From a virus: a stretch of DNA of 64,000 nt. The notes below the pieces were generated by a model, which was not told the DNA's origin, made no database searches, and saw only the letters and a list, made by a program, of their open reading frames with translations. The stretch lies in the IMG/VR virus record IMGVR_UViG_3300045988_115450, positions 32,001 to 96,000 of that record. One strand, written 5' to 3'. How positions within the stretch are numbered: position 1 is the stretch's first letter; every line of letters starts with the position of its first letter. Below are positions 1 to 64,000 of this stretch, one piece after another. The position numbers were made by a program, and so were the translations under genes.

Positions 1-2
1 GC

Positions 3-221
3 TTACTCCTTCAGCTCAAAGTTTCCTTCCGGATAAAAGTCGGTGCTGACATTGATGTACGGTTCCGCATCTAGATCGTCAACATAGCAAGTAACGATAA
101 CGCCTTTCGAGTATTTGTAATTACCAATAATACTCTCCGCGTTGTCGATCAAAGACTGCCCACACTTTTTAATAGCACGAATTTTCCTTTCGTTATCCCA
201 GATATTAAATTCTGTCGCCAT
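3..221 (-). CDS. hypothetical protein (72 aa)
   Basis: ORF track; GGAGGG RBS upstream; first of a tightly packed co-directional minus-strand array; no recognisable motif. Confidence 0.55.
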   Translation of the reverse strand: MATEFNIWDNERKIRAIKKCGQSLIDNAESIIGNYKYSKGVIVTCYVDDLDAEPYINVSTDFYPEGNFELKE

Positions 222-245
222 ATGTATCCCTCCATGAAAAGTAGT

Positions 246-485
246 TTAAATTTTGATGCCTCGCTTGGTTAGCTCCGCCTCGAACACAAGCGACCAATAC
301 TTGTCTAACGGTCTTACCATACGATAACAGTTCTTAATATGATCGTCTGTCATGCTTCCAACCGTGAGTTTATCCCCAGCTTTAGTAGTCCAAATTTCGT
401 CTGACGGGTTGCCCACATATATCAGTTTTCGCTCCGGGAGTGCCGCATCATCGCTCCATATATTGACAAAATCATGTCGCTTCAC
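246..485 (-). CDS. hypothetical protein (79 aa)
   Basis: ORF track; GTG start preceded by GAGAGG; no motif. Confidence 0.55.
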   Translation of the reverse strand: MKRHDFVNIWSDDAALPERKLIYVGNPSDEIWTTKAGDKLTVGSMTDDHIKNCYRMVRPLDKYWSLVFEAELTKRGIKI

Positions 486-492
486 TCACCTC

Positions 493-750
493 TCACTCCC
501 ATTCTTTTTTCGGCAGAGGAGGTAATCCTTTCCCGTTCTTGATGTCGTCCATTAGATCGCGACTGCCGCCCGACGACTTCTTCTCAACCTGTTCATACAC
601 AACAATTACTCCGTGCTTCGGTGTCGCCGCCATTGTAACCACTCTATAATCGCCCTGAATTATTTCGCGTATTGCACCACTTGCAGTAATCACGTCTTCA
701 TAAAGACTTACGGTTTGTCTAGACACTATCTTCGCCTCCTTTAAACCCAA
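493..750 (-). CDS. hypothetical protein (85 aa)
   Basis: ORF track; 10-nt overlap with the upstream gene suggests coupling; no motif. Confidence 0.55.
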   Translation of the reverse strand: MGLKEAKIVSRQTVSLYEDVITASGAIREIIQGDYRVVTMAATPKHGVIVVYEQVEKKSSGGSRDLMDDIKNGKGLPPLPKKEWE

Positions 751-1040
751 ATAATATCTTCGTATTTCCCCATATAAAAATTACGGACTGCTCTGTCAAT
801 CATTCTCTTGTCTTTTTCCTTGTTGCACCAGAGCCTACCAACTCTTTTCACACAAGTGGCTTCGTCCGGCATCCATGACAGTACGGTGCCGTCCGTAAAT
901 TCCGTAAATGCCATATGTTCATGTCGCCTGTATCTGTGCCTCACTTCTTTGCCGCAGGTCTGTTCGATCTTATCCATTAAGGCACAGCCAGATTCATAGT
1001 CGAACCCGATAACAGCCCAGTATTTTCTAAACACGACCAT
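741..1040 (-). CDS. hypothetical protein (99 aa)
   Basis: ORF track; the plus-strand ORF 808..999 is its antisense shadow. Confidence 0.55.
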   Translation of the reverse strand: MVVFRKYWAVIGFDYESGCALMDKIEQTCGKEVRHRYRRHEHMAFTEFTDGTVLSWMPDEATCVKRVGRLWCNKEKDKRMIDRAVRNFYMGKYEDIIWV

Positions 1041-1045
1041 TTCCT

Positions 1046-1213
1046 TTACTCATCTAAATCCTTTGCCCGGCATACAATCTCATCAATACCATTCATCAGA
1101 TTCTCAACTAAGATTTTAGATACGTCTTTTCCGTTGATAGTTTTCAAAGGATATCTTTTACCACATTTAACAACAAAAATATCCACATAAATTCCGTCCG
1201 TAATCTTATCCAT
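1046..1213 (-). CDS. hypothetical protein (55 aa)
   Basis: Track ORF is 1046..1255. Trimmed to the internal ATG (MDKITDG...) with an AGGGGG RBS, because the long form overlaps the upstream Cys-rich ORF. Confidence 0.45.
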   Translation of the reverse strand: MDKITDGIYVDIFVVKCGKRYPLKTINGKDVSKILVENLMNGIDEIVCRAKDLDE

Positions 1214-1224
1214 ATAATATCCCC

Positions 1225-1377
1225 CTACTCCACATCCTCTTTTTCGCAATAACAATTAAACAACGGGTCGTTCACATCACACACACAACATGGTTTCCCG
1301 TCACAAGAACTAGGCGGGTAGAACATACAAGACTCACACACCCACTCCGCTTTTCCTTTTTCTTTTTGAACCATCAT
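1225..1377 (-). CDS. Cys-rich mini-protein (50 aa, 8 Cys)
   Basis: Own translation: MMVQKEKGKAEWVCESCMFYPPSSCDGKPCCVCDVNDPLFNCYCEKEDVE. Below the 60-aa track cutoff. Fills an otherwise empty gap. Confidence 0.4.
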   Translation of the reverse strand: MMVQKEKGKAEWVCESCMFYPPSSCDGKPCCVCDVNDPLFNCYCEKEDVE

Positions 1378-1389
1378 AAAGCTAAAATT

Positions 1390-1626
1390 CTATGTATTAA
1401 ATCCACGGATATTTTGATATATGCTGATAACGTAGCGATAATATTCTTTCTCTACATCGCCGCCTTTTCTCTCCCGCATAAACCCGGCGTCTAAGTTATG
1501 ACAGTCAGAGCATTCGTAGTGATGGATTGGTATGCCGTATCCATCGCGAGGATTCCCGACGGTATCGCGGGGTAGTTCACGGGCCTCATATTCCTTCCCA
1601 CAGTTAGGACAATAAAAATAATACAT
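1390..1626 (-). CDS. zinc-ribbon protein (78 aa)
   Basis: CPNC...CSDC pairs of Cys (YCPNCGKEY, YECSDCHN). Confidence 0.6.
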   Translation of the reverse strand: MYYFYCPNCGKEYEARELPRDTVGNPRDGYGIPIHHYECSDCHNLDAGFMRERKGGDVEKEYYRYVISIYQNIRGFNT

Positions 1627-1662
1627 ACTGCTTATTTCCTTCTTTAATCTATAATTTTTATT

Positions 1663-2247
1663 TTAAAAAAACCTCTTCTCAATCAGCTTATTTAGCACGT
1701 CAGTGACATCTTTATTCGCCTGCGCTACTTTGACGCAGTTGTTGTTGATGATAATCTTGTACGCTTCACTCAACTCTTCTAGGTTCTTGATCTCAGATCT
1801 TCTCTCTTTAATCTGGGTATCTGCCTCATCAATCATTTTCCTATACATGTCAGACTCTTTCTGCACTTGCTTCTGAATATCCTCCAGAGTTGCCTTAGTA
1901 GAGTTCAATTTATCCAGCATTTTAGTTACATATGTATTGTTAAATTCATCGCCTAAACCAAGGTCGATCTTGTAGAGAGTCACGACAACCTTTTCTCGCT
2001 CGTCTACAAGGAGCACCCAAGTATCTTGCACATAAACGTCAATTACTTTGCCCTTGCCATCCTTCTGAGATTGTCTGCCTGAATAAATACAGCTGCCGTA
2101 TTCTATCATCTTGTTAATATCTGTCTTAATCTTATCTTCATTCAGAGAAACAAAACGAGCAGCGTCTGACTTCTCCCCTTTGCCCATAACGCGTTCCGCG
2201 TAGCGAGTTTTACAATGCGCTGAAACCTGATACTTTATATTTTCCAT
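1663..2247 (-). CDS. hypothetical protein with C-terminal coiled coil (194 aa)
   Basis: ORF track; the C-terminal half is rich in heptad-like K/E/L/I runs. Confidence 0.6.
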   Translation of the reverse strand: MENIKYQVSAHCKTRYAERVMGKGEKSDAARFVSLNEDKIKTDINKMIEYGSCIYSGRQSQKDGKGKVIDVYVQDTWVLLVDEREKVVVTLYKIDLGLGDEFNNTYVTKMLDKLNSTKATLEDIQKQVQKESDMYRKMIDEADTQIKERRSEIKNLEELSEAYKIIINNNCVKVAQANKDVTDVLNKLIEKRFF

Positions 2248-2275
2248 GCACTACCCTCGAACCTTATTTTAATTT

Positions 2276-2602
2276 TCAAATAGAAATCTCAACCAAGAAA
2301 TCATAAACTTTATCCCACGATGATAGATCGATGCACTCTTTTTTCTCCTCCCCGTGTGAGACAAATACATCTCCGATCTTAAAATCCTTTAGCCAGTCTT
2401 TCTCATAAACGCAATAACTAACCCAATGTTCGTCATCGTGCATCGCGTCTTCGATCAGTTGTATTGCTATGTCGAAAATATCCGTGATGTAGAGGCCGCA
2501 GAAATCAGGATTAAGTTTTTTCATGGCAGAATTCACTGCACTCATCCTGCTATCCAAATCCATAAGCCGCTTCATCGTTTTTACGAAACTTTCCTTATTC
2601 AT
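2276..2602 (-). CDS. hypothetical protein (108 aa)
   Basis: ORF track; part of the packed array. Confidence 0.55.
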   Translation of the reverse strand: MNKESFVKTMKRLMDLDSRMSAVNSAMKKLNPDFCGLYITDIFDIAIQLIEDAMHDDEHWVSYCVYEKDWLKDFKIGDVFVSHGEEKKECIDLSSWDKVYDFLVEISI

Positions 2603-2623
2603 GTCGCATACCCATATGTATAG

Positions 2624-2929
2624 TTACTCCTCGCTGACTTCTTCTTTGATATCCTTTACGATATCCTTTACTGCCTTAGTTCTTCTAAGTCTTTCGGCCA
2701 GCCTGTCAGCAGCTAGGTTAATGATCTCATCTTTATGCTCGTTGATTACTTCAGTGATCTTTTTGTCAAAATATATCGTCGGCTCATCATTACCACACCA
2801 CCTCATAACCAAAGCTTTACGCACCTGCTCCGCCATCTCCTTAGCAACAACATTCTCAGCCGATTTCTCAATATTCTTCTTGATGTATTCGTCGTCAATC
2901 GTAATGCCAAACTGTACGATATGTTCCAT
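2624..2929 (-). CDS. hypothetical protein (101 aa)
   Basis: Track ORF is 2624..2974. Trimmed to MEHIVQF..., preceded by an AGGAGG RBS. Confidence 0.55.
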   Translation of the reverse strand: MEHIVQFGITIDDEYIKKNIEKSAENVVAKEMAEQVRKALVMRWCGNDEPTIYFDKKITEVINEHKDEIINLAADRLAERLRRTKAVKDIVKDIKEEVSEE

Positions 2930-2943
2930 TGAAACTCCTCCTG

Positions 2944-3171
2944 TCACATGAGTTGATAATCTATACGCCCGCACTTATCGCACCGATACATATAGGTTTC
3001 TGGATGTGTAAGCATTCTGATTGTCTGATTCTTGCACATATTCCCACCGCAGTCCGGACATAGGTACTTTGGCTCTGACCACTCTGACCATTCTAAAGGT
3101 GTCGCCCTCACCATCTTCCTATACTCCTCCGCAGTAGGCAGACGTTCCCCGTAATTATCACTCACTTTCAT
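2944..3171 (-). CDS. zinc-ribbon protein (75 aa)
   Basis: CPDCGG...CDKCGR motif pairs. Confidence 0.6.
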   Translation of the reverse strand: MKVSDNYGERLPTAEEYRKMVRATPLEWSEWSEPKYLCPDCGGNMCKNQTIRMLTHPETYMYRCDKCGRIDYQLM

Positions 3172-3613
3172 TCACCCCGTTCAACATCTTTATCGTCTCT
3201 CGTTTGTTTTCTTCGGTCAACCCGTGGCTAAACAGAGTTCGTACTAACCGCTCCATATTTGGTTCCATGTCGTCTCTGTCATCCAGGATAACAAAGCTAC
3301 CTACATCCGTATGCGCGTCTAGCCACGACTGGATTTCCTGGCCCCTATGGTTGTTTATAACCGGTGTAAAGTCATATAAGGCTAAACCGTACTCCGACAG
3401 CTTGTCTTCCAGCTCGTCAAGTTCTGGACTTAATTCAGTATGAGCGTCGTATCTCCAGTCGCTCGACAAGACAATCTCGCATCCAGTTTGATCTACAATA
3501 TTCTTCAGTCGGCGAACAAAAATATCTTCAACGAAGCTACACCCGGTCGCAGTCTTTTCTTTTGTGTTCGCTTTATTTAAAACACCATCTACATCTAAGA
3601 ACAAAACTTTCAT
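3158..3613 (-). CDS. HAD-superfamily phosphatase (151 aa)
   Basis: N-terminal MKVLFLDVDGVLN (HAD motif I, DxDGV); SSDWR (motif II-like Ser); ILDDRDD (motif IV acidic). Confidence 0.75.
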   Translation of the reverse strand: MKVLFLDVDGVLNKANTKEKTATGCSFVEDIFVRRLKNIVDQTGCEIVLSSDWRYDAHTELSPELDELEDKLSEYGLALYDFTPVINNHRGQEIQSWLDAHTDVGSFVILDDRDDMEPNMERLVRTLFSHGLTEENKRETIKMLNGVNESE

Positions 3614-3625
3614 GTAATAGCGGAC

Positions 3626-3838
3626 TCACCACCCTCTCATTTTCATTTGCTCTCCTTTGCACTTCTTCTGTTTGCTTCCTTTCGCTAATTTCCTATTTTC
3701 CTTGCACTGACTGCAATTGTTTCTATCTCTGCAAAGCCAGCACCCATCCCTATTTCCCCACGCCCAATGCGGTATAGAAGGACGTGGCTTTCTTCTAGCT
3801 TTTCCCACCACTACACCACCTCTTACAAAACCGTTCAA
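3626..3838 (-). CDS. basic Cys-rich hypothetical protein (start uncertain)
   Basis: CWLCRDRNNCSQCK; overlaps the upstream gene by 44 nt, so an internal GTG start is likely. Confidence 0.4.
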   Translation of the reverse strand: MNGFVRGGVVVGKARRKPRPSIPHWAWGNRDGCWLCRDRNNCSQCKENRKLAKGSKQKKCKGEQMKMRGW

Positions 3839-4169
3839 ATTCTTCTACTTCGTCTAGGTCTGCATCAAAATACACACCTTGCGTCGGAAGAGCCGAATGC
3901 TGCGGGCCAATCATCATGTAAGCAGTTCCTTTGTGCCGTCGTTCTTCTAGAAAGATTGGGTTCCCAGACTTAGTAAAAGCCTCTCGGATTGTTAGTTTGT
4001 TTGTTAGCATTTTTCTACAGTGGTTAACGGACACCTTCGTAGACACGCAACTCTCATCTTCACTTCGGCAGCATAAGAAAAGCTCACCTTTAGATGAGCT
4101 TAAAAATAGCACCGGATATCGGTGCTCGAAGAATACATATTCAATAGACCAGTCTTTAATAAGCTCCAT
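3795..4169 (-). CDS. hypothetical protein (124 aa)
   Basis: Track ORF is 3795..4310. Trimmed to MELIKDW..., just after the stop of 4156..4407. Confidence 0.5.
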   Translation of the reverse strand: MELIKDWSIEYVFFEHRYPVLFLSSSKGELFLCCRSEDESCVSTKVSVNHCRKMLTNKLTIREAFTKSGNPIFLEERRHKGTAYMMIGPQHSALPTQGVYFDADLDEVEEFERFCKRWCSGGKS

Positions 4170-4407
4170 CAAACCCCAACCTTTCATCAATAATAGCCTC
4201 GGTTGCATCTTGCTGGATAACGCCAGCCAGCATGTGAGCAGTTGTCGGAGTACACTCGTAGTAATTAGAATAAATCTCCTCCGTGTCTTTACCAATAGCA
4301 ACAATAGCAATGCTCGTTACGTCGCTAATCACGCTACTGATCTCATCTAAGGATTCCGCAAAGAAGTCCTGATACCGAACGTCTTTATTTGAAATAATAT
4401 GTACCAT
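4156..4407 (-). CDS. hypothetical protein (83 aa)
   Basis: ORF track; packed array. Confidence 0.55.
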   Translation of the reverse strand: MVHIISNKDVRYQDFFAESLDEISSVISDVTSIAIVAIGKDTEEIYSNYYECTPTTAHMLAGVIQQDATEAIIDERLGFDGAY

Positions 4408-4419
4408 ACAGTGTCCTCC

Positions 4420-5628
4420 TTATTCGCTTGCCTTGAAATTGTATACAGGCTTGATGATGTTCGCGACCTCTACGGTGTCCGCAATATTGGCAATGATTTC
4501 CTCCATCGTCTTGTAAGCCATCGGACTTTCATCAATGGTGGAACGGCTGACAGATGTGGTGAAGATACCCTTCATGGAATCCTCATACTCCTCGAGAGAA
4601 ACCAGCTCTTTCGCCTTACTGCGGCTCATTACTCGACCAGCACCATGAGGAGCTGAACAGTTCCAATCATCATTACCCTTGCCGATACCGATGATACAAC
4701 CATCACGCATATTGATAGGAATGAGGAGCTTTTCACCAGCTTTCGCAGAGATAGCCCCCTTGCGAACCATATTCGTTCCAAACTCAATGTAGTTGTGAAC
4801 GGTCTCGAACATCGGCAAATCCCAGTAGGCGATGTCACTTCCGAACAAACTGCTGACGATTCGATTTGCGATTTCATATCGGTTGGTTGCCGCAAAATGC
4901 TGACACGCTTTCATGTCGTGAAGATAATCTTCCCGGTGCTTTCCTGTGAGGTAGCACAGTTCCTTCGGAATCCCGAGAGGGTTCGGAGAGAACTTTCTAT
5001 GAAGCTCGGCAATCGCTTTCTGAATTTCCTTTTTGCGCCCCTGCGCCTTGTAATCAACAATCAGTTTCTCTTGTATAGCAATGAGTTCGTCCTTACCTTG
5101 CATAGTCTCAACGGCAAGGTTCTGATAGTATTCGGCAACCTGTTTTCCCAAATTGCGGCTACCAGTATGAATCACAAGGTATTTTACCCCTTCGGAATCA
5201 GTATCAATCTCGATGAAATGGTTTCCACCCCCGAGAGAACCGATGGAGCGAACCAGTCGTTCCGGGCCTTTGAGTGCCTTATAGCACCGAATATATTCAA
5301 TTACCTCGGTAGGGTAGATAGCCGTCTCGTTTACTTCACGACCACTTGGGACGTTCTCCCGGATAGCCTTGTCGAGATAATCGAAGTCAATGTCAATCTT
5401 ACCCAGTTCCACGGTCAGCATACCGCAACCAATGTCAACGCCAACGATGTTCGGAATGACCTTATCCCCCAAATCAGCCGTAAAGCCAACGACACAACCA
5501 GCCCCAGCATGAACATCGGGCATGATACGAACCTTGCAATCTGCGAAAGCTGGTTGTTTGACAAGGGTATAAATCTGATTCAGAGCCGTAGGCTCGATGT
5601 TATCAGTAAAAATCTTTAAGTCGCTCAT
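4420..5628 (-). CDS. rtcB: RtcB-family RNA 3'-phosphate ligase
   Basis: RtcB signatures: GGGNHFIE, HTGSRNLG, APHGAGR, MPDVHAGAG. Start set at MSDLKIF, which overlaps the upstream stop as TAATG. The track alternative is 5667. Confidence 0.9.
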   Translation of the reverse strand: MSDLKIFTDNIEPTALNQIYTLVKQPAFADCKVRIMPDVHAGAGCVVGFTADLGDKVIPNIVGVDIGCGMLTVELGKIDIDFDYLDKAIRENVPSGREVNETAIYPTEVIEYIRCYKALKGPERLVRSIGSLGGGNHFIEIDTDSEGVKYLVIHTGSRNLGKQVAEYYQNLAVETMQGKDELIAIQEKLIVDYKAQGRKKEIQKAIAELHRKFSPNPLGIPKELCYLTGKHREDYLHDMKACQHFAATNRYEIANRIVSSLFGSDIAYWDLPMFETVHNYIEFGTNMVRKGAISAKAGEKLLIPINMRDGCIIGIGKGNDDWNCSAPHGAGRVMSRSKAKELVSLEEYEDSMKGIFTTSVSRSTIDESPMAYKTMEEIIANIADTVEVANIIKPVYNFKASE

Positions 5629-6005
5629 TACACCACCATCACAATCCATGTTAAAATAATCTGACAAATATGAACCAGCTGATCCTGAACCAGGTTGATT
5701 TTCTTAAAGTTCGCCTTCAAGTCGTCAACACAGAAGTGAATAACGCAGTTCACTACCAGCATAACAAAAAACAGGACCGGTAGGTTGAGCTTCAGATAAA
5801 CCGCCACCGGCAGCATCGTCATGAACGTCCAGCTAGAAGCGTGCATAAACAGTGCTGCAAGATAGTCGTGCCTGTACTTCTCTCCAGGAGAGTTCTTTCT
5901 CCACCAATCCTTCTGCTTCATACTGGCAAGCACACCCTGCAGGTAATAATCATCCACGATGTGAGCAAACAGCATCACCAATAACACAAATAGCTTAGTC
6001 TGCAT
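5628..6005 (-). CDS. small multi-pass membrane protein (DUF3307-like)
   Basis: Four hydrophobic segments; HIVDDYYLQ motif near the N-terminus. Confidence 0.6.
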   Translation of the reverse strand: MQTKLFVLLVMLFAHIVDDYYLQGVLASMKQKDWWRKNSPGEKYRHDYLAALFMHASSWTFMTMLPVAVYLKLNLPVLFFVMLVVNCVIHFCVDDLKANFKKINLVQDQLVHICQIILTWIVMVV

Positions 6006-6022
6006 TCATCATACCTCCACAA

Positions 6023-6217
6023 TCATCTACTATCAGTGGGAAACATAATTATATTTTCTTCTTCATCGTACCCAACATACACAAATGCCGCTTCGTGAAC
6101 ACCGTAATTACACTGATTATCATAACCATAGTAAGTATGGGCACACATCGTATCATCGGGGATATTATTCAAGAACTCTTTCAGAGCACCAACATCTTTC
6201 ATGCACTTAAAATTCAT
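6023..6217 (-). CDS. hypothetical protein (64 aa)
   Basis: Track ORF is 6023..6235. Trimmed to MNFKCMK... behind GTGGGGG. Confidence 0.5.
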   Translation of the reverse strand: MNFKCMKDVGALKEFLNNIPDDTMCAHTYYGYDNQCNYGVHEAAFVYVGYDEEENIIMFPTDSR

Positions 6218-6253
6218 TAAATTCAGCCCCCACAACCAGTTTCTTTATATAGG

Positions 6254-6478
6254 TTATTCCATAGTTCTTCTAACCTTACATCTGTTAAATACTTCACTTG
6301 TGACCAACCACTCTTCAGCCCATACATCAATTTCAGTACCAGAATAGTCGCTGTTGTCCAGTACGATCTCCTCATTATTATACTTGCGCTTCACAATCTC
6401 GTAAGCCTGTTCCTTGCTCTCTGCCTCAATTTCCAGCTCTCTCCGGAGTTCTTCCGTAACAGCTACAACGTACTTCAT
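6254..6478 (-). CDS. hypothetical acidic protein (74 aa)
   Basis: Track ORF is 6254..6499. Trimmed to MKYVVAV... behind GTGAGG. Confidence 0.5.
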   Translation of the reverse strand: MKYVVAVTEELRRELEIEAESKEQAYEIVKRKYNNEEIVLDNSDYSGTEIDVWAEEWLVTSEVFNRCKVRRTME

Positions 6479-6485
6479 ACGAACC

Positions 6486-6644
6486 TCACTTTCTCCCAAT
6501 TACAACGTGCTTTACACGCCCGCACTTCTTACACATATAAACAAGTTCAATCCCGTCTGGCACAGTTACGTTGTCGCCAAACTTCTTTACGCCTGTCACG
6601 TAATGAAAGTCGTGTTTGCAAAACAGCTTAGTTAACAACCCCAT
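6486..6644 (-). CDS. zinc-ribbon-like mini-protein (52 aa)
   Basis: Own translation: MGLLTKLFCKHDFHYVTGVKKFGDNVTVPDGIELVYMCKKCGRVKHVVIGRK. Below the track cutoff. Overlaps the upstream stop. Confidence 0.45.
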   Translation of the reverse strand: MGLLTKLFCKHDFHYVTGVKKFGDNVTVPDGIELVYMCKKCGRVKHVVIGRK

Positions 6645-6829
6645 TTGTCACCTCTAGCAACCAGATTTTTATATCTGGAACGTGAATATCGACCGTATTC
6701 ACCTCTAATACGCTTCTGCCACTTAATCCAATTATCCATTTTCTTCGCCGCTTTATATTTTTCGCAAAAACTATGGCATCCTACCTCTCTACTTTCGCAG
6801 CCTTTACACGGATACACCATCTTTACCAC
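6632..6829 (-). CDS. Cys-rich hypothetical protein (65 aa)
   Basis: CKGCESREVGCHSFCEKY. Confidence 0.55.
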   Translation of the reverse strand: MVKMVYPCKGCESREVGCHSFCEKYKAAKKMDNWIKWQKRIRGEYGRYSRSRYKNLVARGDKWGC

Positions 6830-7248
6830 CCATCTTTCGTGTATACATCCAGCAGCCGCATTCTATCCTTGCCACGCCAAATAAGATACGGAAGCTCGAA
6901 CTCCTCATATCGTGTGTAACCAATAAATCCATACGTTATTACATACGGGAAAATAAAATCCAAGAATTTAGAAATTTCTCCATCATAGTTTTTTAAATTA
7001 CATCTCACATTTAAATTATAGCGTTTTGTGATGACATCGTAGGTTATCGAACTATCGGTTATGCCATCAAAATAGTAACTATCACTCACCAGCATATACC
7101 GCCATCCTTCAGTTTGAAACAGCGGATGATCTGGAATATCGACATCCACTTCTTCATCGCCAAGCATGTAATTAAGAACCTTGATTACACTGTCAGGCGT
7201 CGAGGGCGCTAAGTCCACCCCGATATTTAACTCCGTATACATTCCCAT
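6823..7248 (-). CDS. hypothetical protein (141 aa)
   Basis: ORF track. Confidence 0.6.
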   Translation of the reverse strand: MGMYTELNIGVDLAPSTPDSVIKVLNYMLGDEEVDVDIPDHPLFQTEGWRYMLVSDSYYFDGITDSSITYDVITKRYNLNVRCNLKNYDGEISKFLDFIFPYVITYGFIGYTRYEEFELPYLIWRGKDRMRLLDVYTKDGW

Positions 7249-7268
7249 AATTCCACGTCCTCGTTCTC

Positions 7269-7946
7269 TTACTGAATAATCATTTCGTCCGCAAAGATTT
7301 TTTCACGCTGACTAGCATCAATCTTCTCCAGATTTACCGGCAGAATACCTGCAATGCCAATACTAGTCTCAATCATCAGCATACCAAGCCTATCTTTGTA
7401 GTATACTTTTGCCACACTGCCGTCATTAACAATACTAAACGCTCTATCCAACAGCGACATCTTGTATCCTCCATCCTTATACCGGAGCATATAGCGAAAG
7501 TCTTGCTTCATCTCTGCCTTCTTGAGTTTATATCCTTTGGATTTCGCTTCCGCGAGCACTTTGTTAAGGTCAACTCGGTCTACCTCTGTGTAATTGGTGT
7601 AGTTCACAAACCCGTCCAGCCTAAAATACGGGCCATGTTCTTCCTCGTTATATGTATCCATCTCACCAAGAGGTTCCTTAGTAATCACAAAGGAATAACC
7701 GTCCATAAAACCGTTGTAAATTTCCCCATTCACTTTAACGTTGTCACACGGGTAGTGACAACACGGATTTGGCTTATCTGCATACTTAAAGTACCGCTTC
7801 ATAGCAGCGTAACGCTCTTTCGCGCCAACATTTTTCTTCAAACTGTCCTGATAGATTTCATCAGTCAACAAGCTTTTAAGCTCGTCAATCCGCCCTTCTT
7901 TCAACATTTCAAGTACAACTGTATTTTTCATATTTACTCCTTTCAA
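7269..7946 (-). CDS. hypothetical protein (225 aa)
   Basis: ORF track; the plus-strand ORF 7503..7976 is an antisense shadow. Confidence 0.6.
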   Translation of the reverse strand: MKGVNMKNTVVLEMLKEGRIDELKSLLTDEIYQDSLKKNVGAKERYAAMKRYFKYADKPNPCCHYPCDNVKVNGEIYNGFMDGYSFVITKEPLGEMDTYNEEEHGPYFRLDGFVNYTNYTEVDRVDLNKVLAEAKSKGYKLKKAEMKQDFRYMLRYKDGGYKMSLLDRAFSIVNDGSVAKVYYKDRLGMLMIETSIGIAGILPVNLEKIDASQREKIFADEMIIQ

Positions 7947-7956
7947 ATTATCTTTT

Positions 7957-8184
7957 TTAATTGCTTACCAATCTAACCTTACTTTTTCTTACATAGATTC
8001 CGACATCACCTTCTCCGTCAATCGAATCAAGCGTAACATAAATTTTCTTATCATACTTTTTTGGTGTTACCTCTACTGTACCTTCCGTAACAACTCTACA
8101 ATTATAATCATGAATCCAAAGTTCCGATGTATCACCAGAAATATAAACTCTATCTCCTGCCTTGAACATATTTAAATCCTTCAC
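7957..8184 (-). CDS. hypothetical protein (75 aa)
   Basis: ORF track. Confidence 0.55.
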   Translation of the reverse strand: MKDLNMFKAGDRVYISGDTSELWIHDYNCRVVTEGTVEVTPKKYDKKIYVTLDSIDGEGDVGIYVRKSKVRLVSN

Positions 8185-8207
8185 TTAAAAATTACATTTT
8201 TATAGAG

Positions 8208-8447
8208 TCACTCAATATAGCCATCATAAATCAGGACTTCCGACCATCCTTTAATATTGATTGAGTCATGTAAAATAATATCTCCGTATTTATTCTTGAA
8301 ATCCATAAGCTCCTCCAGAGAGTTTATCTCAACAGTCCAGAACTTTTTTTCTTTTTTACTAATACCATCGAAGAGCATCATTTGTTTTGATTCTTCGCAG
8401 GGGCAACCAGTACCCCACAAACTTACTCTATTAACAATAAAGGTCAT
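8208..8447 (-). CDS. hypothetical protein (79 aa)
   Basis: ORF track. Confidence 0.55.
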   Translation of the reverse strand: MTFIVNRVSLWGTGCPCEESKQMMLFDGISKKEKKFWTVEINSLEELMDFKNKYGDIILHDSINIKGWSEVLIYDGYIE

Positions 8448-8470
8448 AAAATTCCTCCTAAACCATCTTG

Positions 8471-8674
8471 TTAAAACATGTAATACGTGCCATCTTCGTC
8501 GAACACAAGACGCTCACTTCCGTCCAGAATAATATACTCTTCAAGTAGGATATCAACGTCAACGTCAACACATTGAATATCAAAAACTTCATTGGTTTCC
8601 GTATCCACTTTGCAATCAGTAGTTATAGTCACGCCTCCGCCCCACACCGTTACAAACTTAGCATCTTTAACCAT
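8471..8674 (-). CDS. hypothetical protein (67 aa)
   Basis: Track ORF is 8471..8743. Trimmed to MVKDAKF..., 7 nt after AAGGAGG. Confidence 0.5.
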   Translation of the reverse strand: MVKDAKFVTVWGGGVTITTDCKVDTETNEVFDIQCVDVDVDILLEEYIILDGSERLVFDEDGTYYMF

Positions 8675-8884
8675 AGCAGCCTCCTTCATAAGCTCATAAG
8701 CCACACGAACAAATCCTCCTGATAACCCTTCTTGTAACCACAACTCTACAACTCACTCATCCACTAATCCCATAGAAGATAAAAGACTTCTTTGAATAGA
8801 TCAAAGAAGTCGTTCTTGTATTTGTCGGCCATATTTTGTGCCCACATATCTCTCTCTAGCAGGCTCATCTCTTCGGGAGCCTTC

Positions 8885-9133
8885 TCAAACCATTCTGATT
8901 CCCGCATATTCTTCATCAGTATATCCGCCTGGGATTCCCCATCGTGTATCTGAGTATCTGGTCATTACTCTCGTCATCGTTTTGATGAACCAAAGTGACA
9001 TATCATATTCCGCTTCTCTGGTGAATCCGTATTTCAGAAGGTACTTCCGCTCTTTAAAGTAATAAGGTATCCCAAACACGTTCCGCCACCAGTGAATACT
9101 TTCATGTTGAAAACTTTTCTTCCAATCTACCAT
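8885..9133 (-). CDS. hypothetical protein (82 aa)
   Basis: ORF track. Confidence 0.55.
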   Translation of the reverse strand: MVDWKKSFQHESIHWWRNVFGIPYYFKERKYLLKYGFTREAEYDMSLWFIKTMTRVMTRYSDTRWGIPGGYTDEEYAGIRMV

Positions 9134-9162
9134 ATAGTACCTCCAGCATAGCTGCTTTAAGA

Positions 9163-9402
9163 TTACTCATTACCCTTCTTGTCTTTCTGCTCGCCGCCAT
9201 TTTCCTTCACACAAATCGGAAGCCGCCGAACATGGTAGTCCTTTCTTTCTCTTACCACGTTATACTTCTCACAGGTGTGTGTCGGGTATGGATGAGTCCC
9301 AGGGAGTCCGTACATGGCAGCGAGAGAGCTAGAGATACCAGCTCTGTACTTAGAGAATCTACACTCATTACACAATACTGTTTTAGTTTTCATATATGAC
9401 AC
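9163..9402 (-). CDS. Cys/His-rich hypothetical protein (79 aa) immediately downstream of the RT
   Basis: CNEC...HTCEKY...C; 8-nt gap after the RT stop. Confidence 0.55.
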   Translation of the reverse strand: MSYMKTKTVLCNECRFSKYRAGISSSLAAMYGLPGTHPYPTHTCEKYNVVRERKDYHVRRLPICVKENGGEQKDKKGNE

Positions 9403-9410
9403 CTCGTCCT

Positions 9411-10577
9411 TTAGTTTTTGAGATCCTTCTTCATCGTGGCTTCAATATCAAAGCCAAACTTCTGACTATAGCGAGTGATAACTCCATCAATACTTCCTCT
9501 GTTAACCATTCGATAGTAGCTCATAAGACCGAGCACATATTGCAGTTGCTCAAGAGGCCAATAAGTTCCGCTCTTTCTGTCCTTCGCGTAATTGAAAAGC
9601 ATCGCCTCGAAGTTGCGCTTCTTCTTATACCCAATCGTGATCTGGTTGTCCTTGTTGATCATCACACCGAGTACCCAATTCTTATGATACGAGGGGCCGT
9701 AATGAGTTTTCTCATCTTTGATGAGATAACTGGCCCCGAAAAGTCTAAACAGATTTTCAATCTTTCTGATAATGAAGCTCTTATCAAACTCAATACCACA
9801 GCTGATGTTCATATCATCAGCATATCTGGTATACGCGAACCTTCTACCCTTTTCATCAGGGTTGTTTTCCGGGTTCTGCAGGCTACGCAGAAACTTACTG
9901 AACTCAAAATCAAACGGAATCATAATCAGATTGGTCAGCATCGGGCTGATCGGCGTTCCCATAGGTAGACCTCCATCCAGGAAGCAAAGCGACAGAGCTT
10001 TTCTAAGCTCTTCTCTCCCGCTTTTGCACTCCATAATGAGACAGAACGGGTAAATCATAGACAGCGCGTTCCATACAAACTCCGGAGTGGTATTAGGAAA
10101 GAAACCGCTGATGTCAGTCTTTAAATACCACTTGCTCTTATTCCACTGATGGACTTTTGCGGCGTCTACACTACTTCTGTTTTTGACATAAGCGTATGCA
10201 GCGGCATGGCTGCTCGCATAAAACTCAGATTCTAACAGCAGTTTTAGCTCTCGCAGACAATTCATCAGTTCGTCGTCCGGCGCGTTAATCTCTCTCATGC
10301 CGCCGCTCTTTTTCGGGATAAAAAACTTATGGTAATGTGTATGAAGATCGCTTTCAAGCAGTTCCTGATGCTTTTTGTTAAATGCTCTCAGTAGTTCAAT
10401 CTTTTTCCCCGTGTCAAACCCTGCCAGGATTCTCTCGGGCAGTCTCTCATATGCAACTGTTCTAGTATATAGAGATCTCGATTCCCTCACATGTTTATCT
10501 TGAAGCAGCGCAGACATAATATCCTCTAAAGAAATCTGCTTATACGGCTCTGTAATTCTTGCTGTTACATAAATCAT
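9411..10577 (-). CDS. reverse transcriptase, retron-like (388 aa, RT domain only)
   Basis: FFIPKKSGGMREINAP (RT1); SSVDAAKVH; LKTDISGFFPN (RT3); LPMGTPISPMLTNL (RT4); YTRYADDMNIS (RT5, YADD); NWVLGVMIN at the position of the retron VTG block. No accessory domains. Confidence 0.85.
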   Translation of the reverse strand: MIYVTARITEPYKQISLEDIMSALLQDKHVRESRSLYTRTVAYERLPERILAGFDTGKKIELLRAFNKKHQELLESDLHTHYHKFFIPKKSGGMREINAPDDELMNCLRELKLLLESEFYASSHAAAYAYVKNRSSVDAAKVHQWNKSKWYLKTDISGFFPNTTPEFVWNALSMIYPFCLIMECKSGREELRKALSLCFLDGGLPMGTPISPMLTNLIMIPFDFEFSKFLRSLQNPENNPDEKGRRFAYTRYADDMNISCGIEFDKSFIIRKIENLFRLFGASYLIKDEKTHYGPSYHKNWVLGVMINKDNQITIGYKKKRNFEAMLFNYAKDRKSGTYWPLEQLQYVLGLMSYYRMVNRGSIDGVITRYSQKFGFDIEATMKKDLKN

Positions 10578-10593
10578 ATTATTCTCCTTGCTT

Positions 10594-10937
10594 TTATCTG
10601 AAACTATATATGGATTTGGATGTCAGTACGAGATGCTCATCGCGGAGCTTGTCGTCGTCTGAGACGGTGAAATCCCTGACTTGGCGTTTATTGTTTGCCG
10701 GATACCCCTGCTGGTGGCGGATGTTGACCCTGTCGAACGAATATCCTTCTGGTTTTTCCTGTTGTTCGGGCGCTGCTTCTCATCAGAGAAGATGCCACCG
10801 GGGTGTTAAGCCTTCTTGGAGGGCACCAAGCATTGGTCTGCTATCGCACGCAGCGGGGTTCCTCTTTCGGACGATGTGCCACTCTTCCGTTCCGGTAAGA
10901 GTTTCTATTTTTTTAAATAGAAAGTGCTTTCAGATAT
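10594..10937 (-). ncRNA. IR-bracketed structured RNA gene, copy A (candidate retron msr-msd)
   Basis: No minus-strand ORF. The 9-bp inverted repeat TATCTGAAA (10595-10603) / TTTCAGATA (10928-10936) brackets it. In RNA sense the 5' arm is followed by G and then the hairpin TTTCTATTT-AAAAAA-ATAGAAA. The core 10604-10901 is homologous to 16549-16848. The element ends 17 nt before the RT ATG. Confidence 0.55.
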
Positions 10938-11037
10938 TTAGATTGAATTGGTTGTTAGCAGGCGTGCCATTCCCCTGCATCTCTTTAGCCATTAAGGCGC
11001 GTGGCGACACGAAATTTCCACCTCAAACAACCAATAT

Positions 11038-11706
11038 TTAATATGCTTCCATAGTAAAATCAAAGGCGTCGATCAAAACTATCTTCTTGATCGAACGCCC
11101 ATTCACAAAATTCATGAAGTTTGCTACTGCACAAGAGCAAATCATCCGCACAGAAGGAGCGATACTAAGCTCCAGGTTACATGCAGATCGAGGAGTTTCA
11201 GCCAGAGCTTCCTCTTGAGTAAACTGCATGGAGTTAATCAGATTTTCAACCATCGCACTAGAACTCCAGTCAGCCGCAAAGTGTTGCGCGTCCGTCAGCC
11301 GAAGTCTGGTATCAAACACAGCTTTGATATACGGGTTTCTAGCATTTTCTTCGCAAATTTTTCTGCGGAGATCAATGTTGTCCACCATAAGGAAGACATA
11401 GCCGGACAGACGCTGGTTGGTATACCCCTCCTGAACTACTTCAATACCATTTGCATCAGGATTGATACTCAACATCATATCTTTCACGGCTTCAGCTTTA
11501 TTTCTACCGATGTCGCTATCATTGAACATCTGATTCGCGATATTGTGCGACTCAACCTTGTCAAAATCGTACAGAGTGACCTTCTCAAGCCCAGCTCTTG
11601 CCAACAATTCGGCTACAGTGGAACCGGACGCACCACAACCGATGATATGTACTCTTTCTTTAACCTTCGTGGGATTAAAGAACTCAATACTCTTCGATAA
11701 ATTCAT
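11038..11706 (-). CDS. ThiF/MoeB-type E1-like adenylyltransferase (222 aa, minimal)
   Basis: Rossmann loop IIGCGASGSTVAELLARAGL; then LYDFDKVESHNIANQ (DxD...N..Q, with the usual Arg replaced) and LMVDNIDLRR. Confidence 0.8.
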   Translation of the reverse strand: MNLSKSIEFFNPTKVKERVHIIGCGASGSTVAELLARAGLEKVTLYDFDKVESHNIANQMFNDSDIGRNKAEAVKDMMLSINPDANGIEVVQEGYTNQRLSGYVFLMVDNIDLRRKICEENARNPYIKAVFDTRLRLTDAQHFAADWSSSAMVENLINSMQFTQEEALAETPRSACNLELSIAPSVRMICSCAVANFMNFVNGRSIKKIVLIDAFDFTMEAY

Positions 11707-11718
11707 CTTTATACCTCC

Positions 11719-11997
11719 TTATAGCATTAAACAATTCAAAAATACATCACTATCGACTTTACTTTCAATCGGCTCAAACATCCAAGAAGCCCAAGCAACA
11801 AATCTTAATTTGCCTCTTTCTTCAATGCAAATACGTTCAACTTGAATGCCGTTAATCAAGGATGTCAATGAGCGCACTGTTATGATCTTACCGCAATAGC
11901 GCGTTTTATCCCCTTCAAATATCCCGTGATCATTTTTAGAAAGAATCGCCGTTCCACTACCTGTATCTACGGAAAACAGATCAGGGTCAGACATCAT
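11719..11997 (-). CDS. NCLLL-tail family protein 5 (92 aa; tail ...FLNCLML)
   Basis: Shares only the C-terminal tail with the four upstream genes. A 16-codon out-of-frame remnant of the family N-terminus lies just upstream. Confidence 0.6.
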   Translation of the reverse strand: MMSDPDLFSVDTGSGTAILSKNDHGIFEGDKTRYCGKIITVRSLTSLINGIQVERICIEERGKLRFVAWASWMFEPIESKVDSDVFLNCLML

Positions 11998-12061
11998 GTC
12001 TTCCTAACTCCTCACCCTGACCTTCTGCCCAACATACATATCTTCAAGTTTCATACGTCAC

Positions 12062-12394
12062 CTACAACAACAAACAGTTCATAAAAACCTGCTCATCAAT
12101 AGATTGCTTTAACCGCAACACACTTTTATAGAAAGACATCTCTTTTTTGCTAACCCTTACCCTGTACCAACCGCCAAGTTCATACTCAACGATCTCGCCG
12201 CCGTCTCTTATAAACTCTCTGAGGCAAGGATCGCCCTCCGCGTACATCACATCGTCGGCGTATATAAATCTTTCGTTTGTGATGATGTCTACGCTCTGCG
12301 ACACAGCCCCATTCGGAAATACCGCCCGTAAGTTATCATTAAATTCATCCCACGTTTTTGGAATAAACTCAACCCGCTGCCCAGGTCTAAACAT
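12062..12394 (-). CDS. NCLLL-tail family protein 4 (110 aa; tail ...VFMNCLLL)
   Basis: Paralog of 12404..12745 and 12753..13082 (MFxxGQ[KR]V...WDEF...GWY.V...); conserved C-terminus. Confidence 0.7.
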   Translation of the reverse strand: MFRPGQRVEFIPKTWDEFNDNLRAVFPNGAVSQSVDIITNERFIYADDVMYAEGDPCLREFIRDGGEIVEYELGGWYRVRVSKKEMSFYKSVLRLKQSIDEQVFMNCLLL

Positions 12395-12403
12395 TATATC
12401 ACC

Positions 12404-12745
12404 TCACAATAATAAGCAATTTATGAACAATTTTTCATCAATTGACCTCATGTCTTCTTTCAGACACAACACGCTTTCGTGAAATTTCAGTTTTACTCCA
12501 TTTATATTCACCATATACCAACCAGTAGCATAGTACTTGATAATCTCACCTCCATTTATTAGAAGCTCGTTAAACCAAGAATCGCCTTCCCCATAAAGCA
12601 CCCCTGCAACCAATATCATTTCTCTATGAGTAGTTGAGAATTCATCTAATATCATATCTCTCGCAAACAACTCCATTAAAGCATCCCGAAATTCATCCCA
12701 TGACTTTGGGGCAAGCGTAACTTTCTGTCCAAGTTCAAACATCAT
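12404..12745 (-). CDS. NCLLL-tail family protein 3 (113 aa; tail ...LFINCLLL)
   Basis: Paralog set; conserved C-terminus. Confidence 0.7.
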   Translation of the reverse strand: MMFELGQKVTLAPKSWDEFRDALMELFARDMILDEFSTTHREMILVAGVLYGEGDSWFNELLINGGEIIKYYATGWYMVNINGVKLKFHESVLCLKEDMRSIDEKLFINCLLL

Positions 12746-12752
12746 ATTACCT

Positions 12753-13082
12753 CTATAGCAGCAAACAATTCATAAGTACCTCTTCGTCAACATATGCTTC
12801 TTCCATCGACCGTAGCATCGTCTCATAGAACCACGCTCTTTCTCCGCCAAAGTCTACAATGTACCAACCACACTCGAAGTCTAATTCAATCACGCCACTC
12901 ATCCTGCGTAACTTATAAAAATCGGGAGCGCTATATCCTGCTGCACTAGCTGCAAGATACCCAGTGGTATCACAGCTCGTAAACCTTTTTGCGCTGCGAG
13001 GAAGATGCTTTAGGTAAGCGCTGCAAAACTCATCCCAGCTCCTCAATGCTATCCTGACTCGTTGTCCGATCTCGAACATCAT
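12753..13082 (-). CDS. NCLLL-tail family protein 2 (109 aa; tail ...VLMNCLLL)
   Basis: Track ORF is 12753..13133. Trimmed to MMFEIGQRV... behind AGAGGAG. Confidence 0.7.
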   Translation of the reverse strand: MMFEIGQRVRIALRSWDEFCSAYLKHLPRSAKRFTSCDTTGYLAASAAGYSAPDFYKLRRMSGVIELDFECGWYIVDFGGERAWFYETMLRSMEEAYVDEEVLMNCLLL

Positions 13083-13092
13083 ATCAACTCCT

Positions 13093-13437
13093 CTATAACA
13101 GCAGGCAATCCATAAGTGTCTTTTCGTCAACACTTTTTTCTTTTAATTGACACGGCGCTGTTTCGCCCGGCCCACCCACCAAACACTCATCTCTTACTTC
13201 GCCAAAGTCAACGCGCCAAATCCAATAGTCATCCGGTTCCAGATAAATTGTCGCTCCGTATTTATCTGGAGCATTAAAATTGTCACCTTCAATCATTTCG
13301 CATCCATCATCGACGCATTCTTGAAACACTGAATGAAACCTACGTTTCACGTGTTCCACCGCACTCTCCAAATTCCAATAAACACCGGATAAATCAATAC
13401 CCTGGTCTGTTTCTGTTATCACACAATATACCTTCAT
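13093..13437 (-). CDS. NCLLL-tail family protein 1 (114 aa; tail ...TLMDCLLL)
   Basis: Track ORF is 13093..13542. Trimmed to MKVYCVITE... behind AAAGGAG. The N-domain is unrelated but the C-terminal tail is the same. Confidence 0.65.
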   Translation of the reverse strand: MKVYCVITETDQGIDLSGVYWNLESAVEHVKRRFHSVFQECVDDGCEMIEGDNFNAPDKYGATIYLEPDDYWIWRVDFGEVRDECLVGGPGETAPCQLKEKSVDEKTLMDCLLL

Positions 13438-13611
13438 ACCGGTCTTCTCCTTTCTTATGTACCTCTGAACAGCTAACCAGCTGTTTAAGTTCAAAAGTTT
13501 TCTGCTCTGGGAGTAGGAAAACTTTTGAAGCGACACAGCCATTTGTTACTCCCTCGTTCCGACAAGAGTGATATGTAATTTAACATATCTGTACAGGCAC
13601 ATATGTTTTTT

Positions 13612-14298
13612 TTACTTAATTAACATCTTACCGTCACGCCAATCGGGCCGCTCATCAATAATTTTATCTGCGTCCTCCATGAATTCTTCAAGCTCAACCG
13701 CGGCGTTCATAATCCACTCGATGCCATCCTGTACATCACGCACGTCCACCTTCTCAAACCGGTCAATGTTATCGAAAAACCATCTGCACAAATCATATAC
13801 AGCGGGGTTCCATCGTTCCACTGCGAGTTCCACATTGTCGCTTTCGTATAGGATGCCTTCTCTAACATCATAAACCTGTGAAGATATGTAGCCTTTCTTA
13901 TTGAAAATCTGAAAGACGTAGAAATCATCAACGTCTGTCAGCAAATCTGCTCTATACTTTATATCCGTAGAAGATGGACTGACACCCATGTTCACATGAG
14001 AATGCCCGTACAACCGAACCTTATTGAATATCTCCGTGTTAAGAGAATCCTGCCAGTTCACATAGTCCGCATCTTCAGGTTCGGTGCTTGCCGACGTGAC
14101 CTTCTGAGGGAATACCAAGACGTCCTCCACGATAAACTCAGCTGGATTTTCCAACCTTCTTACAACTCCGTGCCATCCAACCTCCAGATTCCTATTCATA
14201 ACAAGCAAACACGTCTTCATCCATGCCTTCTTACTGTATACGATTTTGCACGGATTTGTCGCGGCCAACAAATCCGTTGCATTAGTTGCCTTATTCAT
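13612..14298 (-). CDS. JAB/MPN (JAMM) metallopeptidase (228 aa)
   Basis: Complete JAMM signature: upstream Glu (LEVGWHG) plus HSHVNMGVSPSSTD (HxHx7SxxD). Confidence 0.8.
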   Translation of the reverse strand: MNKATNATDLLAATNPCKIVYSKKAWMKTCLLVMNRNLEVGWHGVVRRLENPAEFIVEDVLVFPQKVTSASTEPEDADYVNWQDSLNTEIFNKVRLYGHSHVNMGVSPSSTDIKYRADLLTDVDDFYVFQIFNKKGYISSQVYDVREGILYESDNVELAVERWNPAVYDLCRWFFDNIDRFEKVDVRDVQDGIEWIMNAAVELEEFMEDADKIIDERPDWRDGKMLIK

Positions 14299-15706
14299 TG
14301 CTCTTATTCTCCTTTATCCATTTAATTGCGTCGATGTAATTAACTACTCGCCCATCCGGCAACTCCAATACTACAGCGCCTTTTCTCAACAACTCTTCAA
14401 GGAATGATCTCAATACGACAGTATCACTAAGATTCAGATTCCCGCTTTCGGCGCACGTCGTGTCTACCGTATAAACGTAGTCACATTTGTCGCAAGATTT
14501 CTCTAGCGCCTGTTGCCAGCTCCCCATGCAACCATATTTATCAAGGTGTGTGTTGGGGAGATAGCTGTTGTATTCACAGCCATACCCATATGCCTTGATG
14601 GGTAGTACCATTCCTCCGAAAGAAAGTCTCCATGCGGAACACATTCTTACTTTGATATTAGAGTCAATGAAAATCCCTGTCATTAACTTTTTAGTATCAC
14701 TTTCTGTCAGGCCCACATACGAAGACCGCGTATAAAAAATCGACGACCGATTGTTGATGTACTCTCTCGCAATCTCTGGATCAAACAGTGTCATATAACC
14801 AGTTACAACATATACGATATTCCCATCTTTGTCACCGCTCTCAACGGACACATTTTTGTTCGACAAAAAATAATCCATTAACTCGTTCTTGCTTTCAACA
14901 TTACTGTTGTCAATTGCTTCCACCAACAAAGACCAACCTTCGTATTCTCTATACCAATCTCTCAAATCGGACATCAATTTATTGATCTGACTTCTTGCAC
15001 TCTCCATCTTCTTTGCGTATCTTTCCCTCTGTACGTTCCTTAGCTTTCCCTCATAGCCATAAAGGTAATATCTCTTTTTAGCTGAGGCCACGTCCACAGC
15101 AGCGGCAACCATATCGTTCATCGCTTTACAGATTACACTCATGCCGGAGTCTTCTTTAGACAGAATCTTAATAAACTTTGACTCCGCTTCAGTCCTGTCT
15201 TTAATGTACCATGGGCAGAATACATTGAAAAGACACACTAGGTAATGCCACGAGCCATAGTTATCCACGTTGGTAAGGACAACCGTACTCTTCCTCTCTT
15301 CATTACTGAAAATTCTCAGTATGATACCGAGTCGTTCTTTCATTAGATTCAGCTCTCTTGCCGTCTTCTCTTTCCAACTGCTCGCACATTTCATATTACT
15401 GACTAAAGTTTCTACGGCCTTAACCTTATCACACACGCAAAATGTAATCGTGTTGTCTTGAGAAGTTACCTCCGAAAAACGCTCTTTGTCTTTTATCCAC
15501 GTAATCCAATCAGCACAATTAGGATCTACCACTCTAACCATGATACGCACGTCCGCCGGAACTCTTGGCTTCAAAAACAACCGAGCCATTGCCAACGCAA
15601 AGTCATCGCCTTTGAACGTCCCGTCACCAGCAATATTAGAAAACTCAGACTCCAGCTCTGGGGCCAGCACTAAAACTTCACTGCGTTTCAAACAATTTGA
15701 AAACAT
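14291..15706 (-). CDS. hypothetical 471-aa protein with a Cys-rich C-terminal domain
   Basis: Track ORF is 14291..15772. Trimmed to MFSNCLKR... behind AAAGGAG. The C-terminal LPNTHLDKYGCMGSW loosely resembles an E2 HPN...C motif. Overlaps the JAB gene start by 8 nt. Confidence 0.65.
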   Translation of the reverse strand: MFSNCLKRSEVLVLAPELESEFSNIAGDGTFKGDDFALAMARLFLKPRVPADVRIMVRVVDPNCADWITWIKDKERFSEVTSQDNTITFCVCDKVKAVETLVSNMKCASSWKEKTARELNLMKERLGIILRIFSNEERKSTVVLTNVDNYGSWHYLVCLFNVFCPWYIKDRTEAESKFIKILSKEDSGMSVICKAMNDMVAAAVDVASAKKRYYLYGYEGKLRNVQRERYAKKMESARSQINKLMSDLRDWYREYEGWSLLVEAIDNSNVESKNELMDYFLSNKNVSVESGDKDGNIVYVVTGYMTLFDPEIAREYINNRSSIFYTRSSYVGLTESDTKKLMTGIFIDSNIKVRMCSAWRLSFGGMVLPIKAYGYGCEYNSYLPNTHLDKYGCMGSWQQALEKSCDKCDYVYTVDTTCAESGNLNLSDTVVLRSFLEELLRKGAVVLELPDGRVVNYIDAIKWIKENKSNE

Positions 15707-15788
15707 ATATCTTCTCCTTTCTTTATGAACTCTTGGCAGGCCATCCGACGTAACCGAATGCCCTCCCAGCAACTCACTGTGTTATGTA

Positions 15789-15814
15789 CGAGGCCGGACA
15801 ATGTCCGGCCTCGT
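15789..15814 (-). promoter_or_regulatory. 11-bp GC-rich stem-loop between the 79-aa gene and the 471-aa gene
   Basis: CGAGGCCGGAC-aatg-GTCCGGCCTCG; no U-tract, so a possible attenuator or processing site. Confidence 0.4.
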
Positions 15815-15832
15815 AGATTGTGCTAACTCAAA

Positions 15833-16072
15833 TCAGATCGCGTTACCTTGCGCCTTAACAATAGCACTCAGAGTACAAATACCAGCGGCACCAAGTTCGG
15901 CAAAAGTGCAATCCATATCATCAGGCGTCAGAATCGTGCCGGAAAGAGAATTGACGCTACGGCTGCACTCAATTCCGATCTTCTCGAACAGAGAACGAGG
16001 GGTCTCTACATGTTCATCTACGGCCTGGCTATCAAAACGGCGGGTGGTACTTCTAACATTCACAATAATCAT
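15833..16072 (-). CDS. small ubiquitin-like candidate (79 aa; Gly76 followed by NAI)
   Basis: MIIVNVRS... beta-strand start as in ThiS/MoaD; ends ...AIVKAQG-NAI. Size and context (E1 plus JAB) are the basis, not homology. Confidence 0.5.
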   Translation of the reverse strand: MIIVNVRSTTRRFDSQAVDEHVETPRSLFEKIGIECSRSVNSLSGTILTPDDMDCTFAELGAAGICTLSAIVKAQGNAI

Positions 16073-16113
16073 AATATACTTCCTTTCTGTTATTACATCT
16101 ATGCTTATTTGTT

Positions 16114-16503
16114 TTAGCCAGCTACTACGATCTTGGAACTGACCCGTGCCATCATAACGTCGATCTCTTCCAGCGCTTCGCGCACCTGGGCTTCAATCTT
16201 TTCTACCTTCTCGATAACAGAAGCATATCTCTCGGCAACAACCTCACGTACGGAACGGTCAGCTTCGGTAATAAGACTCACAGTTACGACCGCACGACCA
16301 GAGCCATCACAAGACTCAGCCTCATAGATAATACCGGTCGGTGCTACTACGCCTCTCTCGCCAGCGAGAGTGTAAAACAGTGCGTTGCCATCTTCGTCCA
16401 GCAGTTGCACAGACTTAGGCCGGTACAGAGCTGCGCGATTGATTTCTTCAAGAGTGAAAGCACTCTTGAGTGTTACTGCGTTACCACACACAATAATTTC
16501 CAT
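16114..16503 (-). CDS. hypothetical protein (129 aa) ending ...KIVVAG
   Basis: MEIIVCGNAVTLKSAFTLEEI resembles the ThiS/MoaD N-terminus; C-terminal Gly; first gene after ncRNA copy B. Confidence 0.55.
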   Translation of the reverse strand: MEIIVCGNAVTLKSAFTLEEINRAALYRPKSVQLLDEDGNALFYTLAGERGVVAPTGIIYEAESCDGSGRAVVTVSLITEADRSVREVVAERYASVIEKVEKIEAQVREALEEIDVMMARVSSKIVVAG

Positions 16504-16536
16504 ATTCTTCTCCTTTTCATATGTCTAATTATGTAT

Positions 16537-16883
16537 TATAAAGTGATTCTATATATGGAATGATAGACCTAACCCGTGCGTTAGTACGCTGACGGGCTTG
16601 GTTATCTGAGGTACTGTGTGATCGACGTCGCTCCAACTCCGCATCGCTTTGGCGTTTGATGCCTTACGCTGTAACGGTGGTAGGCAAGTTGTGCGGCTTT
16701 CTTTATATGCTTCGCTTAGTAATCTTAGCCTTCTTGTCGCATCCATGACGCCGAGAGGTTTCTGGTCGAGAGCCATCGAGGTTGGTGCAACCTTTGCGAT
16801 GCTTCCCACACCTTCGGACGATATGTTACTCTCCCATTCTGGCAAGAGCCTCTGTGAATTTCAGAGTTTGCAATCACTTTATA
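16537..16883 (-). ncRNA. IR-bracketed structured RNA gene, copy B (paralog of 10594..10937)
   Basis: A 12-bp perfect inverted repeat, TATAAAGTGATT (16537-16548) / AATCACTTTATA (16872-16883), brackets it. In RNA sense the 5' arm is followed by G and then the hairpin CTCTG-aaattca-CAGAG. The core 16549-16848 shares CTATATATGGA, TTGGCGTTT, AGCCTTCTTG and TTCGGACGATxTGxxACTCTxCC with copy A, at similar offsets. Confidence 0.55.
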
Positions 16884-16944
16884 AATACATTTCTAATACG
16901 GTTAAAAAAATCAGATAAAAGAATTATTTGGACTAAATGCTCAC

Positions 16945-17799
16945 TTAGTTTTCCTGCTGTCCACTCCAAACAACCAGACAATCAGGATTGGGGACACCTC
17001 TGGTTTCCTTACCATCTAGCCATCTAGCCAGTACATAAGAGGTCGTCAAGAACACACGGTGGCGGTAATGCTTGCACCGGCCATCAATAGCAGAATCCTT
17101 AATCCAATCTCTCAAGCGGACAATCTGCCTATCCAAACTAGACTCAGCATAACCAGTCTGAAGAACATTCCAGAAATATTCGAGCCTAACATCGCTCGCC
17201 CCGGCTTCTTTCGCCAGATACATGGCAGCTGTGATCGGAGCCGTGCCAAGCTTTCTCTGTCTCACCTTCAAGAAACTATTAACCCAGGAGAATTCAGCGA
17301 TGTGCTTCGAAATCATGTCCGCTCTCTTAGCTTCATTCTCCAAGTGCCTCGCACTAAATTCATTCAGCACCATGCAGATTGCAACCGAGCGCTTGTAAGA
17401 AGAAATCTTTCCTCTGTTTCCGCCCTCGGCCATACACAAAGCGTCGGCTTCACTTCTCGCCCTACCCCGGTCAATGTACGGACTGCGTTCCATATTGAAC
17501 AGGAAGAACATCTTTACTGTCTTACCGCAGCGCTTCACCGCTTCGAGCCGGTGATGCCCGTCAATAAGAACACCAGCCTTATCAAACATAATAAAGCCGG
17601 TCGGAGTATTTTCATCCCATGTGCCATTCATCATATGGGACTTGTACTTATTCACAGTGCTCTTACTGATCGGACGATTGCCGCCGGACATAGCCAACAA
17701 ACCCGTCGCCATTTCCGGAGACACGTAAGCATACGCCAACTGTCCACCGTTCCGTTCTTCTAGCAACAAGTTGCTCAACAATTCTTCATAAGCTGTCAT
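16945..17799 (-). CDS. ParB/Srx-fold nuclease-like protein (284 aa)
   Basis: VLIDGHHRLEAV (the ParB N-terminal domain DGxHR motif). Track ORF is 16945..17859. Trimmed to MTAYEELL... behind AGGAGG, because the long form would run into the tRNA. Confidence 0.7.
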   Translation of the reverse strand: MTAYEELLSNLLLEERNGGQLAYAYVSPEMATGLLAMSGGNRPISKSTVNKYKSHMMNGTWDENTPTGFIMFDKAGVLIDGHHRLEAVKRCGKTVKMFFLFNMERSPYIDRGRARSEADALCMAEGGNRGKISSYKRSVAICMVLNEFSARHLENEAKRADMISKHIAEFSWVNSFLKVRQRKLGTAPITAAMYLAKEAGASDVRLEYFWNVLQTGYAESSLDRQIVRLRDWIKDSAIDGRCKHYRHRVFLTTSYVLARWLDGKETRGVPNPDCLVVWSGQQEN

Positions 17800-17825
17800 T
17801 TGTATGTACCTCCTAAAAATTTTGC

Positions 17826-17902
17826 TGGTGGTTCCTGCCCGGCTCGAACGGGCGACCATCCAGTTATGAGCTGGACGCGCTAACCAACTGCGCTAAGGAA
17901 CC
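17826..17902 (-). tRNA. trnM-CAU: tRNA-Met or Ile2 (anticodon CAU), 77 nt, CCA encoded
   Basis: Reverse complement folds as GGTTCCT-TA-GCGC-AGTTGGTTA-GCGC-G-TCCAG-CTCATAA-CTGGA-TGGTC-GCCCG-TTCGAGC-CGGGC-AGGAACC-A-CCA. Confidence 0.9.
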
Positions 17903-17978
17903 AGGTACGTTTAAAGCCGCTGAATTTATCAGCGGCTTTAAACTGTTAATGAAAGCAAGTGTCCGTATAAAACGAACG

Positions 17979-18053
17979 TGGCAGCGCCGGACTGAGATCG
18001 AACAGTCTTCCACGGAGTCAAAGTCCGTTGCATTACCGTTATGCTACGGCGCT
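17979..18053 (-). tRNA. trnQ-UUG: tRNA-Gln (UUG), 75 nt, CCA encoded
   Basis: AGCGCCG-TA-GCAT-AACGGTA-ATGC-A-ACGGA-CTTTGAC-TCCGT-GGAA-GACTG-TTCGATC-CAGTC-CGGCGCT-G-CCA. Confidence 0.85.
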
Positions 18054-18164
18054 ATATAAATCAAGCAGAGCAGAGCAGAGTTTAAAGCCATTCCAGGCTA
18101 TGTAAAGAAAGGAGGTGGTTTATCAACAATAACAGGTAGGAGAATCATTTTCTGTTGCTTGATA

Positions 18165-18239
18165 TGGGGTAGGCGACGAGTGCCGATCTCGCGTTTCCGG
18201 TTTGGAAGACCGGTGTTCTAGCCGTTGAACTACGCCTAC
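18165..18239 (-). tRNA. trnG-UCC: tRNA-Gly (UCC), 75 nt, CCA encoded
   Basis: GTAGGCG/CGCCTAC acceptor stem; CCGGT-CTTCCAA-ACCGG anticodon arm; unusual T-loop ATCGGCA. Confidence 0.8.
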
Positions 18240-18269
18240 ATTTTTGCGGTTCCGCAAACCGCATTTTTT

Positions 18270-18899
18270 TTAATTCATATATAAATCATAATAACTTTGT
18301 TTTCTTCTTGGTTTCAAATCTGGATTTTTTAAACGCCTTTTGATGAACTCAACTGTATTATCCAGCCCATAGTTCCTGACGTATGTATTGATCCTGTTTG
18401 CTCCCAAACCTAAAGTTTTAGCCCAGTCCTTCCCAGTATGTATCGTTCCGTCAACATCAATAAGCGAAGTTGTAGACTTGTATTTCGAATTATCTGCCAA
18501 TGTTACCCATCTGCAATTATCAGGAGAATAATCCCCGTCCCAATCAATTCTATCAATAGTCAAACCATCATCGTACCCGTTAGTTAATGACCAACTCTCA
18601 AATAATTCTGGATTGCGCATCCAATCATCACAAACCTTAACACCCTTAGCGCCATACCATCTGTAGCTCTTATTACTCTTATCATAGCACCTAGCTTTCA
18701 TATCGCTAAAAATTCTCCGGAGCTTGTCGTCACTCCATGAAGCATCATAATTTATATAACCCCCGCTTCTTCCGATATGTCTACAAGCTTTCGCCTGCTC
18801 AATATGCCTTTTCTGTTTGTTCGTTTCAAACCCACACTCAGCACATCTCACATGGTATAATCTATGCCCGTCCCTATGCCTGAAATCACACTCATACAA
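18270..18899 (-). CDS. HNH_3-like homing endonuclease with C-terminal HTH (209 aa)
   Basis: N-terminal CAEC...C..H zinc finger. TIDRIDWDGDYSPDNCRWVTLADNSK resembles DHIDG...NLRWVT..EN, but the first His is Arg. C-terminal WAKTLGLGANRINTYVRNYG. Confidence 0.6.
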   Translation of the reverse strand: MYECDFRHRDGHRLYHVRCAECGFETNKQKRHIEQAKACRHIGRSGGYINYDASWSDDKLRRIFSDMKARCYDKSNKSYRWYGAKGVKVCDDWMRNPELFESWSLTNGYDDGLTIDRIDWDGDYSPDNCRWVTLADNSKYKSTTSLIDVDGTIHTGKDWAKTLGLGANRINTYVRNYGLDNTVEFIKRRLKNPDLKPRRKQSYYDLYMN

Positions 18900-19047
18900 G
18901 ACATCGAAAATACCTATCCTAGTACCAACAATATTCTCTTTTTCCAGAATATCACCATCTTTCTGCGTGTTGCTAAATAATAATCCGATGAGAGTGCTGC
19001 CCTCTCGCCTGCGTTGTTCACTGTACTACTGTTATACTAATCGGATG

Positions 19048-19128
19048 TACGGGCGACAAGATTTGAACTTGCAAGCCTTACGGCACCGGGGCCTAAACCC
19101 GGCGTGTATACCGTTCCACCACGCCCGC
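19048..19128 (-). tRNA. trnL-UAG: tRNA-Leu (UAG), type II, ~81 nt, no encoded CCA
   Basis: GCGGGCG acceptor stem; CCGGG-TTTAGGC-CCCGG anticodon arm; long variable arm; T-arm GCAAG-TTCAAAT-CTTGT. Confidence 0.8.
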
Positions 19129-19210
19129 ATGGCACCACTAAGTCATGGTCGGCTGCGCATTTATCCTTTTTTGAATCGTGGTAGATGATTTTGCTTCGTA
19201 CAACCACGCA

Positions 19211-19285
19211 TGGACTGAGTGGAGAATTTTGAAATCTCGACCTCTGGTTCCCAAAACCAGCGTTCTGCCTCTGAACTACACCCAG
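19211..19285 (-). tRNA. trnP-UGG: tRNA-Pro (UGG), 75 nt, CCA encoded
   Basis: CTGGT-TTTGGGA-ACCAG anticodon arm; T-arm GAGAT-TTCAAAA-TTCTC. Confidence 0.8.
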
Positions 19286-19288
19286 ATA

Positions 19289-19363
19289 TGGAGGCCGATG
19301 CGAGTTCGAACTCAGCGTCTGTGGGTTACAAAGCCACTGTTTTACCACTTAAACTAATCGGCC
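19289..19363 (-). tRNA. trnT-UGU: tRNA-Thr (UGU), 75 nt, CCA encoded
   Basis: GGCCGAT/ATCGGCC acceptor stem; anticodon loop TTTGTAA with a C31-C39 mismatch; T-loop TTCGAAC. Confidence 0.75.
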
Positions 19364-19513
19364 ACGCACCCCGTTTTGCGGGGTGGCTATGTAAGGGAAT
19401 CAAAAAGGGGAACTCCTGTCTCTTCCAGGATGCCAACACACTACTACGGACTGCCAGAGGCAAACCGCCACTTTTCAGGTGTCATAGTCCGCAAACTATG
19501 GGCTTTTCTTTAG

Positions 19514-19595
19514 TGCGGGATAAGAGACTTGAACTCTTACGTCTATCGACATCGAGACTTAAACACGAGGTGTCTACCGATTCCACCAATCCCGC
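19514..19595 (-). tRNA. trnL-UAA: tRNA-Leu (UAA), type II, ~82 nt, no encoded CCA
   Basis: GCGGGAT/ATCCCGC acceptor stem; loop TTTAAGT; long variable arm TGTCGATAGACGT; T-arm AAGAG-TTCAAGT-CTCTT. Confidence 0.8.
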
Positions 19596-19602
19596 ATATT
19601 GA

Positions 19603-19940
19603 ACTTGCTACAACCCAGCCTGGTGGTTGACCCGTGGGCGTTGATAACTGACCCAAACCATTAACCCAGGATTTTGTAAAACTTTAACCGTTAACCTTTG
19701 ATTCTTGAACTTTAATCTTCTGAAGATCTTTGAGCCTTGAATTTTGAAATTTTAACTTTGAAGTTTGAGCTTTACAGCAACATTTCTTCTATAAGAAATT
19801 AGATTAACAGTCCAATCTTTTTGTAAGCGCAAAATTTCAAGTTTTGCTTTGTAGTTGGCACATATTTGTTCATTTTTACATCGAACCAAGTGCCGTCAGC
19901 ACGATGGGTTACCGTTTTAGGTTTTCGGGTTGCAGCAAGT
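19603..19940 (-). other. IR-bracketed ~340-bp ORF-free element with short-period repeats
   Basis: ACTTGCTACAACCC (19603-19616) versus GGGTTGCAGCAAGT (19927-19940), matching at 13/14. Interior has AACTTTAA / CTTTGA / GGTTAAYGGTT repeats and several local hairpins. Confidence 0.4.
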
Positions 19941-19948
19941 TGCTTATT

Positions 19949-20602
19949 TTAGTATTCTACGGTGATTGTAGTGGTCGCATTGGACACAGATAGCTGAGAA
20001 TCTACATCCGCAGTAAACGTGTCAATCCAATCGCTCAAAACCTTGATTTCATTACCAATGTCAAGCGGATCAACGAGTTCATACGTATTGTTGGCAATAT
20101 ACTCTTCTCTCAACCGCTTAACGACCTCAGAATCCTTGGTTGTCTTGGCCTCTTTAGGCTGGCACTGGAGGAAATTCATGATATACTGTTCAGCTTTCGC
20201 TTCAATCCACTCGCCTTCATGTTTGGAAACCTCAGCACGGGCTCTTTCGTACTGCCGGACCATTACATCAAGCAAATCTTTCTTAGCCATGATTCCATGG
20301 CTTTTCATTTCGATGGCTTCGGCTACGGTGTAAGGTTCGCCGCCAATTACCACCGGGGTTTTGGCATTGGAGAGCACAACTGCTCTCTTAATAGCCGTCC
20401 GACGAGCAATCAAGTCCGTAACAGACTGATAATCAGACTTCATATCCTTCTTGAGGGTTTCGACCAGCACACCGCCGATCTTTTTGTCGCTCACTTTCTT
20501 ACTGGCAACGAAGGTTTTACCAGAAGTAGCATTGAAAATTCTAGCGTCCAAAATTTTCAGCTCTGCAAGAGCTTTATGGACGGTCATAGTTTCTTTGTTC
20601 AT
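19949..20602 (-). CDS. hypothetical protein (217 aa) embedded in the tRNA island
   Basis: ORF track; plus-strand ORFs 20019..20333 and 20219..20635 are shadows. Confidence 0.65.
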   Translation of the reverse strand: MNKETMTVHKALAELKILDARIFNATSGKTFVASKKVSDKKIGGVLVETLKKDMKSDYQSVTDLIARRTAIKRAVVLSNAKTPVVIGGEPYTVAEAIEMKSHGIMAKKDLLDVMVRQYERARAEVSKHEGEWIEAKAEQYIMNFLQCQPKEAKTTKDSEVVKRLREEYIANNTYELVDPLDIGNEIKVLSDWIDTFTADVDSQLSVSNATTTITVEY

Positions 20603-20653
20603 ATTAGTTCCTCACTTTCTTATTTATGGAATTAGATTTTTATCGTGGTATCG

Positions 20654-20744
20654 TGGTCTCCCTGGGTGAATTCGAATCACCATATACCTTATGAGGGCCT
20701 TCCAATTATAAGTTGGAAGCTATAACCAATTTAGCTACAGGGAG
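20654..20744 (-). tRNA. atypical 91-nt tRNA, anticodon UAU, long variable region, CCA encoded
   Basis: CTCCCTG-TA-GCTA-AATTGGTTA-TAGC-T-TCCAA-CTTATAA-TTGGA-(19-nt variable AGGCCCTCATAAGGTATAT)-GGTGA-TTCGAAT-TCACC-CAGGGAG-A-CCA. Confidence 0.65.
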
Positions 20745-21024
20745 ATATTTGTTCAGCAACCACAACCGCCCTATCAATCAGTCGGCCTAACCAAAAGATA
20801 GGGCTGGATTGTGTTGCCCAACCGTGCCTGAGAGCTTTCTTGCCTAGCCTGTACTTAACCAGGTGTCTGCAATCAATGTTTAGGTTGCTGGTTTTGACCC
20901 TCGCTCTAGAACCAGTTAACTAGAGCGATTGAGAGCTACTAGACGGAATTGCACCGCCTTGAAGTCATAAGTGAGGCGCGAGAGGAGTTACGCCCACCTC
21001 TTCACCTGCTTGGAGTAGCATATG

Positions 21025-21100
21025 TGGCACCAGCACTAAGATTCGAACTTAGAACTACGGTTTTGGAGACCGCCGTTTTTCCACTTAAAACTATGCTGGT
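21025..21100 (-). tRNA. trnW-CCA: tRNA-Trp (CCA), 76 nt, CCA encoded
   Basis: ACCAGCA-TA-GTTT-AAGTGGAA-AAAC-G-GCGGT-CTCCAAA-ACCGT-AGTT-CTAAG-TTCGAAT-CTTAG-TGCTGGT-G-CCA. Confidence 0.9.
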
Positions 21101-21244
21101 AAGTAAAAGCACCGTCAGCACCCGGTGCTTTTGGAGATAGCACAGACAGTACATTTTTTTAACAAAGGAGGACATTTTTTTGAGAAAGGAAGTGAACAAA
21201 ACCATGCCTGGTTTGACCTATCAAAGTGCTGTTTGATGGTCTTG

Positions 21245-21336
21245 TGGCGAGGAGCTGAGGTGTCGATCCCCATACGGTTACTAGCCGTACCAGCTGTTTT
21301 CAAGACAGCGCTGCGAGCCGTCGCAGGTAACTCCCC
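21245..21336 (-). tRNA. trnS-UGA: tRNA-Ser (UGA), type II, 92 nt, CCA encoded
   Basis: GCTGT-CTTGAAA-ACAGC anticodon arm; variable arm TACGG-CTAGTAA-CCGTA; acceptor GGGGAGT/GCTCCTC with two G-U pairs; T-loop ATCGACA. Confidence 0.75.
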
Positions 21337-21532
21337 ATGCACCCCATGCAATTTAATCTTGTGTTTTTTAACCGCTCACCGTGGTTATATTATATAAGAT
21401 TATTTTTCAAACGTCAACCCTTTTCCGCGAAACTCGTCTGACGAGTTTCGCGGTTTAAATTTTTACCCTGGGCAGCTTGCGACTACCCAGGGCAAAGAAA
21501 CAACCGCAGCGGAAAAAGGCAAGGCTGCGGTG

Positions 21533-21694
21533 TCATTCTTCGTCTTCGATATGTAATCTGTAACCACTCTTCCATAGGGCGATCAAAGAAATTGCAAGCG
21601 CCGTGTCAGCCAGGGATGCCAAACCCATAAGTTGCAACGGGATAGCCGCTACCATAAAGGGTAGGGATAGCAAAGCGCACATTTCACGTTTCAT
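21533..21694 (-). CDS. small hydrophobic protein (53 aa)
   Basis: Own translation: MKREMCALLSLPFMVAAIPLQLMGLASLADTALAISLIALWKSGYRLHIEDEE. ATGA overlap with the upstream stop. Below the track cutoff. Confidence 0.45.
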   Translation of the reverse strand: MKREMCALLSLPFMVAAIPLQLMGLASLADTALAISLIALWKSGYRLHIEDEE

Positions 21695-21957
21695 TTGATC
21701 AGCATCTCCCTCAGATAGTTGCGGATACGAACCCTAACCTCCTTCAGTTTCCCAAGGATATGAACCTGGTCTTCCAGCATATTTTTTACCTTCTTCCGAT
21801 CATCAAGAGCGGCCTGGGTGTCACACAGCGTGTTGCGGGACTCGAGTTCTTCGGCGCGTTTCTTTCTAAACTGAATATCGTATTCTAGTTCGTTAAGCTG
21901 TTTGACTAAGGTCTTCTCGTCATTCAGCAAATCCAACAAAGCAAATTCCATTTTCAT
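21691..21957 (-). CDS. coiled-coil hypothetical protein (88 aa)
   Basis: ORF track. Confidence 0.55.
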   Translation of the reverse strand: MKMEFALLDLLNDEKTLVKQLNELEYDIQFRKKRAEELESRNTLCDTQAALDDRKKVKNMLEDQVHILGKLKEVRVRIRNYLREMLIK

Positions 21958-21969
21958 TTTTATTCCTCC

Positions 21970-22302
21970 TTAATCTACGGCATTGACTTCCCCTGTTTTC
22001 ATCATTGAGACAATACCGTTCAGCTCGTTACATACGAACCGGTAGCAGGTTCTTAATACAGCATCTAGTTTCTTCTTGCTTGCCTTGATATTAACCAGCT
22101 TCATGTAATCAGCCCATGGAGAGAAGTCTGGTTCAAAAAGGCAGCATCCAGTTTTCTCTTCGCAAAATTCAAACACCCGCTTTACCTCGAAGCATTTAGA
22201 TGTGTGTTCGATTCCTTTATTGACAGACCACTTCGTGGATTTTACTAAGTCTGCGCATTCGGCTAATGCGCTGTAACTATAGGTTGCTACTTCAAATTCC
22301 AT
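21970..22302 (-). CDS. hypothetical protein (110 aa)
   Basis: Track ORF is 21970..22341. Trimmed to MEFEVATYSY... Confidence 0.55.
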   Translation of the reverse strand: MEFEVATYSYSALAECADLVKSTKWSVNKGIEHTSKCFEVKRVFEFCEEKTGCCLFEPDFSPWADYMKLVNIKASKKKLDAVLRTCYRFVCNELNGIVSMMKTGEVNAVD

Positions 22303-22398
22303 CTTATTATTACCTCGCTTGTGCAACCACTGCAAACACACATACCCAGAAAGGCACCGCTATAGCGGTTACAATATACATGAGGTTTCCTCTCACTT

Positions 22399-23058
22399 TC
22401 ATTCCTCCTCAAAATTCAACACTCGATATTCATCGGGGATATCCTCGACACCCTCGTAGTACTCCGTAAAGCTCGACCCATCATGCAAGACATATCCGGC
22501 GGAAGTGAAGCACCCTTCTTCTTCAGACCGGACGTCTCGACCAAAACTTTCATAGTCGATATACCTGGCCAGCGTGCCGAGCTTGTCCGTGTCGTAACAA
22601 CCACTCTCCTCGATGTAGTAATAACCAAGGTCATAGTCGTTAGTTACATTAGAGAAGACCATGTAGTTATCCAAGTTATCTATGAGGTTAATAAGGTCTT
22701 TCACAGAGTCGCCGTGATTCCCTACCTCAATAGCCGCTTCGAACAATTTAAAGTCATAATCACTCATCTCGTCCAATCTTGCCGCTAGGTAATTCAGCTC
22801 GTCCAGATTTTCGTACTCGCCGAATCCCCGACAAAGCCCAGTTACATAACAGTCATAGTCCGTAATGAACCATTCCTCATATAGGCAACCAAAATCATCC
22901 TTCTGGCCGATCCCAATACGCTTGAACACATCCTTCATTTCTTTGGTCGTTGTGGGAAGGTGAACCCACTCACCAACCAACATACCCTCGTTGTACTTAC
23001 CAAGATTCGTGACGTAGACAGCAAAAGGATAATCTTTGTTGTATTCAAATTTAGCCAT
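22399..23058 (-). CDS. ardA: ArdA-type antirestriction protein (219 aa)
   Basis: VYVTNLGKYNEGMLVGEWVHLP and YIDYESFGRD match the ArdA hallmark blocks (compare Tn916 Orf18: YIANLGKYNEGELVGAW..., YIDYQAYGRD). Highly acidic. Confidence 0.85.
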   Translation of the reverse strand: MAKFEYNKDYPFAVYVTNLGKYNEGMLVGEWVHLPTTTKEMKDVFKRIGIGQKDDFGCLYEEWFITDYDCYVTGLCRGFGEYENLDELNYLAARLDEMSDYDFKLFEAAIEVGNHGDSVKDLINLIDNLDNYMVFSNVTNDYDLGYYYIEESGCYDTDKLGTLARYIDYESFGRDVRSEEEGCFTSAGYVLHDGSSFTEYYEGVEDIPDEYRVLNFEEE

Positions 23059-23070
23059 GGCGAGACCTCC

Positions 23071-23481
23071 TTACCGCACTTCAACCAACCGACCACCAAT
23101 GTAATCAAACCGGGCTAGGACTTCATATTCGTGCTTGTTGTCAAGCACGAAGTAGGACGTGACAACCATTCCAGCAGGAATGTTCCCACGATATGCAATG
23201 TAATCATGACCGCAGTCACAATCTTCCACATACCCTTCGCCATTTCCACCGGCAATCCAATCCTCTTTTACGATATAGATTGCGTTGGGGTCCAGAGCGT
23301 CATTGACGTACTGCTGGTGGGTAATCAGCTTAACCTTGTCGTCGTTAAATCTGGGCTGTTCCTGCTCAATTACCGTAGTAGCATCATCACCAGCACACTT
23401 CACCGTTACGACGATCCCCCACACTGCCATAGCTGCGATGACGATTGCCAGGATAGCGACACACTTTTTCTTGACGTTCAT
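23071..23481 (-). CDS. membrane-anchored or secreted protein (136 aa)
   Basis: N-terminal MNVKKK followed by CVAILAIVIAAMAVWGIVVTV (signal anchor). Confidence 0.6.
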   Translation of the reverse strand: MNVKKKCVAILAIVIAAMAVWGIVVTVKCAGDDATTVIEQEQPRFNDDKVKLITHQQYVNDALDPNAIYIVKEDWIAGGNGEGYVEDCDCGHDYIAYRGNIPAGMVVTSYFVLDNKHEYEVLARFDYIGGRLVEVR

Positions 23482-23534
23482 TTTAAATTCCTCCTACCTG
23501 TTTCTTTCATTGTTACTTCCATAGGTATACCTCC

Positions 23535-23912
23535 TTACAAAACCCTGCATTCAATAACGGGGATGCCATTCTCTTCGAGCTTCTTATATGCTTCGGCTTG
23601 TTCTACCCATACCTTCTTGTCGTCTTCAAAACCATCGTGTTCCATAATGGCCTCCCTGTATTTATCCGAGTTCGTGCTACGGATGGCATACAGGAAACCA
23701 TCCTTAACGAAGAAGCATTTTGCTCCGAGTGTGTTATACACGCCAATCTTTTTCAGCGTGTGCCAGAACTCAAGACTCTGGCTAAGTTGAACATCCCCTA
23801 GCTTAGTGACTCCTCTCACAATTCCGCGAGTCTTACTGTCGTCGTCTTTAATCGTGATGGTAGACTTGCCGATTTTGACGTTTCGACCGACCAAATCCAT
23901 CATGCTTGCCAT
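23535..23912 (-). CDS. hypothetical protein (125 aa)
   Basis: Track ORF is 23535..24080. Trimmed to MASMMDL... behind AAAGGAG. The long form would cross a terminator. Confidence 0.55.
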   Translation of the reverse strand: MASMMDLVGRNVKIGKSTITIKDDDSKTRGIVRGVTKLGDVQLSQSLEFWHTLKKIGVYNTLGAKCFFVKDGFLYAIRSTNSDKYREAIMEHDGFEDDKKVWVEQAEAYKKLEENGIPVIECRVL

Positions 23913-23929
23913 GGCTATTCTCCTTTCTA

Positions 23930-23966
23930 CCCATAAGAAAAGACCGTGCTGATTAGCACGGTCTTG
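23930..23966 (-). terminator. rho-independent terminator (minus strand)
   Basis: AAGACCGTGCT-loop-AGCACGGTCTT, followed in minus sense by TTTTCTT. Confidence 0.7.
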
Positions 23967-23998
23967 CAATGGATTTATTAACTTAAGAGTCATGGGTG

Positions 23999-24415
23999 TC
24001 AAACCCGCGCCTCTGTTCCATACAAGTGCTTTACCTTCCTGCACCCGTCTGGGACCATATCGCTTACAACGATGTTCCACCTGATACTATAGGTCTTTGT
24101 TCTGCAATATGCCTGTGTGTCTTCCGCCCATGCTTCCAAAACTGATGTGCTACTTTCTTCCGCAGCACATCTATAGCTATTCAGCATATGCGAGTGACAC
24201 CCATCAAGGCCGTCATATACTTCCACGATTCCGCACTCCACTTCGTCGCCTATCTTAGTGTAAGCAAGGACATAGACGTATGGGATTTCCTTTTCTATTA
24301 TATCCCAACTCTCGCCCTGTAGCTCAGCGACTTCCATAGCGTACTCACGAGAGACATAACCTTTATCGTAGGTTGTGCCTTTGTTGGTCTTCGTGCGGAT
24401 CGTGTATAGTTTCAT
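23999..24415 (-). CDS. hypothetical protein (138 aa)
   Basis: ORF track. Confidence 0.6.
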   Translation of the reverse strand: MKLYTIRTKTNKGTTYDKGYVSREYAMEVAELQGESWDIIEKEIPYVYVLAYTKIGDEVECGIVEVYDGLDGCHSHMLNSYRCAAEESSTSVLEAWAEDTQAYCRTKTYSIRWNIVVSDMVPDGCRKVKHLYGTEARV

Positions 24416-24478
24416 GTCTGGCCTCCTGTCGTGTAAGTGCTACCATATTATAACACCTACACCACCAGAGGTCAAACG

Positions 24479-24931
24479 TTAGAAGCACTCTCTATCCCGC
24501 TCTCTTTGCTCTTTGTATTCCATGAGATACTGGGCAGCCTCTCGACACACATCACCGCCTAATTCCTGGAGGAGCTTTGATACCTCCGTAATCCGCGCGT
24601 CCTTTCTCTCTTCTTCTGCGAGGCACTTGTTATACACCTCATCATCACTCATCATGCCCATAGCATGATAGAGGTCACTTCTGGATTTTATACCGGACAG
24701 CCATTCCTGACCATCCTTGGACTGCAATGCTTCCGCCATCTGAACGAGAGCCTGGTTGCGACATTCACTCGTAAAAGAGCAAGCAACCCATCTCAGTAGG
24801 CAGTCCTCGCAATCAGTATGGCAACAGTACCTAGTTACCCTCTCAATAGCTTTATACCAGCTCTCGCAGGTACAGCCACAGCAACCATCCACGCGATAGC
24901 TCTCGCAATTTTTGCATACGTTCACTTCCAT
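24479..24931 (-). CDS. Cys-rich hypothetical protein (150 aa)
   Basis: Track ORF is 24479..25000. Trimmed to MEVNVCKNCESYRVDGCCGCTCESWY... Confidence 0.55.
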   Translation of the reverse strand: MEVNVCKNCESYRVDGCCGCTCESWYKAIERVTRYCCHTDCEDCLLRWVACSFTSECRNQALVQMAEALQSKDGQEWLSGIKSRSDLYHAMGMMSDDEVYNKCLAEEERKDARITEVSKLLQELGGDVCREAAQYLMEYKEQRERDRECF

Positions 24932-24989
24932 ATTTGTTCCTCCATTTCTAATCAAAACCACTAGTAAACTAGTGGTTTGCACAGACCCT

Positions 24990-25700
24990 AGAAGGGTCAT
25001 TACAGGCAGAGCCCCTAAAGGGGCATTGAAAAGTTTGACACCGCATTACCATTACAGGCCGCCGCTAAAGCGGCCTGTTTTTATGCCTTCCTATTCTTGC
25101 TACCCGTAAACGGGTCAATGTATTCTTTCATCGTAATCTGATCCATCATTTCATCTTCAATCAACTGATTGCGGATATACTCTTCGATCACCCGCTTGTT
25201 CTTCCCTACCGTATCTACATAATAACCACGGCACCAGAAATGTCGGCTGCCATACTTGTATTTCAGATTTGCGTGGCGATCAAAAATCATCAGTGTGCTT
25301 TTTCCCTTGAGAAACCCCATAAACTGTGATACACTCAAATGCGGAGGCATACTCACCAACATATGCACATGGTCAATGCACGTTTCTGCTTCAATAATCT
25401 CCACTTTCTTTTCGTCGCACAACTTCCTCAAAATCTTCCCAATATCCGCCCGCAATTCTCCATAGATTGCCTTACGACGAAATTTCGGTGCAAATACCAG
25501 ATGATACTGACATCTCCATGTCGTGTGTGCTCCATGGTGCAAGTCATTCTTTCCCATATCTATAACCTCCTTTTTGTTTCTTGGTAATGCGGTCGCCAAA
25601 CCTTTACCATCTTACACTAGGAGGTTATTCTTTTCTACTTTTACTGAAGTTTTTCCCACCCCCAGTAGAACTGGGGGTTTTTTCATGCTAAAGCGCCAAC
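24990..25700 (-). mobile_element. IS200-type (IS200/IS605 family, TnpA-only) insertion; ends approximate
   Basis: Y1/HUH transposase flanked by subterminal hairpins: CAGGCCGC...GCGGCCTG at 25054-25077 and CCCCCAG-tagaa-CTGGGGG at ~25660-25678. Also a 12-bp inverted repeat of ACCGCATTACCA at ~25039 and ~25583. Confidence 0.55.
25081..25557 (-). CDS. tnpA: IS200/IS605-family Y1 transposase TnpA (158 aa)
   Basis: YHLVFAPKFRRK; HUH motif IDHVHMLVS; catalytic Tyr context WCRGYYVDTVG; start behind AAAGGAGG. Confidence 0.85.
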   Translation of the reverse strand: MGKNDLHHGAHTTWRCQYHLVFAPKFRRKAIYGELRADIGKILRKLCDEKKVEIIEAETCIDHVHMLVSMPPHLSVSQFMGFLKGKSTLMIFDRHANLKYKYGSRHFWCRGYYVDTVGKNKRVIEEYIRNQLIEDEMMDQITMKEYIDPFTGSKNRKA

Positions 25701-25806
25701 GACAATAAAAACGCCCGCTAAGTAATAGCGGGCGTTGAAGACTTATTAAACCACCGTCATGGTAAAAAGAAAGCCGTACTTAGTACGGTGGTAAGACAGG
25801 TATGTA

Positions 25807-26118
25807 TTAGTTGAACCATTCCAGTTCGTGCGGTTCCAGGGTTACGTCAAAGCAGACACAATCCCAAAACCAATTTGCGCTATCTCCATTTTCAGCGCGG
25901 TCAATGACAAGTGCGAACTCGTTTTCCCAACTGACGTCCTTCACCAAGGTCAATCGCTCGATGTCAAAACACGGCGGAAGCTCATAATAGATATTCTCTT
26001 CTCCATAGGTAACATTCACCTCCACCTCATCTACCGAAATTTTGACCGGGACAACACCGACCCGCGCAAAACCATGAGCGCTATTTACTACTTCTGTTTT
26101 TATGTACAATTTTATCAC
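25807..26118 (-). CDS. hypothetical protein (103 aa)
   Basis: ORF track. Confidence 0.55.
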   Translation of the reverse strand: MIKLYIKTEVVNSAHGFARVGVVPVKISVDEVEVNVTYGEENIYYELPPCFDIERLTLVKDVSWENEFALVIDRAENGDSANWFWDCVCFDVTLEPHELEWFN

Positions 26119-26264
26119 CCTATCCCTTTCTCTTATTGTATAATATACCGTTAGAGGAAAAAATTCCAGAGGTAAAATATTCCTCTGTTGATAGAGTGGA
26201 TTGCCTAGCGCTCACCGTGCCCCTCTATTTTTATAGAGGGGTGCCGTCAACGTTAGGTATACCA

Positions 26265-26684
26265 TCAAATTCCCAGGGCATGAACCTTCGCCTTGATGCT
26301 CTTGATAGAGCTGGCGTGGCAAGTAAAGACCACTTTCACTACCCCTTTACCACGCATGGCGGTATAAGGAATCATGATTGTCCGGAGGTAGCGCATGAAC
26401 TCCATAGCAGGCTCGCCTTTCAAAACCACGTAGCACTTCTTCATATCGGGGACTCGCTGGGTCGCTGCTTCCAGCTTATTGATGTGGTTGATACCTTCCA
26501 TAGCGTCCAGAGCGCCATTCCGCGCCATGAGTTCTACGTGGGCGCGAACCAAGTTTCTGAACCGCTCCGGGTAACTATACCAGGAGAGGCCGGTCATCTT
26601 ACATTCTACCACTGCGGCGATGGCTTTCTTGCCTTCTTCTTTCCAGATAAGGTTAAAGGTCTTTTCTCTTTTTTCTCCGTATTT
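26265..26684 (-). CDS. hypothetical protein (139 aa)
   Basis: Track ORF is 26265..26720. Trimmed to MKYGEKREK... behind AGGAGGG. Confidence 0.55.
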   Translation of the reverse strand, partial: KYGEKREKTFNLIWKEEGKKAIAAVVECKMTGLSWYSYPERFRNLVRAHVELMARNGALDAMEGINHINKLEAATQRVPDMKKCYVVLKGEPAMEFMRYLRTIMIPYTAMRGKGVVKVVFTCHASSIKSIKAKVHALGI

Positions 26685-26699
26685 CATAGTTACCCTCCT

Positions 26700-26734
26700 A
26701 AAGTAAAACCATCCTAGCAAAACTAGGATGGTTG
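26700..26734 (-). terminator. rho-independent terminator (minus strand)
   Basis: AACCATCCTAG-caaaa-CTAGGATGGTT, followed in minus sense by TTTACTTT. Confidence 0.6.
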
Positions 26735-26738
26735 GTAA

Positions 26739-27725
26739 TTACAGATTAAACGCTTCTTTGTAAACCTTATACATCTTTATAGCGTTGTAATACCCTTTTT
26801 TCTGACGGAATACATCTTCCACCAGCGACTGATTCGTGTGATCAAAAACATCTACACCAGACTGTTCAATTCTGTACAGCTCGTGATACCGCCCAGACCG
26901 CCAAACATTTTGATACGTATGGCGGCGTGGGTAGCCTAGCGCTTGGTATTTTTTAGCCATTCTGCTGCATTGGTTGTTGACTGCTGCTAGAGAATATTCT
27001 TTCCCAAACTCCTCTATTCCAACCAAAACCATTCGCTTTAAGAACGAGCCTACAGATGTGTCTTTTACCGCTTGGACCGTTCCAGAACCTTTCGTTCTAA
27101 CAGAGTACTTACACGCACAATATCTTTTCAAAGTATCACAGACAGTATCAGAAAACCCGCTTGTGAGGATAGAACCATCTTGACCGTAGATAATCCTATC
27201 GTCTAAATCCACATCGTTATCTCTTAGGGCGATAATTTCTACATTATTCAATCCAATCCAGTTCAAGCAAAAAACAGGATACTCTATATACCCTGCATCA
27301 ATAGGAAGCACTTTTTTAATAGACTCCACTAAGTCAATATCGTCTTTGAATAGAGACTGCTCTAGCGGTTCTATTAACCGGATGTCTTCTGGAGACACTT
27401 CGAAGATCCCGTCTGACACATTTACAAAAACCTTGTTTTTCTTGCACCATTTTGAATACTGTCTTAACATGCTAATAGCACTTTTTACGGTCGCAGATTC
27501 TGCTATTCCCATAGCATGAACAGCTGCGACGCAATGGCCTTGATCCATCTGCGCAATATCTAACCTGCATTCTTCTTCATAACTAGCTATTTTGTTAAAA
27601 ACCCACGTGATAGAAGATTTCTTAGTATACCCCATCTCCTTGCAAAATCCCATTTTAACATCCTCGTTATACAAGATACCACCACCTTTTAGGCAATGAT
27701 ACCATGTATAATCAAAATCCGTCAA
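26739..27725 (-). CDS. hypothetical protein (328 aa)
   Basis: ORF track; no catalytic motif recognised. Confidence 0.6.
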   Translation of the reverse strand: MTDFDYTWYHCLKGGGILYNEDVKMGFCKEMGYTKKSSITWVFNKIASYEEECRLDIAQMDQGHCVAAVHAMGIAESATVKSAISMLRQYSKWCKKNKVFVNVSDGIFEVSPEDIRLIEPLEQSLFKDDIDLVESIKKVLPIDAGYIEYPVFCLNWIGLNNVEIIALRDNDVDLDDRIIYGQDGSILTSGFSDTVCDTLKRYCACKYSVRTKGSGTVQAVKDTSVGSFLKRMVLVGIEEFGKEYSLAAVNNQCSRMAKKYQALGYPRRHTYQNVWRSGRYHELYRIEQSGVDVFDHTNQSLVEDVFRQKKGYYNAIKMYKVYKEAFNL

Positions 27726-27827
27726 GCGGAAGTTATTACAACAATAGCGCCGTTGCGCACCACCTCCATTTGTGATATGATTAGTGTACCCTTCCAGGGA
27801 GGGTCGAAGCCCTCCCCTTTAGGGCGG

Positions 27828-27938
27828 TCAGGCCGCTCCTGCTTCCATGGCTTCGTCGATGGTAGCATATTCTACCCCATCGGAACCCATGTAGCCGTAA
27901 TCGGTATAGTCACCGGTTACATATGTATGGTTGCTCAT
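27828..27938 (-). CDS. acidic mini-protein (36 aa)
   Basis: Own translation: MSNHTYVTGDYTDYGYMGSDGVEYATIDEAMEAGAA. Followed by the GGGAGGG...CCCTCCC hairpin. Confidence 0.3.
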   Translation of the reverse strand: MSNHTYVTGDYTDYGYMGSDGVEYATIDEAMEAGAA

Positions 27939-28107
27939 ACAGCGTCCTACCTTTCCGCTACCCTAGCAAGCTGCTGCTAGGGTAGCTTTTTTTTGCAGGC
28001 ATAGACAGAATCCACCTATGTTATCCCTGCGACCTCGCAGGCCAGGGCGATCCCAGCCTACGAACGCTCCCGGCCTAACGCCTGTTTATAGTCGCCGGGA
28101 CGACTCT

Positions 28108-28428
28108 TTAAACCGGAATGAACGGCTCGATTCCAAACTTCACGAGATGGCTACATCTATCCCCCTTGCCCATAACGTCAAAACTTTTCGCCTCGTCTAA
28201 CACCTGGATAAGCATTCCTGCACGGGTGGCGAAATCAGGGCTATCCCACCCCGCCATAGTCTCAATACTACCTAACAGATCTACGAGATGATTCCACTCG
28301 TTCCACATCATAGTATCAATGAGGTCATAGGTGTGCATGGCCTTATACATGTCACGAATACCTTCTTTCTGCCCGTAGTTAATGTAGGTCAGCAGCATGT
28401 CAGACATAGTGACCTTGTTCATTTCCAT
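28108..28428 (-). CDS. hypothetical protein (106 aa)
   Basis: Track ORF is 28108..28464. Trimmed to MEMNKVTMSD... Confidence 0.55.
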   Translation of the reverse strand: MEMNKVTMSDMLLTYINYGQKEGIRDMYKAMHTYDLIDTMMWNEWNHLVDLLGSIETMAGWDSPDFATRAGMLIQVLDEAKSFDVMGKGDRCSHLVKFGIEPFIPV

Positions 28429-28553
28429 AGTAATTCCCCTTTCTGGGTGCTGTTTAGCACTCACCGCGTTTTTCTACAGGGTAGAAAAATCCCGTCAATG
28501 CTAATCCTGCTCCGGTTATAACCCCGCCAATGGCGGGGTTATAACCTTTGCTA

Positions 28554-29327
28554 TTACTTCTCCTTTTTGGCGCGGATTTCATAGTTTGCACCGTTCTTTC
28601 TGGTGCGATAGCACCGGAAAACGAGATTGATTAACCCCTTGTCATTCTTCTGGGCATAGTGTCCGTTTTCCCCCGCCTTGTCCACAGCAGGCAGGGAGGC
28701 AGTACGGAAGAACACAACGTCCTTCCAAACCATCTTGACGCCGCCATCAGGATCTACCCAACGCTGAACCAGTTCGGTGAACTGATCCTGAAGCGCGTCA
28801 CGACCCGTCTTAGTCCATCCCAGTTCGTCCCTTTTTAGGGAATCCTCCGGGGACAGAGTGAACGCTTTATCCCCATTATCCCGCGCCCATTTGAGCGCGG
28901 TATTGTACAGGAACACACGACAGGCCGCCTTTAACCCGTCCGCGCTCTGCCCTTGGCACTGGGACACCATATCCCAGAAGTAGATACGGGTATCAGTGCC
29001 CGTCTTAACCTCATAGGTGCCGTTAGTATCCGTCACAGAGACGGACGGCGCACATTCGTTTTCTGCAAAGTGTGCAAGGGCTTCCGGGTATGTCATCTGG
29101 GTATATCCCCAGATAGCACGATACCGACTACAGTCATTGTAACGCTGGACAGCGGCTGCCACGTTTGCTTCTGCCTGGATAATTTCGCCAGGCATGACTT
29201 CCACGCCCTTGTTCAGGGCATTGCGTGCCGCAACGGCGTCACGGACGGACTGAAGCAGTTCAGTTTCAGTAACACCCTTGTTTTCCCGCAGCACCTTTTC
29301 CATCTTGCTTTCATTCTTTGCCATGAT
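28554..29327 (-). CDS. hypothetical protein (257 aa)
   Basis: Track ORF is 28554..29405. Trimmed to MAKNESKMEK... behind AGGAGG. Confidence 0.6.
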   Translation of the reverse strand: MMAKNESKMEKVLRENKGVTETELLQSVRDAVAARNALNKGVEVMPGEIIQAEANVAAAVQRYNDCSRYRAIWGYTQMTYPEALAHFAENECAPSVSVTDTNGTYEVKTGTDTRIYFWDMVSQCQGQSADGLKAACRVFLYNTALKWARDNGDKAFTLSPEDSLKRDELGWTKTGRDALQDQFTELVQRWVDPDGGVKMVWKDVVFFRTASLPAVDKAGENGHYAQKNDKGLINLVFRCYRTRKNGANYEIRAKKEK

Positions 29328-29414
29328 ATTTTCCTCCTGTGTAGTTATGTAAATGTGTTTCAAAAACAAATCAGAGCGGCGGGTAAGGTATCGGCTCTTC
29401 ATCAAGCTGGCTTC

Positions 29415-29678
29415 TCACATATCGGCGGCACAGGAGCACACATTTTCATCATGGACATACAGCCAGAGTTCGTAGCCATTCAACTCCCAGCCTTCTACCA
29501 CATACGTATACGGGTCAATACTGATATATGGCGCGATATACTCCGGACTACCACTTTCAACGTCTTTCAACTTCCCGGCCATGTAAATTTCGCCTGTTAA
29601 CGATTCCATAACAAGAATGTTCATTTCGCCGTCACGACGATTAGCTGCACAAAATTGTCCCACGTTCATCTCTTTCAT
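29415..29678 (-). CDS. hypothetical protein (87 aa), first gene of the leftward arm
   Basis: Track ORF is 29415..29756. Trimmed to MKEMNVGQF... The long form would translate through the 20-nt repeat. Confidence 0.5.
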   Translation of the reverse strand: MKEMNVGQFCAANRRDGEMNILVMESLTGEIYMAGKLKDVESGSPEYIAPYISIDPYTYVVEGWELNGYELWLYVHDENVCSCAADM

Positions 29679-29733
29679 GTTTCCACGTCCTTTTCTTGAT
29701 ATTGGCGTTCCCGCCGGTCTGATTTGTTTTTGA

Positions 29734-29753
29734 TTTTTTAGCTTTATCGCTAC
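29734..29753. repeat. 20-nt perfect direct repeat, copy 1 (TTTTTTAGCTTTATCGCTAC)
   Basis: Identical to 30433-30452; lies 56 nt upstream (minus sense) of the first leftward gene. Confidence 0.85.
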
Positions 29754-30432
29754 CATAGAAAAATAAACGTATCCCGTTGCCTGGAATGTCGTTTACAATG
29801 CAAACGCACCATAACAACGGGATACGTGAAATTTCCATTGATACATTTTTCCGTTTCAACCTTCAAGTCAACCTAGCAATGGTTTTTCACGTGGCGAGCC
29901 ACGCAACCTTGAAGAATTTTTGGGGACATCTTTCCGCTCCGGATAACAACAGAATCGCTACTTCTGTTATATCCATCATAACATAGCGTGACACGGCACT
30001 TCCTGGAACGCCCCATCCACCGGTTCCCGGCGCTATCACACAAAAATAGCGCTCCCTTCGGACGTTTGACAAGTCACGATTGAAAGATAGTTACTACCCT
30101 ATCCTTTGCTATCAAATCGAGCTTGCCAGGCCAGTCAACTATCACAGAATGTAAAAAACTGTGTAGTACCACGTGTTCCCACGTGGGGTTTGCACCCTAG
30201 ACACGACTACCCCTATTCGCTATCATACATACGCTTTTTTGACTTTTGGGCGACACTCACTCTAGCGATAGAGCGTCGTCATAGCTTTTGTACAAATCAC
30301 CTATCGGCATTTTGTACCAGCAGTCAATCAACGCAGTGTGTAGACTGTCATTGTAACGCTGTTTTCTCGGTAACACCTGGCTTGTGTCCCAGGGAGGTTT
30401 CCGATTGTCCAGCTACTTCCATGGAGTTTCGG

Positions 30433-30452
30433 TTTTTTAGCTTTATCGCTAC
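30433..30452. repeat. 20-nt perfect direct repeat, copy 2
   Basis: Identical to 29734-29753. Confidence 0.85.
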
Positions 30453-31139
30453 TACCCAAAACTTTCCGCCCTTTCGAGCTGTCCCTATCCTATCACATCG
30501 ACCCGCCCTTGTCAAGGGGTTTTTGCGATTTTCTAGGGATTTTTTTTGCCTGGCTTTCGCTACTGGAGCAAGGCCGCCGGGCTGGCCTGGTTTACGTCAT
30601 ACAATCAGGTTAGGACATAACCGGCGACTGTCACTTTTCGCCGTCCGTCCGGTTTGTGCCCGTCCCTTGACTGTGCCTTGAGTATACCATACATGGACAT
30701 GGTTTGTCAACCCCTTTTTTGCATTTTTTTATTTTTTGGGTAGAAGGTGTTATTGAGACTCATTCCTATTATTGATTCGGGCCAGGCAAGCTAATGACCA
30801 TTAGCTGTTTTAGACTGCGTTCTAGACTGTAGTCTATTATAATACCTAACACTGTTAATTACTAACGTCCCATTTCCCGCCTATGAGGTGTACAGGGGGG
30901 CAATTTCCATATTTTCAGATTGATTTTTATATATAATATGGAATTAGTTACTCCACCATTTCACAACTTTTTCTCGCCAAAACTCACCGCCTCCATCCAT
31001 AACACATTGATTATCAGAACTTTTTATTTCACTTTATTTGGTTAAAGTTTCCTCTTCGTTTCTCCAGTCTCTGATTTTGGGACGTAATCAGTAGCTCATA
31101 AATTTTGGAAAATTTCTTGGAATCTGCCGTCCAAAAATC

Positions 31140-31168
31140 TTGACATTTGAAAACATTTTCGCTATAAT
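31140..31168 (+). promoter_or_regulatory. consensus sigma70-type promoter for the integrase
   Basis: TTGACA (31140-31145), 17-nt spacer, TATAAT (31163-31168); AAGGAGG RBS at ~31204. Confidence 0.8.
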
Positions 31169-31218
31169 AGTAACATAATCAATAGAAAACATTTCAAATT
31201 TAAAAGGAGGTTTTGCCA

Positions 31219-32109
31219 ATGAGCAACCTAATTTCTTTCCCCAACGGTACTGTCAATCCCGCCAGCAAAACTGTCAACCCCGCGTCCATCGACGTCAACT
31301 CTGTCCGCCGCTCACGGACTGCCGACAGTAGCCGTTCACGGGTACTCAAGCAGTCCGCTGCCAGCCGGATCACCGCTCAGAGCGACCAGCCGGTAGAGGT
31401 CATCACCGCACCTGACCGAGCGGCTGACCCTATTAAGAGTGTTGACGACATTCGTAAAGCGTGTTCCTACCTACTGGACAGCCATCGCTACAGAGACCAC
31501 ATGCTGCTGGTTATGGGTATCAATTTCGGCCTGCGAGTCAGTGACCTGCAGCGTCTCCGGTTCACCCACATCCTGAACGAGGACTTCTCCTTTAAAGAAT
31601 CCTTTGAGATCCTGGAAAAGAAAACTGCCTCCACCCGTAAAAGAAAAAAGAACCGCTACGTTGTCATCAACGACGCGGTCATGGACGCTGTGGAACTCTA
31701 CCTGGAACACGCTCCCTACCCCGTCAGCCTGTCTGACCTCGTGTTCCGTTCTGAGAGCAATAACCGTGGTGCTTACGAGCCTGGTCCTCTCAACAGAAGA
31801 TCCGTCAATCGTATCCTAGAAGATATCGCCGACCACTGCAATTTCGATTTCCGGTTCTCCTCTCATTCCCTCCGCAAGACATTCGGCTACCACCAAATGA
31901 TGATGTCCGGCAACGATCCTCGCAAGCTGGTACTCCTCCAGAAGATGTTCGGCCACTCCTCCATGAACGAGACCCTCTGCTATATCGGCCTCACCAAGGA
32001 AGAGATGACCGAAGCCTACGCCAATCTGAACCTGGGTGGCAACGGATACGACTACCAGCTCGCTGCTCTGTACGAAGCACCTGCTGATTCAACCCCCGCC
32101 GCCATTTGA
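31219..32109 (+). CDS. int: tyrosine recombinase / integrase (296 aa)
   Basis: FGLRVSDL (Arg I), HSLRKTFG (H-x-x-R), GHSSMNETLCYI (His...Tyr). ATG at 31219, 8 nt after the RBS. The track starts at TTG 31213. Confidence 0.85.
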   Translation: MSNLISFPNGTVNPASKTVNPASIDVNSVRRSRTADSSRSRVLKQSAASRITAQSDQPVEVITAPDRAADPIKSVDDIRKACSYLLDSHRYRDHMLLVMGINFGLRVSDLQRLRFTHILNEDFSFKESFEILEKKTASTRKRKKNRYVVINDAVMDAVELYLEHAPYPVSLSDLVFRSESNNRGAYEPGPLNRRSVNRILEDIADHCNFDFRFSSHSLRKTFGYHQMMMSGNDPRKLVLLQKMFGHSSMNETLCYIGLTKEEMTEAYANLNLGGNGYDYQLAALYEAPADSTPAAI

Positions 32110-33240
32110 CTTCTAAGGTCTATTTTCTCCCTGTAGTCCCACGAAAAATCAGAGAGATAATCTGTTGGGTATGTAGGTATATACCCCTGACCGTTCCGTT
32201 CTATTTTCTCTGCGTAGTGTGGGAGAAAACATGATAGGTAAGTTCAACCGTCTAGTTTCCCTCTTACGGAAGGCCGCTGCAGCGGCATCTTGTAGGTCGC
32301 TGCGCTCCCGGAATCGCTCCCGCTCTTTCCGTAGAGAGAAAAGGTGGTGTTCCATCCACCAGCACTACTTGACCCTAAACGTTCTATTCCCTGCCCGATA
32401 GTTCTTCTACGCTATTTCTTTTTTTTTAATTTAAATATCGTAAGGTAGTCCGTGGCTACACGGCTTCCCACCCTAGCTACTCCCGTAACCAACACCCCTT
32501 CTCATTCCATTTCTTTCTACGGGCTAAAAAAAATGAATCCTCACGCGAAGCGTTACAAGTCCCGCCTCCTGTCGCAGAACAGCTCTTCCCCTCAACCATC
32601 CACATCGGCTCCGTCCTGCCAACCCTCTTCGCTGATCTCCCACTCCTGCCGCCCTCACGCTTTCTTTTGTAGAAAGCTCCAATCTTTCCTGCGAGAAGGT
32701 CATGGCCGGGAAGCCTGACCATCATTCCGTTACGCCGTCCCCACCAACAGGAAAAGTTCTTCTACTCCATTTTTCTTGTACGGGCTAAAGATAAAAAATC
32801 TTCGGGAGCGCAGCGACCTAACAAGCCGCCGCTGCAGCGGCCATACACAGGATGGAGATATGACGGTCTGCTACCTTCCGAAACCTAGCTCACCTCTGGC
32901 GAACAACATAGCGCTCCCCACATCCACCATGCACCACGCCCTTACCCACTCTTCCCTCTACGGATCACTTTTCCTTCTACCTGCTAACCTACATTCTTTC
33001 GCCCCCTACCATCTCGCGTTCATCCCGGCGCAGCCCTACCCACCACCAGCGTTACAGAACTACTACCCACACAAGCAAGACAGCTCATCTCACTTTTCTC
33101 TCTACGGACTACGCCGCAGGCGTACCTTTCCTTTTCCCTTCTACGGACTTACCTACTTCTCCAGGCCGGGGCGAAGAGATAGGACGGCTGATCTACTGAC
33201 ACGCCACGGACTACCTTACAAGAGATAGAGGTGTGACGGA
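32110..33240. repeat. 1.1-kb ORF-free, C/T-rich repeat field downstream of int
   Basis: At least 10 copies of a TTYYYTCTACGG-like motif in both orientations. Near-identical 22-23-nt direct repeats at 32507-32528 and 32767-32789. A ~39-nt inverted repeat, 32272-32310 versus 32803-32842. A 16-bp inverted repeat, 32440-32455 versus 33204-33219. 19-nt direct repeats at 32119-32137 and 32200-32218. Confidence 0.8.
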
Positions 33241-33651
33241 GAGAATTACTATATATATGTATATATAGATATAAGATATAATACAAGTGTCTCAACAGCT
33301 AAAAAGTGTTGATATACCAACACAAAATCACAATCCGCTCTTTCTGTCTAAGTACGCCTATTTTTCTGCCAAAGTACGCCTACCTGGTAAAGTGAACGTA
33401 TTTTGTTAATAGTTTGTTCACAATTAAATATTGAGCTTCAGGCCACAGGCATCTAAAGAAGCGCAGAATTTCAAGGATATGGAAGTGGCATAGCGTATCG
33501 CGGACAAGATAGCAGAGTGTGTCCGAAAATCTATTTGTTAACAATTCGTTCATGTATGTTCATAATTTATTCACAATTGTTCATAGTCGCCCAGTATATT
33601 TTTTATCAGAATATTTCGAGTTGGATTTCGCACGAGTTCCACTCTATCCCC

Positions 33652-33680
33652 TTGACGTTTGAAAGAAAAACTTGTATATT
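33652..33680 (+). promoter_or_regulatory. sigma70-type promoter of the rightward replication operon
   Basis: TTGACG (33652-33657), 17-nt spacer, TATATT (33675-33680). GTTCAT operator-like repeats lie upstream at 33548, 33558 and 33579. Confidence 0.6.
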
Positions 33681-33926
33681 ATAATCAGGCGGCAAGGCCG
33701 CGGCAACAAAATTTTTATAAGGAGGTAGCACACTATAGATAAACGCTACGAATCAATTGAACGAGGTCCAGACAACACCTTCGGTATTTTTAGACGCGGG
33801 CATGGCTTTCGCCCTCTACGCCCAGACGAAGAAATCAAAGTAGTCCAGAGGCGGGGAGAGCGAGGCGTTGATGTCTTTAGAGCGAATGCTCGTGTCCGAT
33901 CTGACGAACAGTTCATATTTTTAAGG

Positions 33927-34637
33927 TTGCCGAAACAAGCTGGGGAATGTTTCTGCCCGGACATCACCTTGGTAAACTTAGCTAGGGTCGCTATGCTGGC
34001 GACGCACATGCAGTATTCAGAGAACCCGATGCAAGATGGAAGTGTGGTGATGGCTGGCCGCACGAGAGCGCAGCACCCAATGTCAAAGAGTGAGGCCCAA
34101 GATATCTTACAGATTGGGAAAGACGCCTTTTACAAATTTTTAGACGATATGGAACGGGCGCGTCTGGTGGACGAAAGCGCCCAGGGAGGCTTAATCTTGA
34201 GTAACTGGTTGTTCGCTAAGGGCAGGCTACCGAGGCAGAAAAGGTACGCTGCCCCAACCGCACGACTGTCTGTGCCAAAATATCAAAGACTATATACGGA
34301 CAACGTGAAGAGCGCAAAAGAGATCGGCACCGTACTTCGACTGATCCCATTTATACATAAGAGCGAGCACGTGTTGTGCTGGAATCCGTACGAAGAAAAT
34401 CTAGACTTGATCGCGCCGCTCACATTTACGGATGTCTGCCGAGTGCTGGGCAGAAGCACCAATAATGTTGATAAGTACAGGAAGCGATTTGAAAAAAATA
34501 TGTCTAGCATGGCGGTTCGGGACGGACAATCGACACAATCTCTGTGTACGGTAGACAACTATCATGAAGGGCGGTATGCCATTTTTATAAACGCGGGACT
34601 TGTCTACTTCAAAGAGTTGATGCCCCTATGTCAGTAA
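33927..34637 (+). CDS. Rep-like wHTH DNA-binding protein, paralog 1 (probably extends upstream to ~33735)
   Basis: The C-terminal ~130 aa are homologous to 34628..35662 (xxVLRLxPxx...LCxNPxE...IxPLxxxDxCRVLG). The in-frame region 33729-33926 is open and protein-like. Confidence 0.6.
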   Translation: MPKQAGECFCPDITLVNLARVAMLATHMQYSENPMQDGSVVMAGRTRAQHPMSKSEAQDILQIGKDAFYKFLDDMERARLVDESAQGGLILSNWLFAKGRLPRQKRYAAPTARLSVPKYQRLYTDNVKSAKEIGTVLRLIPFIHKSEHVLCWNPYEENLDLIAPLTFTDVCRVLGRSTNNVDKYRKRFEKNMSSMAVRDGQSTQSLCTVDNYHEGRYAIFINAGLVYFKELMPLCQ

Positions 34638-35662
34638 CTAAAATAGTAGCAATGCTGTCCGGCTGTGATACGTCTGATATTCAGTATGGCGAGGACGTAC
34701 TGTCCAGCAACTTGGTGTTTCCTCCTAGCGCCGCTTATGACCTCCAGGGCTTCTGCGCTGGCGTTAGGCTGGATACCCTGCCCAGGCTTGTGGCTTTGTC
34801 ACTCCACACTATCCCGGTGATAGAAATAGATTTCAGTAAGGGTGACAGCGGCGATAGTAGTCCTGATGGCGATAGCGACATAGACGGCAGCGACAGCGAC
34901 GACAGCTTTGATCTAGACGCTTTTGACACGACCGAGACCGAAGATAATCATTGGCATGTGATTCTTTCTAGTAGCACGCACTCTCCTCAGATGGCTACTA
35001 GAACCGAGATCGGAGAGATTGCTATGCTTGATAAGAGTAGTTTAGATAATTTATTTTTAAAATGTGTTCCCTTAAATATACTTCGACCAGACTGGTTTGG
35101 TCATTGGTATATAAACGATAATTTCTTTCTACGTGGAACTAAGCCAACAAGCGGGTCGTGGCAATATGTTAAGGTTCGAAAAGTTAAAAAAGACACCTTC
35201 CTCCAGCTTTATAAAAAAGGAACCGGCAATTTAAAATACATAGGAGCTGTGCTGAGGCTAACACCAAACCTTAATTGTGAACACAACTACCTCTGTTACA
35301 ACCCAGATGAAACACGTAGCGATGAGATTGTCCCCTTAGCCGCCCAAGATATCTGCAGGGTGTTAGGTTACGAGCCGCGCCGGGCTTCCTACTACATAGA
35401 CAAACTCAAGGAAAAATTTTTAGGGATCACTTTTAAGCACGATGGCATAGAGCAACAGCTCTGCCGAATTGACAAAGATGGGAGCGACTACATAATGATG
35501 GTAAACCCCAACGTCATCTACGCCGACGGCCCGCCAGAGTACAAACGGATCTGCCTGGAGCTGTACTGGGGTTACCCGGACCCGTTCGGCTCTCCGTTCC
35601 GACGGTATCCCTATCATCATATAAAAGGCCCGACACTAGACTACGTAAATAGAGTAAACTGA
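34628..35662 (+). CDS. Rep-like wHTH DNA-binding protein, paralog 2, with an acidic D/S insert (344 aa)
   Basis: Homologous C-terminal domain; SGDSSPDGDSDIDGSDSDDSFDLDAFD low-complexity acidic tract. Confidence 0.6.
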   Translation: MSVTKIVAMLSGCDTSDIQYGEDVLSSNLVFPPSAAYDLQGFCAGVRLDTLPRLVALSLHTIPVIEIDFSKGDSGDSSPDGDSDIDGSDSDDSFDLDAFDTTETEDNHWHVILSSSTHSPQMATRTEIGEIAMLDKSSLDNLFLKCVPLNILRPDWFGHWYINDNFFLRGTKPTSGSWQYVKVRKVKKDTFLQLYKKGTGNLKYIGAVLRLTPNLNCEHNYLCYNPDETRSDEIVPLAAQDICRVLGYEPRRASYYIDKLKEKFLGITFKHDGIEQQLCRIDKDGSDYIMMVNPNVIYADGPPEYKRICLELYWGYPDPFGSPFRRYPYHHIKGPTLDYVNRVN

Positions 35663-35755
35663 ACGGGTATATGTCTATATACCCTACGGATTGTCTCCCT
35701 CGTTTTCCTACAGCCACACAGGGGCTTTTACACTAAACTGACCACTTGATAGGAG

Positions 35756-36019
35756 GTGATAGACATCAGCGCACACAACACCTGCGTCAATCTATGCAAG
35801 TGCTGCGTGTGGTACGACGACTGTAACTCGTTTCAGGAAAATAAGAGAACCGACACTACCCCAGAAAAAAATAGTGTATACTTGTATTATGAGCTGGACA
35901 GCCAGTGCGAATTTTTTGACCCAACCGTCGATTCGGAAGACCTTGGGTTAGTCGAGCTGGACGGGCGGTGGGTCGAAGCATCTGAGGCTCTGATAATAAA
36001 TGTCATGACAGAGATTTGA
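35756..36019 (+). CDS. Cys-rich hypothetical protein (87 aa)
   Basis: ORF track; CVNLCKCCVWYDDC. Confidence 0.5.
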   Translation: MIDISAHNTCVNLCKCCVWYDDCNSFQENKRTDTTPEKNSVYLYYELDSQCEFFDPTVDSEDLGLVELDGRWVEASEALIINVMTEI

Positions 36020-36020
36020 A

Positions 36021-36356
36021 ATGGAGGAATGTAAAATGGGTTTATTTGACAAGATGAAGAAGCGCAACGAAAAACAGTATGTACCGCACGTACACTACCC
36101 GGACGAATGGCCGTCCGACATGAAGATCGAACCGGGCGTCACCCCGACCGTAGTGATCTGTGAACCCGGCGCTAACCGCTACAGAATCATCGCTACGGAG
36201 TATTGGAGTCAGCGGATGATCGGTGAGTTGGCCACCACCTCTCCCCGTGTCCACGTCATGCGAGAAGACGACAAGGTGATTGAAGCAACCTTCCCCGGCG
36301 AGTGGTTCAAGATCGAGTCCCCGCAAATGGCGGAGCTACGGAATAAGAAGAAATAA
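36021..36356 (+). CDS. hypothetical protein (111 aa)
   Basis: ORF track. Confidence 0.55.
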   Translation: MEECKMGLFDKMKKRNEKQYVPHVHYPDEWPSDMKIEPGVTPTVVICEPGANRYRIIATEYWSQRMIGELATTSPRVHVMREDDKVIEATFPGEWFKIESPQMAELRNKKK

Positions 36357-36606
36357 AAGAAAGAGTAAACTTTAAGCTGGGCGGCGACGCCGCCCAGCGC
36401 CAACAAACGATTCAAGGAGATGATCGCTTTTATGATAAGAGAGGTGCTTTTGACTGTTCGCACCTAAGTTATATACGACATATAAGATAGCTTTCAAGCT
36501 ATTAAAAGAGAACAAATTTTCTTTACGGGTAGACCTGCGCCCCTACGAGATAAGGCAGGCGGACAATTTATTATTCTACCAGATACGGCGTATCACAGGC
36601 GAAGAT

Positions 36607-38013
36607 GTGACCTGTGCGCGGCGTATTTGTTTTGTCGATTGTAAGGGTAGCTCTTCTGATACGGACGCTATGACGGAGCTAATTATGAATGGGTTCTGGT
36701 TAAACGGCACTCACTTTGTACTGTGCGAACGATCGGCGAGCATGACCCGCAACTCTATCTTGAGCTTTATCGACGCGACTATATCAGATCCGGTGTACGA
36801 GACAATCACTATGGGGGCTGACCCCGGCCCGACAGTTATAAGTAAGCTAATGGCTTATAGAGGCTTGTGCCTTTCCTCTTGTCATTGCTTGAATGGCTTT
36901 CGCCCTAAAGTGATTGTTGTGCCGGACTACGAGTGCGTGTTGCCGCAACAGCATATCAAATACATATACGATGAAAAGACATCCTTCATCAACGCTGACG
37001 GCAAAGAGATCCCCTGGACACAAAAGAATGTGGCGGACGGATATAGAGACATCAACGTCACGCCCTTTGACGGCTGCGGCATACACCATCCAGCTATTAC
37101 GGACGAGGTTCAGTTCCGGCTGTCGTCTGCTGATAGCCCGACGACGATACTTTGGCGAGCGCCGTATATCAAAGGTCTCACCTGCGAGGTTGATTACCCA
37201 ACCTTCTACGCCGAGCGGGGTGTAACATCCATCAAGGATATATGGGGCGTGTCGCATGATGTTACCCCGGACGCCGAGCCGATGATTATCTTGAGCAAGA
37301 GTATGTATAAGGGCTTCAAATATTTTCAGACGAACAAAGATGCAACAGACTGGGAATATTATTGGGAGCAATTCGAAAAGTATGGTTATTGCTTAGGTGT
37401 TGCTAAATGGAACTTCAATAAAGATATCGAGCCAGTTTATACGAGATGCAACTACCAGGTTCTTCAGACGCTCAACCTTCCTTATCAAGAATTTGTTGAG
37501 CTTGCTACGGACTCTATTGAGTGGGCAGAAAAGATTATTGACGGCGATCCTTTTTACTCTATGTGCTTCCTAGGGTTGACAGCAGATAAGTGTAACCCCT
37601 TGAACGATTATGCAAAATCAGTAATGAAGAACCCAACCATGCTTAAACAATATGAAGTGCGGAGTTACTTAATCAGTCTACTGGCTAAATACATAGACGA
37701 GATGTGCTGCGGCAAGATATGGATCAAGAGCTGCTTCAAATTTCTGATACCCGACCTAATCGCATTTATGGAAGCGGCGGCGGGTCTAGTCCCGTCCGGC
37801 TGTCTCGGCGACAATGAATTTTACTGTATAACAAAAGAAGGTCCGATGTGTGGCGACAAGCTGATTACGCGTAACCCCCACATTTGTGATAGTGAGAATG
37901 TCGTGTTGTACGCTATCAATAATGAATTAACAAGCAAGTACCTCAGTCATTTGGTTAATACGTGTATCATCAATTCTAAATCAATAATCCCACAAAGATT
38001 GAATGGAGCAGAT
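36607..38013 (+). CDS. YonO / cellular-RdRP-like two-barrel polymerase, exon 1 (469 codons; start uncertain)
   Basis: ...GDKLITRNPHICDSENVVLYAI...NTCIINSKSIIPQRLNGAD, then broken. This matches the RDR/QDE-1-type block xxRxPxxxxxxxxxxxA...G(G)DxDGD. The ORF stops 3 codons after GAT. Confidence 0.75.
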
Positions 38014-38291
38014 TACTCCTAAACAAAGTCCTTCCCTGCGGTAACGTAGGTGTAAGCCCGGTGTGAACCGTTTATCAGCGGGTGTTGAACAAACGTCAGG
38101 AGCAGCAGGAAATGGCTGCTAGTTGTTCAGCTAACAGGGAAGCCGGAAGGTAATCCTGTGCAAGCCTTTAAGGAATGTGCAACGACTATGGGTGATGAGT
38201 GTAGCCCAGTAGGAGTCCTATTGATACGGACTTCCAAGCGCACCGCTGCCGCTACGCGGTAGATGATATAGTCTTTCTACGAGAGTAGAAG
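38014..38291 (+). ncRNA. group I intron 1 (278 nt, ORF-less); boundaries +/- a few nt
   Basis: P7 pairing GACTAT / ATAGTC inside the hallmark GATGATATAGTC; P4 CAGG/CCTG; P6 CCTT-T-AAGG; terminal hairpin TTCTAC-gaga-GTAGAA followed by G. Splicing GAT|TTTGACGGAGAT restores NGAD-FDGD. Confidence 0.75.
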
Positions 38292-38599
38292 TTTGACGGA
38301 GATTTAGTTTTAGTATTTAATGATGACAGGCTATTAAATGGCGTAGATAAAAACGCTATACCTGTTATAGACGTAGATGATAAGATCACGACAGAGCCGG
38401 AGGAATTTACGCCAGAGAACAGGTTGAAAGTAATTCTACGAACAATGAAGAACCTGATTGGCGAGTATAGTAACTACGCAACAGCATACAGAAACAGATG
38501 TGGTAAAACAGAGGAACAACGAGATAAGTACGAGAAGTATATTGACATTATAAGTGTCTTGACAGGTAAATCCATCAACGATCGGTGGCCTATGTTGGT
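38292..38599 (+). CDS. two-barrel polymerase, exon 2
   Basis: Starts FDGDLVLVFNDD... in frame with the track ORF 38424..38609. The 3' end is inferred. Confidence 0.65.
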
Positions 38600-38876
38600 A
38601 ACAGCGTAGCGCAAAGTCAGTGAACCTACATATGTAGGGTGTCGGTTAATGACCGGCTAACGGAGAAAATCTAAGCGACTTATCGTATGACAATTCCGTG
38701 CCAAGCCTTTGAAAAGGAAGGTGTAACGACTATCCCCTGGCGGTGAGATTCCGCAATAGGAGTACGGCTGAGTGAAATTCTCAGTGGGTGAGATTCCCTT
38801 AAATGGAAGCGCTGACTACCCGTAACTTACGGGTAATGATATAGTCTATTCCCTAACAAATATCCGGAAACGGAGG
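38600..38876 (+). ncRNA. group I intron 2 (~277 nt, ORF-less); boundaries +/- ~10 nt
   Basis: Same core as intron 1 (CAAGCCTTT..AAGG..GTG.AACGACTAT, ...AATGATATAGTC). P4 covaries (CGGA/TCCG). Terminal hairpin TCCG-gaaa-CGGA followed by G. The 38607/38875 junction is also in frame. Confidence 0.65.
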
Positions 38877-39528
38877 GTGTAAAAGAGATTACGCAAAGAC
38901 CGGAGTCCTATACCCCATGCCACGTACTATTTCAAAATACGGACGCCCACTCCCCTACTTTATGAAGTACGCGTCACCATATTATAAACGGCTGAAGCTT
39001 TCCCGCTCACTGTCTAATATGAATAAGCTGTGTTGGGAAATTGAGCATTGGAAGAGAAGCATCAGGTATAAAAGAGCCGACCAAGAGTTCGACTATAACA
39101 TCATGATTAACGATGAAATCCCTGTTTCGGACGAACTCTACAAGGAAATGGAGCAAGTCTATCGCTCGTTCTGCACAGAGGTAAAAGAGCTGTCGCACAA
39201 GTTGAAACAGCTCGATGGAGAGGACGCGGAAGCGGAACGCAAGAAAGCATACGCCCTACTGTACGAGCGGTATAGGAATCGATGCTACTCTATTTGTAAC
39301 GGCAACGCCTCGCTGGTTGCTAACGCCGCCGTTATGTTGTGCCATGACCACAGGACGTGGAATCAGCGGTTTAAGTGGGTTGTTGGCGGCGCTGGCATTG
39401 TTAGCAATATCGAGCAGGCAGACATCAAACTGCCAAAGCAGGATGATACAGGAGAACTCGAATACCTAGGAAAGAGATACACGATGATTAAGATAAAGAA
39501 GGAGGATGTTCCCTCATTTGATAGATGA
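38877..39528 (+). CDS. two-barrel polymerase, exon 3
   Basis: The frame is open from 38857 and continues into the track ORF 38917..39528. Confidence 0.6.
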
Positions 39529-40192
39529 AGTATATGAAGTAAAAGAGTATTTGGGTGGAAAGAAGATAACAGAGCGCGGTCGTTATCGCGCCGCCTATAT
39601 GATCGCTCGGTGGTACACCCAGGAAGGGTGTACCTTCCGGGAGACGCGGGACAAGATTTTTGAATGGGCAAAGAGAACGGATAACTTTTTAAAGTACAAT
39701 GTGAATGACATTATTGAATCGGCGCGTAATTGTGATGATAGATTAAAAGATAATGTGACTTTATACATAAGCGAAACAGACATCAACAGAATCGTCAATT
39801 TGTTTGACGGAAAGAATACACGCAAACTTGCTCTAGCTCTGCTATGCTATGCGAAGGTGTACGCAAATAAGAATAGAGAATTTAACATTTCCCTATCCGC
39901 TTTATCTGAGTGGTGCGGTATCACCAGACAGCATATTAGCCACAGCTACTTACCGGAGCTTATTAAGCTTGGGTACATCACGAAGCTGGACTCTAGCGCC
40001 ACTACAGTGTGGCATCGAGCTAAGAAAACAACCACTAGTAAATATGCTCAGACTAGATTGCGTATAGAGGTTCCGCTTTATAACGCTGGAAAGTTTCAGC
40101 TTGTACGCAATGACTTTAAAAAGTTACATAATGAAATATTTGAAAAGACACAGCGAAATCGGTTTTATATAGAGGGAGAGAACTATGGTTAA
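39506..40192 (+). CDS. wHTH DNA-binding protein (228 aa)
   Basis: LSALSEWCGITRQHISHSYLPELIKLGYITKL (HTH plus wing); start codon uncertain. Confidence 0.6.
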   Translation: MFPHLIDEVYEVKEYLGGKKITERGRYRAAYMIARWYTQEGCTFRETRDKIFEWAKRTDNFLKYNVNDIIESARNCDDRLKDNVTLYISETDINRIVNLFDGKNTRKLALALLCYAKVYANKNREFNISLSALSEWCGITRQHISHSYLPELIKLGYITKLDSSATTVWHRAKKTTTSKYAQTRLRIEVPLYNAGKFQLVRNDFKKLHNEIFEKTQRNRFYIEGENYG

Positions 40193-40463
40193 CTTATCAA
40201 AAGAAGAAAGAGAAACAATCATCCTTTATACGGAAGTAGATGACCGCGCCGAAGTATATACACACAACAAGCGGTTAATCAATCGCCTATCTAAGTTCTG
40301 CAAAGACAGGCCAGACGAAATACAGAAGATCAGAGAATCAGAAACGGGAGCCGTGACATACACGGTTCCCCGTGACTGGGTAAGAGTATCCCCAAAGCGC
40401 AAAATGTCTGATGCGCAAAAGGCTGCGGCAGCTGAACGCCTGGCGGCGATTAGATCGATGTAG
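40185..40463 (+). CDS. hypothetical protein (92 aa)
   Basis: ORF track. Confidence 0.55.
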   Translation: MVNLSKEERETIILYTEVDDRAEVYTHNKRLINRLSKFCKDRPDEIQKIRESETGAVTYTVPRDWVRVSPKRKMSDAQKAAAAERLAAIRSM

Positions 40464-40477
40464 TGGTGGTGCATATA

Positions 40478-40506
40478 TTGACGAACGATGTAATATGTGG
40501 TAAAAT
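40478..40506 (+). promoter_or_regulatory. sigma70-type promoter of the lipoprotein cassette
   Basis: TTGACG (40478-40483), 17-nt spacer, TAAAAT (40501-40506). Confidence 0.65.
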
Positions 40507-40540
40507 AATTCTAACGCTAAATTAGTGGAGGGAAAAGTAT

Positions 40541-41299
40541 ATGAGAAAAATACTAGGTGTTTTGTTTGCAATATGCGTGGCCACATCACTGGCTGGTTGC
40601 GGCGGCGGAAGTTCTTTCACAGTTGGAGAATTCTGTGACACATATAATAAAAGTCTCGAAGCCTGGAGCGAGACTTTCTCTATCGATTATGGGTCGATGA
40701 CGCGTCTAAACAAGACTAATAGTAGCGGTTCATTTTCGCTGATTGATGGGTCTAAAATTAAAATCTCCACAGGGAGAGATTCTGTTGGCGAAAATGATTC
40801 TGTACAAGAAGTCGCGTTTATTTGCAATTTTAAAACGACCGATCAAAGTACGGATAACGCATTCAATTCGGAGCTTTTTTCCTTTCTCGAAGCCGCCCTA
40901 CCAAACGCCACCCCTGATGATAGGAATCAGGTGATGAAGTGTTATGCAAATGGTGCTGGATTTTTGCCAGAGTTGAGTGATGGAAAAGTAGTCGATCACG
41001 GCTACAGTTCTTTTGTGATCAACTATAGTGGCAAGGAAACACCAGATTATACTGGTAAATATCGTAGCGTTGAAGATAATAGTAATATTGAAATTGAGCT
41101 AGATGTAAAGAGCTTTGGCGTTGGCAATATTAATGTTACTGTTAATGGTAATTCCACTGGCCCGACCAGTATAAGGTGGGGAGTTTCTGATAACAATTTT
41201 AATATTATTTCTCAATCTGAAAGCAACGTCTTGAGCGGGAAAATTGATGGTAACACAATTACGCTTAACACTGGCTCCGTATTGGAGAAGCAGGAGTAA
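40541..41299 (+). CDS. lipoprotein (252 aa)
   Basis: Signal peptide MRKILGVLFAICVATSLAGC with lipobox L-A-G-C, then GGGSS linker. Confidence 0.8.
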   Translation: MRKILGVLFAICVATSLAGCGGGSSFTVGEFCDTYNKSLEAWSETFSIDYGSMTRLNKTNSSGSFSLIDGSKIKISTGRDSVGENDSVQEVAFICNFKTTDQSTDNAFNSELFSFLEAALPNATPDDRNQVMKCYANGAGFLPELSDGKVVDHGYSSFVINYSGKETPDYTGKYRSVEDNSNIEIELDVKSFGVGNINVTVNGNSTGPTSIRWGVSDNNFNIISQSESNVLSGKIDGNTITLNTGSVLEKQE

Positions 41300-41306
41300 A
41301 AATTTT

Positions 41307-41333
41307 AGCGGCCTTCTGGCCGCTATTTTTTTT
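41307..41333 (+). terminator. rho-independent terminator
   Basis: AGCGGCC-ttct-GGCCGCT followed by T8. Confidence 0.85.
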
Positions 41334-41408
41334 GCAAAAATTTATCTTCCAAAAAATTCTACTATTATATGAGATTAAAATAATGAACAGGTTCATGGAA
41401 CATTTTAA

Positions 41409-41645
41409 ATGAACAATATGGTTCTTTATTTAATCTCAAATAGAATAAAAGGAGCAAAGAAATTGATTCAAATTTCAAGAGCAGAAGCTACAGCAATCCG
41501 TAAGAAAGTACGGAACGCAAACATCAGAAAGACGCGACATAAGTTTTATCTAGAAGAAAGTCGTACAGTTATGAGATTCCTAAATCGGCTGCGAACAGAA
41601 GGCGTGGTTGCTACCTATGGTGAAACGGGGTGTCGTCGTCAGTGA
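41409..41645 (+). CDS. small basic protein (78 aa; TTG 41463 behind AAGGAG is an alternative start)
   Basis: ORF track; the ATGAAC/GTTCAT palindrome overlaps its 5' region. Confidence 0.5.
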   Translation: MNNMVLYLISNRIKGAKKLIQISRAEATAIRKKVRNANIRKTRHKFYLEESRTVMRFLNRLRTEGVVATYGETGCRRQ

Positions 41646-42829
41646 TCTCTTACGACCGCTTGCGATATCTTGTCGATAGCAAACTTGTTACCCGCACCCT
41701 CCCAGATAGCTTTGAAGATATCAGCGAAGAGATTTTTGGTGAGGGTAACGCCTACAGTTCGTCCGAGGTTCGCCGACGAATGTACGGCATGAAACGGTTA
41801 TTTGAAGTAATCGACAATGAGGGGTTGCTCATCCATAAGGTCAATGCAAAAGATCCGTTATACAACCAGACAAAAATGATCGAACACGAGCGCAAAGCGC
41901 TACTCGATCAGCAGAGAGTCCTGGATGCGAAGCTGTCTCATGCAGGCAGGCTGGAGGCGTTAGGTGACAGGTTGTTCGAGGCTGCGCTCACTTTAACCCC
42001 TAAGCTGCATAATCTTTATCAAGAAGAACTACATACGATTCGTGGGAATAATGAGGCTGTATTGGTGTTGGCGGACTGGCATTACGGGATGAAGACCTAT
42101 AATGTTTGGAACGAGTACAGCACCGATATCTGTATTAACCGCGTCAGAAAATTGATTGACGGTACGGTCGAGCGGATGAAGTTACACAAGCCTAGCAAAC
42201 TGCACATACTTGTGCTAGGTGACATGATTAGCGGTGCCATTCATACAACCTCTAGGATTGAGTCGGAACAACTGGTGTGCGATCAGATTATGCAGGTGTC
42301 AGAGCTTATTGCTGAAACGGTTGCTGAACTATCACAGTATGTGCCGGAACTGAATTTGTATTGCACCTACGGTAATCACTCACGTACAGTGCAGAATAAG
42401 AAAGATAGTATCCACACAGATAATATAGAGCGGCTAATCCCCTGGTGGCTTGAGCTAAGGCTGGCTGGATTTAATCACGTTCATATTATTAACTCTGAGT
42501 ATCCGGAGTTCGCTACAATGAACGTCTGTGGCTATCACATTTGTGCGACACACGGCGACCTAGAGAAGAAAGTCAACACAGCGGGGAAGAGTCTTTACGC
42601 ACTTTTCTCGCAACGATTTGACCAAAAGATTGACTATATTATCTTAGCGCACCGTCATCACTTAGAAGAGTTTGAAGAGCTTGCAATTGAAACAATTTCT
42701 GTTCGAGCGCTGTGCGGCACAGATAACTTTGCTAATACAAAAAGGCTGTATAGCATTCCTGGTCAGACGCTACTGTTCTTCAATCCTGAGTGCGGACGAG
42801 ACGCGTCATACAACATAAGACTAGACTAA
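41630..42829 (+). CDS. calcineurin-like metallophosphoesterase (Mre11/SbcD-like fold), 399 aa
   Basis: Ordered motifs LADWHYG (DxH), VLGDMISG (GD), YGNHS (GNH), THGD, AHRHH (GHxH-like). Confidence 0.75.
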   Translation: MSSSVISYDRLRYLVDSKLVTRTLPDSFEDISEEIFGEGNAYSSSEVRRRMYGMKRLFEVIDNEGLLIHKVNAKDPLYNQTKMIEHERKALLDQQRVLDAKLSHAGRLEALGDRLFEAALTLTPKLHNLYQEELHTIRGNNEAVLVLADWHYGMKTYNVWNEYSTDICINRVRKLIDGTVERMKLHKPSKLHILVLGDMISGAIHTTSRIESEQLVCDQIMQVSELIAETVAELSQYVPELNLYCTYGNHSRTVQNKKDSIHTDNIERLIPWWLELRLAGFNHVHIINSEYPEFATMNVCGYHICATHGDLEKKVNTAGKSLYALFSQRFDQKIDYIILAHRHHLEEFEELAIETISVRALCGTDNFANTKRLYSIPGQTLLFFNPECGRDASYNIRLD

Positions 42830-42863
42830 AATTGAATGCTGCTAGAAAGCGAGGTGGGCGTAT

Positions 42864-43889
42864 ATGCCACGTAAGACAAAGTATAACAATATCACTAGCC
42901 CTGCGCTTTTAGAGCAGGTTAACCCAGAAAATAAAAGATTGAAGAACGATTTCCTTACTTATCTAAAATCAGTACAAAGAAGTAATGGAACAATTGATGG
43001 GTACTCCCACGACCTCGACATCTTCTTTGTATGGAATCTGCAGAACAACAATAATAAATTCTTTGTTGACTTATCAAAGCGTGACCTGATCTCATATCAG
43101 AACTGGCTTATCTACGAGAACGAAAACTCCCCCGCAAGAGTCAGACGTCTAAAGGCCGCCCTTTCTTCCCTATCCAATTACGTAGAGAATATTTTGGACG
43201 ACGAGTATGAAGGATATCGTCCAATCGTGAGGAAGATCGAGTCCCCAATCAATCAGCCGGTTAGAGAGAAAACAGTGTTCTCTGATGAGCAGTTGCAGTC
43301 GCTGCTAGATATTCTGGTTAAAGAAGAGAGGTTTACTCAAGCGTGCGCACTGTCACTTGCTATGTGCAGCGGAAGAAGAAAGTCGGAGCTGTTACGTTTT
43401 AAGGTAGACTGGTTCACAAGCGACAACATTATTTACGGGTCGCTATATAAGACTCCGGAGAAGGTAAAAACAAAAGGTGCTGGCAACGGTAAATATCTTT
43501 ATTGTTACACCCTCTCAAAAGAGTTCGACCCTTACTTAGACCTCTATATGAATTGGAGAAAAGAAAATAACGTGGAGAGCGAATGGTTGTTTTATGACAA
43601 AGCAGATCCCACGAAACAAATGAATATTTCTACGCTGAACAGCTGGGCTGTTCGGTTTAGCAAAATATTGGGCGTGCCGTTCTATTGGCACGCCTTACGT
43701 CATTTCTTCACCACAAAGTTAGCACGGCTTGGTCTGCCGGATAGTGTTGTGCAGACTGTTATCGGCTGGAGTTCCGCCGATATGGTTCGGCTGTATGACG
43801 ACACTCCTGATGACGAACAGTTGGAAAAGTATTTTGGTGAAGATGGAATTAAAACAGATGTTAAGGCAACTGGACTAGCTGACCTGTAA
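42864..43889 (+). CDS. tyrosine recombinase, XerC/D-like (341 aa)
   Basis: N-terminal SAM-like core-binding domain; CSGRRKSEL (Arg I), HALRHFFTT (HxxR), GWSSADMVRLYDD (catalytic Tyr). Confidence 0.8.
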   Translation: MPRKTKYNNITSPALLEQVNPENKRLKNDFLTYLKSVQRSNGTIDGYSHDLDIFFVWNLQNNNNKFFVDLSKRDLISYQNWLIYENENSPARVRRLKAALSSLSNYVENILDDEYEGYRPIVRKIESPINQPVREKTVFSDEQLQSLLDILVKEERFTQACALSLAMCSGRRKSELLRFKVDWFTSDNIIYGSLYKTPEKVKTKGAGNGKYLYCYTLSKEFDPYLDLYMNWRKENNVESEWLFYDKADPTKQMNISTLNSWAVRFSKILGVPFYWHALRHFFTTKLARLGLPDSVVQTVIGWSSADMVRLYDDTPDDEQLEKYFGEDGIKTDVKATGLADL

Positions 43890-43906
43890 CATGAACGAAT
43901 GAAAGG

Positions 43907-44230
43907 TTGAATGAAATGATTAACAATAAGCAATTTGTAAGACGAGTATTGGAAATGGCGGAGCATCTGTCTGGCGTTAAGTATAGAGTAAAGGATGGCG
44001 AACTGATGGTAGATGCTGTGAAGTTCGCTATTGAAAAGGCACTGGCCGAAGGCGAAGACATCTCTCTGCACGGTTTTGGTGCCTTTAAGGTACATGAATA
44101 TCCTGAACGCCAGGCAACGATCAACGGGCAAACTTACAATGTTCCTCCCCGTAAGGGTGTAAAATTCAGCCCCGGCAAGCGGCTCCGTGATGAAGTTGCG
44201 CACGGTCGTTTCCAGACTATTGACCTGTAA
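43907..44230 (+). CDS. HU/IHF-family DNA-binding protein (107 aa)
   Basis: ISLHGFGAFKVHEYPERQA...VPPRKGVKFSPGKRLRDEV matches the GFGxFxV..R..R.......P......F.PGK.LK arm pattern. Confidence 0.75.
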   Translation: MNEMINNKQFVRRVLEMAEHLSGVKYRVKDGELMVDAVKFAIEKALAEGEDISLHGFGAFKVHEYPERQATINGQTYNVPPRKGVKFSPGKRLRDEVAHGRFQTIDL

Positions 44231-45204
44231 TGGCTAGGCAGAAATTAGGGGCGACGGAACCCACAAGAGTCAAAGGTCAGTTCAAATGTGTTGGTTGCGG
44301 CACTGTCTATCCTACACAAGCCCGTAATTTCAAGACTGTTCAGAGCACGCTGTATAAAGGAAATAATAACTACCTGTGCTGGTGTAACAGGTGTGTTGAC
44401 GCCCTATATATCAAGTATAGGGATAGCGGTCTATCTGAGGCGGACGCAGCTAAAAAGGTATGCTCGAAGTTTGATATCTATTGGGAAAAAGACGTTTGGG
44501 ATAAGGTCTCTACGGCGAACAAAAGCGAGAGTTCAACATTGATCAGAACTTACCTTGACCGAATGAACCTCAACCAGCATATTAAAAAGACATATGACAA
44601 CACTGTCGTCGAAGAAGCCCGGCGACAAATGCTACTGGGGAAGCAGGCTTCTATTGGTATGAACGCTGAAGAAGATCCTGAAGTCCCCCCTGAGCTAGAA
44701 GAGTTCTGGGGTAAGGGCAGAGAGCCGTGGTGCTACAACGAGCTTCAACATACATACGACATGCTGACTAATGGATATACCGTTGATACTCCCGCCAAGG
44801 CTCTCCTGGTTAAACAGGCTTGTCTGTCTGTGTTTGAGATTGATGAACTTCAGAAGAATGGTAAACCTTTCGAAAAACAACAAGCCTCTCTGGTCAATAC
44901 GCTAGGTTCATTGAATCTGAAGCCCAGCCAGATCAAAGAGGACGAGCGGAACTCTGGGTTGGACGATATGCCATTTGGTGTAGCGATTCAAAAGTGGGAG
45001 CAGACACGCCCTATTCCGGAGCCGCAATCGGACTGGGTTGACGTTGATAATATTAGAAAGTACAACATGACTTGGTTCCTAGGCCCGCTGTGCAATATGG
45101 TCGGAGTAGATAACAAGTACAATGAAATGTATGAAGAGGCAATGAGTGAGTACAGGGTTAATCGTCCGGATTACTCAGAAGATGAGGATGTGGTCGATGA
45201 ATGA
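44230..45204 (+). CDS. putative terminase small subunit / zinc-ribbon DNA-binding protein (324 aa)
   Basis: Position immediately upstream of TerL with a 4-nt overlap; CVGCG...CWCNRC zinc ribbon. The function is positional inference. Confidence 0.45.
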   Translation: MARQKLGATEPTRVKGQFKCVGCGTVYPTQARNFKTVQSTLYKGNNNYLCWCNRCVDALYIKYRDSGLSEADAAKKVCSKFDIYWEKDVWDKVSTANKSESSTLIRTYLDRMNLNQHIKKTYDNTVVEEARRQMLLGKQASIGMNAEEDPEVPPELEEFWGKGREPWCYNELQHTYDMLTNGYTVDTPAKALLVKQACLSVFEIDELQKNGKPFEKQQASLVNTLGSLNLKPSQIKEDERNSGLDDMPFGVAIQKWEQTRPIPEPQSDWVDVDNIRKYNMTWFLGPLCNMVGVDNKYNEMYEEAMSEYRVNRPDYSEDEDVVDE

Positions 45205-46976
45205 CAGAGTACACAAAGACACGACAAATAAGACTTGACTCTACTAAGTCAAGAGAGGAACGCGTCTTCGAAGGTGTTGCTGCCTGGGCGGCTTTCTACC
45301 GAGCTAACCCACACAGATTCGCAAAAGACTACCTGGGTATTAGCCTGAAGCCATTTCAACAAATACTTATGGTCGAGATGGATCAATGTAACTATACTGC
45401 CTATATTGCAGCGAGAGGGCAAGGCAAGAGTTTTCTTATTTCTCTTTACTGCTGTGTGCGGTGTATCTTGTACCCCGGCACAAAAGTCTGCGTTGCTGCT
45501 GGGCGTAGATCTCAGAGTATCAATATTCTGGAGTACATTCAGAATCAGTTTATGGTAAACTCGCCAGGGCTGAAACGCGAGATTAAGACTATCACGACAG
45601 CTCCTAACAACCCTATTTGTATCTTTGAAAACGGGTCAACGATTAAGGTTGTAACTGCTAGTGATACAGCTCGTGGCAACAGAGCGAACATTATTATCTG
45701 TGATGAGTTTAGAATGATCCCTGAATCAGCCATCAATGAGGTGCTAAGGAGATTTCTTTCTGACGAACGTCATCCACCGTATATTGATAATCCAAAGTAT
45801 GCTCATATTAAAGAAAGAAATAAAGAAATCTATTTGACTTCTGCCTGGTTTAAAGATCATTGGTCATACAAGAAGGTCGAAGATTTTTACGCTAAGATGG
45901 TACAAGCTGGGCCGTACTTTGTATGTGGTCTTCCCTATCAGCTTTCAATTAAAGAGGGGTTGTATAGCGCAGAACAGGCGATAGAAGAAATGTCCGAAGC
46001 GACATTTAATGAATCCCAATGGGCGAGGGAAATGGAATGTTGCTGGACGGGCGACGTTGAAGGTTCGTTCTTCAACTATGAGGCAATCAATCGCACGCGA
46101 CGTCTGAAGTTCCCGATGCTGCCATCCTATGCCTTGCCTGGAAAACTGGCTGCCAAGGATATGGGGATCGTGAACAAACAGGTAGATGAGATAAGAATAA
46201 TATCTGTTGACGTCGCTTTGATGAGTTCTACGAAAAAGTCAGAGAACGACGCGACGGCGATCTTTGTGAATCGAATGACGCCCAATACGCATGGTCGTTA
46301 CTATAGCAATATCGTTTATACGGAGTCGCATGAAGGCGAGACGACGCAAAGACAGGCGTTACGTATTCGGAGATTGTACGAAGAATACTCAGCAGACTAT
46401 ATTGTGATTGACGGCAAAGGCGTCGGCGCTGGTGTGGTTGACTTGTTGCTGGACGATATATATGATCCTGACACAGGCGAAACATATGGTGCTCTGTCCT
46501 GCTATAACAATCCTGACCTTGCTGCTAGGTGTACCGACATGGATGCACCAAAAGCTCTGTGGGTAATAAATAATCAGACTGCACGCTTCAATTCGGAGTG
46601 TGCTTTTTCTTTGAGAGAAGGGTTCCGGTCTGGTAAAATTCGCTTGCTTGCAAACGAATATGATGCGGAAGATTATCTCTCTGAAGTACGTGGTTGGGGG
46701 TCCATCAACCCGGTCGAGAAGACTGCGGTTCGACTTCCGTATGTGGACACTACGTACCTGGTTGACGAAATTATTAACTTGAAATACGAAGACACTCAAT
46801 CAGGTGTAAAGGTATACGAAAAATCCGGTTATCGAAAAGACCGGTACTCATCCCTTTCATATAACTACTGGGTTGCGTGTCAATTAGAAGATAAGTCGCG
46901 TATAAAGAGAAAGTCCAATATAGACATCTCTGAATTGTTGCGATGCCAAAGAGCACCTAGACTCAGAAGGAGGTGA
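45201..46976 (+). CDS. terL: terminase large subunit (591 aa)
   Basis: Walker A-like IAARGQGKSF; Walker B IIICDEF; C-terminal nuclease-size domain; followed by the portal gene. Confidence 0.85.
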   Translation: MTEYTKTRQIRLDSTKSREERVFEGVAAWAAFYRANPHRFAKDYLGISLKPFQQILMVEMDQCNYTAYIAARGQGKSFLISLYCCVRCILYPGTKVCVAAGRRSQSINILEYIQNQFMVNSPGLKREIKTITTAPNNPICIFENGSTIKVVTASDTARGNRANIIICDEFRMIPESAINEVLRRFLSDERHPPYIDNPKYAHIKERNKEIYLTSAWFKDHWSYKKVEDFYAKMVQAGPYFVCGLPYQLSIKEGLYSAEQAIEEMSEATFNESQWAREMECCWTGDVEGSFFNYEAINRTRRLKFPMLPSYALPGKLAAKDMGIVNKQVDEIRIISVDVALMSSTKKSENDATAIFVNRMTPNTHGRYYSNIVYTESHEGETTQRQALRIRRLYEEYSADYIVIDGKGVGAGVVDLLLDDIYDPDTGETYGALSCYNNPDLAARCTDMDAPKALWVINNQTARFNSECAFSLREGFRSGKIRLLANEYDAEDYLSEVRGWGSINPVEKTAVRLPYVDTTYLVDEIINLKYEDTQSGVKVYEKSGYRKDRYSSLSYNYWVACQLEDKSRIKRKSNIDISELLRCQRAPRLRRR

Positions 46977-46982
46977 GTTGTT

Positions 46983-48482
46983 ATGGGCGAAAAGTTTGTA
47001 CTAGATAGTACACCAGACGAGAAATCTAAACAGGAGTTTGCTCTCAAAGATACATTCAGAATGCCAGAACGGTTTAAAGTCTTGAATCGGTTGGTTATGC
47101 GAGATTTGAATCGGCGAGATTATAGACCCACATTTAAGAAATACACCAAGGAACAGATTCTAGACTTCTTAGAAGATCCTTATACTCATGAGAAGCAGCT
47201 GCGGGATGCCTGCATCAATATGTATGGCGTTAGTTCTTACTTCCGTCGTCTCATTCAATACTTTACTATGTTGAACGACTTGGCTTATGTTGTGTCGCCG
47301 TTTGGTATGGATATATCAAAAGAAAATAAGACAAGTGTGAAGCGTAACTTCAATAAGGTTCTTAAAGTAATGGAAGCGTTCAATGTAAAGTCGCAGTTTA
47401 GAAAGATCCTTACAGTGTGCTTTAGAGAAGATGTTTATTATGGTACGCTATGGGTTACGCAAGACAACATCACAATTCAAAGGCTACCGTCTGATTACTG
47501 TCGAATTTCTTCAATAGAAGGCAACGTCTATAATGTAAGTTTCGACTTTACGTATTTTGCGACATACCCGGACAGGCTTCAATTCTTCCCAGAAGAGTTT
47601 CGTGTAAAATACGACGAGTACAAGAAGCGTTCTCTCGATAGATGGATTGATCTGGATTGCCCAACGTCTTTTGCTATCAAATGCACAAATGATATTGACT
47701 CTTATGCCCTCCCCCCATTCATTGGTATTATGCCTGAGATATATGACCTGGAGAGTTATAAAGAACTTAAGCTCACTAAGACGGAGCTAGAGAATTATGC
47801 AATCTTGGTTATGAAGCTTGGCCTTACCTCTGATGGTCAATGGCAGATGGATTTTGATAAGGCGAGAGAGTTCTGGATGAACCTTGACGACGTTCTGCCT
47901 GATGCAGTTGGTTCGGTCTTAACTCCGATGACAGTTGACAAGATTTCCTTTGAAAAATCTTCTAGTACAGATTCAAATGCTGTAGCTGATGCAATCAGCT
48001 CGCTGTTTGATTCCGCAGGCGTCTCTTCCCTGCTGTTTAATAACAGTAGCAAGTCATCTAGTAATGCCCTGCTGCTCTCTATCAAAGCCGACCAAGGTAT
48101 TACTTATGGCGTTGTGAAGAGTATTGAGGATATGGTCAACCGGTACATCCAGTCATTGAATTTTGGTAAGAAGTTTAGAATTACGTTCCTAGATTCTTCT
48201 CCGTTTAACAGAGACGAACTGGGTAATCAGTATCTCAAGATGTGCCAGGTTGGTATGCCTATGGTGTCTTATCTAGCCGCAACGTATGGTATGCCACAAG
48301 CAGACATGAACTGTCTCAACTATCTTGAGGATGATATCTTGGATATTAAGAATCGCTTTATGCCTCTTCGCTCTACAAACACTATGAGTTCTGATTCGTT
48401 GGCGGAAGCCGGTCGTCCGGAAGCGTCCGCACAAGAACTTAGCGACAGCGGAGAAATCTCGCAAGAGAGAGACGAAGATTAA
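46983..48482 (+). CDS. portal protein (499 aa)
   Basis: Size, position after TerL, acidic C-terminus. Confidence 0.75.
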   Translation: MGEKFVLDSTPDEKSKQEFALKDTFRMPERFKVLNRLVMRDLNRRDYRPTFKKYTKEQILDFLEDPYTHEKQLRDACINMYGVSSYFRRLIQYFTMLNDLAYVVSPFGMDISKENKTSVKRNFNKVLKVMEAFNVKSQFRKILTVCFREDVYYGTLWVTQDNITIQRLPSDYCRISSIEGNVYNVSFDFTYFATYPDRLQFFPEEFRVKYDEYKKRSLDRWIDLDCPTSFAIKCTNDIDSYALPPFIGIMPEIYDLESYKELKLTKTELENYAILVMKLGLTSDGQWQMDFDKAREFWMNLDDVLPDAVGSVLTPMTVDKISFEKSSSTDSNAVADAISSLFDSAGVSSLLFNNSSKSSSNALLLSIKADQGITYGVVKSIEDMVNRYIQSLNFGKKFRITFLDSSPFNRDELGNQYLKMCQVGMPMVSYLAATYGMPQADMNCLNYLEDDILDIKNRFMPLRSTNTMSSDSLAEAGRPEASAQELSDSGEISQERDED

Positions 48483-48485
48483 AAA

Positions 48486-48665
48486 ATGAAATATATTTAT
48501 GTGTTCGCCGAGGCCGACAGGGACAAGCTGTTGGATCTCGGTTTTTTGCTATTAGGGCAAAAAGACAATGCGTCATCATGGGCGTTTGTAGATAAGACGG
48601 GAATAAGCATTGATTTAGATAGTGTACTTTCTTCTTATGTGACGTCCAATGTTTTGATGTTTTAA
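48486..48665 (+). CDS. hypothetical protein (59 aa)
   Basis: Own translation: MKYIYVFAEADRDKLLDLGFLLLGQKDNASSWAFVDKTGISIDLDSVLSSYVTSNVLMF. Just below the track cutoff. Fills the portal-scaffold gap. Confidence 0.5.
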   Translation: MKYIYVFAEADRDKLLDLGFLLLGQKDNASSWAFVDKTGISIDLDSVLSSYVTSNVLMF

Positions 48666-48700
48666 TATACAACACCTAGCAGCAAGGAGGTGAGAAAAGA

Positions 48701-50116
48701 ATGAATGACAAGAATGTAAGACTTGTTTTCAACTCTGCACTAAAGAACATCATGTCATGCAATGAATCGTTTGACCAGGGTGTCCTGCGCATTGCTTACC
48801 ACGGGGAAAACCGCAATGGTTCCTATATCAGCAAAGAAGTGTTTGAGAAGTGCTTGCCGTCTATGTACAATGTTCCGGTTGTCGCTAACTACATGCGAGA
48901 CGACGACATGATTGGCGGGCATGATATTGAAATTGTTCGTAAAGATAATTTCCCAAAGATGGTAAACATCACTCACCCCGTTGGTGTTGTCCCTGAGTCG
49001 GCAAGTAATTGGTGGGAGTTGGTCACAGAAGAAGATGGAGCTATCCACGAATATTTGTGTACCGATGTTCTGCTTTGGAAGCGGCAAGAGGCGTATGAAA
49101 AGATTGTTAGTGACGGCATTGTGTATGAGTCTATGGAGATCAAAGTAAAAGAAGATCACCTAGATAATGGCATGTACGTAATTGACGACTTTGAGTTTTT
49201 AGCGTTTTGCCTGCTTGGAAATTGCGAGCCTTGTTTTGAATCTGCGTCCCTTGCTACTTTCAGCTCTGACGCGTTCACATCCGAGCTATATGCAATGCTC
49301 GAAGAAGTGCCTATGGCAACTAGAAATTATTTAGAAGGGGTGACAAACAAGTTGGTTAATAAAAAGCTAAAGCTGGTCGAGAAGTACGGACTAACCCTGG
49401 ATGATTTGGATTTTGAGCTGGCCGCTTACACCATTGATGAAGTAGAAGATAAGCTGGCTGCAATCAGAGAACGCCTTGGTGTATCTCAAATTGATGAAGA
49501 AGATCCTGTCGTGACTCCTCCGGAAGAAGAGAATCCTGACACTCCTGCTCCTCCCTCCTCAAATACTCCAGCTGAAGAAAACCCGACTGAACCTGGCACT
49601 GGCCCTGACGCAGACGAATCTCAAGACTCTGGGCAGGACGACAATCAGGAAGACGTCGAGGAACATTCTTTGGAAGAAGATCGGACGGGTCACGCAAAGG
49701 ATGATCCAGAGGATAAGGAAGATAAGAAGCCTCAAGACAATGACGATGAGTTTGCTTGCGGCGAAGACGAAAAGAAAACGTCTTGCGCTATTTCTGAAGA
49801 AGACTTTGCTCTGTTAAAGAAAGAGCTTAAAGAACTTAGAGAATTCAAAAATCAGATTCTATCAGAAAAGAAAGCAGAATTGTTCAGTATGTTCTCTGAC
49901 CTTGAATCAAATGAAGATTTCAAGGATCTAAAAAATAATGCGGACAAGTATGACCTTACCGCAATTGAAGAGAAGTGTTTCGCCATTCGTGGCCGAACTG
50001 CGACTTTCTCTATGAATCAAACCTACAAAAAGGCACCTGTGCTACCGGTGCTCGATCATGAACCCACCTATGAACCTTACGGTGGTGTTGTAAAGAAATA
50101 CCTACATAACAAATAA
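48701..50116 (+). CDS. putative scaffolding / prohead-maturation protein (471 aa)
   Basis: Position between portal and capsid; central P/E/D-rich linker (PPEEENPDTPAPPSSNTPAEENPTEP...); C-terminal coiled coil. Confidence 0.5.
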   Translation: MNDKNVRLVFNSALKNIMSCNESFDQGVLRIAYHGENRNGSYISKEVFEKCLPSMYNVPVVANYMRDDDMIGGHDIEIVRKDNFPKMVNITHPVGVVPESASNWWELVTEEDGAIHEYLCTDVLLWKRQEAYEKIVSDGIVYESMEIKVKEDHLDNGMYVIDDFEFLAFCLLGNCEPCFESASLATFSSDAFTSELYAMLEEVPMATRNYLEGVTNKLVNKKLKLVEKYGLTLDDLDFELAAYTIDEVEDKLAAIRERLGVSQIDEEDPVVTPPEEENPDTPAPPSSNTPAEENPTEPGTGPDADESQDSGQDDNQEDVEEHSLEEDRTGHAKDDPEDKEDKKPQDNDDEFACGEDEKKTSCAISEEDFALLKKELKELREFKNQILSEKKAELFSMFSDLESNEDFKDLKNNADKYDLTAIEEKCFAIRGRTATFSMNQTYKKAPVLPVLDHEPTYEPYGGVVKKYLHNK

Positions 50117-50130
50117 GGAGGTAGACGAAA

Positions 50131-50631
50131 TTGGCCTACACTGTATTCCGCTGTGATAATATGCCCGGCACCGATCAGCGCACAATGGTTACTTCTGTTC
50201 TGGTGCGGGATGGCGATGGCAAGAACATCGCTGTTGAAAATGGTACTATCGTTGAGATTGGTGCTCTTGTTCCTGGTGAACATGACCTGTATTATGCAAC
50301 TCTGGCAACCGCGACTTCTGATTTGAAGAAGTGTGCTGTGCTTGGCACTCCGGAAGTAATTTACGATGAGTGTACCTATAAGAACCTGGATGAATTTATT
50401 AACGAAGCTGGTAAGCCCGCCACCGCCTATAGACTAGGCTGTCCGGGCGTTTTTTCTGTCACCGCTGAAGGTTTTGTCGGCGGCACTGCTCCTACTGCTA
50501 CAGCAGTCGCTGTGTCTCTGGGTGCTAATGGCAAGATTACCGCTCCCGCAGCTACCAGTGCAACTGCGCTTGGCAAGGTGATTGCTATTGACAAGACTGC
50601 TCGTTATACATTCTACGCGATTGAAATGTAA
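50131..50631 (+). CDS. head-associated hypothetical protein (166 aa)
   Basis: TTG start behind TAAGGAGG; position directly upstream of the capsid gene. Confidence 0.5.
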   Translation: MAYTVFRCDNMPGTDQRTMVTSVLVRDGDGKNIAVENGTIVEIGALVPGEHDLYYATLATATSDLKKCAVLGTPEVIYDECTYKNLDEFINEAGKPATAYRLGCPGVFSVTAEGFVGGTAPTATAVAVSLGANGKITAPAATSATALGKVIAIDKTARYTFYAIEM

Positions 50632-50648
50632 GAAAGGAGGGTTCGAAA

Positions 50649-51653
50649 ATGAATGTTGATATGAACCTGGTTCAGTTGGCTGTTGAAACCTACAAGGGCC
50701 AGCCTCAAAAGTATTCCAAGGAACAGGGCTTGGAAGCTATGCGTAATGCCCTGATTGAAATTAACGGCGGTACTACTCTGGGCTATAAGCAGATGAGAGA
50801 CGGTGCTCACAATGGTCTGTTTGCTCTGATTGAAGAAATTATTCCCCGTACTGTTGTTGAAGGTCTGCAGGGCGACGAGATGTTTACCTCTCTGGTTGAC
50901 TTCCGTAACGTCGCCGAGGGCGACGAGCCTACTTTTGTAGTAGAAGATGTAAACTGGTACGATGTTTCCACTGTGGCTCCTGGTGTCCGTGGCCTGCGTC
51001 GTCAGAGACTGGGCGGCGCTACTACTAAGACTATCCACACCGAAATGCACGGCGTCCGCATTTACGAGCCTCTGCGTAGACTACTGGCTGGTCGCGTTGA
51101 CTTTAACGAATTTATCAATAGAGTCGGCGAGTCTTATCGTCAGAAGGTCCTGAACGATATCTACACTTGCTGGGCTGGTCTGACTTCTGACGACCTGGAC
51201 GGTACTGCCTTCTTCCCCGCTGCTGGCTCCTATGATGAGGGCACTGTGCTAGACGTTATTCAGCATGTTGAAGCTGCCTCCGGTAAGCAGGCGATCATCA
51301 TGGGTACTATGAAGGCTCTGCGTAATCTTGCTCCCTCTATTCAGGGTCTGGAGTACAAGTCTGATATGTACAACATGGGCTACGCTGGTAAGTTCTTTGG
51401 TACTCCTGTTATCAAGACTCCTCAGCGTCATAAGATCGGCACCCATGACTTCATCTTCCCCGACGACACTCTGCATATCATTGCTACTGACTCTAAACCT
51501 ATCAAGATGGTCTATGAAGGCAACAGCATTATCAAGCTGACTGACGCTCTGGATAATGCAGATATGACTCAGGAGTATGAGTTCTACGATATGTACGGCA
51601 TGGGCGTTGTGACTTCTTGCAACGACGGCATTGGCCGTATTCAGTTCTCCTAA
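50649..51653 (+). CDS. major capsid protein (334 aa)
   Basis: Size, strong RBS, codon-optimised look, and followed by a strong terminator. No motif-level proof. Confidence 0.65.
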   Translation: MNVDMNLVQLAVETYKGQPQKYSKEQGLEAMRNALIEINGGTTLGYKQMRDGAHNGLFALIEEIIPRTVVEGLQGDEMFTSLVDFRNVAEGDEPTFVVEDVNWYDVSTVAPGVRGLRRQRLGGATTKTIHTEMHGVRIYEPLRRLLAGRVDFNEFINRVGESYRQKVLNDIYTCWAGLTSDDLDGTAFFPAAGSYDEGTVLDVIQHVEAASGKQAIIMGTMKALRNLAPSIQGLEYKSDMYNMGYAGKFFGTPVIKTPQRHKIGTHDFIFPDDTLHIIATDSKPIKMVYEGNSIIKLTDALDNADMTQEYEFYDMYGMGVVTSCNDGIGRIQFS

Positions 51654-51668
51654 TTGGTAACTATTTTT

Positions 51669-51696
51669 AGCCGCCCCTTTTCAGGGGCGGCTTTTA
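51669..51696 (+). terminator. rho-independent terminator after the capsid gene
   Basis: AGCCGCCCC-ttttca-GGGGCGGCT followed by TTTT. Confidence 0.8.
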
Positions 51697-51715
51697 GGAA
51701 AGAAAGGATTTTAAA

Positions 51716-52297
51716 ATGGCAGCAAGCAAAACAAGTGTAAAGAAGGGTGCGCTAACCGGAACTCCCGTGGCCAGCGCAAAAGCGCCGGAAGAAACTACGG
51801 CAGCTACCGAAATAGCGACCGGAAAAAAGAAGCCTTCAAAGCCGAAGGTTCGAAAGGCGATCGACCCGAATCTTTACGTGAGCGTTAAAAATGGTTTTCA
51901 CGGATCTTTGTTTTACAAAGACACAACGACCGGCGAGGAACATAGATGGTCTGAGTTCGGTGACGAAATCGAAATGACCTTCGGTTCACTGCAAAGAGCG
52001 AGAAGTGCTCAGCGTAAGTTCTTTACGGAAAACTGGTGGTTGATTGACGACCAAGAAGTGCTGGAGGCTCTGAACGCTACACAGTATTACAAGAACGCTT
52101 TGACCTATGAAGACTTTGAGGATCTGTTTTCTCTGAAAGCAAATGAGGTCAAAGACAAAGTGTCTGGTCTGTCTCGCGGTCAGAAGCGCGGGGTCGTCTA
52201 TGTCGCAAAGCAAAAGATTGAAGATGGTGAACTAGCAGACCTTAATGTTATTAGAGCTTTGGAAGAAGCACTAGGCACCGAACTGATTTATAAGTGA
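51716..52297 (+). CDS. hypothetical structural-module protein (193 aa)
   Basis: ORF track; basic/Ala-rich N-terminus. Confidence 0.55.
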   Translation: MAASKTSVKKGALTGTPVASAKAPEETTAATEIATGKKKPSKPKVRKAIDPNLYVSVKNGFHGSLFYKDTTTGEEHRWSEFGDEIEMTFGSLQRARSAQRKFFTENWWLIDDQEVLEALNATQYYKNALTYEDFEDLFSLKANEVKDKVSGLSRGQKRGVVYVAKQKIEDGELADLNVIRALEEALGTELIYK

Positions 52298-52306
52298 GGT
52301 TAACTT

Positions 52307-52810
52307 ATGGCTACTTCATTCGATGTGTTTACCGGGGCGTTCTTGAACAAAATCACATCGTATGATTATGTTAACATGGAAGAAGAAGTGTTCAACGAAC
52401 AAGCTGACCAATTTCTTTTTTCAGCCTGCTCCGAGTTTGAAAATATTTTTCGGCGACGCACCGGTCTGTCATTCTCTGACAAGGATTTGGAGGCCCGGCA
52501 ATTCAACTGGGATCTCCCGGTGTGTATCACTGAATATCATGATAAACGTCTTGATGATTATATCACCTCTGATGAGGTGGTTGATATTATTTCCGAAGGA
52601 ATGCTGCTCAAATGGTTGAGTGGCTTTTTGTTTAGCGGGGATCACTTTGTCTTAGGCAACTTCCTAAAGACAAAAGACTTCTCTCCGTATTCTCCTTCTA
52701 ACTTCATCAGTAATATGCAAGGTCTTTACTCCACAACAAAGTCAAATTATAAGAACATGATTAACGAGTTTTCTTATAATCATGGTGCGCTGCACAAACT
52801 GCATATGTGA
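52307..52810 (+). CDS. putative head-tail connector protein (167 aa)
   Basis: Position only. Confidence 0.45.
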   Translation: MATSFDVFTGAFLNKITSYDYVNMEEEVFNEQADQFLFSACSEFENIFRRRTGLSFSDKDLEARQFNWDLPVCITEYHDKRLDDYITSDEVVDIISEGMLLKWLSGFLFSGDHFVLGNFLKTKDFSPYSPSNFISNMQGLYSTTKSNYKNMINEFSYNHGALHKLHM

Positions 52811-52823
52811 GCGGGGGTGTTTT

Positions 52824-53141
52824 ATGATACCGGATGCTATGATGCAGAAATATTTTGAACGAACTGTAGGGAAGCTGTATAAGATCTTGCCGCTAAAAGA
52901 ATGTGAGGAGGAAACTCTAAAAGAATACTTAGATACCTTGTTGACAGAACTTGTCGGTGTTGAATTGCTAGACAATCTGTCTTCACAGCCATACTACATG
53001 AGTATTATTGGAATCGTGTCTTACCTGTCTGACAATATATCAGACTGCTCAGTAAAGAAAGTAAAGAAGAATGTTTTTCGAGCGATTGACCTGTGCAAGA
53101 AGCTAGAGGCGTCGTATAAGGGTGGTGGTGTTATTGAGTAG
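52824..53141 (+). CDS. putative head-tail adaptor (105 aa)
   Basis: Track ORF is 52782..53141. Trimmed to MIPDAMMQKYF... behind GGGGGTG. Function by position only. Confidence 0.45.
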   Translation: MIPDAMMQKYFERTVGKLYKILPLKECEEETLKEYLDTLLTELVGVELLDNLSSQPYYMSIIGIVSYLSDNISDCSVKKVKKNVFRAIDLCKKLEASYKGGGVIE

Positions 53142-54126
53142 TTTAAGCAATTACAAGCGCCGTCTATCCTATTTAAAAGACCCTCCAAGAGAGCGTTGGT
53201 TAAAGAATACGCAGAGCTGGATTAACAGTAAACTGCCAAACTCGTTGTCATTTCAGACTGCGGTTATTGATGGAGAAGAACGTAAGTGCGCTATTACCAG
53301 CACACAAAAGCTCAGGGAAAAAAACATTCATACTATGCCTGGCGAGACAATCTTTGCTGGTACATATGTAGAGTGGGCTAACAGTGTCTGGCTTATTACG
53401 TCCGTTGATGAATACAGCGAAGTGTATCAGACAGGGTTAATGGTACAGTGTAACTATAACCTGAAATGGGTTAACCCAAGCGGCGAAGTAGTATCTCGTA
53501 TGGTCATCGCTATCGACGGCACGAAGTATCTGACCGGCGAATACTCCCAGCAGTTTGTCACTGTTGGTGACGCCAGAATGCAGGTCACGATGCCGAGAGA
53601 TGACGAGACTGCTTTGATAGATCGCGATGACAGGTTCTTGATTGATGACCCGAAAGCGGAAGATATTCAGGCGTTTGAAGTTACTAAGCTAAATAGAGCT
53701 AGTAGCGTTTATAACGGACATGGTATCTATGTTCATATGCTGGTTGAGAGTCCGCGTAATGACGAAGTTGATAATTACGATCTAATGATTGCTAATTATT
53801 ACGACCGAATTAAAAAGCCTGACGCACCTAAGCCGGATCCGACAAAAGACCATATTGAGATTATTGGTCTTAATAATGAGTTTGTTTATACTGGTTCCAA
53901 GAACTCTTTTGTTGCTTACGTTTATATTGACGGAGAGATTGTAAATGAACAGGTTACGTATTCTGTTAATTGCGAGTCAAATGTTGCGTCGGTAGCGCTA
54001 ACAGGTGATCAATCTATCCTGTCTGTTGGTAAGAATAGAAGTAATATAGGTAAGAAGTTTGTTCTGACTATCACATATGGTGAGTTAGAAACAAAGAAAG
54101 AATTTACAGTAAAGGGGTGGTCATAA
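53122..54126 (+). CDS. structural-module protein (334 aa)
   Basis: ORF track; position. Confidence 0.5.
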   Translation: MVVLLSSLSNYKRRLSYLKDPPRERWLKNTQSWINSKLPNSLSFQTAVIDGEERKCAITSTQKLREKNIHTMPGETIFAGTYVEWANSVWLITSVDEYSEVYQTGLMVQCNYNLKWVNPSGEVVSRMVIAIDGTKYLTGEYSQQFVTVGDARMQVTMPRDDETALIDRDDRFLIDDPKAEDIQAFEVTKLNRASSVYNGHGIYVHMLVESPRNDEVDNYDLMIANYYDRIKKPDAPKPDPTKDHIEIIGLNNEFVYTGSKNSFVAYVYIDGEIVNEQVTYSVNCESNVASVALTGDQSILSVGKNRSNIGKKFVLTITYGELETKKEFTVKGWS

Positions 54127-54614
54127 TGGGTTTATTGTATCCAGCACGTGTGTGCAAAGACAAAGCGATTGAGTGTATCCTGTCTTCTCAAAAGATTGTT
54201 GACCTGCTTGGCGACGATGAATTTAAGACTGCCCCAGCTCCTGGCCTTCTGTACAAGAAGGTCTTTCCTTTTGCTCGTATTCCTGAGACGATCGATATCG
54301 CGGCTCCATACATTTGCTGCGAGACGAACATCACAAATATCAGCAGCGACACTGTGTGTGACGTCGAACTTATGATTTTTGTTACCTGCCATACAAGCAT
54401 GATACAAGGTGAATTTGGAACTCTTGTCGATATGATTGCTGATGAGATTGACAACGAGATCAATCATAAACACGGGTTTGGTATCGGGAAGGTAACACCT
54501 TCAGAGCGATACCCAGTCGGATATGTTCTGCCGAACTACAACTATATCACGAGAAAGGTAGTGTACCTGTTTAAAGATTTCAACTTTAGACACGGGGCAA
54601 AAAATTATGGTTGA
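54126..54614 (+). CDS. putative tail-completion / neck protein (162 aa)
   Basis: Track ORF starts at 54117; ATG at 54126; position only. Confidence 0.45.
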   Translation: MGLLYPARVCKDKAIECILSSQKIVDLLGDDEFKTAPAPGLLYKKVFPFARIPETIDIAAPYICCETNITNISSDTVCDVELMIFVTCHTSMIQGEFGTLVDMIADEIDNEINHKHGFGIGKVTPSERYPVGYVLPNYNYITRKVVYLFKDFNFRHGAKNYG

Positions 54615-55356
54615 TTCCTTTACAAAACTGGAGCTGAACTATACAGGATCTTTGCCGGTAAAAGGGGTTGGTCACATACGCTGCCCTACTACCAATGAGA
54701 TCGTGGAGGCTGGCGGTGAGGACGTATACAACTGGCGAATCGGTATGCTTTTATATACGAAGTCTCAACTAGCAGATAACTTAAACATAGAGTTAACACC
54801 GGATGTCGTAGAAGAGTTAAACTCCACTCCCCTCTTTTTGTTCTTAGTTGCGCAACAAGATTTTCGTAATGCAATTACAGAAGCGTTGTCATTCTTTCTA
54901 GATGAACGTCTTGTGTTTGATGAGCCGTCGGCGTCTTTTCTGACGTTACGTCCAGGCGTAGATGATATTGTCGGGAATATCAATTGCAGCAACTATGAGC
55001 AGGTGCGAGATTTAATTTTGCAACGTAATTATATGTCTCCTCCAAAAGAAGGGGTTGTTAAAAAGAAGAGTAAGAAAGAGCTAGAACGTGAAGCAAAGAT
55101 AGCGGCAGGTAGAAAGAGATCCAAGAAATATAAGGACAGGCAGGATGCTATGCGGCTAGACAACGTTACATCTAAGTTAGCAGCAAGATCACACTCGATG
55201 AACATTCAAGACGTTTACAACTTAACAGTGTATCAACTGTACGATCAATTTAATGAAATCAACATGTCCCTACAGATTGACACCATCCTTACGCGCTGGA
55301 GCGTATGGGGCAAAGATGACTTTGACTTCTCTGTTTGGTGTCGCCCGAATGAGTGA
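54607..55356 (+). CDS. structural-module protein (249 aa)
   Basis: ORF track; position. Confidence 0.5.
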   Translation: MVDSFTKLELNYTGSLPVKGVGHIRCPTTNEIVEAGGEDVYNWRIGMLLYTKSQLADNLNIELTPDVVEELNSTPLFLFLVAQQDFRNAITEALSFFLDERLVFDEPSASFLTLRPGVDDIVGNINCSNYEQVRDLILQRNYMSPPKEGVVKKKSKKELEREAKIAAGRKRSKKYKDRQDAMRLDNVTSKLAARSHSMNIQDVYNLTVYQLYDQFNEINMSLQIDTILTRWSVWGKDDFDFSVWCRPNE

Positions 55357-55364
55357 CATTTGCT

Positions 55365-55391
55365 AACCGCCATAATGGCGGTTTTATTTTT
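55365..55391 (+). terminator. rho-independent terminator
   Basis: AACCGCC-ataat-GGCGGTT followed by a T-rich run. Confidence 0.75.
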
Positions 55392-55414
55392 ATATTTAAT
55401 AGGAGGAATAAAAC

Positions 55415-56155
55415 ATGGGCGTTCCTAAGATGGCGAACCGTGAGGTTTGCAACGTGCTTTTTTGTGAATATAAGACTAAGAAGCCTTTTCTGAATATGGA
55501 CTATGCGAACGTGTCCACCGCCGAAATGACTGGTGAATCCGTTTATGCTTATGGTGGCTGGGGCCATCCCAAGCGTGTCACTTTCTTCGGTGAACGTGGC
55601 GGCACTATCAGCTTTGAAACTCAGATCACTCCGTTCGATCTGTATTCTCTGATGACTGGTGGGGACATTGAGTCCGGCGCAAACTGGCTGAAGCGCGAAG
55701 TGGTTGCTGCAACTGAAGCTGGTAAGCTGACTGTTACCAGCAAGACTGCAACTACCGCAACTGTGTTTAAGGCTGATGATGATTGTGGCACTGCAATCAG
55801 CGGCGCTCTGTCAAATGGCACCTTTACTGCTAGCGAGACTAGCGGCATTGCTATTGGCGATAAGTGCGTTGTTTATTACATGGAAGAGCTGACTTCTGCA
55901 CAAAAGATCTCTATCAAGTCTACCACCTTCCCCAAGTATTTCACTGCTTACATGGAAACTAAGGATAAGACTGAGGCCGGTGAAGATGTCTGGCTCCGTA
56001 TGATTGCTTGGAAGTGCGCACCTCAGACTGACTTTACTCTGGAGATGTCTAACAACGGCGATCCCGCAAGCGTTACCATTACCTGTGACCTGATGGTCGA
56101 TACCGAAAACGATAACAACATCCTGGATATGATCATGCTGGACGAGAACGAATAA
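55415..56155 (+). CDS. major tail protein (246 aa)
   Basis: Own RBS, flanked by terminators (high-expression unit), upstream of the chaperones and tape measure gene. Confidence 0.65.
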   Translation: MGVPKMANREVCNVLFCEYKTKKPFLNMDYANVSTAEMTGESVYAYGGWGHPKRVTFFGERGGTISFETQITPFDLYSLMTGGDIESGANWLKREVVAATEAGKLTVTSKTATTATVFKADDDCGTAISGALSNGTFTASETSGIAIGDKCVVYYMEELTSAQKISIKSTTFPKYFTAYMETKDKTEAGEDVWLRMIAWKCAPQTDFTLEMSNNGDPASVTITCDLMVDTENDNNILDMIMLDENE

Positions 56156-56179
56156 TCGGATTCTATCCATACCTATTCT

Positions 56180-56211
56180 AGGGGTACGGAATACTCCGTA
56201 CCCCTATTTTT
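56180..56211 (+). terminator. rho-independent terminator after the major tail gene
   Basis: AGGGGTACGGA-atac-TCCGTACCCCT followed by ATTTTT. Confidence 0.8.
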
Positions 56212-56226
56212 AACCTAGGAGGAAAT

Positions 56227-56700
56227 ATGCGTATACTCGCGTTAGATCAGGCGACTGCTATTAGCGGGTACGCCGTATTGGAAGATGGCGTCTATATTGA
56301 GTCGGGCGTTATTGATTTGAGCAAAGACAAGGATTCTGAAAGACGGATTGGATATATGATGACTAGTCTTTGCTACATTATAACGACTTCAAATACAGAC
56401 CTAGTGGTGTTTGAGGACATACAAAAACAAGTAAACGTAATCACATACAAATCTTTAGCTCGGATACAAGGAGCAATTATGGCGTGGTGCTATTACCACG
56501 ACGTCGAGTTCTATTGCACCTTGCCGACGGCCTGGAGAAAGAAATTAGGTTTTCATCAAGGAAAGGGCGTCAAGAGCAAAGAGTTAAAACAGCAGGCGAT
56601 TGCCTACGTAAAGGACAAATTAGATAAAGATGTTGGGCCGGACGAAGCAGACGCGATTTGTATCGGGTTGTCACATTTTGCTACGCCGTCTAACGAATGA
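56227..56700 (+). CDS. ruvC: RuvC-like Holliday junction resolvase (157 aa)
   Basis: MRILALDQATAISGYAV (Asp I), VVFEDIQ (Glu), EADAICIG (C-terminal Asp): the RNase H-fold DEDD order. Confidence 0.75.
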   Translation: MRILALDQATAISGYAVLEDGVYIESGVIDLSKDKDSERRIGYMMTSLCYIITTSNTDLVVFEDIQKQVNVITYKSLARIQGAIMAWCYYHDVEFYCTLPTAWRKKLGFHQGKGVKSKELKQQAIAYVKDKLDKDVGPDEADAICIGLSHFATPSNE

Positions 56701-56710
56701 AAGGGTAATT

Positions 56711-57349
56711 ATGAGTAAAAAAGAAAACAAGCGCATCAGTGTTGATGCTTTAAATAAATACTTTAAAGGGCAAGATAATTCAGCTAACGAGACGGCTATT
56801 GAGATTGGCGATGAGGTTGTGTTCCATGTTAAAAAGAATATTACTGCGAATCAGTTTGTTGCAGCCGTAGCGGCTGGCGTTGATTCTTGTTTTGATGACG
56901 ATGAATATCTCCCATGGCTTAAAGATATTGCGTACATGCACGCTGTACTAGTCGCGTTTACCGATATTGACCTTGATGATGCGGACGCAGAATCAGAATT
57001 TTTTCTTGTCACCGTAACAGATGTTTATGACAAAGTGCTTGATAATGTAAGTGAGAATCAGCTATTCATTTTTGAGAATGCGTTTGAGGAGCAGCTGCAA
57101 GCGCGGATTAACAAGATCAATAGCACAAGAGAAAGAGAGCTAAATGAAGCTCTATCAATGCTAAAGTTCGTTACTCAGAAATACAACGAGGTGTCCCTTG
57201 TGTTTAAGGAGGTTATGGGCAGCGATCTGTCTGAAATCATTTCTGTCTTTTCAAAGAACGCTGAGTCTTTAAAGGCAAGTGTTGGTGCGCTAGCAGAAAA
57301 TTTTAGCAAGTATGTAGCTGAACAAGGTGATAATGGTGATAGTGTTTGA
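56711..57349 (+). CDS. putative tail assembly chaperone (212 aa)
   Basis: Track ORF is 56630..57349. Trimmed to MSKKENKR... Acidic; position upstream of the tape measure gene. Confidence 0.5.
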   Translation: MSKKENKRISVDALNKYFKGQDNSANETAIEIGDEVVFHVKKNITANQFVAAVAAGVDSCFDDDEYLPWLKDIAYMHAVLVAFTDIDLDDADAESEFFLVTVTDVYDKVLDNVSENQLFIFENAFEEQLQARINKINSTRERELNEALSMLKFVTQKYNEVSLVFKEVMGSDLSEIISVFSKNAESLKASVGALAENFSKYVAEQGDNGDSV

Positions 57350-57755
57350 TAGCATTGCAGCCCTTGAAGCACACATAATGGAAGAGCTTAGAGACGTCGT
57401 ACATAACGAAATCCCAACTATGGTGGATGATATTATAAAGGAACATATCAACTCGGACGTCTATTCGTACAATCCTGAATGGTATACACGCAGAGGTATG
57501 ATGCAGTCCGGAGCGAACCTAAAACATTACGAAGGGGATCTGTCTCTCTTAGTAACAGATGAGACTCCAGGTAACACGCCAGTGTTCCCCGGCTATCAAC
57601 CGTCTGGCACAGACCTAAGCTTCATTATAAATACAGGCGCACAAGGAAATGGGAATGGTATGTGGAGAAGAGCGTTTGCCAGACCTTACATAGATAATGC
57701 ACAAAAGGACGTCGATGCTAAAGTCATCGACGTCCTTCATTCTAAATTTGGATAA
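57327..57755 (+). CDS. hypothetical protein (142 aa) between chaperone and tape measure
   Basis: ORF track; overlaps the previous gene by 23 nt. Confidence 0.5.
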   Translation: MIMVIVFDSIAALEAHIMEELRDVVHNEIPTMVDDIIKEHINSDVYSYNPEWYTRRGMMQSGANLKHYEGDLSLLVTDETPGNTPVFPGYQPSGTDLSFIINTGAQGNGNGMWRRAFARPYIDNAQKDVDAKVIDVLHSKFG

Positions 57756-57773
57756 TATCAAGGTGGTGAGATC

Positions 57774-60700
57774 GTGGCGGAAGAATTTGGCGTAAAGGTA
57801 AAACTTATACCTGAGTTTGATAGTAATGCTTTAAAGACTGCTGCCAGTGCGGCTGCTGGAAAGAATAGTATGCAGGTAAATCTCCTGCCCGTAATTGATA
57901 CTAAGGGACTACAGAATGCCGTCAACGCCGCAGCAAAAAATCTAGTTCTGAACATAGATGATGTAAAGATCAACGGCAAGAATAGTCGAGGCGGCGGAGG
58001 AGGTTCTGGCAGCAGTGGTAATTCCGGAAGAAAGAAGTCATCCGCTACTAGTATCGAGCCTCTTGTCAAGTATTATAAAAATCTTGTAGATTACATTCGG
58101 AAGAACCCCTCCATACAGAGCGACAGTGACCTTTCTCAGAGGCTTTCTACTCAGAAAGAGGAATTAGCTAAATTAGTCCGCTCTGTGATTCAGGATGGAG
58201 TTTATAACGGAAAGGAATTCTCTAAAAGAAAAAATAGCGTTGCCGCCATTCAAAACGAGGCTCGTGAATCTGGTCTAGAAGATACATCTGTGGCGAATAG
58301 AGAAGCGGACAGGCTGCAGAAACAAATTGACTCAATGCGGAACTCCTTGTCTAAGCTTGGGGCTTCGCCGTCAGATACGGCGAATATTAGTTCACAATTG
58401 GCAGCGGCAGAGGATAAGGTTAGCCAGCTAAGAGACCTTGGCACCGAGTCGGCTGAGTCTTTTGGAAAAATTAAGGCTGAAGCAGAAAGTTCTATTGCCG
58501 CCGCTAAAGGGGCAATGGATGGACTCTCCGCCTCAGTTAAAGATACGTCTAGCGATTTAGTTCCCGTATATAACCTTTTAAAAAAAATATCCAGCATGGA
58601 TCAACCGAAGAAGCTGTCGTTGCTGGATGATGCTGATGTTAATGACCTAAAATCTTATAAGGCGCAGCTTGAGTCAATCATTGAAGCTGGGTCGTACAAT
58701 AAGTCGGATTTGAAGAAAATCATCTCTGGCATTGCGGGGATAGACTATAGGCAGAGCAACGCCGGGACCGGCTTCAAATCAGAAGTCCTTTCTATAGCGC
58801 AAGGCGTGACGGCTTCTGAAGCAATTCAGGGTGCTTTTAATAAGGCGAAACAAGTTGCCACGGAGATGGTTGGCGCTGTCAAAGACATCAACGACGCGCT
58901 AACTCAGCTTACCATTGTCACCGGAAAGAGTGGCTCAGAACTCGACTCGTTCTTCCAGAGGGCGGCAGACTCAGCATATAATATGGGGCACAGTGTCACA
59001 GAAGTTCTTGGGTCTGTCGAAACATTCACCCGTCTTGGCTATGGATTAGAAGACGCCTCTACTCTTGCTGATGCTGCAACTATCATGTCAAATGTTGCCG
59101 ACACGACAGTGAGTGCGTCAACGACTGGTTTAACTTCTATTATTAAGGGCTACGGTCTTGAAGCTTCTGATGCCACTCGTGTTTCTGACGTTTTGGCTAA
59201 AGTCGGTAAAGATTATGCTATTAGCGCAGAAGAACTAATGACTGCTCTGGAGCGTGGTGGTGCGGCTCTTAACGTAGCTAACACATCCTTCGAAGAATCT
59301 GTTGCCCTCGCGGCAGCCGGAAACGCCGCAATTCAGGACCCAATTAAAACGGGCACAGCTTTAAAAACAATGTCCGCAAGAATCCGCACATCTAAGCCTG
59401 AACTCGAAGAACTCGGTGAAGACTACGACGACGTTGCGACATCCGCTGCAAAATATCGCGCAGAAATTAAAGCGTTGTCTGGCGTTGATATTATGGAAAA
59501 CGCCACTACCTATAAGTCGATTTACGATATCATGGTAGAGATTGCAAGCGTTTGGGATAAGATGTCTGATACAGACCAGGCAGCATTGCTTGAGCGCATC
59601 GCTGGTAAGAATCAGTCCAACGTTGTTGCTGGCATTATCACTAACCTAAAGGACTTGACTGGCGCTTATGACGAAGCGCTGAGTGCTTCCGGAGAAACTG
59701 AAGCAGCTAATGAGGTCGTTATGGACTCAATCTCCGGTAAGGTTGGTCAGTTTAAAGAGCAGTTTGAAGAGCTATCTTACAACACTATAAATTCTGATCT
59801 CGTAAAAGGCGTAGTGTCTGGTGGCACTGGTGTTTTAGGATTTCTGAATAAAGCGATTGAATTATTCCATCAATTAGGCCCGGCTGCAACGGGCGTTGAA
59901 ACTATACTGGCCGGAATTGCTGGCGTGAAGCTATTTAAAGGCGGCGCAGATATTCTAAAGCAATTAGCTACCGGAGCTGCAAAAGACTCCTTCTCAGGTA
60001 TCGTCGCAGGAAAAACATTAGATAGTGTTAACAAAGCTAAGAGTGCGATCAGTGGTTTGTGGGGCGTCATATCTGCTCATCCAGTGGCCGCCGCTGCTAC
60101 TGCTGTTGGTGCGTTGGCCGCAGCTTTCGGTGTTGCCGCTATGAAGGCAGAATCCCTTGGTGGTAAGATCGAGCAATTCAAAGCGGACTCTGAAGCGTAT
60201 AAATCCGCTCAAAATAATGTTGATAATGTACGAACTCAGATAGAAGCGAATCAAAAAATCATTGATAATATTAGAAGTCAAGGGTATGTAAATCTCACAG
60301 ACGAAGGTACAGTTGCTAAACTCCAGAGAGAAAACGAAGAGCTAGAAAGAACGCTCATTCTGAAGCAGGAGATCGCTAATCGGCAAAAAGCTACTCTGTA
60401 CAGCGATAGTGTGAACGCACTCACGACTGAGAGCAATTTCTTTGATTTCGTTAAAGGCGACGGATTATATCAAGGTACTCTGACAGAGCAACTCCAGCAG
60501 GCAACAAAAGCATACGAGGATACCTTAAAAGTAAAAGAAAAATACGAGTCTGAACTGGCTGACCCCGACTTAGGTAGTTATGAGAAAAAACAAATTGAGG
60601 GAAAACTCGAAGGAGTTAATGAGGCACTTGGTACTACCAGCGAAACTATTTCTGAAAAATACGCTTCCCTCTTCGATATAATTTCTAATTTTGAACCTAA

Positions 60701-63700
60701 GACGGCGTATGACAAACAGCTTGTGGCGGATGCAGAAAAGGCTCTCAATGAAACGACACAGATGTTTGACCGCACCGCTGGGAAAACGATTCCGGAAATT
60801 ATAGGCGAAGGTTTTTCTTCTGGCGGCGCTTTGGAATCACTTGTTGACGAATTCTACAACCTTGGTGATGCTGGAGATGTAACATCGCAATCTATACAAG
60901 CTCTAGCAAATGAATTTCCTGAGTTAAACACGTTCATGCAAGCGCATGGTATTACAATTCAAGATCTCTGCAAGTATTACAACAATCTAACAGAAGCGAC
61001 AGACCGTGCCTTGTCCTCTGAAGAACAGTACGGGTATGTACTACAGGACGTAATCTCATTCGGAAAGAGTATGCAGAATTATCAGAATATGCCGAAGTCA
61101 TATTCTCCATATGACGAAACTGTAAAAGCATACGACAATGTAATGCAATACCAAAAGACTGGTATGACGGGGCTTGGTAACGATATGTACTGGGGCTTCA
61201 TGAAGGAAAATTTTGCAGGGTTCGATGATGTTAATATAAACAATATTGCGGAGAAAAGAAAAGAAGCCCAAAAGTTACTCAAAGAATTCGACTCAGTATA
61301 CAGAAATAGAGATGCGGATGGTAATTTAACTGCGTCCGGCGTACAAGCATTCTTCGACAAAATGAGTTCTGACAAAGATGTACAAAGCGTCTTGCAGAAG
61401 TACGGCGACTCTTTCACAAAAGATGAAAACGGAAATTATGACTGGAATATCCCGGTCAGCCATTTTAAAGAAGTAGCTGAAGCTATTGGCCTATCGACGG
61501 ATGGTTTCGAGTCTTTACTTGCCGCCGCAGGAAACTATATTGATATAGACTGGTCTGATGACGCTGGGATGACCTACCTGGAGCGAATCGCAAAATATTC
61601 CCAACAACTCGGAACCTCTATGCAGGATGGTTCAAAATACACGGTTGCTTCTTATGAGGCTGTAGCTAAAGCAGCAGAAGTTGCTGGGATGTCCGTCGAG
61701 GATTTTGCCAAGAAATATCAAGAATCCTATAACAAAATTCTTTATACAGATATAGGTGGAGGATATTTACAGGTAGATGAATCCGCTGTCAAAAGTGCCG
61801 CAAAATCAGAGAATAAAAGCGTAAATGATTATATCGCTCAGGTTGAAAAAGATAGCGGCAAGAAAATAGTCCTATCAGTAGGTGTTGACACTATAGATGC
61901 CGAAACGGGTATTGGAACTTTTGTTTCTGACGAGACTGGAAAGGTAATTTTTGTTTCTCCGGAAGTGGAACCTGGTGCAGTCGAGCGGATAAGAAAAGAA
62001 TTCGAAGGACAAAATGTTACTGTGCAAGTTCGGACTGAAACAGGTAGCGGGAAGATATATGCACCATCTTCTGATACGTCGAAACAAGGTGATGGATCGA
62101 AAGAAAACACTGTTAATACTAAAGTAACCGTCACCGGCGCAGAAGAAGCTACCCAAAAGGTTCATAATTACAATTCAGCGATAGACACAGCTAGTCGAAA
62201 GCCGAATGTAACTAAGACTATCACCACAAATTATGTCGAGAATCACACTGTTAACACCATCAGGAAGACAGCAGGGCCTAGCACGGGTAATTCGAATAGA
62301 TATAATGGGGCCTCTACTAGTATAAATAGAGCTAAATACTATATGGGTGCATCTCAGAGATTGAGAAGCAATGGCTCTAAAGCTAATGGCACTGCTTTTG
62401 CTCAAGGCACATCTGGTTTTTGGGGCGCTGGAGGCTCCGGTACTGCTTTAGGTGGTGAGGTCGGCCCAGAGTTGCTGGTAAGAGATGGTTCATTTTATGT
62501 GATCGGGCAGGACGGAGCAGAGTTCTTTGACTATCGTTCTCACGATATAATCTTTAACGCTGCGCAAACAGAGGAACTTTTTAAGAAAGGTCAGCTACGC
62601 GGCTCTGACACACGCGGCAAGACAGCTATGGCGGACGGTACTGCTTTTGCTGGCAGTACCACTGGCGGAAAGAAGAACTTTGGTAACCCGAACCCTGGTG
62701 TCCGTGGTAATAGCAGTTTGAAGTCAGGAGGCTCCTCTGGTTCCAGCAAGAAGTCAGGCGGGGGTAAAAAAAAGACTGGCGGCGGGAAGAAAAAAGGCGG
62801 AGGTAAAAAGAGAGGATCTGGCTCAAAGTCAGATGCCGAATTTTTCGATTGGGTCGAGGTTAAGCTTCAGCGGATTGAAGAAGCTATTGAGAAGATTGGT
62901 ATTGCAGCTGATAGCGTCTATGGTACAACAAAGACTCGAAATGACGCTTTAAGAGAGAGTATCAAAAAGCTCAATAGTGAAATCTCTTTGCAGGGTAAGG
63001 CGTATAATTACTACATTAAGAAGGCAAATTCTGTTGGCTTGAAAAAAGAGTATAAGAACAAAGTCCAGAATGGCGCGATTGATATTGATAAGATCTCCAA
63101 TAAGAAATTAAAAGAGAAAATCAGTCAGTATCAAGAGTGGTACAACAAAGCTCAGGATTGTAAGAAGCAAGTAGAGGAGCTTAAAGTTAGTGTCGGGGAT
63201 GCTTATAAAGAAATCTTTGACAATTACTCTAAGCGAGCACAGGAGACTCTTGACAGGCTTGAGGATCATCGTGACTCTATACAGGCGTTTATTGATCTTG
63301 CAGAAGAAGCTGGTTACAAAGCAAGTTCGAAGTATTATGAGGTTATGGTTGAGAGTGAAAGGAAGACTAGTGCGCGCCTCATCGAAAAGAGAAAAGGACT
63401 TGTAGAAAAACTGAATAAGGCAGTCGATTCAGGGTTCGTGCAGACTGGTTCTGAAGCATGGTACGAAATGCGTCACGAGATTGACCAGCTCACCACCTCT
63501 ATCATCGAGGCGGATGAAGCCATAAAGAAGTACCAGAACGAATTGAGACAACTGAGCTGGGATAAGTTTGACGACATGCAAGATGGTTTTTCAAAGCTAA
63601 CCGATGAAGCAGAATTCCTAATTGATTTAATGGGTGAGAAGGACTTGTTTGATGATAACGGCGCTATCACTAACGAGGGTATTGCTACACGGGCACTGCA

Positions 63701-64000
63701 CGCTCAAAATTATAATGTGTACATGGCTCAAGCTGATCAGTACGCCGAGGCTATTACTGAAATCAATAAGTCCATTGCAAACGACCCGTACAACACAAAG
63801 TTGTTAGAGCGTCGTGAAGATTTGATTAAGTCACATAGAGACGCTATTCTTGCAGCCAATGACGAAAAGGATGCGTTAAAAGACTTAGCCAAAGATGGTT
63901 TTGATGCTCTGCTGGACTCTTTAAAGGATACTATTGATGAGTATGAAAAAGCGTTAGATAGTGCAAAGGATTTGTATGACTACCAGAAAAATATTGACGA
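57774..64000 (+). CDS. tail tape measure protein, 3'-partial (more than 2075 codons, continues beyond the window)
   Basis: Own translation from GTG 57774 (RBS AAGGTGGTGAG). The frame was checked at several points and stays open to the window end. Not in the track because there is no stop. Contains TMP-like Ala/Gly hydrophobic segments (HPVAAAATAVGALAAAFGVAAM), long coiled coils and GPELLVRDGSFYVIGQDGAEFF. Confidence 0.8.
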   Translation, partial: MAEEFGVKVKLIPEFDSNALKTAASAAAGKNSMQVNLLPVIDTKGLQNAVNAAAKNLVLNIDDVKINGKNSRGGGGGSGSSGNSGRKKSSATSIEPLVKYYKNLVDYIRKNPSIQSDSDLSQRLSTQKEELAKLVRSVIQDGVYNGKEFSKRKNSVAAIQNEARESGLEDTSVANREADRLQKQIDSMRNSLSKLGASPSDTANISSQLAAAEDKVSQLRDLGTESAESFGKIKAEAESSIAAAKGAMDGLSASVKDTSSDLVPVYNLLKKISSMDQPKKLSLLDDADVNDLKSYKAQLESIIEAGSYNKSDLKKIISGIAGIDYRQSNAGTGFKSEVLSIAQGVTASEAIQGAFNKAKQVATEMVGAVKDINDALTQLTIVTGKSGSELDSFFQRAADSAYNMGHSVTEVLGSVETFTRLGYGLEDASTLADAATIMSNVADTTVSASTTGLTSIIKGYGLEASDATRVSDVLAKVGKDYAISAEELMTALERGGAALNVANTSFEESVALAAAGNAAIQDPIKTGTALKTMSARIRTSKPELEELGEDYDDVATSAAKYRAEIKALSGVDIMENATTYKSIYDIMVEIASVWDKMSDTDQAALLERIAGKNQSNVVAGIITNLKDLTGAYDEALSASGETEAANEVVMDSISGKVGQFKEQFEELSYNTINSDLVKGVVSGGTGVLGFLNKAIELFHQLGPAATGVETILAGIAGVKLFKGGADILKQLATGAAKDSFSGIVAGKTLDSVNKAKSAISGLWGVISAHPVAAAATAVGALAAAFGVAAMKAESLGGKIEQFKADSEAYKSAQNNVDNVRTQIEANQKIIDNIRSQGYVNLTDEGTVAKLQRENEELERTLILKQEIANRQKATLYSDSVNALTTESNFFDFVKGDGLYQGTLTEQLQQATKAYEDTLKVKEKYESELADPDLGSYEKKQIEGKLEGVNEALGTTSETISEKYASLFDIISNFEPKTAYDKQLVADAEKALNETTQMFDRTAGKTIPEIIGEGFSSGGALESLVDEFYNLGDAGDVTSQSIQALANEFPELNTFMQAHGITIQDLCKYYNNLTEATDRALSSEEQYGYVLQDVISFGKSMQNYQNMPKSYSPYDETVKAYDNVMQYQKTGMTGLGNDMYWGFMKENFAGFDDVNINNIAEKRKEAQKLLKEFDSVYRNRDADGNLTASGVQAFFDKMSSDKDVQSVLQKYGDSFTKDENGNYDWNIPVSHFKEVAEAIGLSTDGFESLLAAAGNYIDIDWSDDAGMTYLERIAKYSQQLGTSMQDGSKYTVASYEAVAKAAEVAGMSVEDFAKKYQESYNKILYTDIGGGYLQVDESAVKSAAKSENKSVNDYIAQVEKDSGKKIVLSVGVDTIDAETGIGTFVSDETGKVIFVSPEVEPGAVERIRKEFEGQNVTVQVRTETGSGKIYAPSSDTSKQGDGSKENTVNTKVTVTGAEEATQKVHNYNSAIDTASRKPNVTKTITTNYVENHTVNTIRKTAGPSTGNSNRYNGASTSINRAKYYMGASQRLRSNGSKANGTAFAQGTSGFWGAGGSGTALGGEVGPELLVRDGSFYVIGQDGAEFFDYRSHDIIFNAAQTEELFKKGQLRGSDTRGKTAMADGTAFAGSTTGGKKNFGNPNPGVRGNSSLKSGGSSGSSKKSGGGKKKTGGGKKKGGGKKRGSGSKSDAEFFDWVEVKLQRIEEAIEKIGIAADSVYGTTKTRNDALRESIKKLNSEISLQGKAYNYYIKKANSVGLKKEYKNKVQNGAIDIDKISNKKLKEKISQYQEWYNKAQDCKKQVEELKVSVGDAYKEIFDNYSKRAQETLDRLEDHRDSIQAFIDLAEEAGYKASSKYYEVMVESERKTSARLIEKRKGLVEKLNKAVDSGFVQTGSEAWYEMRHEIDQLTTSIIEADEAIKKYQNELRQLSWDKFDDMQDGFSKLTDEAEFLIDLMGEKDLFDDNGAITNEGIATRALHAQNYNVYMAQADQYAEAITEINKSIANDPYNTKLLERREDLIKSHRDAILAANDEKDALKDLAKDGFDALLDSLKDTIDEYEKALDSAKDLYDYQKNID

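What the first reader, a model, noticed from the sequence alone, without database searches (positions are those of the whole stretch)
9411..17799. Composite locus: a retron-type RT and two paralogous RNA genes bracket an E1/JAB/ubiquitin-like cassette with five tail-tagged proteins
All elements lie on the minus strand with short gaps. In transcription order they are:
- ParB-like nuclease
- RNA copy B
- 129-aa protein ending in AG
- 79-aa ubiquitin-sized protein
- 471-aa Cys-rich protein
- JAMM peptidase
- five proteins with the same C-terminal tail
- minimal ThiF-type E1
- RNA copy A
- RT

The two RNA genes are ~300-nt homologs sitting at the two ends of the protein cassette. The RT follows directly behind copy A. 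I know of no described retron, DRT or Abi system whose accessory genes are an E1-like adenylase plus a JAB peptidase. I also know of no ubiquitin-like (Bil, CBASS Cap2/3, PRTRC) system that carries an RT and dedicated structured RNAs. Being phage-borne, it could be an anti-defence or superinfection module rather than a host defence. Physical linkage is observed. Functional linkage is inference.
Basis: partly seen in the sequence, partly recalled or inferred. Interest (0 to 1): 0.9.

Follow-up and report, generated by a model that had tools for sequence, protein, structure and literature searches.

The report
Retron fused to ubiquitin-like conjugation cassette
A gut-bacterial phage carries a conserved gene cassette, not found in the literature I could search, in which a retron-type reverse transcriptase and three retron-type RNAs are interleaved with a ubiquitin-like protein, its activating enzyme and its protease, joining two kinds of microbial conflict machinery never seen together.

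Summary
All listed minus-strand genes exist at 9411-17799.

- **Proteins:** The RT scores best against retron RT profiles. The E1 is a ThiF-type adenylase. The JAB has an invariant JAMM motif. The 79-aa protein is a SAMP-like Ubl with a conserved ...KADNA end and optional 1-4 extra residues.
- **RNAs:** The two "RNA genes" are retron-type ncRNAs (a1/a2 terminal inverted repeats, a G right after a1, two covarying hairpins). A third copy sits between the JAB and the tail proteins. A skipping-rope RNA precedes copy A.
- **Linkage:** The order p129-Ubl-p471-JAB-(small genes)-E1-ncRNA-RT recurs in all 19 related loci that extend far enough. RT identity runs from 42 to 97%. The loci are Clostridia phages, prophages and MAGs. 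The marker p471 has about 1,200 cluster representatives. The adjacency is therefore a conserved system, not a one-off mosaic.
- **Gaps:** No E2 was found. p129 and p471 match nothing known.
- **Precedent:** None of the 13 published retron types and no paper in the searched library describes this combination.
- **Best reading:** A new retron variant whose effector arm is an E2-less Ubl pathway, probably a phage or prophage conflict module. msDNA synthesis, conjugation targets and biological role are inferred.

The parts
16945..17799 (-). ParB-like protein (285 aa from the ATG at 17799). A neighbour in this clade, not a core part of the system.
   Evidence: phrog_5931 at 9e-33 (unknown function). 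Weak ParB-like PHROG match, 1.4e-3. DGHHR motif present. No Pfam or PDB hit. Present upstream in L001, L003, L006 and L011. Absent in L004, L012, L013 and the genome loci.
16536..16884 (-). Retron-type ncRNA copy B. a1 16884-16872, G 16871, hairpin 2 16848-16829, a2 16548-16536.
   Evidence: Covariance model R1 scores 74.3 bits. A 13-nt a1/a2 complement. Fold z = -3.7.
16114..16503 (-). p129, a conserved core protein of unknown fold.
   Evidence: Homologues sit at the same position in all related loci. No Pfam, NCBIfam, PADLOC or PDB match. Not related to the Ubl.
15833..16072 (-). Ubiquitin-like protein (79 aa). It ends ...KAQGNA-I.
   Evidence: The family profile matches SAMP2 5lda_B at E 5.4e-4 and PF1061 1rws at 2.7e-3. 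The C-terminus ...KADNA is conserved, with 0-4 extra residues. L011 has ...GDGG-SI.
14291..15706 (-). p471, a conserved core protein. It has an N-terminal alpha/beta domain, a long helix, and a C-terminal domain carrying an invariant PNxH(x5)C motif.
   Evidence: Alignments. AF2 full-length pLDDT 84. C-terminal domain pLDDT 90.6, pTM 0.85. No PDB fold match. One uncharacterised phage homologue in BFVD. 1,207 cluster representatives at E<=1e-3.
13612..14298 (-). JAB/JAMM metallopeptidase (228 aa).
   Evidence: Invariant E39 and H99-S-H101-x7-S109-x2-D112 across six homologues. Weak matches to PADLOC JAB (0.035) and Rpn11 (0.08).
13456..13603 (-). Retron-type ncRNA copy C, compact at 148 nt. a1 13603-13595, G 13594, hairpin 2 13569-13548, 13-bp hairpin, a2 13464-13456.
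   Evidence: R1 scores 33.8 bits, E 2e-5. Fold z = -5.2. Orthologues in L001, L003 and L006 show compensatory a1/a2 changes. L006 has a different 15-bp perfect hairpin at the same place.
13093..13437 (-). Tail protein T1 (114 aa from Met36). Weak DUF7336 match. Ends MDCLLL.
12753..13082 (-). Tail protein T2 (109 aa). Ends MNCLLL.
12404..12745 (-). Tail protein T3 (113 aa). Ends INCLLL.
12062..12394 (-). Tail protein T4 (110 aa). Ends MNCLLL.
11719..12054 (-). Tail protein T5. The gene is interrupted by an in-frame TAG at 12004-12006. The 92-aa ORF from 11997 ends LNCLML.
   Evidence: The intact 111-aa orthologue is in L006.
11038..11706 (-). Minimal ThiF/MoeB-type E1 adenylase (222 aa) with a conserved Cys176 in an (S/G)AC motif.
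   Evidence: Pfam ThiF 5e-24. NCBIfam ThiF 3e-20, 6A-MBL Cap2 1e-19, SAMP E1 7e-10. PADLOC E1-E2 models match the E1 part only. Cys checked.
10951..11031 (-). Skipping-rope RNA (Rfam RF02924), directly 5' of ncRNA copy A.
   Evidence: 50.3 bits against a gathering score of 36.7. Present in L001. Reduced to its outer stem in L003 and L006.
10595..10936 (-). Retron-type ncRNA copy A. a1 10936-10928, G 10927, hairpin 2 10901-10882, a2 10603-10595. It ends 17 nt before the RT start codon.
   Evidence: R1 scores 80.3 bits. a1/a2 TATCTGAAA/TTTCAGATA. Fold z = -3.4.
9411..10577 (-). Retron-type reverse transcriptase (388 aa, YADD at residue 252).
   Evidence: RVT_1 2.5e-13. retron_St85_RT 1e-47, below its curated cut-off. 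All top PADLOC hits are retron RT types, best RT_II-A at 5e-41. Some homologues are named 'retron-type reverse transcriptase' by JGI.
9163..9402 (-). 79-aa CxxC (zinc-ribbon-like) protein directly after the RT. Possibly part of the unit.
   Evidence: Conserved in L006. CxxC proteins occupy the same position in L004 and L011.

Best explanation
**What it is.** This is one conserved genetic system, not a chance neighbourhood. It is a retron-family element whose accessory arm is an E2-less ubiquitin-like (Ubl) conjugation pathway. It sits in the accessory region of a roughly 107-kb phage of gut Clostridia that is probably temperate.

**Shown here:**
- A retron-clade RT.
- Three RNAs in the window with retron ncRNA anatomy. 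Each has terminal a1/a2 inverted repeats with element-specific sequences, a G directly after a1, two covarying hairpins, a variable body and, in copy C, a long perfect hairpin.
- A ThiF-type E1 with a conserved Cys.
- A JAMM peptidase with a complete motif.
- A SAMP-like Ubl whose conserved ...KADNA end is followed by 0-4 variable residues.
- Two further invariant partners of unknown fold, p129 and p471.
- Strict synteny of all of these in 19 of 19 informative loci.

**Inferred mechanism:**
1. The cassette is transcribed as one unit.
2. The RT recognises the conserved hairpin 2 of each ncRNA.
3. The RT primes from the 2'-OH of the G next to a1 and makes one msDNA per ncRNA.
4. The JAB trims the Ubl precursor to ...NA (here it removes the final Ile).
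5. The E1 adenylates that carboxylate, possibly forming a thioester on Cys176.
6. The Ubl is passed on without a canonical E2, either directly or through the invariant Cys393 of p471, to a protein target.
7. The JAB also reverses conjugation.
8. By analogy with known retrons, the RT-msDNA complex is the sensor or regulator and the Ubl arm with p129 and p471 is the response.

**Tail proteins.** In other clades their tails read F-x-x-M-[IL]-G plus a variable extension. They are either further E1/JAB substrates or adaptors.

**Most likely role.** Inter-phage or phage-host conflict, either superinfection exclusion or abortive defence for the lysogen.
For: **Domain calls**
- RT.
- E1.
- JAMM motif invariant across six homologues.
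- Ubl profile against SAMP2, E 5.4e-4.
- Ubl C-termini ...KADNA, with extensions A, NVK, GNDV, I or AF, and GG-SI in L011.

**Synteny**
- Via the RT: L001, L003, L004 and L010-L013.
- Via p471: L006, L008, L009 and nine of the genome-contig loci.
- L021 has an ncRNA hit at the contig end where the RT would follow.
- No RT-less or E1-less locus was seen.

**RNA**
- Cognate a1/a2 complements average 9.2 nt; non-cognate pairs average 6.5 nt (sd 1.1).
- Complements of at least 9 nt occur in 61% of cognate pairs and 4.6% of non-cognate pairs. Mann-Whitney p = 1e-8.
- A G directly follows a1 in 14 of the 16 elements whose a1 could be placed; in one more a U intervenes and in one a longer interrupted a1 stem ends before a G.
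- For hairpins 1 and 2, 94.9% of cells are paired against 68.8% in shuffles.
- 11 of 14 pairs carry compensatory changes. The covariation score is 0.744, against 0.255 for shuffles and at most 0.147 for slid controls.
- Copy C folds at z = -5.2, and its long hairpin is kept in L006 with a different sequence.
- RNA copies are interleaved with the Ubl genes at conserved positions: before p129, after the JAB, and before the RT.

**Family size and carriers**
- 1,207 representatives of p471 at E<=1e-3.
- Phage context.
- Clostridia MAGs, including a 359-kb contig.
Against: - No experiment shows msDNA, Ubl processing or conjugation.
- The RT scores below NCBIfam's curated cut-off for its nearest retron family (162.9 against 235 bits).
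- The retron signatures I recall, NAxxH and VTG, appear only as AAKVH and VLG (read from the sequence).
- Several ncRNAs per RT is unprecedented for retrons as far as I know. Some copies lie outside the cassette, upstream of unrelated small genes. That also fits a leader-RNA role.
- Copies A and B, at about 345 nt, are longer than classical retron ncRNAs and lack an obvious single msd hairpin.
- No E2 was found by Pfam, PADLOC or NCBIfam. A confident model of the p471 C-terminal domain matches no UBC fold.
- The Ubl ends in Asn-Ala, not Gly-Gly.
- In the window's clade the tail proteins have Leu where other clades have the conserved Gly.
- p129 and p471 have no known fold or function, so the effector step is a guess.
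Confidence: 0.6

Rival explanations
1. It is the same conserved system, but it serves the phage as counter-defence rather than as defence for a lysogen. For example, the msDNAs could act as decoys or sponges for host nucleic-acid-sensing immunity. The JAB, E1 and Ubl could undo or hijack host Bil or CBASS-type conjugation.
For: - The system sits on phage genomes, among accessory genes typical of counter-defence: RtcB tRNA ligase, many tRNAs, and Macro, Fic, RNA ligase, ArdA in relatives.
- The ncRNA bodies are swapped even between near-identical phages. Copy B of the window has no match in L001 or L003. That suggests arms-race turnover.
Against: - The cassette encodes its own complete activation arm (E1 plus Ubl precursor), which a simple deconjugation strategy does not need.
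- L012 lies in a bacterial contig beside WYL, AAA and resolvase genes, which resembles a defence island.
- An integrase-like gene and a 359-kb MAG contig suggest lysogeny, where prophage-borne defence is common.
Confidence: 0.22
2. The repeated RNA modules are cis-acting leaders of the downstream genes (antitermination, processing or translational control). They are not RT templates. At most the copy next to the RT is a true retron ncRNA.
For: - Every copy is in sense orientation and ends just before an RBS and start codon.
- There are several copies per genome, some outside the cassette, in front of small tail-family genes.
- No separate promoters or terminators stand out.
Against: - All copies, not only the RT-proximal one, share the three retron hallmarks: the a1/a2 stem, a G after a1, and the conserved hairpin 2.
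- A copy lies directly upstream of the RT in most loci examined (not in L009, where a 262-aa gene intervenes and none was found; L025-L027 gave no R1 hit).
- The family was found only in RT-bearing loci. A pattern scan of IMG/VR returned only the three known RT-carrying phages.
Confidence: 0.12
3. Two independent systems, a stand-alone retron and a stand-alone Ubl operon, merely travel together in a phage accessory island without functional coupling.
For: - Defence and accessory genes cluster in islands.
- Retron (msr-msd)-RT cassettes are known to exchange effector modules (PMC7736814).
- The number of small genes between the JAB, E1 and RT varies: zero to five in most loci, and about 5.7 kb of small genes in L021.
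Against: - The order is identical in 19 of 19 informative loci, across 42-97% RT identity and 21-94% p471 identity.
- ncRNA copies sit inside the Ubl gene block.
- No locus was seen with one half only.
Confidence: 0.05
4. The RT and the two repeats form a diversity-generating retroelement (template and variable repeat), or the RT belongs to a group II intron.
For: One RT with two related repeats about 6 kb apart superficially resembles a TR/VR pair. The group II RT/maturase profile scores 1.5e-18.
Against: - Both repeats are non-coding.
- They share only a 70-nt structured module, not a TR/VR-type alignment with adenine-specific differences.
- Retron profiles score far better (1e-47).
- No Rfam group II intron match was found.
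Confidence: 0.01

Closest known systems
Retrons (types I-XIII of Mestre et al. 2020, PMC7736814; nearest RT profiles are type II-A / St85 and type I-A)
   Same: - An RT of the retron clade.
- An ncRNA directly upstream on the same strand, with a1/a2 inverted repeats, a G after a1 and stem-loops.
- Accessory genes in the same operon.
- Carriage on prophages, which is common for retrons.
   Different: - The accessory module is an E1/JAB/Ubl pathway plus two unknown proteins. None of the 13 published types has this.
- There are three ncRNAs in the window, and up to four or more in relatives, for one RT.
- Copies A and B are about 345 nt.
- The RT scores below the curated family cut-offs, and its signature motifs are divergent.
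- The hosts are gut Clostridia phages.
Bil (BilABCD) and type II CBASS Cap2/Cap3 bacterial ubiquitin-like conjugation systems
   Same: - A ThiF-type E1 whose adenylation domain matches Cap2-type models.
- A JAB peptidase.
- A small beta-grasp modifier, or a C-terminal tail, that is probably trimmed and activated.
- A conflict-system context.
   Different: - No E2 domain is detectable.
- The E1 is a minimal 222-aa protein, not an E1-E2 fusion.
- The Ubl ends in Asn-Ala.
- The system is coupled to an RT and structured RNAs.
- No Bil or CBASS family model reaches significance for the other proteins.
Archaeal SAMP / UbaA / JAMM1 sampylation (E2-independent Ubl conjugation)
   Same: - A MoeB/ThiF-type E1, a JAMM protease and a small beta-grasp protein, with no E2.
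- The Ubl family profile's best solved relative is SAMP2.
   Different: - The C-terminus is not diglycine, except in L011.
- The system is phage-borne and linked to an RT.
- A role in sulfur transfer is unlikely in this context, though not excluded.
PRTRC (ParB-related, ThiF-related cassette)
   Same: A ParB-like gene, a ThiF-type E1, a JAB and a Ubl-sized protein in one neighbourhood.
   Different: - Only the ThiF model matches, and weakly (35 bits against a cut-off of 145).
- No PRTRC A-F model matches.
- The ParB-like gene is absent from most related loci.
Skipping-rope RNA (Rfam RF02924; Weinberg et al. 2017, PMC5737381)
   Same: The element at 10951-11031 passes the Rfam gathering score. 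It is an orphan structured RNA reported to associate with particular nearby protein genes.
   Different: Here it lies directly 5' of a retron-type ncRNA. It is dispensable, since L003 and L006 have lost it. Its relation to the RT is unknown.

Membership tests
Retron | The RT belongs to the retron clade of prokaryotic RTs. | tested here: met
   All of the best-scoring profiles are retron RTs: NCBIfam retron_St85_RT 1e-47, and PADLOC RT_II-A 5e-41, RT_I-A 1e-38 and RT_III-A 4.5e-35. The score is below the curated cut-off of the nearest family (162.9 against 235 bits), so this is a new subclade.
Retron | An ncRNA gene lies directly upstream of the RT on the same strand. | tested here: met
   Copy A ends 17 nt before the RT start codon. 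The same holds in L001, L003, L004, L006, L008, L010-L013, L015, L016, L022, L023 and L024. Exception: L009, where a 262-aa gene separates E1 from the RT and no ncRNA was found.
Retron | Terminal inverted repeats a1/a2 enclose the ncRNA. | tested here: met
   The repeat sequences are specific to each element. Cognate complements average 9.2 nt and non-cognate ones 6.5 nt, p = 1e-8. Compensatory changes occur between orthologues of copy C.
Retron | A conserved guanosine lies immediately 3' of a1 (the branch or priming G). | tested here: met
   A G directly follows a1 in 14 of the 16 elements whose a1 could be placed, including window copies A (10927), B (16871) and C (13594); one further element has a U in between and one has a longer interrupted a1 stem before its G. 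Whether this G primes synthesis is not testable here.
Retron | An msd region forms a stable hairpin that templates the msDNA. | tested here: inconclusive
   Copy C has a 13-bp perfect hairpin, replaced by a different 15-bp hairpin in L006. Copies A and B have branched variable bodies of about 250 nt with no single dominant hairpin.
Retron | Retron-specific RT signatures NAxxH and VTG (recalled from the literature). | tested here: inconclusive
   The corresponding positions read A-A-K-V-H (residues 139-143) and V-L-G (residue 302). The His and Gly are kept. The Asn and Thr are not.
Retron | Production of branched multicopy single-stranded DNA. | not testable with these tools
   Needs nucleic-acid extraction and sequencing from cells that express the cassette.
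Bil / type II CBASS-like bacterial ubiquitination | An E1 adenylation domain. | tested here: met
   Pfam ThiF 5e-24. PADLOC E1-E2 models reach 3e-17, over the E1 part only. NCBIfam 6A-MBL Cap2 1e-19.
Bil / type II CBASS-like bacterial ubiquitination | An E2 (UBC-fold) domain with a catalytic Cys. | tested here: not met
   No E2 hit in Pfam, NCBIfam or PADLOC for any gene. The p471 C-terminal domain, which carries an HPN-like PNxH..C motif, was modelled at pLDDT 90.6 and matches no UBC structure. The best PDB E-value is 0.18.
Bil / type II CBASS-like bacterial ubiquitination | A JAB/JAMM peptidase. | tested here: met
   The E...HxHx7Sx2D motif is invariant. Profile matches are weak.
Bil / type II CBASS-like bacterial ubiquitination | A beta-grasp Ubl with an exposed or processable small C-terminal residue. 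| tested here: met
   SAMP2 match at E 5.4e-4. Conserved ...KADNA end with 0-4 extra residues, and GG-SI in L011. The fold was not modelled.
PRTRC system | Matches to the PRTRC ParB, ThiF and A-F protein models. | tested here: not met
   Only PRTRC_ThiF matched, at 35.4 bits against a cut-off of 144.75. No other PRTRC model matched.
Diversity-generating retroelement | A template repeat and a variable repeat inside a target ORF that differ at adenines, with a DGR-type RT. | tested here: not met
   The repeats are non-coding and align only over a structured 70-nt module. The RT scores best as a retron RT.
Skipping-rope RNA (RF02924) | A score above the Rfam gathering threshold. | tested here: met
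   50.3 bits against 36.7, over the full-length model 1-80.

The most novel reading that the evidence does not exclude
One reverse transcriptase services several distinct retron-type RNAs that are interleaved with an E2-less ubiquitin-like pathway. The resulting msDNA-RT complexes directly gate or guide covalent protein tagging. The tagged material could be the Ubl itself, or the small proteins with the F-x-x-M-[IL]-G/NCLLL tail, attached to phage or host targets or to the retron complex itself. That would be a nucleic-acid-programmed protein-conjugation system and a new retron class found mainly in gut Clostridia phages.
Probability: 0.3. Interest if true: 0.92.

Novelty: new variant of a known kind. 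Interest (0 to 1): 0.82.

Why it matters
Retrons and bacterial ubiquitin-like conjugation (Bil, CBASS Cap2/Cap3) are two of the most active topics in phage-bacteria conflict. They have been treated as unrelated.

- **A strict link.** An evolutionarily conserved link between them would define a new retron type with a multi-protein enzymatic effector arm.
- **A second anomaly.** Several template RNAs for one RT has not been reported for retrons as far as I know.
- **Scale.** The marker protein has about 1,200 cluster representatives, mostly in gut Firmicutes phages and prophages, an under-explored reservoir.
- **A tractable question.** It gives a way to ask how a reverse-transcribed DNA can control protein conjugation.
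- **Tools.** It may supply compact RT/ncRNA pairs for DNA-writing applications.
- **An orphan RNA.** It gives the skipping-rope RNA a concrete genomic partner.

Tried and rejected
1. **E2 reading of p471.** The invariant PNxH(x5)C near the C-terminus looked like the HPN...Cys of UBC enzymes. The full-length model and a confident domain model match no UBC fold in the PDB. I dropped it as a fold claim. A functional acceptor Cys remains possible.
2. **p129 as a second Ubl.** Profile-profile comparison with the Ubl family found nothing, probability 0.5%.
3. **DGR and group II intron readings.** Rejected.
4. **PRTRC membership.** Rejected.
5. **First a1/a2 statistic.** The version that allowed G-U pairs did not separate cognate from non-cognate pairs. 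The Watson-Crick-only version did.
6. **Promoter and terminator scan of 9000-18200.** Counts were no higher than in shuffles.
7. **Targets of the variable RNA bodies.** A short-word BLAST search against all held loci found only orthologous ncRNAs.
8. **Megablast of the region against 50,697 phage records.** No match.
9. **ParB-like gene.** Pfam and PDB profile searches found nothing.
10. **Word-indexed search with p471.** It gave only 22 clusters and made the family look rare. The exhaustive HMMER search corrected this to about 1,200 representatives.
11. **Exact-pattern scan of IMG/VR for hairpin 2.** It returned only the three phages already known.
12. **Supplement of Weinberg 2017 on skipping-rope gene associations.** It is not held.

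Full report
**Observation**

The window is part of a tailed-phage genome of about 107 kb.
- Large terminase lies at 45201-46976 and portal at 46983-48482.
- There is an RtcB ligase, an integrase-like gene and nine tRNA genes.
- Identical or near-identical proteins occur on metagenomic contigs of 104-109 kb, one labelled Caudoviricetes sp..

Profile searches gave these results.
- **RT:** It matches RVT_1. All of its best matches are retron RT models: NCBIfam retron_St85_RT at 1e-47, which is below that family's cut-off, and PADLOC RT_II-A at 5e-41.
- **E1:** The 222-aa protein is a ThiF-family adenylase, Pfam 5e-24. PADLOC E1-E2 models match only its E1 part.
- **JAB:** Profile matches are weak. 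An alignment of six homologues shows an invariant Glu and an invariant HSHVxMxxxPSxxD, which is the JAMM motif.
- **Ubl:** The 79-aa family profile finds SAMP2 (5lda_B, E 5.4e-4) and PF1061.
- **p129 and p471:** They match nothing in Pfam, NCBIfam, PADLOC, PHROGs or PDB sequences.
- **ParB-like gene:** The label rests on a DGHHR motif and one weak PHROG match.

**The RNAs**

The two intergenic regions align only over a 5' module, their extreme ends and the RBS. Reading them with relatives shows a common plan:
1. A 5' segment, a1.
2. A G.
3. Hairpin 1.
4. A conserved hairpin 2, CUxUUGCCGGAACGGxAxAG, followed by UAxCAY.
5. A U-poor variable body of 100-300 nt.
6. A 3' segment, a2, complementary to a1.
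7. The RBS of the next gene.

From my knowledge of the field, this is the anatomy of a retron msr-msd RNA. In retrons the a1/a2 stem positions a guanosine whose 2'-OH primes cDNA synthesis.

I built a covariance model of the two-hairpin module. It recovers both copies and finds a third in the window at 13523-13616, between the JAB and the first tail protein. It also finds several copies per relative: four in L011, at least four in L010, three in L008 and two in L004.

On 26 aligned copies:
- 94.9% of cells pair, against 68.8% in shuffles.
- 11 of 14 pairs show compensatory changes.
- The covariation score is 0.744, against 0.255 for shuffles and at most 0.147 for slid controls.
- One caveat applies. 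The alignment was fitted to the model, which leans it towards the structure.

The a1/a2 sequences differ from element to element but match within each element.
- Watson-Crick complements average 9.2 nt for cognate ends and 6.5 nt for non-cognate ends.
- Complements of at least 9 nt occur in 61% of cognate pairs and 4.6% of non-cognate pairs, p = 1e-8.
- An earlier version that allowed G-U pairs was uninformative.

Copy C (13456-13603, fold z = -5.2) is the size of a classical retron RNA and contains a 13-bp perfect hairpin. Its L006 orthologue keeps a hairpin of entirely different sequence and has compensatory a1/a2 changes.

The first 80 nt of region A are a separate element, the Rfam skipping-rope RNA, at 50.3 bits. 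It is an orphan motif with a reported but unexplained association with nearby protein genes (PMC5737381). It is missing from L003 and L006.

**Linkage**

*Starting from the RT:*
- Three IMG/VR phages and a 44%-identical relative carry the same gene order.
- Four further RT homologues at 46-59% identity do too: L010, L011, L013, and L012 from a Clostridia MAG with WYL, AAA and resolvase neighbours.
- All four show a protein of about 130 aa, then about 79 aa, about 470-500 aa, about 257-355 aa, ThiF, an intergenic region and the RT.

*Starting from p471:*
- L006, L008 and L009 give the same result.
- So do 14 loci from the species-representative genome collection.
- Those loci are mostly Ruminococcus, Eubacteriales, Acutalibacteraceae, Lachnospiraceae, Oscillospiraceae and Roseburia MAGs. 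One lies on a 359-kb contig.

Nineteen of the 19 loci that extend far enough have all six proteins in the same order. The remaining loci stop at a contig end. In L021 an ncRNA hit sits at that end. ncRNA copies occupy conserved positions inside the protein block.

The word-indexed search made p471 look rare, with 22 clusters. The exhaustive search finds 1,207 representatives at E<=1e-3 and 293 at E<=1e-30, nearly all 460-510 aa long.

**The Ubl arm**

- The Ubl C-terminus is ...VVKADNA in most loci.
- It carries extensions A (L015), NVK (L016), GNDV (L012), AF (L006) or I (window...KAQGNA-I). In L011 it reads ...KGDGG-SI.
- A conserved end followed by variable extra residues is the pattern of Ubl precursors that a protease trims before activation. 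That last statement is inference from established Ubl biology.
- The E1 keeps a Cys in an (S/G)AC motif in all homologues I read.
- No E2 exists. The PNxH(x5)C motif of p471 suggested one, but a confident model of that domain (pLDDT 90.6, pTM 0.85) has no UBC-like or other PDB match.
- The full-length model matches only an uncharacterised phage protein.
- The pathway therefore resembles E2-independent systems such as archaeal sampylation more than it resembles Bil or Cap2.

**The tail proteins**

- The five genes are paralogues of a small-protein family with an N-terminal GQ[KR]VR[IV]R.W[DE][DE][MF] segment.
- Their shared tail, [VI]D[ES]xx[LF]x[NDS]CL[LM]L, is specific to the window's clade.
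- In other clades the same position reads F-D-x-x-x-F-x-x-M-[IL]-G followed by 0-11 variable residues: MLGI, MLGTKLEV, MIGVKLRGGV, MIGVAHR, MIGVK, MIGGE, MLILG.
- Near-identical orthologues differ only after the Gly.
- This again looks like a processing or activation site, so these proteins may be additional E1/JAB substrates, as CD-NTase tails are for Cap2/Cap3. That is inference. In the window the Gly is replaced by Leu, which weakens the idea here.
- The number of these genes varies, and they also occur outside the cassette, often just downstream of an ncRNA copy.
- T5 of the window carries an in-frame TAG.

**Interpretation**

The evidence supports a single conserved system that joins a retron module (one RT, several ncRNAs) to an E2-less Ubl pathway and two unknown core proteins. 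The mechanism I give is built by analogy with characterised retrons, Bil, CBASS and SAMP systems. In it the RT makes msDNAs from each ncRNA. The JAB matures the Ubl and the E1 activates it. The msDNA-RT complex senses or gates, and the Ubl arm with p129 and p471 executes. None of these steps is demonstrated.

Defence of a lysogen seems somewhat more likely than counter-defence. L012 sits in a defence-island-like context, and there are signs of lysogeny. The phage setting and the rapid swapping of ncRNA bodies keep the counter-defence reading alive. A leader-RNA role for the extra copies cannot be excluded.

**Novelty**

- Mestre et al. (PMC7736814) define 13 retron types, and none involves ubiquitin, E1 or JAB.
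- Full-text searches found no description. I combined retron with ThiF, JAB, ubiquitin-like, msDNA, adenylyltransferase, phage-encoded and type XIV.
- PADLOC 2023 and NCBIfam 2026 have no models for the specific proteins.
- The library lacks most subscription-journal papers, so prior description cannot be ruled out.
- I class this as a new variant of a known kind: a retron with an unprecedented effector arm and several template RNAs.

Noticed in passing
window 10951-11031 (-): A skipping-rope RNA (Rfam RF02924, 50.3 bits) lies directly 5' of retron-type ncRNA copy A. It is present in L001. In L003 and L006 it is reduced to its outer stem. Its function is unknown in the literature.
   Followed up: partly
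window 28028-28105 (-): A Pistol self-cleaving ribozyme (RF02679, 63.9 bits) lies in the phage genome outside the finding.
   Followed up: no
window 12004-12006 (-), within 11719-12054: Tail-protein gene T5 carries an in-frame TAG where the L006 orthologue has Trp (VRNWEDM). It may be a pseudogene, a sequencing error or a reinitiated product. No suppressor tRNA is among the nine phage tRNAs.
   Followed up: partly
window 9163-9402 (-): A 79-aa CxxC (zinc-ribbon-like) protein starts 8 nt after the RT stop codon. It is conserved in L006. Other CxxC proteins occupy the same position in L004 and L011. It may belong to the system.
   Followed up: partly
window 17826-21100 (-) and 4420-5667 (-): A cluster of nine tRNA genes starts immediately upstream of the ParB-like gene. 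An RtcB tRNA ligase lies 4 kb downstream of the RT. Relatives carry RNA ligase, PIN, PemK, Macro, Fic and ArdA genes nearby, which suggests a conflict-gene neighbourhood.
   Followed up: no
L002 1-284; window 16545-16805 compared with L001 3656-4126 and L003 4376-4792: The variable bodies of the ncRNAs turn over by replacement. Copy B of the window has no detectable similarity to copy B of phages whose flanking proteins are 90-100% identical. L002's copy A has a hairpin (CTTCTCTGATGAGAAACAGCC) in triplicate where the window has one.
   Followed up: partly
L010 9175-9266 and 16947-17043; L004 12484-12567; L008 6142-6229 and 7082-7168: Further retron-type ncRNA copies, each with its own a1/a2 pair, lie outside the core cassette. 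They are usually just upstream of small genes of the tail-protein family.
   Followed up: partly
L009 4578-4825 and 8216-9004: In this distant relative, two tRNA-like genes sit between the Ubl and the p471 homologue. A 262-aa gene separates E1 from the RT. No ncRNA was found next to the RT before the contig ends.
   Followed up: no
window 10559-11041 (+) and 16549-16845 (-): Mechanical ORFs of 160 and 98 aa overlap ncRNA copies A and B. The regions diverge by indels among close relatives, so these ORFs are almost certainly not genes.
   Followed up: partly

What the first reader, a model, noticed from the sequence alone, without database searches (positions are those of the whole stretch)
9411..10937. 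Retron-type reverse transcriptase preceded by a ~340-nt ORF-free RNA gene bracketed by inverted repeats
The 388-aa ORF has the full RT palm series. These are FFIPKKSGGMREINAP, SSVDAAKVH (resembling the retron SxxNAxxH block), LKTDISGFFPN, LPMGTPISPMLTNL and YTRYADDMNIS. NWVLGVMIN sits where retron RTs have VTG. There is no maturase, endonuclease or other extension.

The 460 bp upstream have no minus-strand ORF. TATCTGAAA (10595-10603) and TTTCAGATA (10928-10936) are inverted repeats. On the minus strand, the 5' arm is followed at once by an unpaired G and a local hairpin (TTTCTATTT-AAAAAA-ATAGAAA). The 3' arm ends 17 nt before the RT ATG. This is the msr-msd-ret layout, with a1/a2 arms and a candidate branching G. 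The RNA is longer than classical msr-msd, and the element is carried on a phage.
Basis: partly seen in the sequence, partly recalled or inferred. Interest (0 to 1): 0.8.

Follow-up and report, generated by a model that had tools for sequence, protein, structure and literature searches.

The report
Phage retron-like RT with several template RNAs
A gut bacteriophage carries a reverse transcriptase related to bacterial retron enzymes, together with at least two copies (2-4 in related phages) of a conserved structured RNA that looks like its primer-template; known retrons have one such RNA, and what the phage uses this for is unknown.

Summary
The 388-aa RT ORF (9411-10577, minus), the ORF-free upstream region and the 9-nt inverted repeat are all at the stated coordinates.

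A single 9-nt repeat in ~470 nt is within chance. It is real because the same layout recurs in more than 100 related phage loci: arm a1, an invariant G, two hairpins, a ~200-nt interior, "UAG", then arm a2. All nine a1/a2 pairs show compensatory changes (about 96% paired, against about 35% out of register).

By sequence profile and predicted fold the RT is closest to solved retron RTs.

It departs from canonical retrons in several ways:
- The VTG and NAxxH signatures are degenerate.
- No msd hairpin is conserved. The interior is weakly structured and usually diverges faster than RT synonymous sites.
- The RNA unit is multi-copy: two in this window (10595-10936 and 16540-16880) and 2-4 per locus elsewhere, often in tandem.
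- The RT is co-conserved with a cassette of an unknown protein, a JAMM peptidase and an E1/ThiF-like enzyme.

It is a lineage-specific insertion.

Verdict: a real, widespread, phage-borne variant of the retron design. cDNA synthesis and function are untested.

The parts
9411..10577 (-). Reverse transcriptase, 388 aa, retron-related. It has a conserved N-terminal extension of about 75 aa, an intact YADD, and no maturase, endonuclease or effector fusion.
10595..10936 (-). ncRNA unit A (342 nt), from a1 to a2, directly upstream of the RT.
10928..10936 (-). a1 arm (UAUCUGAAA) of unit A.
   Evidence: covariation
10927..10927 (-). Invariant G immediately 3' of a1. By analogy with retrons it is the candidate 2'-OH priming (branching) residue. 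This is inferred.
   Evidence: G invariant in the alignments. The priming role is not tested.
10852..10926 (-). Conserved 5' domain of unit A. It holds SL1 (10902-10923), SL2 (10882-10901, 5 bp + bulge + 3 bp + 3-nt loop) and the motif GUggCAcaUCGUCCG (family consensus GUAACAAAUUGUC).
   Evidence: CM R1 36.1 bits, E 3e-9
10614..10851 (-). Hypervariable, weakly structured interior of unit A. It is the presumed template and is mildly A/C-rich.
10595..10613 (-). Conserved 3' end of unit A: CCAUAUAUAG followed by the a2 arm UUUCAGAUA (10595-10603). The invariant G at 10604 precedes a2.
16540..16880 (-). ncRNA unit B (341 nt). a1 is AAAGUGAUU (16872-16880), G is at 16871, a2 is AAUCACUUU (16540-16548). 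SL1, SL2 and the CCAUAUAUAG flank match unit A. It is followed by a 129-aa ORF (16114-16503).
   Evidence: 19.9 bits, E 6e-4 with filters off; z -4.45
10951..11031 (-). Skipping-rope RNA (Rfam RF02924), inserted between the ThiF stop codon and unit A. It is not part of the retron-like unit.
11038..11706 (-). E1/ThiF-like adenylyltransferase (222 aa). A homolog lies within about 2.3 kb upstream of the RT in 129 of the 130 loci with a hit (of 133 with enough flank; one locus has it downstream), directly adjacent in a majority of them.
13612..14298 (-). JAMM/MPN-type metallopeptidase-like protein with the motif HSHVNMGVSPSSTD (HxHx7SxxD). It is co-conserved with ThiF and the RT.
   Evidence: weak JAB hit; motif read directly from the sequence
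14291..15772 (-). Conserved protein of unknown function. The likely start is the ATG at 15706 (471 aa). It is the first gene of the conserved cassette.

Best explanation
This is a phage-encoded reverse-transcription module related to retrons, with one RT serving several cognate RNAs.

Shown:
- A catalytically intact retron-clade RT.
- A family of ~250-350-nt RNAs found only near it.
- Each RNA is closed by a covarying long-range stem (a1/a2).
- An invariant G follows a1, then two conserved hairpins and a GUAACAAAUUGUC-like motif.
- An invariant G (usually UAG) sits just before a2.
- The ~200-nt interior has no conserved structure and usually diverges faster than synonymous sites.

Inferred, by analogy with retrons:
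- The RT recognises the two-hairpin 5' domain.
- The a1/a2 duplex places the 2'-OH of the invariant G next to the template end.
- cDNA synthesis starts opposite the G before a2, so products would begin 5'-CTA. It then runs into the variable interior and gives one single-stranded DNA per unit, possibly branched to the RNA.

Speculative:
- The fast-changing interiors are the specificity-carrying part of the products in phage-host or phage-phage conflict.
- The co-conserved E1-like/JAMM/unknown-protein cassette is the partner or effector module.
For: RT affinity:
- Retron HMMs score best.
- The family profile matches solved retron RTs at 1e-33 to 1e-13, group II at 1e-12 and DRT2/DRT3 at about 1e-4.
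- The fold search puts 11 retron RT structures on top.
- YADD and the palm motifs are invariant across 21 diverse homologs.

RNA structure:
- a1/a2 covariation is seen in two separate sets of units.
- SL2 has 7 pairs, all with compensatory changes.
- SL1 and SL2 are predicted independently in most of 66 sequences with unrelated stem sequences.
- RNAalifold on full-length unselected alignments returns a1/a2 + SL1 + SL2.
- A G.U pair at the base of SL2 is conserved in 14 of 16 sequences, which argues for RNA on the RT-sense strand.

Linkage of the units to the RT:
- The covariance model finds units next to the RT in nearly all of 92 loci.
- In the 64-kb window it finds only two, 6 kb apart, both in the RT neighbourhood, with filters off.
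- 216 of 250 5'-domain hits are complete a1|G...G|a2 units.

Variable interior:
- Close relatives keep the ends 96-100% identical.
- The interior is 73-93% identical where RT four-fold sites are 79-99% identical.

Cassette:
- A search seeded with ThiF finds the RT downstream in 79 of 80 loci. The order is unknown protein, JAMM, ThiF, RNA unit, RT.
Against: - No cDNA, transcript or branch has been observed. Everything past the anatomy is analogy.
- The retron signature motifs (VTG, NAxxH) are not conserved (VTG as a signature is taken from PMC8632793).
- There is no msd hairpin. The interior has a mean z-score of -0.83, and only 9 of 66 are below -2.
- Units also precede genes other than the RT, and sit in tandem with no gene between them. 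A role that does not involve reverse transcription cannot be excluded.
- The ThiF/JAMM linkage could be synteny within one phage lineage rather than function.
- In a few close pairs the interior is more conserved than RT synonymous sites (WIN-L006, L134-L027, L112-L054). This implies recombination and complicates the rate argument.
Confidence: 0.6

Rival explanations
1. The repeated units are RNAs that the RT does not copy, for example 5' leaders or processing signals of phage early genes, or independent small RNAs. They sit near the RT only because gene order is conserved in this phage lineage.
For: - Unit B precedes a 129-aa ORF rather than the RT.
- Each unit ends 10-40 nt before a ribosome-binding site and start codon, or abuts another unit.
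- Other structured RNAs cluster in the same regions: tRNA arrays, tmRNA, drum and skipping-rope.
- There is no msd hairpin.
Against: - The a1-G...G-a2 geometry, with hairpins right after the G, is the layout retron RTs use.
- Units were found only within a few kb of the RT. Only two occur in 64 kb.
- The RT family is almost never seen without a unit directly upstream.
- Tandem units with no ORF between them are hard to read as leaders.
Confidence: 0.2
2. The RT does copy the units, but not in the retron way. It might use a 3'-OH or a protein as primer. Or it might jump between template ends, with the a1/a2 stem bringing them together, and make concatemeric or double-stranded DNA as DRT2 does.
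For: - The interior is long and unstructured, unlike msd.
- The closing stem juxtaposes the two template ends.
- The retron signature motifs are degenerate, and a conserved N-terminal extension is absent from solved retron RTs.
- Stop-free frames across the unit are somewhat enriched: 16 of 66 sense and 11 of 66 antisense, against 6-7% in shuffles.
Against: - Most units have stop codons in all frames, so a DRT2-type endless ORF is not a family feature.
- The RT is far closer to retron RTs than to DRT2 or DRT9 in both sequence and fold.
- An invariant G at the a1 boundary is what 2'-OH priming predicts.
Confidence: 0.15
3. It is a diversity-generating retroelement. The variable interior would be a template repeat used to mutagenise a target gene.
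For: The interior evolves faster than synonymous sites in most close pairs. The element is carried on a phage.
Against: - Neither unit's interior matches anything else in the 64-kb window.
- Substitutions are mostly transitions with no adenine bias.
- The solved DGR RT ranks only 28th in the fold search and is absent from the sequence hits.
- No Rfam DGR-associated motif was found.
Confidence: 0.02
4. The inverted repeat is a chance match and the upstream region is ordinary spacer DNA.
For: One 9-nt inverted repeat in ~470 AT-rich nt is expected about 0.4 times by chance (my estimate).
Against: - Covariation is seen across more than 100 units.
- The flanks are conserved.
- Covariance-model matches reach 58 bits.
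- Fold z-scores are -3.8 and -4.5.
Confidence: 0.01

Closest known systems
Bacterial retrons (msr-msd ncRNA + RT + effector). The nearest RTs are type I-A/II-A (Ec78/Eco7, Ec83, St85/Sen2).
   Same: - The RT sequence and fold are nearest to these.
- The ncRNA is closed by a1/a2 inverted repeats.
- A conserved G follows a1, then msr-like hairpins.
- The RT gene lies directly downstream of the RNA.
- Neighbouring genes are co-conserved.
   Different: - It is carried by phages of about 45-150 kb as a conserved module.
- There are 2-4 RNA units per RT, some in tandem and some kilobases away.
- No msd hairpin is present. The interior is long (about 200 nt) and fast-evolving.
- VTG and NAxxH are degenerate.
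- The RT has an N-terminal extension of about 75 aa.
- The partner genes (E1/ThiF-like, JAMM, an unknown 471-aa protein) are not among the retron effectors I know of. The paper searches found none.
Retrons carried on prophages and satellites (for example Ec67 and Ec73 in P2/P4-type elements; from my own knowledge and PMC9122126)
   Same: A retron-type RT on a mobile viral element.
   Different: Those are ordinary single-ncRNA retrons with a fused or adjacent nuclease/ATPase effector, sitting in variable defence hotspots. This one is a syntenic core-like cassette shared by a large and diverse gut-phage lineage.
DRT2 and DRT9 (defence-associated RTs with an upstream structured ncRNA template)
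   Same: A stand-alone RT with a long structured ncRNA immediately upstream. The template region is not a hairpin.
   Different: - The RT similarity is weak (E about 1e-4; ranks 24-26).
- There is no consistent endless reading frame.
- There is no A-rich or U-rich template tract.
RT-associated RNA motifs RT-1 to RT-19 and the skipping-rope/drum motifs (Weinberg et al. 2017, PMC5737381)
   Same: These are structured RNAs found next to RT genes, proposed there to be retron RNAs. Skipping-rope and drum RNAs do occur beside this RT family.
   Different: - No Rfam family matches units A or B, even at E up to 10.
- Skipping-rope is a separate, sporadic insertion.
- I could not check whether any RT-n motif equals the 5' domain, because the supplement is not held.

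Membership tests
Retron | RT belongs to the retron RT lineage | tested here: met
   - Best HMMs are retron models: PADLOC RT_II-A 5e-41 and RT_I-A 1e-38; NCBIfam retron_St85_RT 1e-47, though below its curated cut-off (162.9 against 235 bits).
- Profile against PDB gives retron RTs 1e-33 to 1e-13 and group II 1e-12.
- The top 11 structural matches are retron RTs.
- No explicit phylogeny was built.
Retron | Signature motifs NAxxH and VTG in the RT | tested here: not met
   Aligned to retron Ec83, NAKIH corresponds to AAKVH here (AVKRH in the family consensus), and VTG corresponds to VLG here (NLG in the consensus). VTG as a retron signature is taken from PMC8632793. NAxxH as a signature is from my own knowledge.
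Retron | ncRNA flanked by inverted repeats a1/a2 that pair | tested here: met
   All 9 pairs have compensatory changes, with about 96% of cells paired against 30-43% when slid, in two sets of units. RNAalifold recovers the stem. Caveat: the units were chosen by an inverted-repeat search.
Retron | Conserved guanosine immediately 3' of a1 (branching residue) | tested here: met
   G follows a1 in the unconstrained repeat search. It is invariant in A4, A7 and A9. Its use as a primer is not testable here.
Retron | msr stem-loops recognised by the RT | tested here: met
   Two hairpins follow the G. SL2 has 7 covarying pairs. SL1 is present with unrelated sequences in most units. Recognition by the RT is not tested.
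Retron | msd region forming a long stable hairpin | tested here: not met
   No conserved pairing is found in the interior. The mean z-score is -0.83, and only 9 of 66 are below -2.
Retron | One ncRNA per RT | tested here: not met
   There are two units in the window and 2-4 per locus in relatives, some in direct tandem. That known retrons have one ncRNA per RT is from my own knowledge.
Retron | Associated effector gene or domain (tripartite system) | tested here: inconclusive
   An unknown 471-aa protein, a JAMM protein and an E1/ThiF-like protein are co-conserved upstream. No toxin or effector domain was identified. The linkage may be synteny.
Retron | Production of multicopy single-stranded DNA joined 2'-5' to the RNA | not testable with these tools
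   This needs expression followed by nucleic-acid analysis.
Diversity-generating retroelement | Template repeat / variable repeat pair with adenine-specific differences, and a DGR-clade RT | tested here: not met
   - No second copy of either interior is in the window.
- There is no adenine bias.
- The solved DGR RT is a distant structural match, at rank 28.
Group II intron | RT with maturase and DNA-binding/endonuclease domains, inside a ribozyme with domains I-VI | tested here: not met
   - TIGR04416 scores only 67 bits against a cut-off of 300.
- The ORF ends after the thumb.
- No group II intron RNA was found by Rfam.
DRT2 | Drt2-type RT, and an ncRNA whose repeated copying creates an open reading frame | tested here: not met
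   Drt2 scores 26.5 bits against a cut-off of 390. Only 16 of 66 units have a frame that is at least 90% open.
Skipping-rope RNA (RF02924), for the element at 10951-11031 only | Match to the Rfam covariance model at or above its gathering score | tested here: met
   The match is 50.3 bits against 36.7, full length 1-80, E 2.5e-10.

The most novel reading that the evidence does not exclude
One phage RT services an array of interchangeable template RNAs. The conserved ends are a docking and priming scaffold. The rapidly diversifying ~200-nt interiors are sequence cassettes that specify different single-stranded DNAs. That would be a naturally multiplexed, fast-evolving cDNA-producing system used in phage-host or phage-phage conflict, coupled to an E1/JAMM conjugation-type module.
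Probability: 0.3. Interest if true: 0.9.

Novelty: new variant of a known kind. Interest (0 to 1): 0.78.

Why it matters
Retrons are known as bacterial anti-phage systems with one RNA per RT, and they are used as genome-editing tools.

This is a large, previously unannotated family. IMG/VR gave 219 confirmed stretches, species-representative genomes gave 72, and the protein search returned 2122 RT hits at E <= 1e-10 (a total that may extend beyond this family). The retron design sits in the phage itself. It comes with several template RNAs per enzyme, templates about 200 nt long and unstructured, and a new set of partner genes.

If cDNA synthesis is confirmed, three things follow:
- It would show what retron-type reverse transcription is used for on the viral side.
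- It would give a natural precedent for multiplexed retron arrays.
- It would offer RTs that accept long unstructured templates.

It would also assign a context to part of the 'dark' intergenic RNA of gut phages.

Tried and rejected
- **Skipping-rope RNA as the RT's cognate RNA.** Rejected. It is absent from a relative whose RT is 90% identical and from 35 of 37 other loci scanned. In L172 it lies after the RT instead.
- **A hidden ORF in the unit, sense or antisense.** The 160-aa plus-strand ORF at 10559-11041 spans the gap. Rejected. Open frames are only modestly enriched and not conserved, and close relatives differ by frame-breaking indels.
- **A long msd hairpin.** Not found.
- **DGR-type target repeat or adenine mutagenesis.** Not found.
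- **Function of the 471-aa cassette protein.** The AlphaFold model is confident (pLDDT 88.8). It has no significant PDB match and only one uncharacterised phage match. Pfam, PADLOC, PHROGs and NCBIfam are all empty.
- **Promoter and terminator scan around the unit.** Nothing above the shuffle expectation.
- **a1 as a -10 promoter box.** It resembles TGTAAT in many units. Rejected because a1 covaries with a2 and can be GC-rich, for example TTTTGCCGCCGT.
- **Literature.**
  - No paper links retrons with ThiF/E1/JAB partners or uses the phrase 'phage-encoded retron'.
  - A September-2026 preprint (10.64898/2026.09.22.753630) mentions 'ncRNA array', reverse transcriptase and cDNA, but could not be opened. 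Term counts show no 'ThiF', 'inverted repeat' or 'branching'. Overlap with this family cannot be excluded.
  - The supplement of Weinberg et al. 2017 is not held.
- **One script failed.** One search hit a MAFFT temp-file error and timed out. It was redone with Biopython.
Full report
**1. The observation**

Pfam RVT_1 matches residues 87-294. Upstream, 10578-11037 holds no minus-strand ORF of 40 aa or more.

The repeat finder reports TATCTGAAA (10595-10603) and TTTCAGATA (10928-10936) as 100% complementary, 324 nt apart. On the minus strand a1 is followed by G10927, CAC, and the hairpin UUUCUAUUU/AAAUAGAAA. a2 ends 17 nt before the ATG.

So the description is accurate. On its own, though, a 9-nt repeat in ~470 AT-rich bases is expected about 0.4 times by chance (my estimate). 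The single sequence proves nothing.

**2. What else is in the gap**

Rfam places a full-length skipping-rope RNA (RF02924, 50.3 bits against a gathering score of 36.7) at 10951-11031. That is between the upstream gene's stop codon and a1.

A phage whose RT is 90% identical (L003) lacks it, while keeping a1, both hairpins and a2. Among the fetched loci it occurs only in the window's three nearest relatives, and in a different place (just after the RT) in L172. It is therefore a sporadic insertion and not part of the RT's RNA.

**3. The RT family**

The protein search returned 2122 relatives at E <= 1e-10. Pattern scans found 219 confirmed stretches in IMG/VR (80 kept) and 72 in species-representative genomes. 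The kept viral contigs are mostly 45-150 kb. The genome hits are mainly MAGs of Oscillospiraceae, Lachnospiraceae and other Clostridia from gut, rumen and termite samples.

The window itself is a phage. It has a large terminase, a portal, an RtcB ligase, nine tRNA genes and a Pistol ribozyme. Nothing in the INPHARED phage collection is close. The best match is 42% identical, from an unannotated faecal phage.

**4. Where the RT belongs**

- PADLOC's best 25 models are all retron RTs (RT_II-A 5e-41, RT_I-A 1e-38).
- NCBIfam gives retron_St85_RT 1e-47 (162.9 bits, below its 235-bit cut-off), group II 1.5e-18 and Drt2 3e-6.
- A profile of 21 diverse homologs hits solved retron RTs (Ec83 1e-33, Ec78, Ec67, Kva2, Ec86). 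Group II follows at about 1e-12 and DRT2/DRT3 at about 1e-4.
- An AlphaFold model (pLDDT 87.4, pTM 0.80) has retron RTs as its top 11 PDB matches. Target-normalised TM is 0.68-0.84 for the seven single-domain RTs and about 0.41 for the longer retron Eco2 fusion, with rmsd 3-5 Å. Group II, G2L4, DRT9, DRT2 and DGR RTs come after.

The family is nonetheless atypical. Aligned to Ec83, the retron VTG reads VLG here and NLG in the family, and NAxxH reads AAKVH or AVKRH. There is also a conserved N-terminal extension of about 75 aa. I did not build a tree.

**5. The RNA is real and conserved**

In most loci the RT is preceded by a 300-400-nt ORF-free gap. An unconstrained inverted-repeat search on 128 distinct upstream regions gave the same picture in a large majority of them (99 passed the later filter): an arm ending ...UGUAAU or ...UGUAAC, followed by G, paired to an arm preceded by (U)AG that lies 10-40 nt before the start codon. 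The arm sequences differ widely:

- GUCUGUAAU / AUUACAGAC
- UAUGCAAU / AUUGCAUA
- UUUUGCCGCCGU / ACGGCGGCAAAA
- AAAAACUAAUAAA / UUUAUUAGUUUUU

On 64 diverse units, 96.7% of cells pair, all nine pairs have changes on both sides (172 cells), and pairing falls to 30-42% when the partner is slid. These units were picked by a repeat search, which inflates the percentage paired but not the compensatory changes.

RNAalifold on 16 full-length sequences aligned without reference to the repeat returns the same closing stem.

After the G come two hairpins. SL1 varies in length and sequence. SL2 has a fixed shape (5 bp, one bulged base, 3 bp, 3-nt loop) with seven covarying pairs. Then comes a GUAACAAAUUGUC-like motif. 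The 3' end is YAURUAG followed by a2.

A G.U pair at the base of SL2 is kept in 14 of 16 sequences. On the other strand it would be an A-C mismatch, so the structure belongs to RNA of the RT-sense strand.

The window's unit A fits all of this (CM 36.1 bits; fold z-score -3.8). No Rfam family matches it, even at E <= 10.

**6. The interior**

Between the conserved ends lie about 180-250 nt with no conserved pairing. Stability is barely above shuffles: mean z is -0.83, and 9 of 66 are below -2. This is not a retron-style msd hairpin.

Among near-identical phages the ends stay 96-100% identical while the interior accumulates substitutions and indels. In most close pairs the interior is more diverged than four-fold degenerate sites of the adjacent RT gene:

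| Pair | Interior identity | RT four-fold-site identity |
|---|---|---|
| L012/L017 | 0.877 | 0.961 |
| L040/L044 | 0.932 | 0.992 |
| L077/L082 | 0.875 | 0.972 |

Three pairs show the opposite, which points to recombination.

The changes are mostly transitions (170 against 89) with no adenine bias. Composition is mildly A/C-rich: 57% against 52% in the RT gene. No consistent reading frame exists. Neither interior matches anything else in the 64-kb window.

**7. The unit is multi-copy**

A covariance model of the 5' domain found the expected copy upstream of each RT. It also found further full-length copies on the same strand, mostly downstream of the RT and spaced 260-420 nt apart.

Reading L064 shows two complete units in direct tandem, each with its own arms: UAUGCAAU|G...UUAG|AUUGCAUA, then AUGUACAAU|G...UCAG|AUUGUACAU.

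An independent HMM-plus-repeat scan classed 216 of 250 5'-domain hits as complete units of about 250-350 nt, usually 2-4 per locus within the ±3-4 kb held. On 54 such non-RT-proximal units (53 from related loci plus the window's unit B), the arms again covary: 95.9% paired, 9/9 pairs with changes on both sides.

In the window, a search with filters off finds exactly two convincing copies. They are unit A, and unit B at 16540-16880 (19.9 bits, E 6e-4). Unit B has the following features:
- Arms AAAGUGAUU / AAUCACUUU, extendable to 13 bp.
- A G, SL1, SL2, and the same CCAUAUAUAG flank as unit A.
- A fold z-score of -4.45.
- A 129-aa ORF directly after it.

Nothing comparable lies elsewhere in the 64 kb.

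**8. Neighbours**

The gene upstream of unit A is an E1/ThiF-family adenylyltransferase. A homolog was found in 130 of 133 loci with enough flank. In 129 of them it lies upstream of the RT, adjacent in a majority and about 0.5-2.3 kb away in the rest.

A search seeded with ThiF instead of the RT finds the RT downstream in 79 of 80 loci. The exception is cut by a contig end.

Further upstream are two more conserved genes:
- A protein with an exact JAMM motif (HSHVNMGVSPSSTD), read directly from the sequence. PADLOC gives only a weak JAB hit.
- A 471-aa protein with no recognisable family or fold match.

The order (unknown protein, JAMM, E1-like, RNA unit, RT) is kept even where the unknown protein is only about 25% identical. 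This may reflect function, or only lineage synteny. I could not separate the two.

tRNA arrays, and sometimes tmRNA or drum RNA, usually follow the RT and its downstream units. In this window the tRNA array lies on the other side.

**9. Interpretation**

The anatomy matches the part of the retron design that sets up priming: a closing duplex, an invariant G at its inner edge, RT-proximal hairpins, and a fixed template start. The enzyme is a retron relative.

I therefore think the RT copies these RNAs from the G before a2 into the variable interior, probably primed by the 2'-OH of the G after a1. That would give one ssDNA per unit. This step is inferred and not shown.

The system fails several defining retron features: the signature motifs, the msd hairpin, and one RNA per RT. 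I file it as a new variant that works like a retron, not as a member of a described retron type.

Its biological role is open. The fast-evolving interiors and the E1/JAMM partners suggest a conflict system. Whether it is defence carried by a temperate phage or counter-defence, I cannot tell.

**10. Novelty caveat**

Paper searches found no retron with E1/JAB partners and no 'phage-encoded retron'.

A preprint dated 24 September 2026 (10.64898/2026.09.22.753630) contains 'ncRNA array' ten times, along with reverse transcriptase, cDNA and gut. It could not be opened. It does not contain 'ThiF', 'inverted repeat' or 'branching'. It may or may not describe this family.

Noticed in passing
window 10951-11031 (-); also L172 6406-6476: Skipping-rope RNA (RF02924) sits between the ThiF stop codon and unit A. 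A second, unrelated-in-sequence instance lies right after the RT in L172. Weinberg et al. 2017 reported an unexplained association of this motif with particular nearby protein genes. This RT/ThiF neighbourhood may be one such context.
   Followed up: partly
window 28028-28105 (-): Pistol self-cleaving ribozyme, 63.9 bits against a gathering score of 34.5. It sits about 300 nt upstream, on the same strand, of an ORF (26739-27725) with a weak integrase-family match.
   Followed up: no
window 17826-21100 (-): An array of nine tRNA genes (Met, Gln, Gly, Leu-tag, Pro, Thr, Leu-taa, Ile-tat, Trp) on the same strand as the RT cassette. In related phages the tRNA arrays, and in L009 a tmRNA, lie directly downstream of the RT and its extra RNA units.
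   Followed up: partly
window 4420-5667 (-): An RtcB-type RNA ligase (phrog_1075, E 1e-125) lies a few kb downstream of the RT. It joins the tRNA genes and a self-cleaving ribozyme in one genome, which suggests an RNA-repair or RNA-processing theme.
   Followed up: no
window 11719-13542 (-): Five tandem paralogous small ORFs (92-149 aa) lie between the JAMM and ThiF genes. All end in a near-identical tail, ...(V/I)D(E/S)xxF(M/I/L)NCL(L/M)L. They are restricted to the window's closest relatives (2-4 loci). The conserved C-termini next to an E1-like adenylating enzyme are unexplained.
   Followed up: partly
window 10559-11041 (+): A 160-aa antisense ORF spans the whole intergenic region, covering unit A and the skipping-rope RNA. 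It is not conserved in the relative whose RT is 90% identical, so it is probably spurious.
   Followed up: yes
L012 5669-5774 and its close relatives (L013, L017, L018, L019, L225, L232, L235, L236): A drum RNA (RF02958, 72.3 bits) lies downstream of the RT and its tandem units, before the tRNA genes. It is another motif of unknown function from the same 2017 survey.
   Followed up: partly
window 15707-16113 (-): About 400 nt lie between the 129-aa ORF that follows unit B and the likely start of the 471-aa cassette protein. The stretch holds only a doubtful 79-aa ORF with no family match. The covariance model finds no unit there.
   Followed up: partly
L160-L236, JAMM-like proteins (for example L168 3057-3998): In most relatives the JAMM protein is 280-330 aa and abuts ThiF directly. 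It carries a long low-complexity tail with lysine-rich and then acidic/aromatic stretches (...DDDDPYGYY). The window's version is shorter (228 aa) and lacks the tail.
   Followed up: no
unit interiors, for example L014 about 168 nt after the G; window 10680 region: A short motif resembling the end of the 5' domain, (U)UGUCAAG or CGUCAGG, recurs once more in the middle of many units, about 115-225 nt before a2. It may mark a stop or a second recognition site.
   Followed up: partly

Follow-up and report, generated by a model that had tools for sequence, protein, structure and literature searches.

Whether a phage can carry its own ubiquitin-like (Ubl) protein-modification pathway, and which protein would then act as the modifier, is the question raised by an E1-like gene and a JAMM peptidase gene found in the same region of an uncultured virus. 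The window analyzed here, meaning the whole stretch of 64,000 nucleotides, comes from IMG/VR record IMGVR_UViG_3300045988_115450, a complete virus genome of 107,581 bp with direct terminal repeats. Both genes belong to a cassette in the non-structural arm of the phage genome, with the following conserved features:

16537..16883, minus strand: retron-like structured RNA, upstream copy, which brackets the cassette (aligned with 10595-10935)
16114..16503, minus strand: p129, conserved partner
15833..16072, minus strand: p79, candidate ubiquitin-like modifier of 79 aa (C-terminal anatomy; weak UBL profile matches)
14291..15706, minus strand: p493, conserved multidomain protein, 471 aa from the conserved Met (open frame from 15772)
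13612..14298, minus strand: predicted JAMM/MPN+ (JAB) metallopeptidase, 228 aa (motif, profile, AF2 and Foldseek)
11038..11706, minus strand: minimal single-domain ThiF/E1-type adenylation enzyme with an invariant Cys176, 222 aa (Pfam ThiF, PDB and PADLOC matches)
10595..10935, minus strand: retron-like structured RNA, second copy, between E1 and RT (by alignment)
9411..10577, minus strand: retron-type reverse transcriptase, RT (Pfam RVT_1; PADLOC RT_II-A, 139 bits)

The 222-aa protein is a genuine member of the ThiF/MoeB/E1 adenylation superfamily, and adenylation activity is predicted for it. Pfam ThiF (PF00899) matches residues 17-218 with 85.2 bits against a cut-off of 28.1, covering profile positions 21-223 of 238, and a whole-genome scan agrees with this assignment. 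The closest solved relatives are UBA5, Uba1, MccB, TcdA, MoeB, ThiF, Cap2, and BubCD. Across 27 homologues G23, G25, G28, D47, K70, D109, R114, and C176 are invariant, and by reference to MoeB and ThiF we take them to include the GxGxxG glycines, the ribose Asp, the Lys, the Mg-binding Asp of DN, and the Arg of DNxxxR. The Arg of the NLxRQ motif is replaced (N55-I-A-N58-Q59), and the residue that stands opposite the conserved Arg in the UBA5 alignment, N58, is likewise invariant among the 27 homologues, so the adenylation chemistry may differ from the canonical one. The invariant Cys176 lies within the motif SAC[NG]xxL[SG]V; the PDB alignments end before it, and from its sequence context it may be the equivalent of the Cys after the crossover loop (ThiF C184, UBA5 C250).

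The JAB protein has a full set of catalytic residues and a predicted MPN fold, and is expected to be an active peptidase. Residues E39, H99-S-H101, S109, and D112 correspond exactly to E...HxHx7SxxD and are invariant in 27 homologues. A family profile searched against the PDB found Rpn11 (E about 1e-3; 9e-4), and the AF2 model (pLDDT 87) gave Rpn11, CSN5, BRCC36, and PfJAMM1 as the best Foldseek matches in the PDB (E 5e-8, probability 1.0), with all of the top 50 matches being MPN-domain proteins, either JAMM peptidases or their MPN partners. Among PADLOC models the protein had no match. These results uphold what the initial annotation had read from the two genes: a 222-aa ThiF-type E1 with GCGASGS, DFD, and VDN motifs (now located at residues 23-29, 47-49, and 108-110), an NLxRQ Arg replaced in NIANQ (residues 55-59), no fused E2 or rhodanese domain (ThiF was the sole domain match, and a Pfam search found no second domain), and a JAB protein that keeps every JAMM metal ligand.

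The conserved unit consists of p129, the candidate Ubl, p493, JAB, E1, a structured RNA, and the RT, and every related locus with sufficient flank has at least five of its six protein-coding genes. Of the loci that extend >5 kb upstream of E1, genes for JAB, p493, and p129 were each present in 81 of 81, the Ubl gene was present in 79 of 81, and the cassette genes were all on the same strand. RT was found in 83 of the 86 loci with downstream flank.

The most informative member of the unit for identifying a modifier is p79, whose gene lies two genes upstream of the JAB gene. Approximately 60 of 102 family members terminate exactly at ...VVKADNA (...KADNA-COOH), and a subset ends in ...DGG plus 2-3 residues (VM, CC, RC, IR, or RK). 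In the window p79 ends in ...VKAQGNAI, 1-2 residues past the conserved boundary. Across 83 distinct locus copies, what follows this boundary is nothing, 1-4 residues, or an entire p129 domain of 126-131 aa; 11 of the 83 distinct sequences are such fusions, and at their junction (...DNA|A-x-[IV]) ...KADNA is joined straight to residue 2 of p129. Cutting a fusion at the junction would therefore give products equal to the stand-alone proteins, and the C-terminal pattern as a whole is what a ubiquitin-like precursor would show if a peptidase trims it. Regarding the fold, p79 had no matches in PHROG or PADLOC and no significant match in Pfam or NCBIfam, the weak Pfam matches including TUG-UBL1, SAMP2, and DUF2604. 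The family profile placed the UBL domains of ubiquilin-1, hPLIC-2, and Dsk2 at the top of a PDB search, in register and over the full length at non-significant E values of 0.19-1.7, and hhalign against ubiquitin gave E 0.11. We tentatively infer a beta-grasp fold, and p79 is the strongest candidate to serve the E1/JAB pair as modifier. We know of no E1 that uses an Asn-Ala tail.

We estimate a probability of about 0.7 that E1 and JAB are two enzymes of a phage-encoded Ubl module with p79 as its modifier, and the most likely role of the module is phage Ubl activation and conjugation. According to this model, p79 would be made with a short C-terminal extension, or as a p129 fusion in other lineages, and the JAMM peptidase would cut at the conserved ...K-x-[DQS]-[NG]-[AG] boundary, which in the window would be after ...QGN or ...QGNA. 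E1 would then adenylate the exposed p79 carboxylate using ATP, and the Ubl would probably be transferred onto the invariant Cys176 and from there to a target or partner. Both p493, with its invariant His and Cys residues, and p129 could serve in transfer or recognition, or could themselves be the substrate. JAB could also reverse conjugation.

The same enzymes could instead belong to a sulfur-carrier pathway of the ThiS/ThiF, MoaD/MoeB, QbsCDE, or CysO/Mec+ type, in which p79, once adenylated by E1, would form a thiocarboxylate and pass its sulfur on to a small molecule or nucleic acid (e.g., tRNA or retron DNA), with JAB limited to maturation of the carrier. In favor of this, processing of sulfur carriers by JAMM peptidases has precedents in QbsD and Mec+, the phage E1 consists of a single minimal ThiF-type domain whose best NCBIfam models are ThiF and MoeB, and the phage has nine tRNA genes and an RtcB gene near the cassette. 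However, those NCBIfam scores are all far under their cut-offs, searches of the cassette turned up no rhodanese, cysteine desulfurase, or PP-loop sulfurtransferase, and most p79 proteins end in Asn-Ala whereas known sulfur carriers end in Gly-Gly. We consider a sulfur-carrier role unlikely.

A different set of partners for E1 and JAB was suggested by the genes that lie between them in the window. These are five paralogous ORFs with tails of the form [ND]CL[LM]L:

13093..13542, minus strand: tail-tagged paralogue 1 (...MDCLLL), start probably at 13437
12753..13082, minus strand: tail-tagged paralogue 2 (...MNCLLL), by ORF and tail
12404..12745, minus strand: tail-tagged paralogue 3 (...INCLLL), by ORF and tail
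12062..12394, minus strand: tail-tagged paralogue 4 (...MNCLLL), by ORF and tail
11719..12054, minus strand: tail-tagged paralogue 5 (...LNCLML), with an in-frame TAG (12004-12006) at a conserved Trp codon

The initial annotation had noted the lack of a canonical Gly-Gly modifier between the two enzymes, which is correct for this interval in that none of the five ORFs ends in Gly-Gly, but the candidate modifier lies outside it, upstream of JAB. It had also put forward the NCLLL-tail proteins, along with the 79-aa protein, as possible JAB substrates. If the NCLLL-tail proteins were substrates, JAB would trim the tails and E1 would adenylate the C-termini, in the manner of Cap2 acting on CD-NTases or MccB acting on peptides. 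The array is placed exactly between JAB and E1, its tails are strictly conserved inside the family, and in one other locus (L081) the same gap is filled by an array that is unrelated and has I[DN]xxEFI tails. Against this, nothing separates JAB from E1 in 71 of 97 related loci, where the two genes abut or overlap, and arrays with different tails in other phages sit outside the cassette, on either side. The NCLLL proteins are confined to the closest relatives, forming only 5 clusters in 5.8 billion proteins, and even near-identical phages differ in how many copies they have (2 to 5), with one copy decaying. Tails vary by lineage, in contrast to an E1 that is 49-62% identical across lineages with an invariant active site, and this E1 lacks the N-terminal peptide-clamp domain of the MccB/PaaA type. 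An HMM search found no distant homologues linking the NCLLL family to other tail-tagged arrays, even at E up to 10. Judged by this distribution, the five genes are a lineage-specific accessory insertion and not the modifier; a natural partnership of these genes with E1 and JAB is not supported, and a substrate role for the tail-tagged proteins is very improbable.

The initial annotation also likened the gene content to PRTRC (ParB-related, ThiF-related) modules of mobile elements, with a ParB-like gene as part of the system. On the surface there is a ThiF-like gene, a small protein, and, 3 kb off, a ParB-like ORF (16945-17799) with a DGHHR motif. When compared with NCBIfam models, PRTRC_ThiF matched E1 with 35.4 bits against a cut-off of 144.75, and no other PRTRC model (TIGR03734-03742) matched the tested cassette proteins or the ParB-like protein. 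The ParB-like gene was found in only 3 of 34 viral loci searched, all three being the closest, near-identical relatives, which does not support it as part of the system, and we regard a PRTRC-type module as extremely unlikely. The ORF itself had no match in Pfam, NCBIfam, or the PDB, ParB models included.

The two large partner families, p493 and p129, were each compared with E2 enzymes. In the window the p493 gene runs into the JAB gene, its stop overlapping the JAB start, and the p493 family comprises 2,547 representative clusters at 50% identity. Its invariant residues are H154, W166, H387, and C393, the last two within a motif, P384-N385-x-H387-x5-C393, that has the Asn-to-Cys spacing of E2 enzymes. 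This likeness to HPN...C is confined to the motif level: hhalign against UBE2D2 gave a probability of <1%, and E2 proteins appeared neither in the PDB profile search nor among Foldseek matches of the model in the PDB and BFVD. The AF2 model (pLDDT 88) had no fold match in the PDB by Foldseek, and its sole viral match in BFVD was an uncharacterised homologue from a gut siphovirus; Csm6 and small alarmone synthetases were disregarded as relatives (Foldseek probability <=0.2). By analogy with BubB, p129 was also considered as an E2, but it lacks a conserved Cys or His and had 0 matches in the PDB and 0 in Pfam. Pfam, PADLOC, and PDB profile searches found no E2 in the cassette.

The closest parallel among known systems is with type I Bub (6E.1) operons, which encode BubAB (a Ubl-E2 fusion), BubCD (a JAB-E1 fusion), and BubE, with BubAB cleaved by the JAB domain of BubCD (PMC11601596). 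The p79-p129 fusion boundary parallels this cleavage, as the Ubl can in both cases be an N-terminal fusion to the next protein, with a conserved boundary at which a cut would release it. Both systems also pair a minimal, homodimer-type E1 adenylation domain with a JAB peptidase, and have JAB and E1 directly adjacent. Unlike in Bub, the phage JAB and E1 are separate proteins, E1 has the invariant C176 (BubCD has no such Cys), the Ubl ends mostly in Asn-Ala and not Gly, and the fusion partner p129 has no detectable E2 likeness. The phage cassette is also without the DUF6527 protease, adds p493 and a retron-type RT, and sits in a phage instead of a bacterial defence island.

Other relatives share fewer features. 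Bil (BilABCD) operons likewise combine Ubl, JAB, and E1 and take part in phage-host conflict, but the phage E1 has only 222 aa and no E2 was found. Within the cassette region PADLOC matched only E1 (Cap2 E1-E2 models) and the RT (retron RT models). The best defence-library matches of E1 were to the E1 part of Cap2, at up to 60 bits, and a JAB is present as in type II CBASS with Cap2/Cap3, but the phage E1 has no fused E2, no CD-NTase was found in the cassette, and JAB had no match in that library. MccB matches through its adenylation core only. In the phage E1 the ThiF domain begins as early as residue 17 (of 222), and the N-terminal peptide clamp of MccB/PaaA is absent. The archaeal SAMP/UbaA/JAMM1, QbsCDE, and CysO/Mec+ systems resemble the cassette as E2-less trios in which a small beta-grasp protein (a candidate in our case) accompanies a JAMM peptidase and a ThiF-type E1; the phage JAB has PfJAMM1 among its best fold matches, and QbsE has a C-terminal extension that is removed by a peptidase. 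Their modifiers end in Gly-Gly and are cellular, whereas the phage cassette has p129, p493, and a retron RT as partners. The only phage Ubl-JAB pairing in our literature search was that of lambdoid and T1-like tail-assembly proteins, an E1-less system of a Ubl (TAPI) and a JAB-NlpC/P60 protein (TAPK) (Iyer et al., 2006; PMC1779556). It lies among tail genes and its JAB is fused to NlpC/P60, whereas the present cassette has an E1 and is in the non-structural arm.

The RT is a constant neighbour of the other cassette genes. It scored 163 bits against NCBIfam retron_St85_RT, under the cut-off of 235, and when the two structured RNA copies were aligned their ends were conserved and their interiors divergent. 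One tentative possibility is that a phage-borne retron, equipped with several template RNAs, has the Ubl, E1, JAB, p493, and p129 as its protein arm, and that the RT-made ssDNA would control, or be joined to, Ubl conjugation used in infection. If so, this would be a new retron class with a protein-tagging pathway as effector, and the first E1-dependent Ubl pathway as a core function of a bacterial virus.

To our knowledge, descriptions of bacterial Ubl conjugation have until now concerned the defence of hosts against phages (Bil, Bub, and CBASS Cap2/Cap3), whereas here the whole enzyme set is carried by the phage. Its distinguishing points are a modifier ending mostly in Asn-Ala, an E1 without the canonical Arg, two large uncharacterised families (p493 and p129), and the retron-type RT. 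Knowing the target would reveal the advantage that protein tagging brings to a phage, and whether retron DNA and tagging are coupled.

A full-text literature search returned no description of an E1/JAB/Ubl cassette in phages or linked to a retron, and a megablast search of positions 9400-18000 against INPHARED phages gave 0 matches. The cassette is fixed and syntenic throughout a very large family of uncultured gut phages; it occurs in thousands of them and has apparently not been described before. The MAGs with which related contigs were co-binned are labelled mostly as Clostridia (Oscillospiraceae, Lachnospiraceae, and Christensenellaceae), with some Bacteroidales.

The 222-aa ThiF-type protein (E1) and the 228-aa JAMM peptidase (JAB) are real, and together they are likely part of a phage-encoded ubiquitin-like module in which a 79-aa protein, p79, is the modifier. 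The source record is a complete 107,581-bp virus with direct terminal repeats, of which the window covers bases 32001-96000. Genes across about 1 to 33 kb of the window, many small ORFs among them, are carried by the minus strand; beyond this the plus strand has large ORFs, one of which exceeds 2,075 aa. The minus-strand arm also includes an RtcB RNA ligase gene (4420-5667), and nine tRNA genes (Met, Gln, Gly, Leu x2, Pro, Thr, Ile-UAU, Trp; 17826-21100) are clustered directly upstream of the cassette. The cassette and its flanks are arranged as follows, with the stop of p493 overlapping the start of JAB.

Genes and non-coding stretches of the cassette region, minus strand, listed in transcription order and starting at the ParB-like ORF.
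16945-17799, minus: ParB-like ORF
16537-16883, minus: non-coding stretch, 347 nt
16114-16503, minus: p129, conserved partner protein
15833-16072, minus: p79, candidate modifier
14291-15706, minus: p493, conserved partner protein
13612-14298, minus: JAB
13542-11719, minus: five small paralogues with an NCLLL tail
11038-11706, minus: E1
10595-10935, minus: non-coding stretch, 341 nt
9411-10577, minus: reverse transcriptase (RT)

Related loci were collected by scanning IMG/VR with E1, which gave 34 loci, and GTDB genomes, which gave 78 more; the latter are mostly contigs of about 100 kb from the bins of gut MAGs, for the most part Clostridia, though Bacteroidales and other groups also appear among the labels. 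With cassette content scored using one HMM per protein, JAB, p493 and p129 were each found in all 81 loci having more than 5 kb upstream of E1, p79 in 79 of these, and the RT in 83 of the 86 loci with enough downstream sequence. The cassette is widespread and strictly conserved, nearly invariant in content and confined to a single strand. In 71 of 97 loci JAB and E1 overlap or have at most 50 nt between them. About a dozen lineages have an extra conserved gene of 150-200 aa between JAB and E1, absent from the window, whose product begins MTREEFxxxVxxWxDLxxFC (loci L016, L019, L027, L058, L072, L075-L078, L080, L088, L094, L095 and L098).

E1 scores 85.2 bits against Pfam ThiF (cut-off 28.1) over residues 17-218, and the Pfam search found no second domain. 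Across 27 aligned homologues (49-95% identity), the invariant positions are G23-C-G25-x-x-G28-S, D47, D49, N55, N58, Q59, K70, D109, R114 and C176; alignment to UBA5 places the invariant Asn58 at the position of the canonical Arg. Solved structures matched by the family profile, in each case across the N-terminal 70-110 residues only, include UBA5, Uba1, UBA6, MccB, TcdA, MoeB, ThiF, Cap2, PaaA and BubCD. Judged by sequence, the family motifs, ThiF score and profile matches identify a genuine, if divergent, adenylation-type E1 domain. The initial annotation had proposed a minimal ThiF-type E1, and its motifs are present where it had placed them; the same three lines of evidence contradict assignment to a non-adenylating kind of Rossmann enzyme.

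As a single sequence, the 228-aa JAB matched no Pfam, NCBIfam, PHROG or PADLOC model. Across its family, E39, H99, H101, S109 and D112 are invariant, which is exactly the pattern E...HxHx7SxxD and confirms the earlier observation that the JAMM metal ligands are intact. The family profile matches Rpn11 (E 9e-4), and five members make weak contact with Pfam Prok-JAB. An AlphaFold model (pLDDT 87, pTM 0.83) has as its best Foldseek matches Rpn11, CSN5, BRCC36, PfJAMM1 and AMSH, with E values as low as 5e-8 and a probability of 1.0. By family motif, profile match and predicted fold, the protein belongs to the JAMM peptidase family.

Database searching recovered 102 members of the p79 family, none of them annotated. 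About 60 of the 102 end exactly in VVKADNA, and a subset ends in K[GSA][DE]GG followed by VM, CC, RC, YC, IR, RK or YLF, endings that read as a diglycine with a short propeptide. In 83 distinct locus copies, the p79 boundary is followed by nothing, by 1-4 residues (Ala being the commonest first residue), or, in 11 copies, by a complete p129 domain of 126-131 aa. The fusion junction is KADNA|A-x-[IV]-x-[IV]-x-G, and separately encoded p129 begins M-A-K-I-x-I-x-G; because the junction matches the stand-alone start, a cut at the boundary would yield both proteins as they are separately encoded in other phages. In type I Bub operons, the BubAB Ubl-E2 fusion is cut after its terminal Gly by the JAB-type BubCD (PMC11601596), and the cleavage proposed here for p79-p129 resembles this known reaction. 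The window copy of p79 ends in VKAQGNAI, and alignment with its close relative L003, which ends in KADSA-AI, suggests the boundary QGN|AI; QGNA|I is a possible alternative. The resemblance of p79 to Ubl domains already described is weak, though consistent: the p79 profile aligns over its full length with the ubiquilin-1 UBL (E 0.19), and with hPLIC-2 (E 1.7) and Dsk2 (E 0.69), and hhalign places it in register with ubiquitin (E 0.11). We infer the fold of p79 from these comparisons, and consider p79 the likely ubiquitin-like protein of the module.

The five small paralogues between JAB and E1 share the tail [VI]DE+x[FL][MIL][ND]CL[LM]L, unique to them among the ORFs of the window. In 5.8 billion proteins their family amounts to 5 clusters, every one of which retains [NS]CLLL, and among the 34 viral loci phmmer found the genes only in the closest relatives (L001-L003), with copy number varying from 2 to 5 across near-identical phages. 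The fifth copy looks to be decaying: in the window an in-frame TAG (12004-12006, minus strand) replaces a conserved Trp codon that the L003 orthologue keeps, and in L002 and L003 the tail is gone, with an apparent +1 frameshift within a T-run. Other lineages have arrays of their own, with tails such as LE[ED][IV]L (LEEIL/LEDVL), [VL]DDLI, SISNLI, NELLDLLS, CxCESLL and I[DN]xxEFI; each consists of small, often non-homologous proteins that share one lineage-specific C-terminal tail within one phage. Besides the window (11719-13542), such tail-sharing sets were noted in L015, L030, L026, L013, L023, L081, L083, L094/95 and L100. The usual place of these other arrays is beyond the cassette, to one side of it or the other; L081 alone has one between JAB and E1. 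A shared tail of this sort resembles a short, transferable C-terminal motif for docking or sorting. We argue that the probable substrate of E1 and JAB is p79 rather than the tail-tagged proteins, because the tails vary by lineage whereas neither the active sites of E1 and JAB nor the C-terminus of p79 changes, because the gap between JAB and E1 is empty in most phages, and because the last residues of the tails are bulky and hydrophobic.

The p493 family comprises 2,547 clusters at 50% identity (E 1e-3 or better), and 149 diverse members all keep H154, W166, H387 and C393. In its motif P-N-x-H-x5-C-[LM]-G the Asn-to-Cys spacing equals that of the E2 HPN...C motif, and hhalign aligns the two, not significantly. 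A model of p493 (pLDDT 88) had no fold match among solved structures; its sole match in BFVD was an uncharacterised gut siphovirus protein. Pfam and PDB searches with p129 gave no match. The two proteins could be a transfer component, a recognition component or a substrate. Some p129 genes (L008-L010, 4519-5193; L019, 3619-4341) seem to encode about 90-100 extra N-terminal residues that are unlike p79 and may be an artefact of calling the first start codon.

The gene content had also been likened to PRTRC cassettes, with the ParB-like gene as part of the system. We reject this reading because the ParB-like gene occurs in only L001-L003 among the 34 viral loci (phmmer), its product matched no ParB model in Pfam, NCBIfam or PDB, and the NCBIfam PRTRC models were unmatched by the cassette except for a sub-threshold ThiF hit.

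Full-text literature searches found no description of a phage E1/JAB/Ubl cassette, which as far as they show is undescribed. In its logic the cassette comes nearest to type I Bub operons and to two kinds of E2-less trio, those of archaeal SAMP and of the bacterial sulfur carriers. The phage cassette differs from all of these in its modifier tail, in an E1 that lacks the canonical Arg and retains the Cys, in the two extra partner proteins p493 and p129, and in its location in a phage with a retron neighbour. The adjacent RT is of retron type by its model matches: it scores 139 bits against PADLOC RT_II-A and 163 bits against NCBIfam retron_St85_RT, the latter under the cut-off of 235. Since its linkage is constant, a functional connection between the RT and the cassette is plausible. 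The non-coding stretches at 10595-10935 and 16537-16883 align as two copies of one element, with conserved ends and a divergent interior, and bracket the block from p129 to E1.
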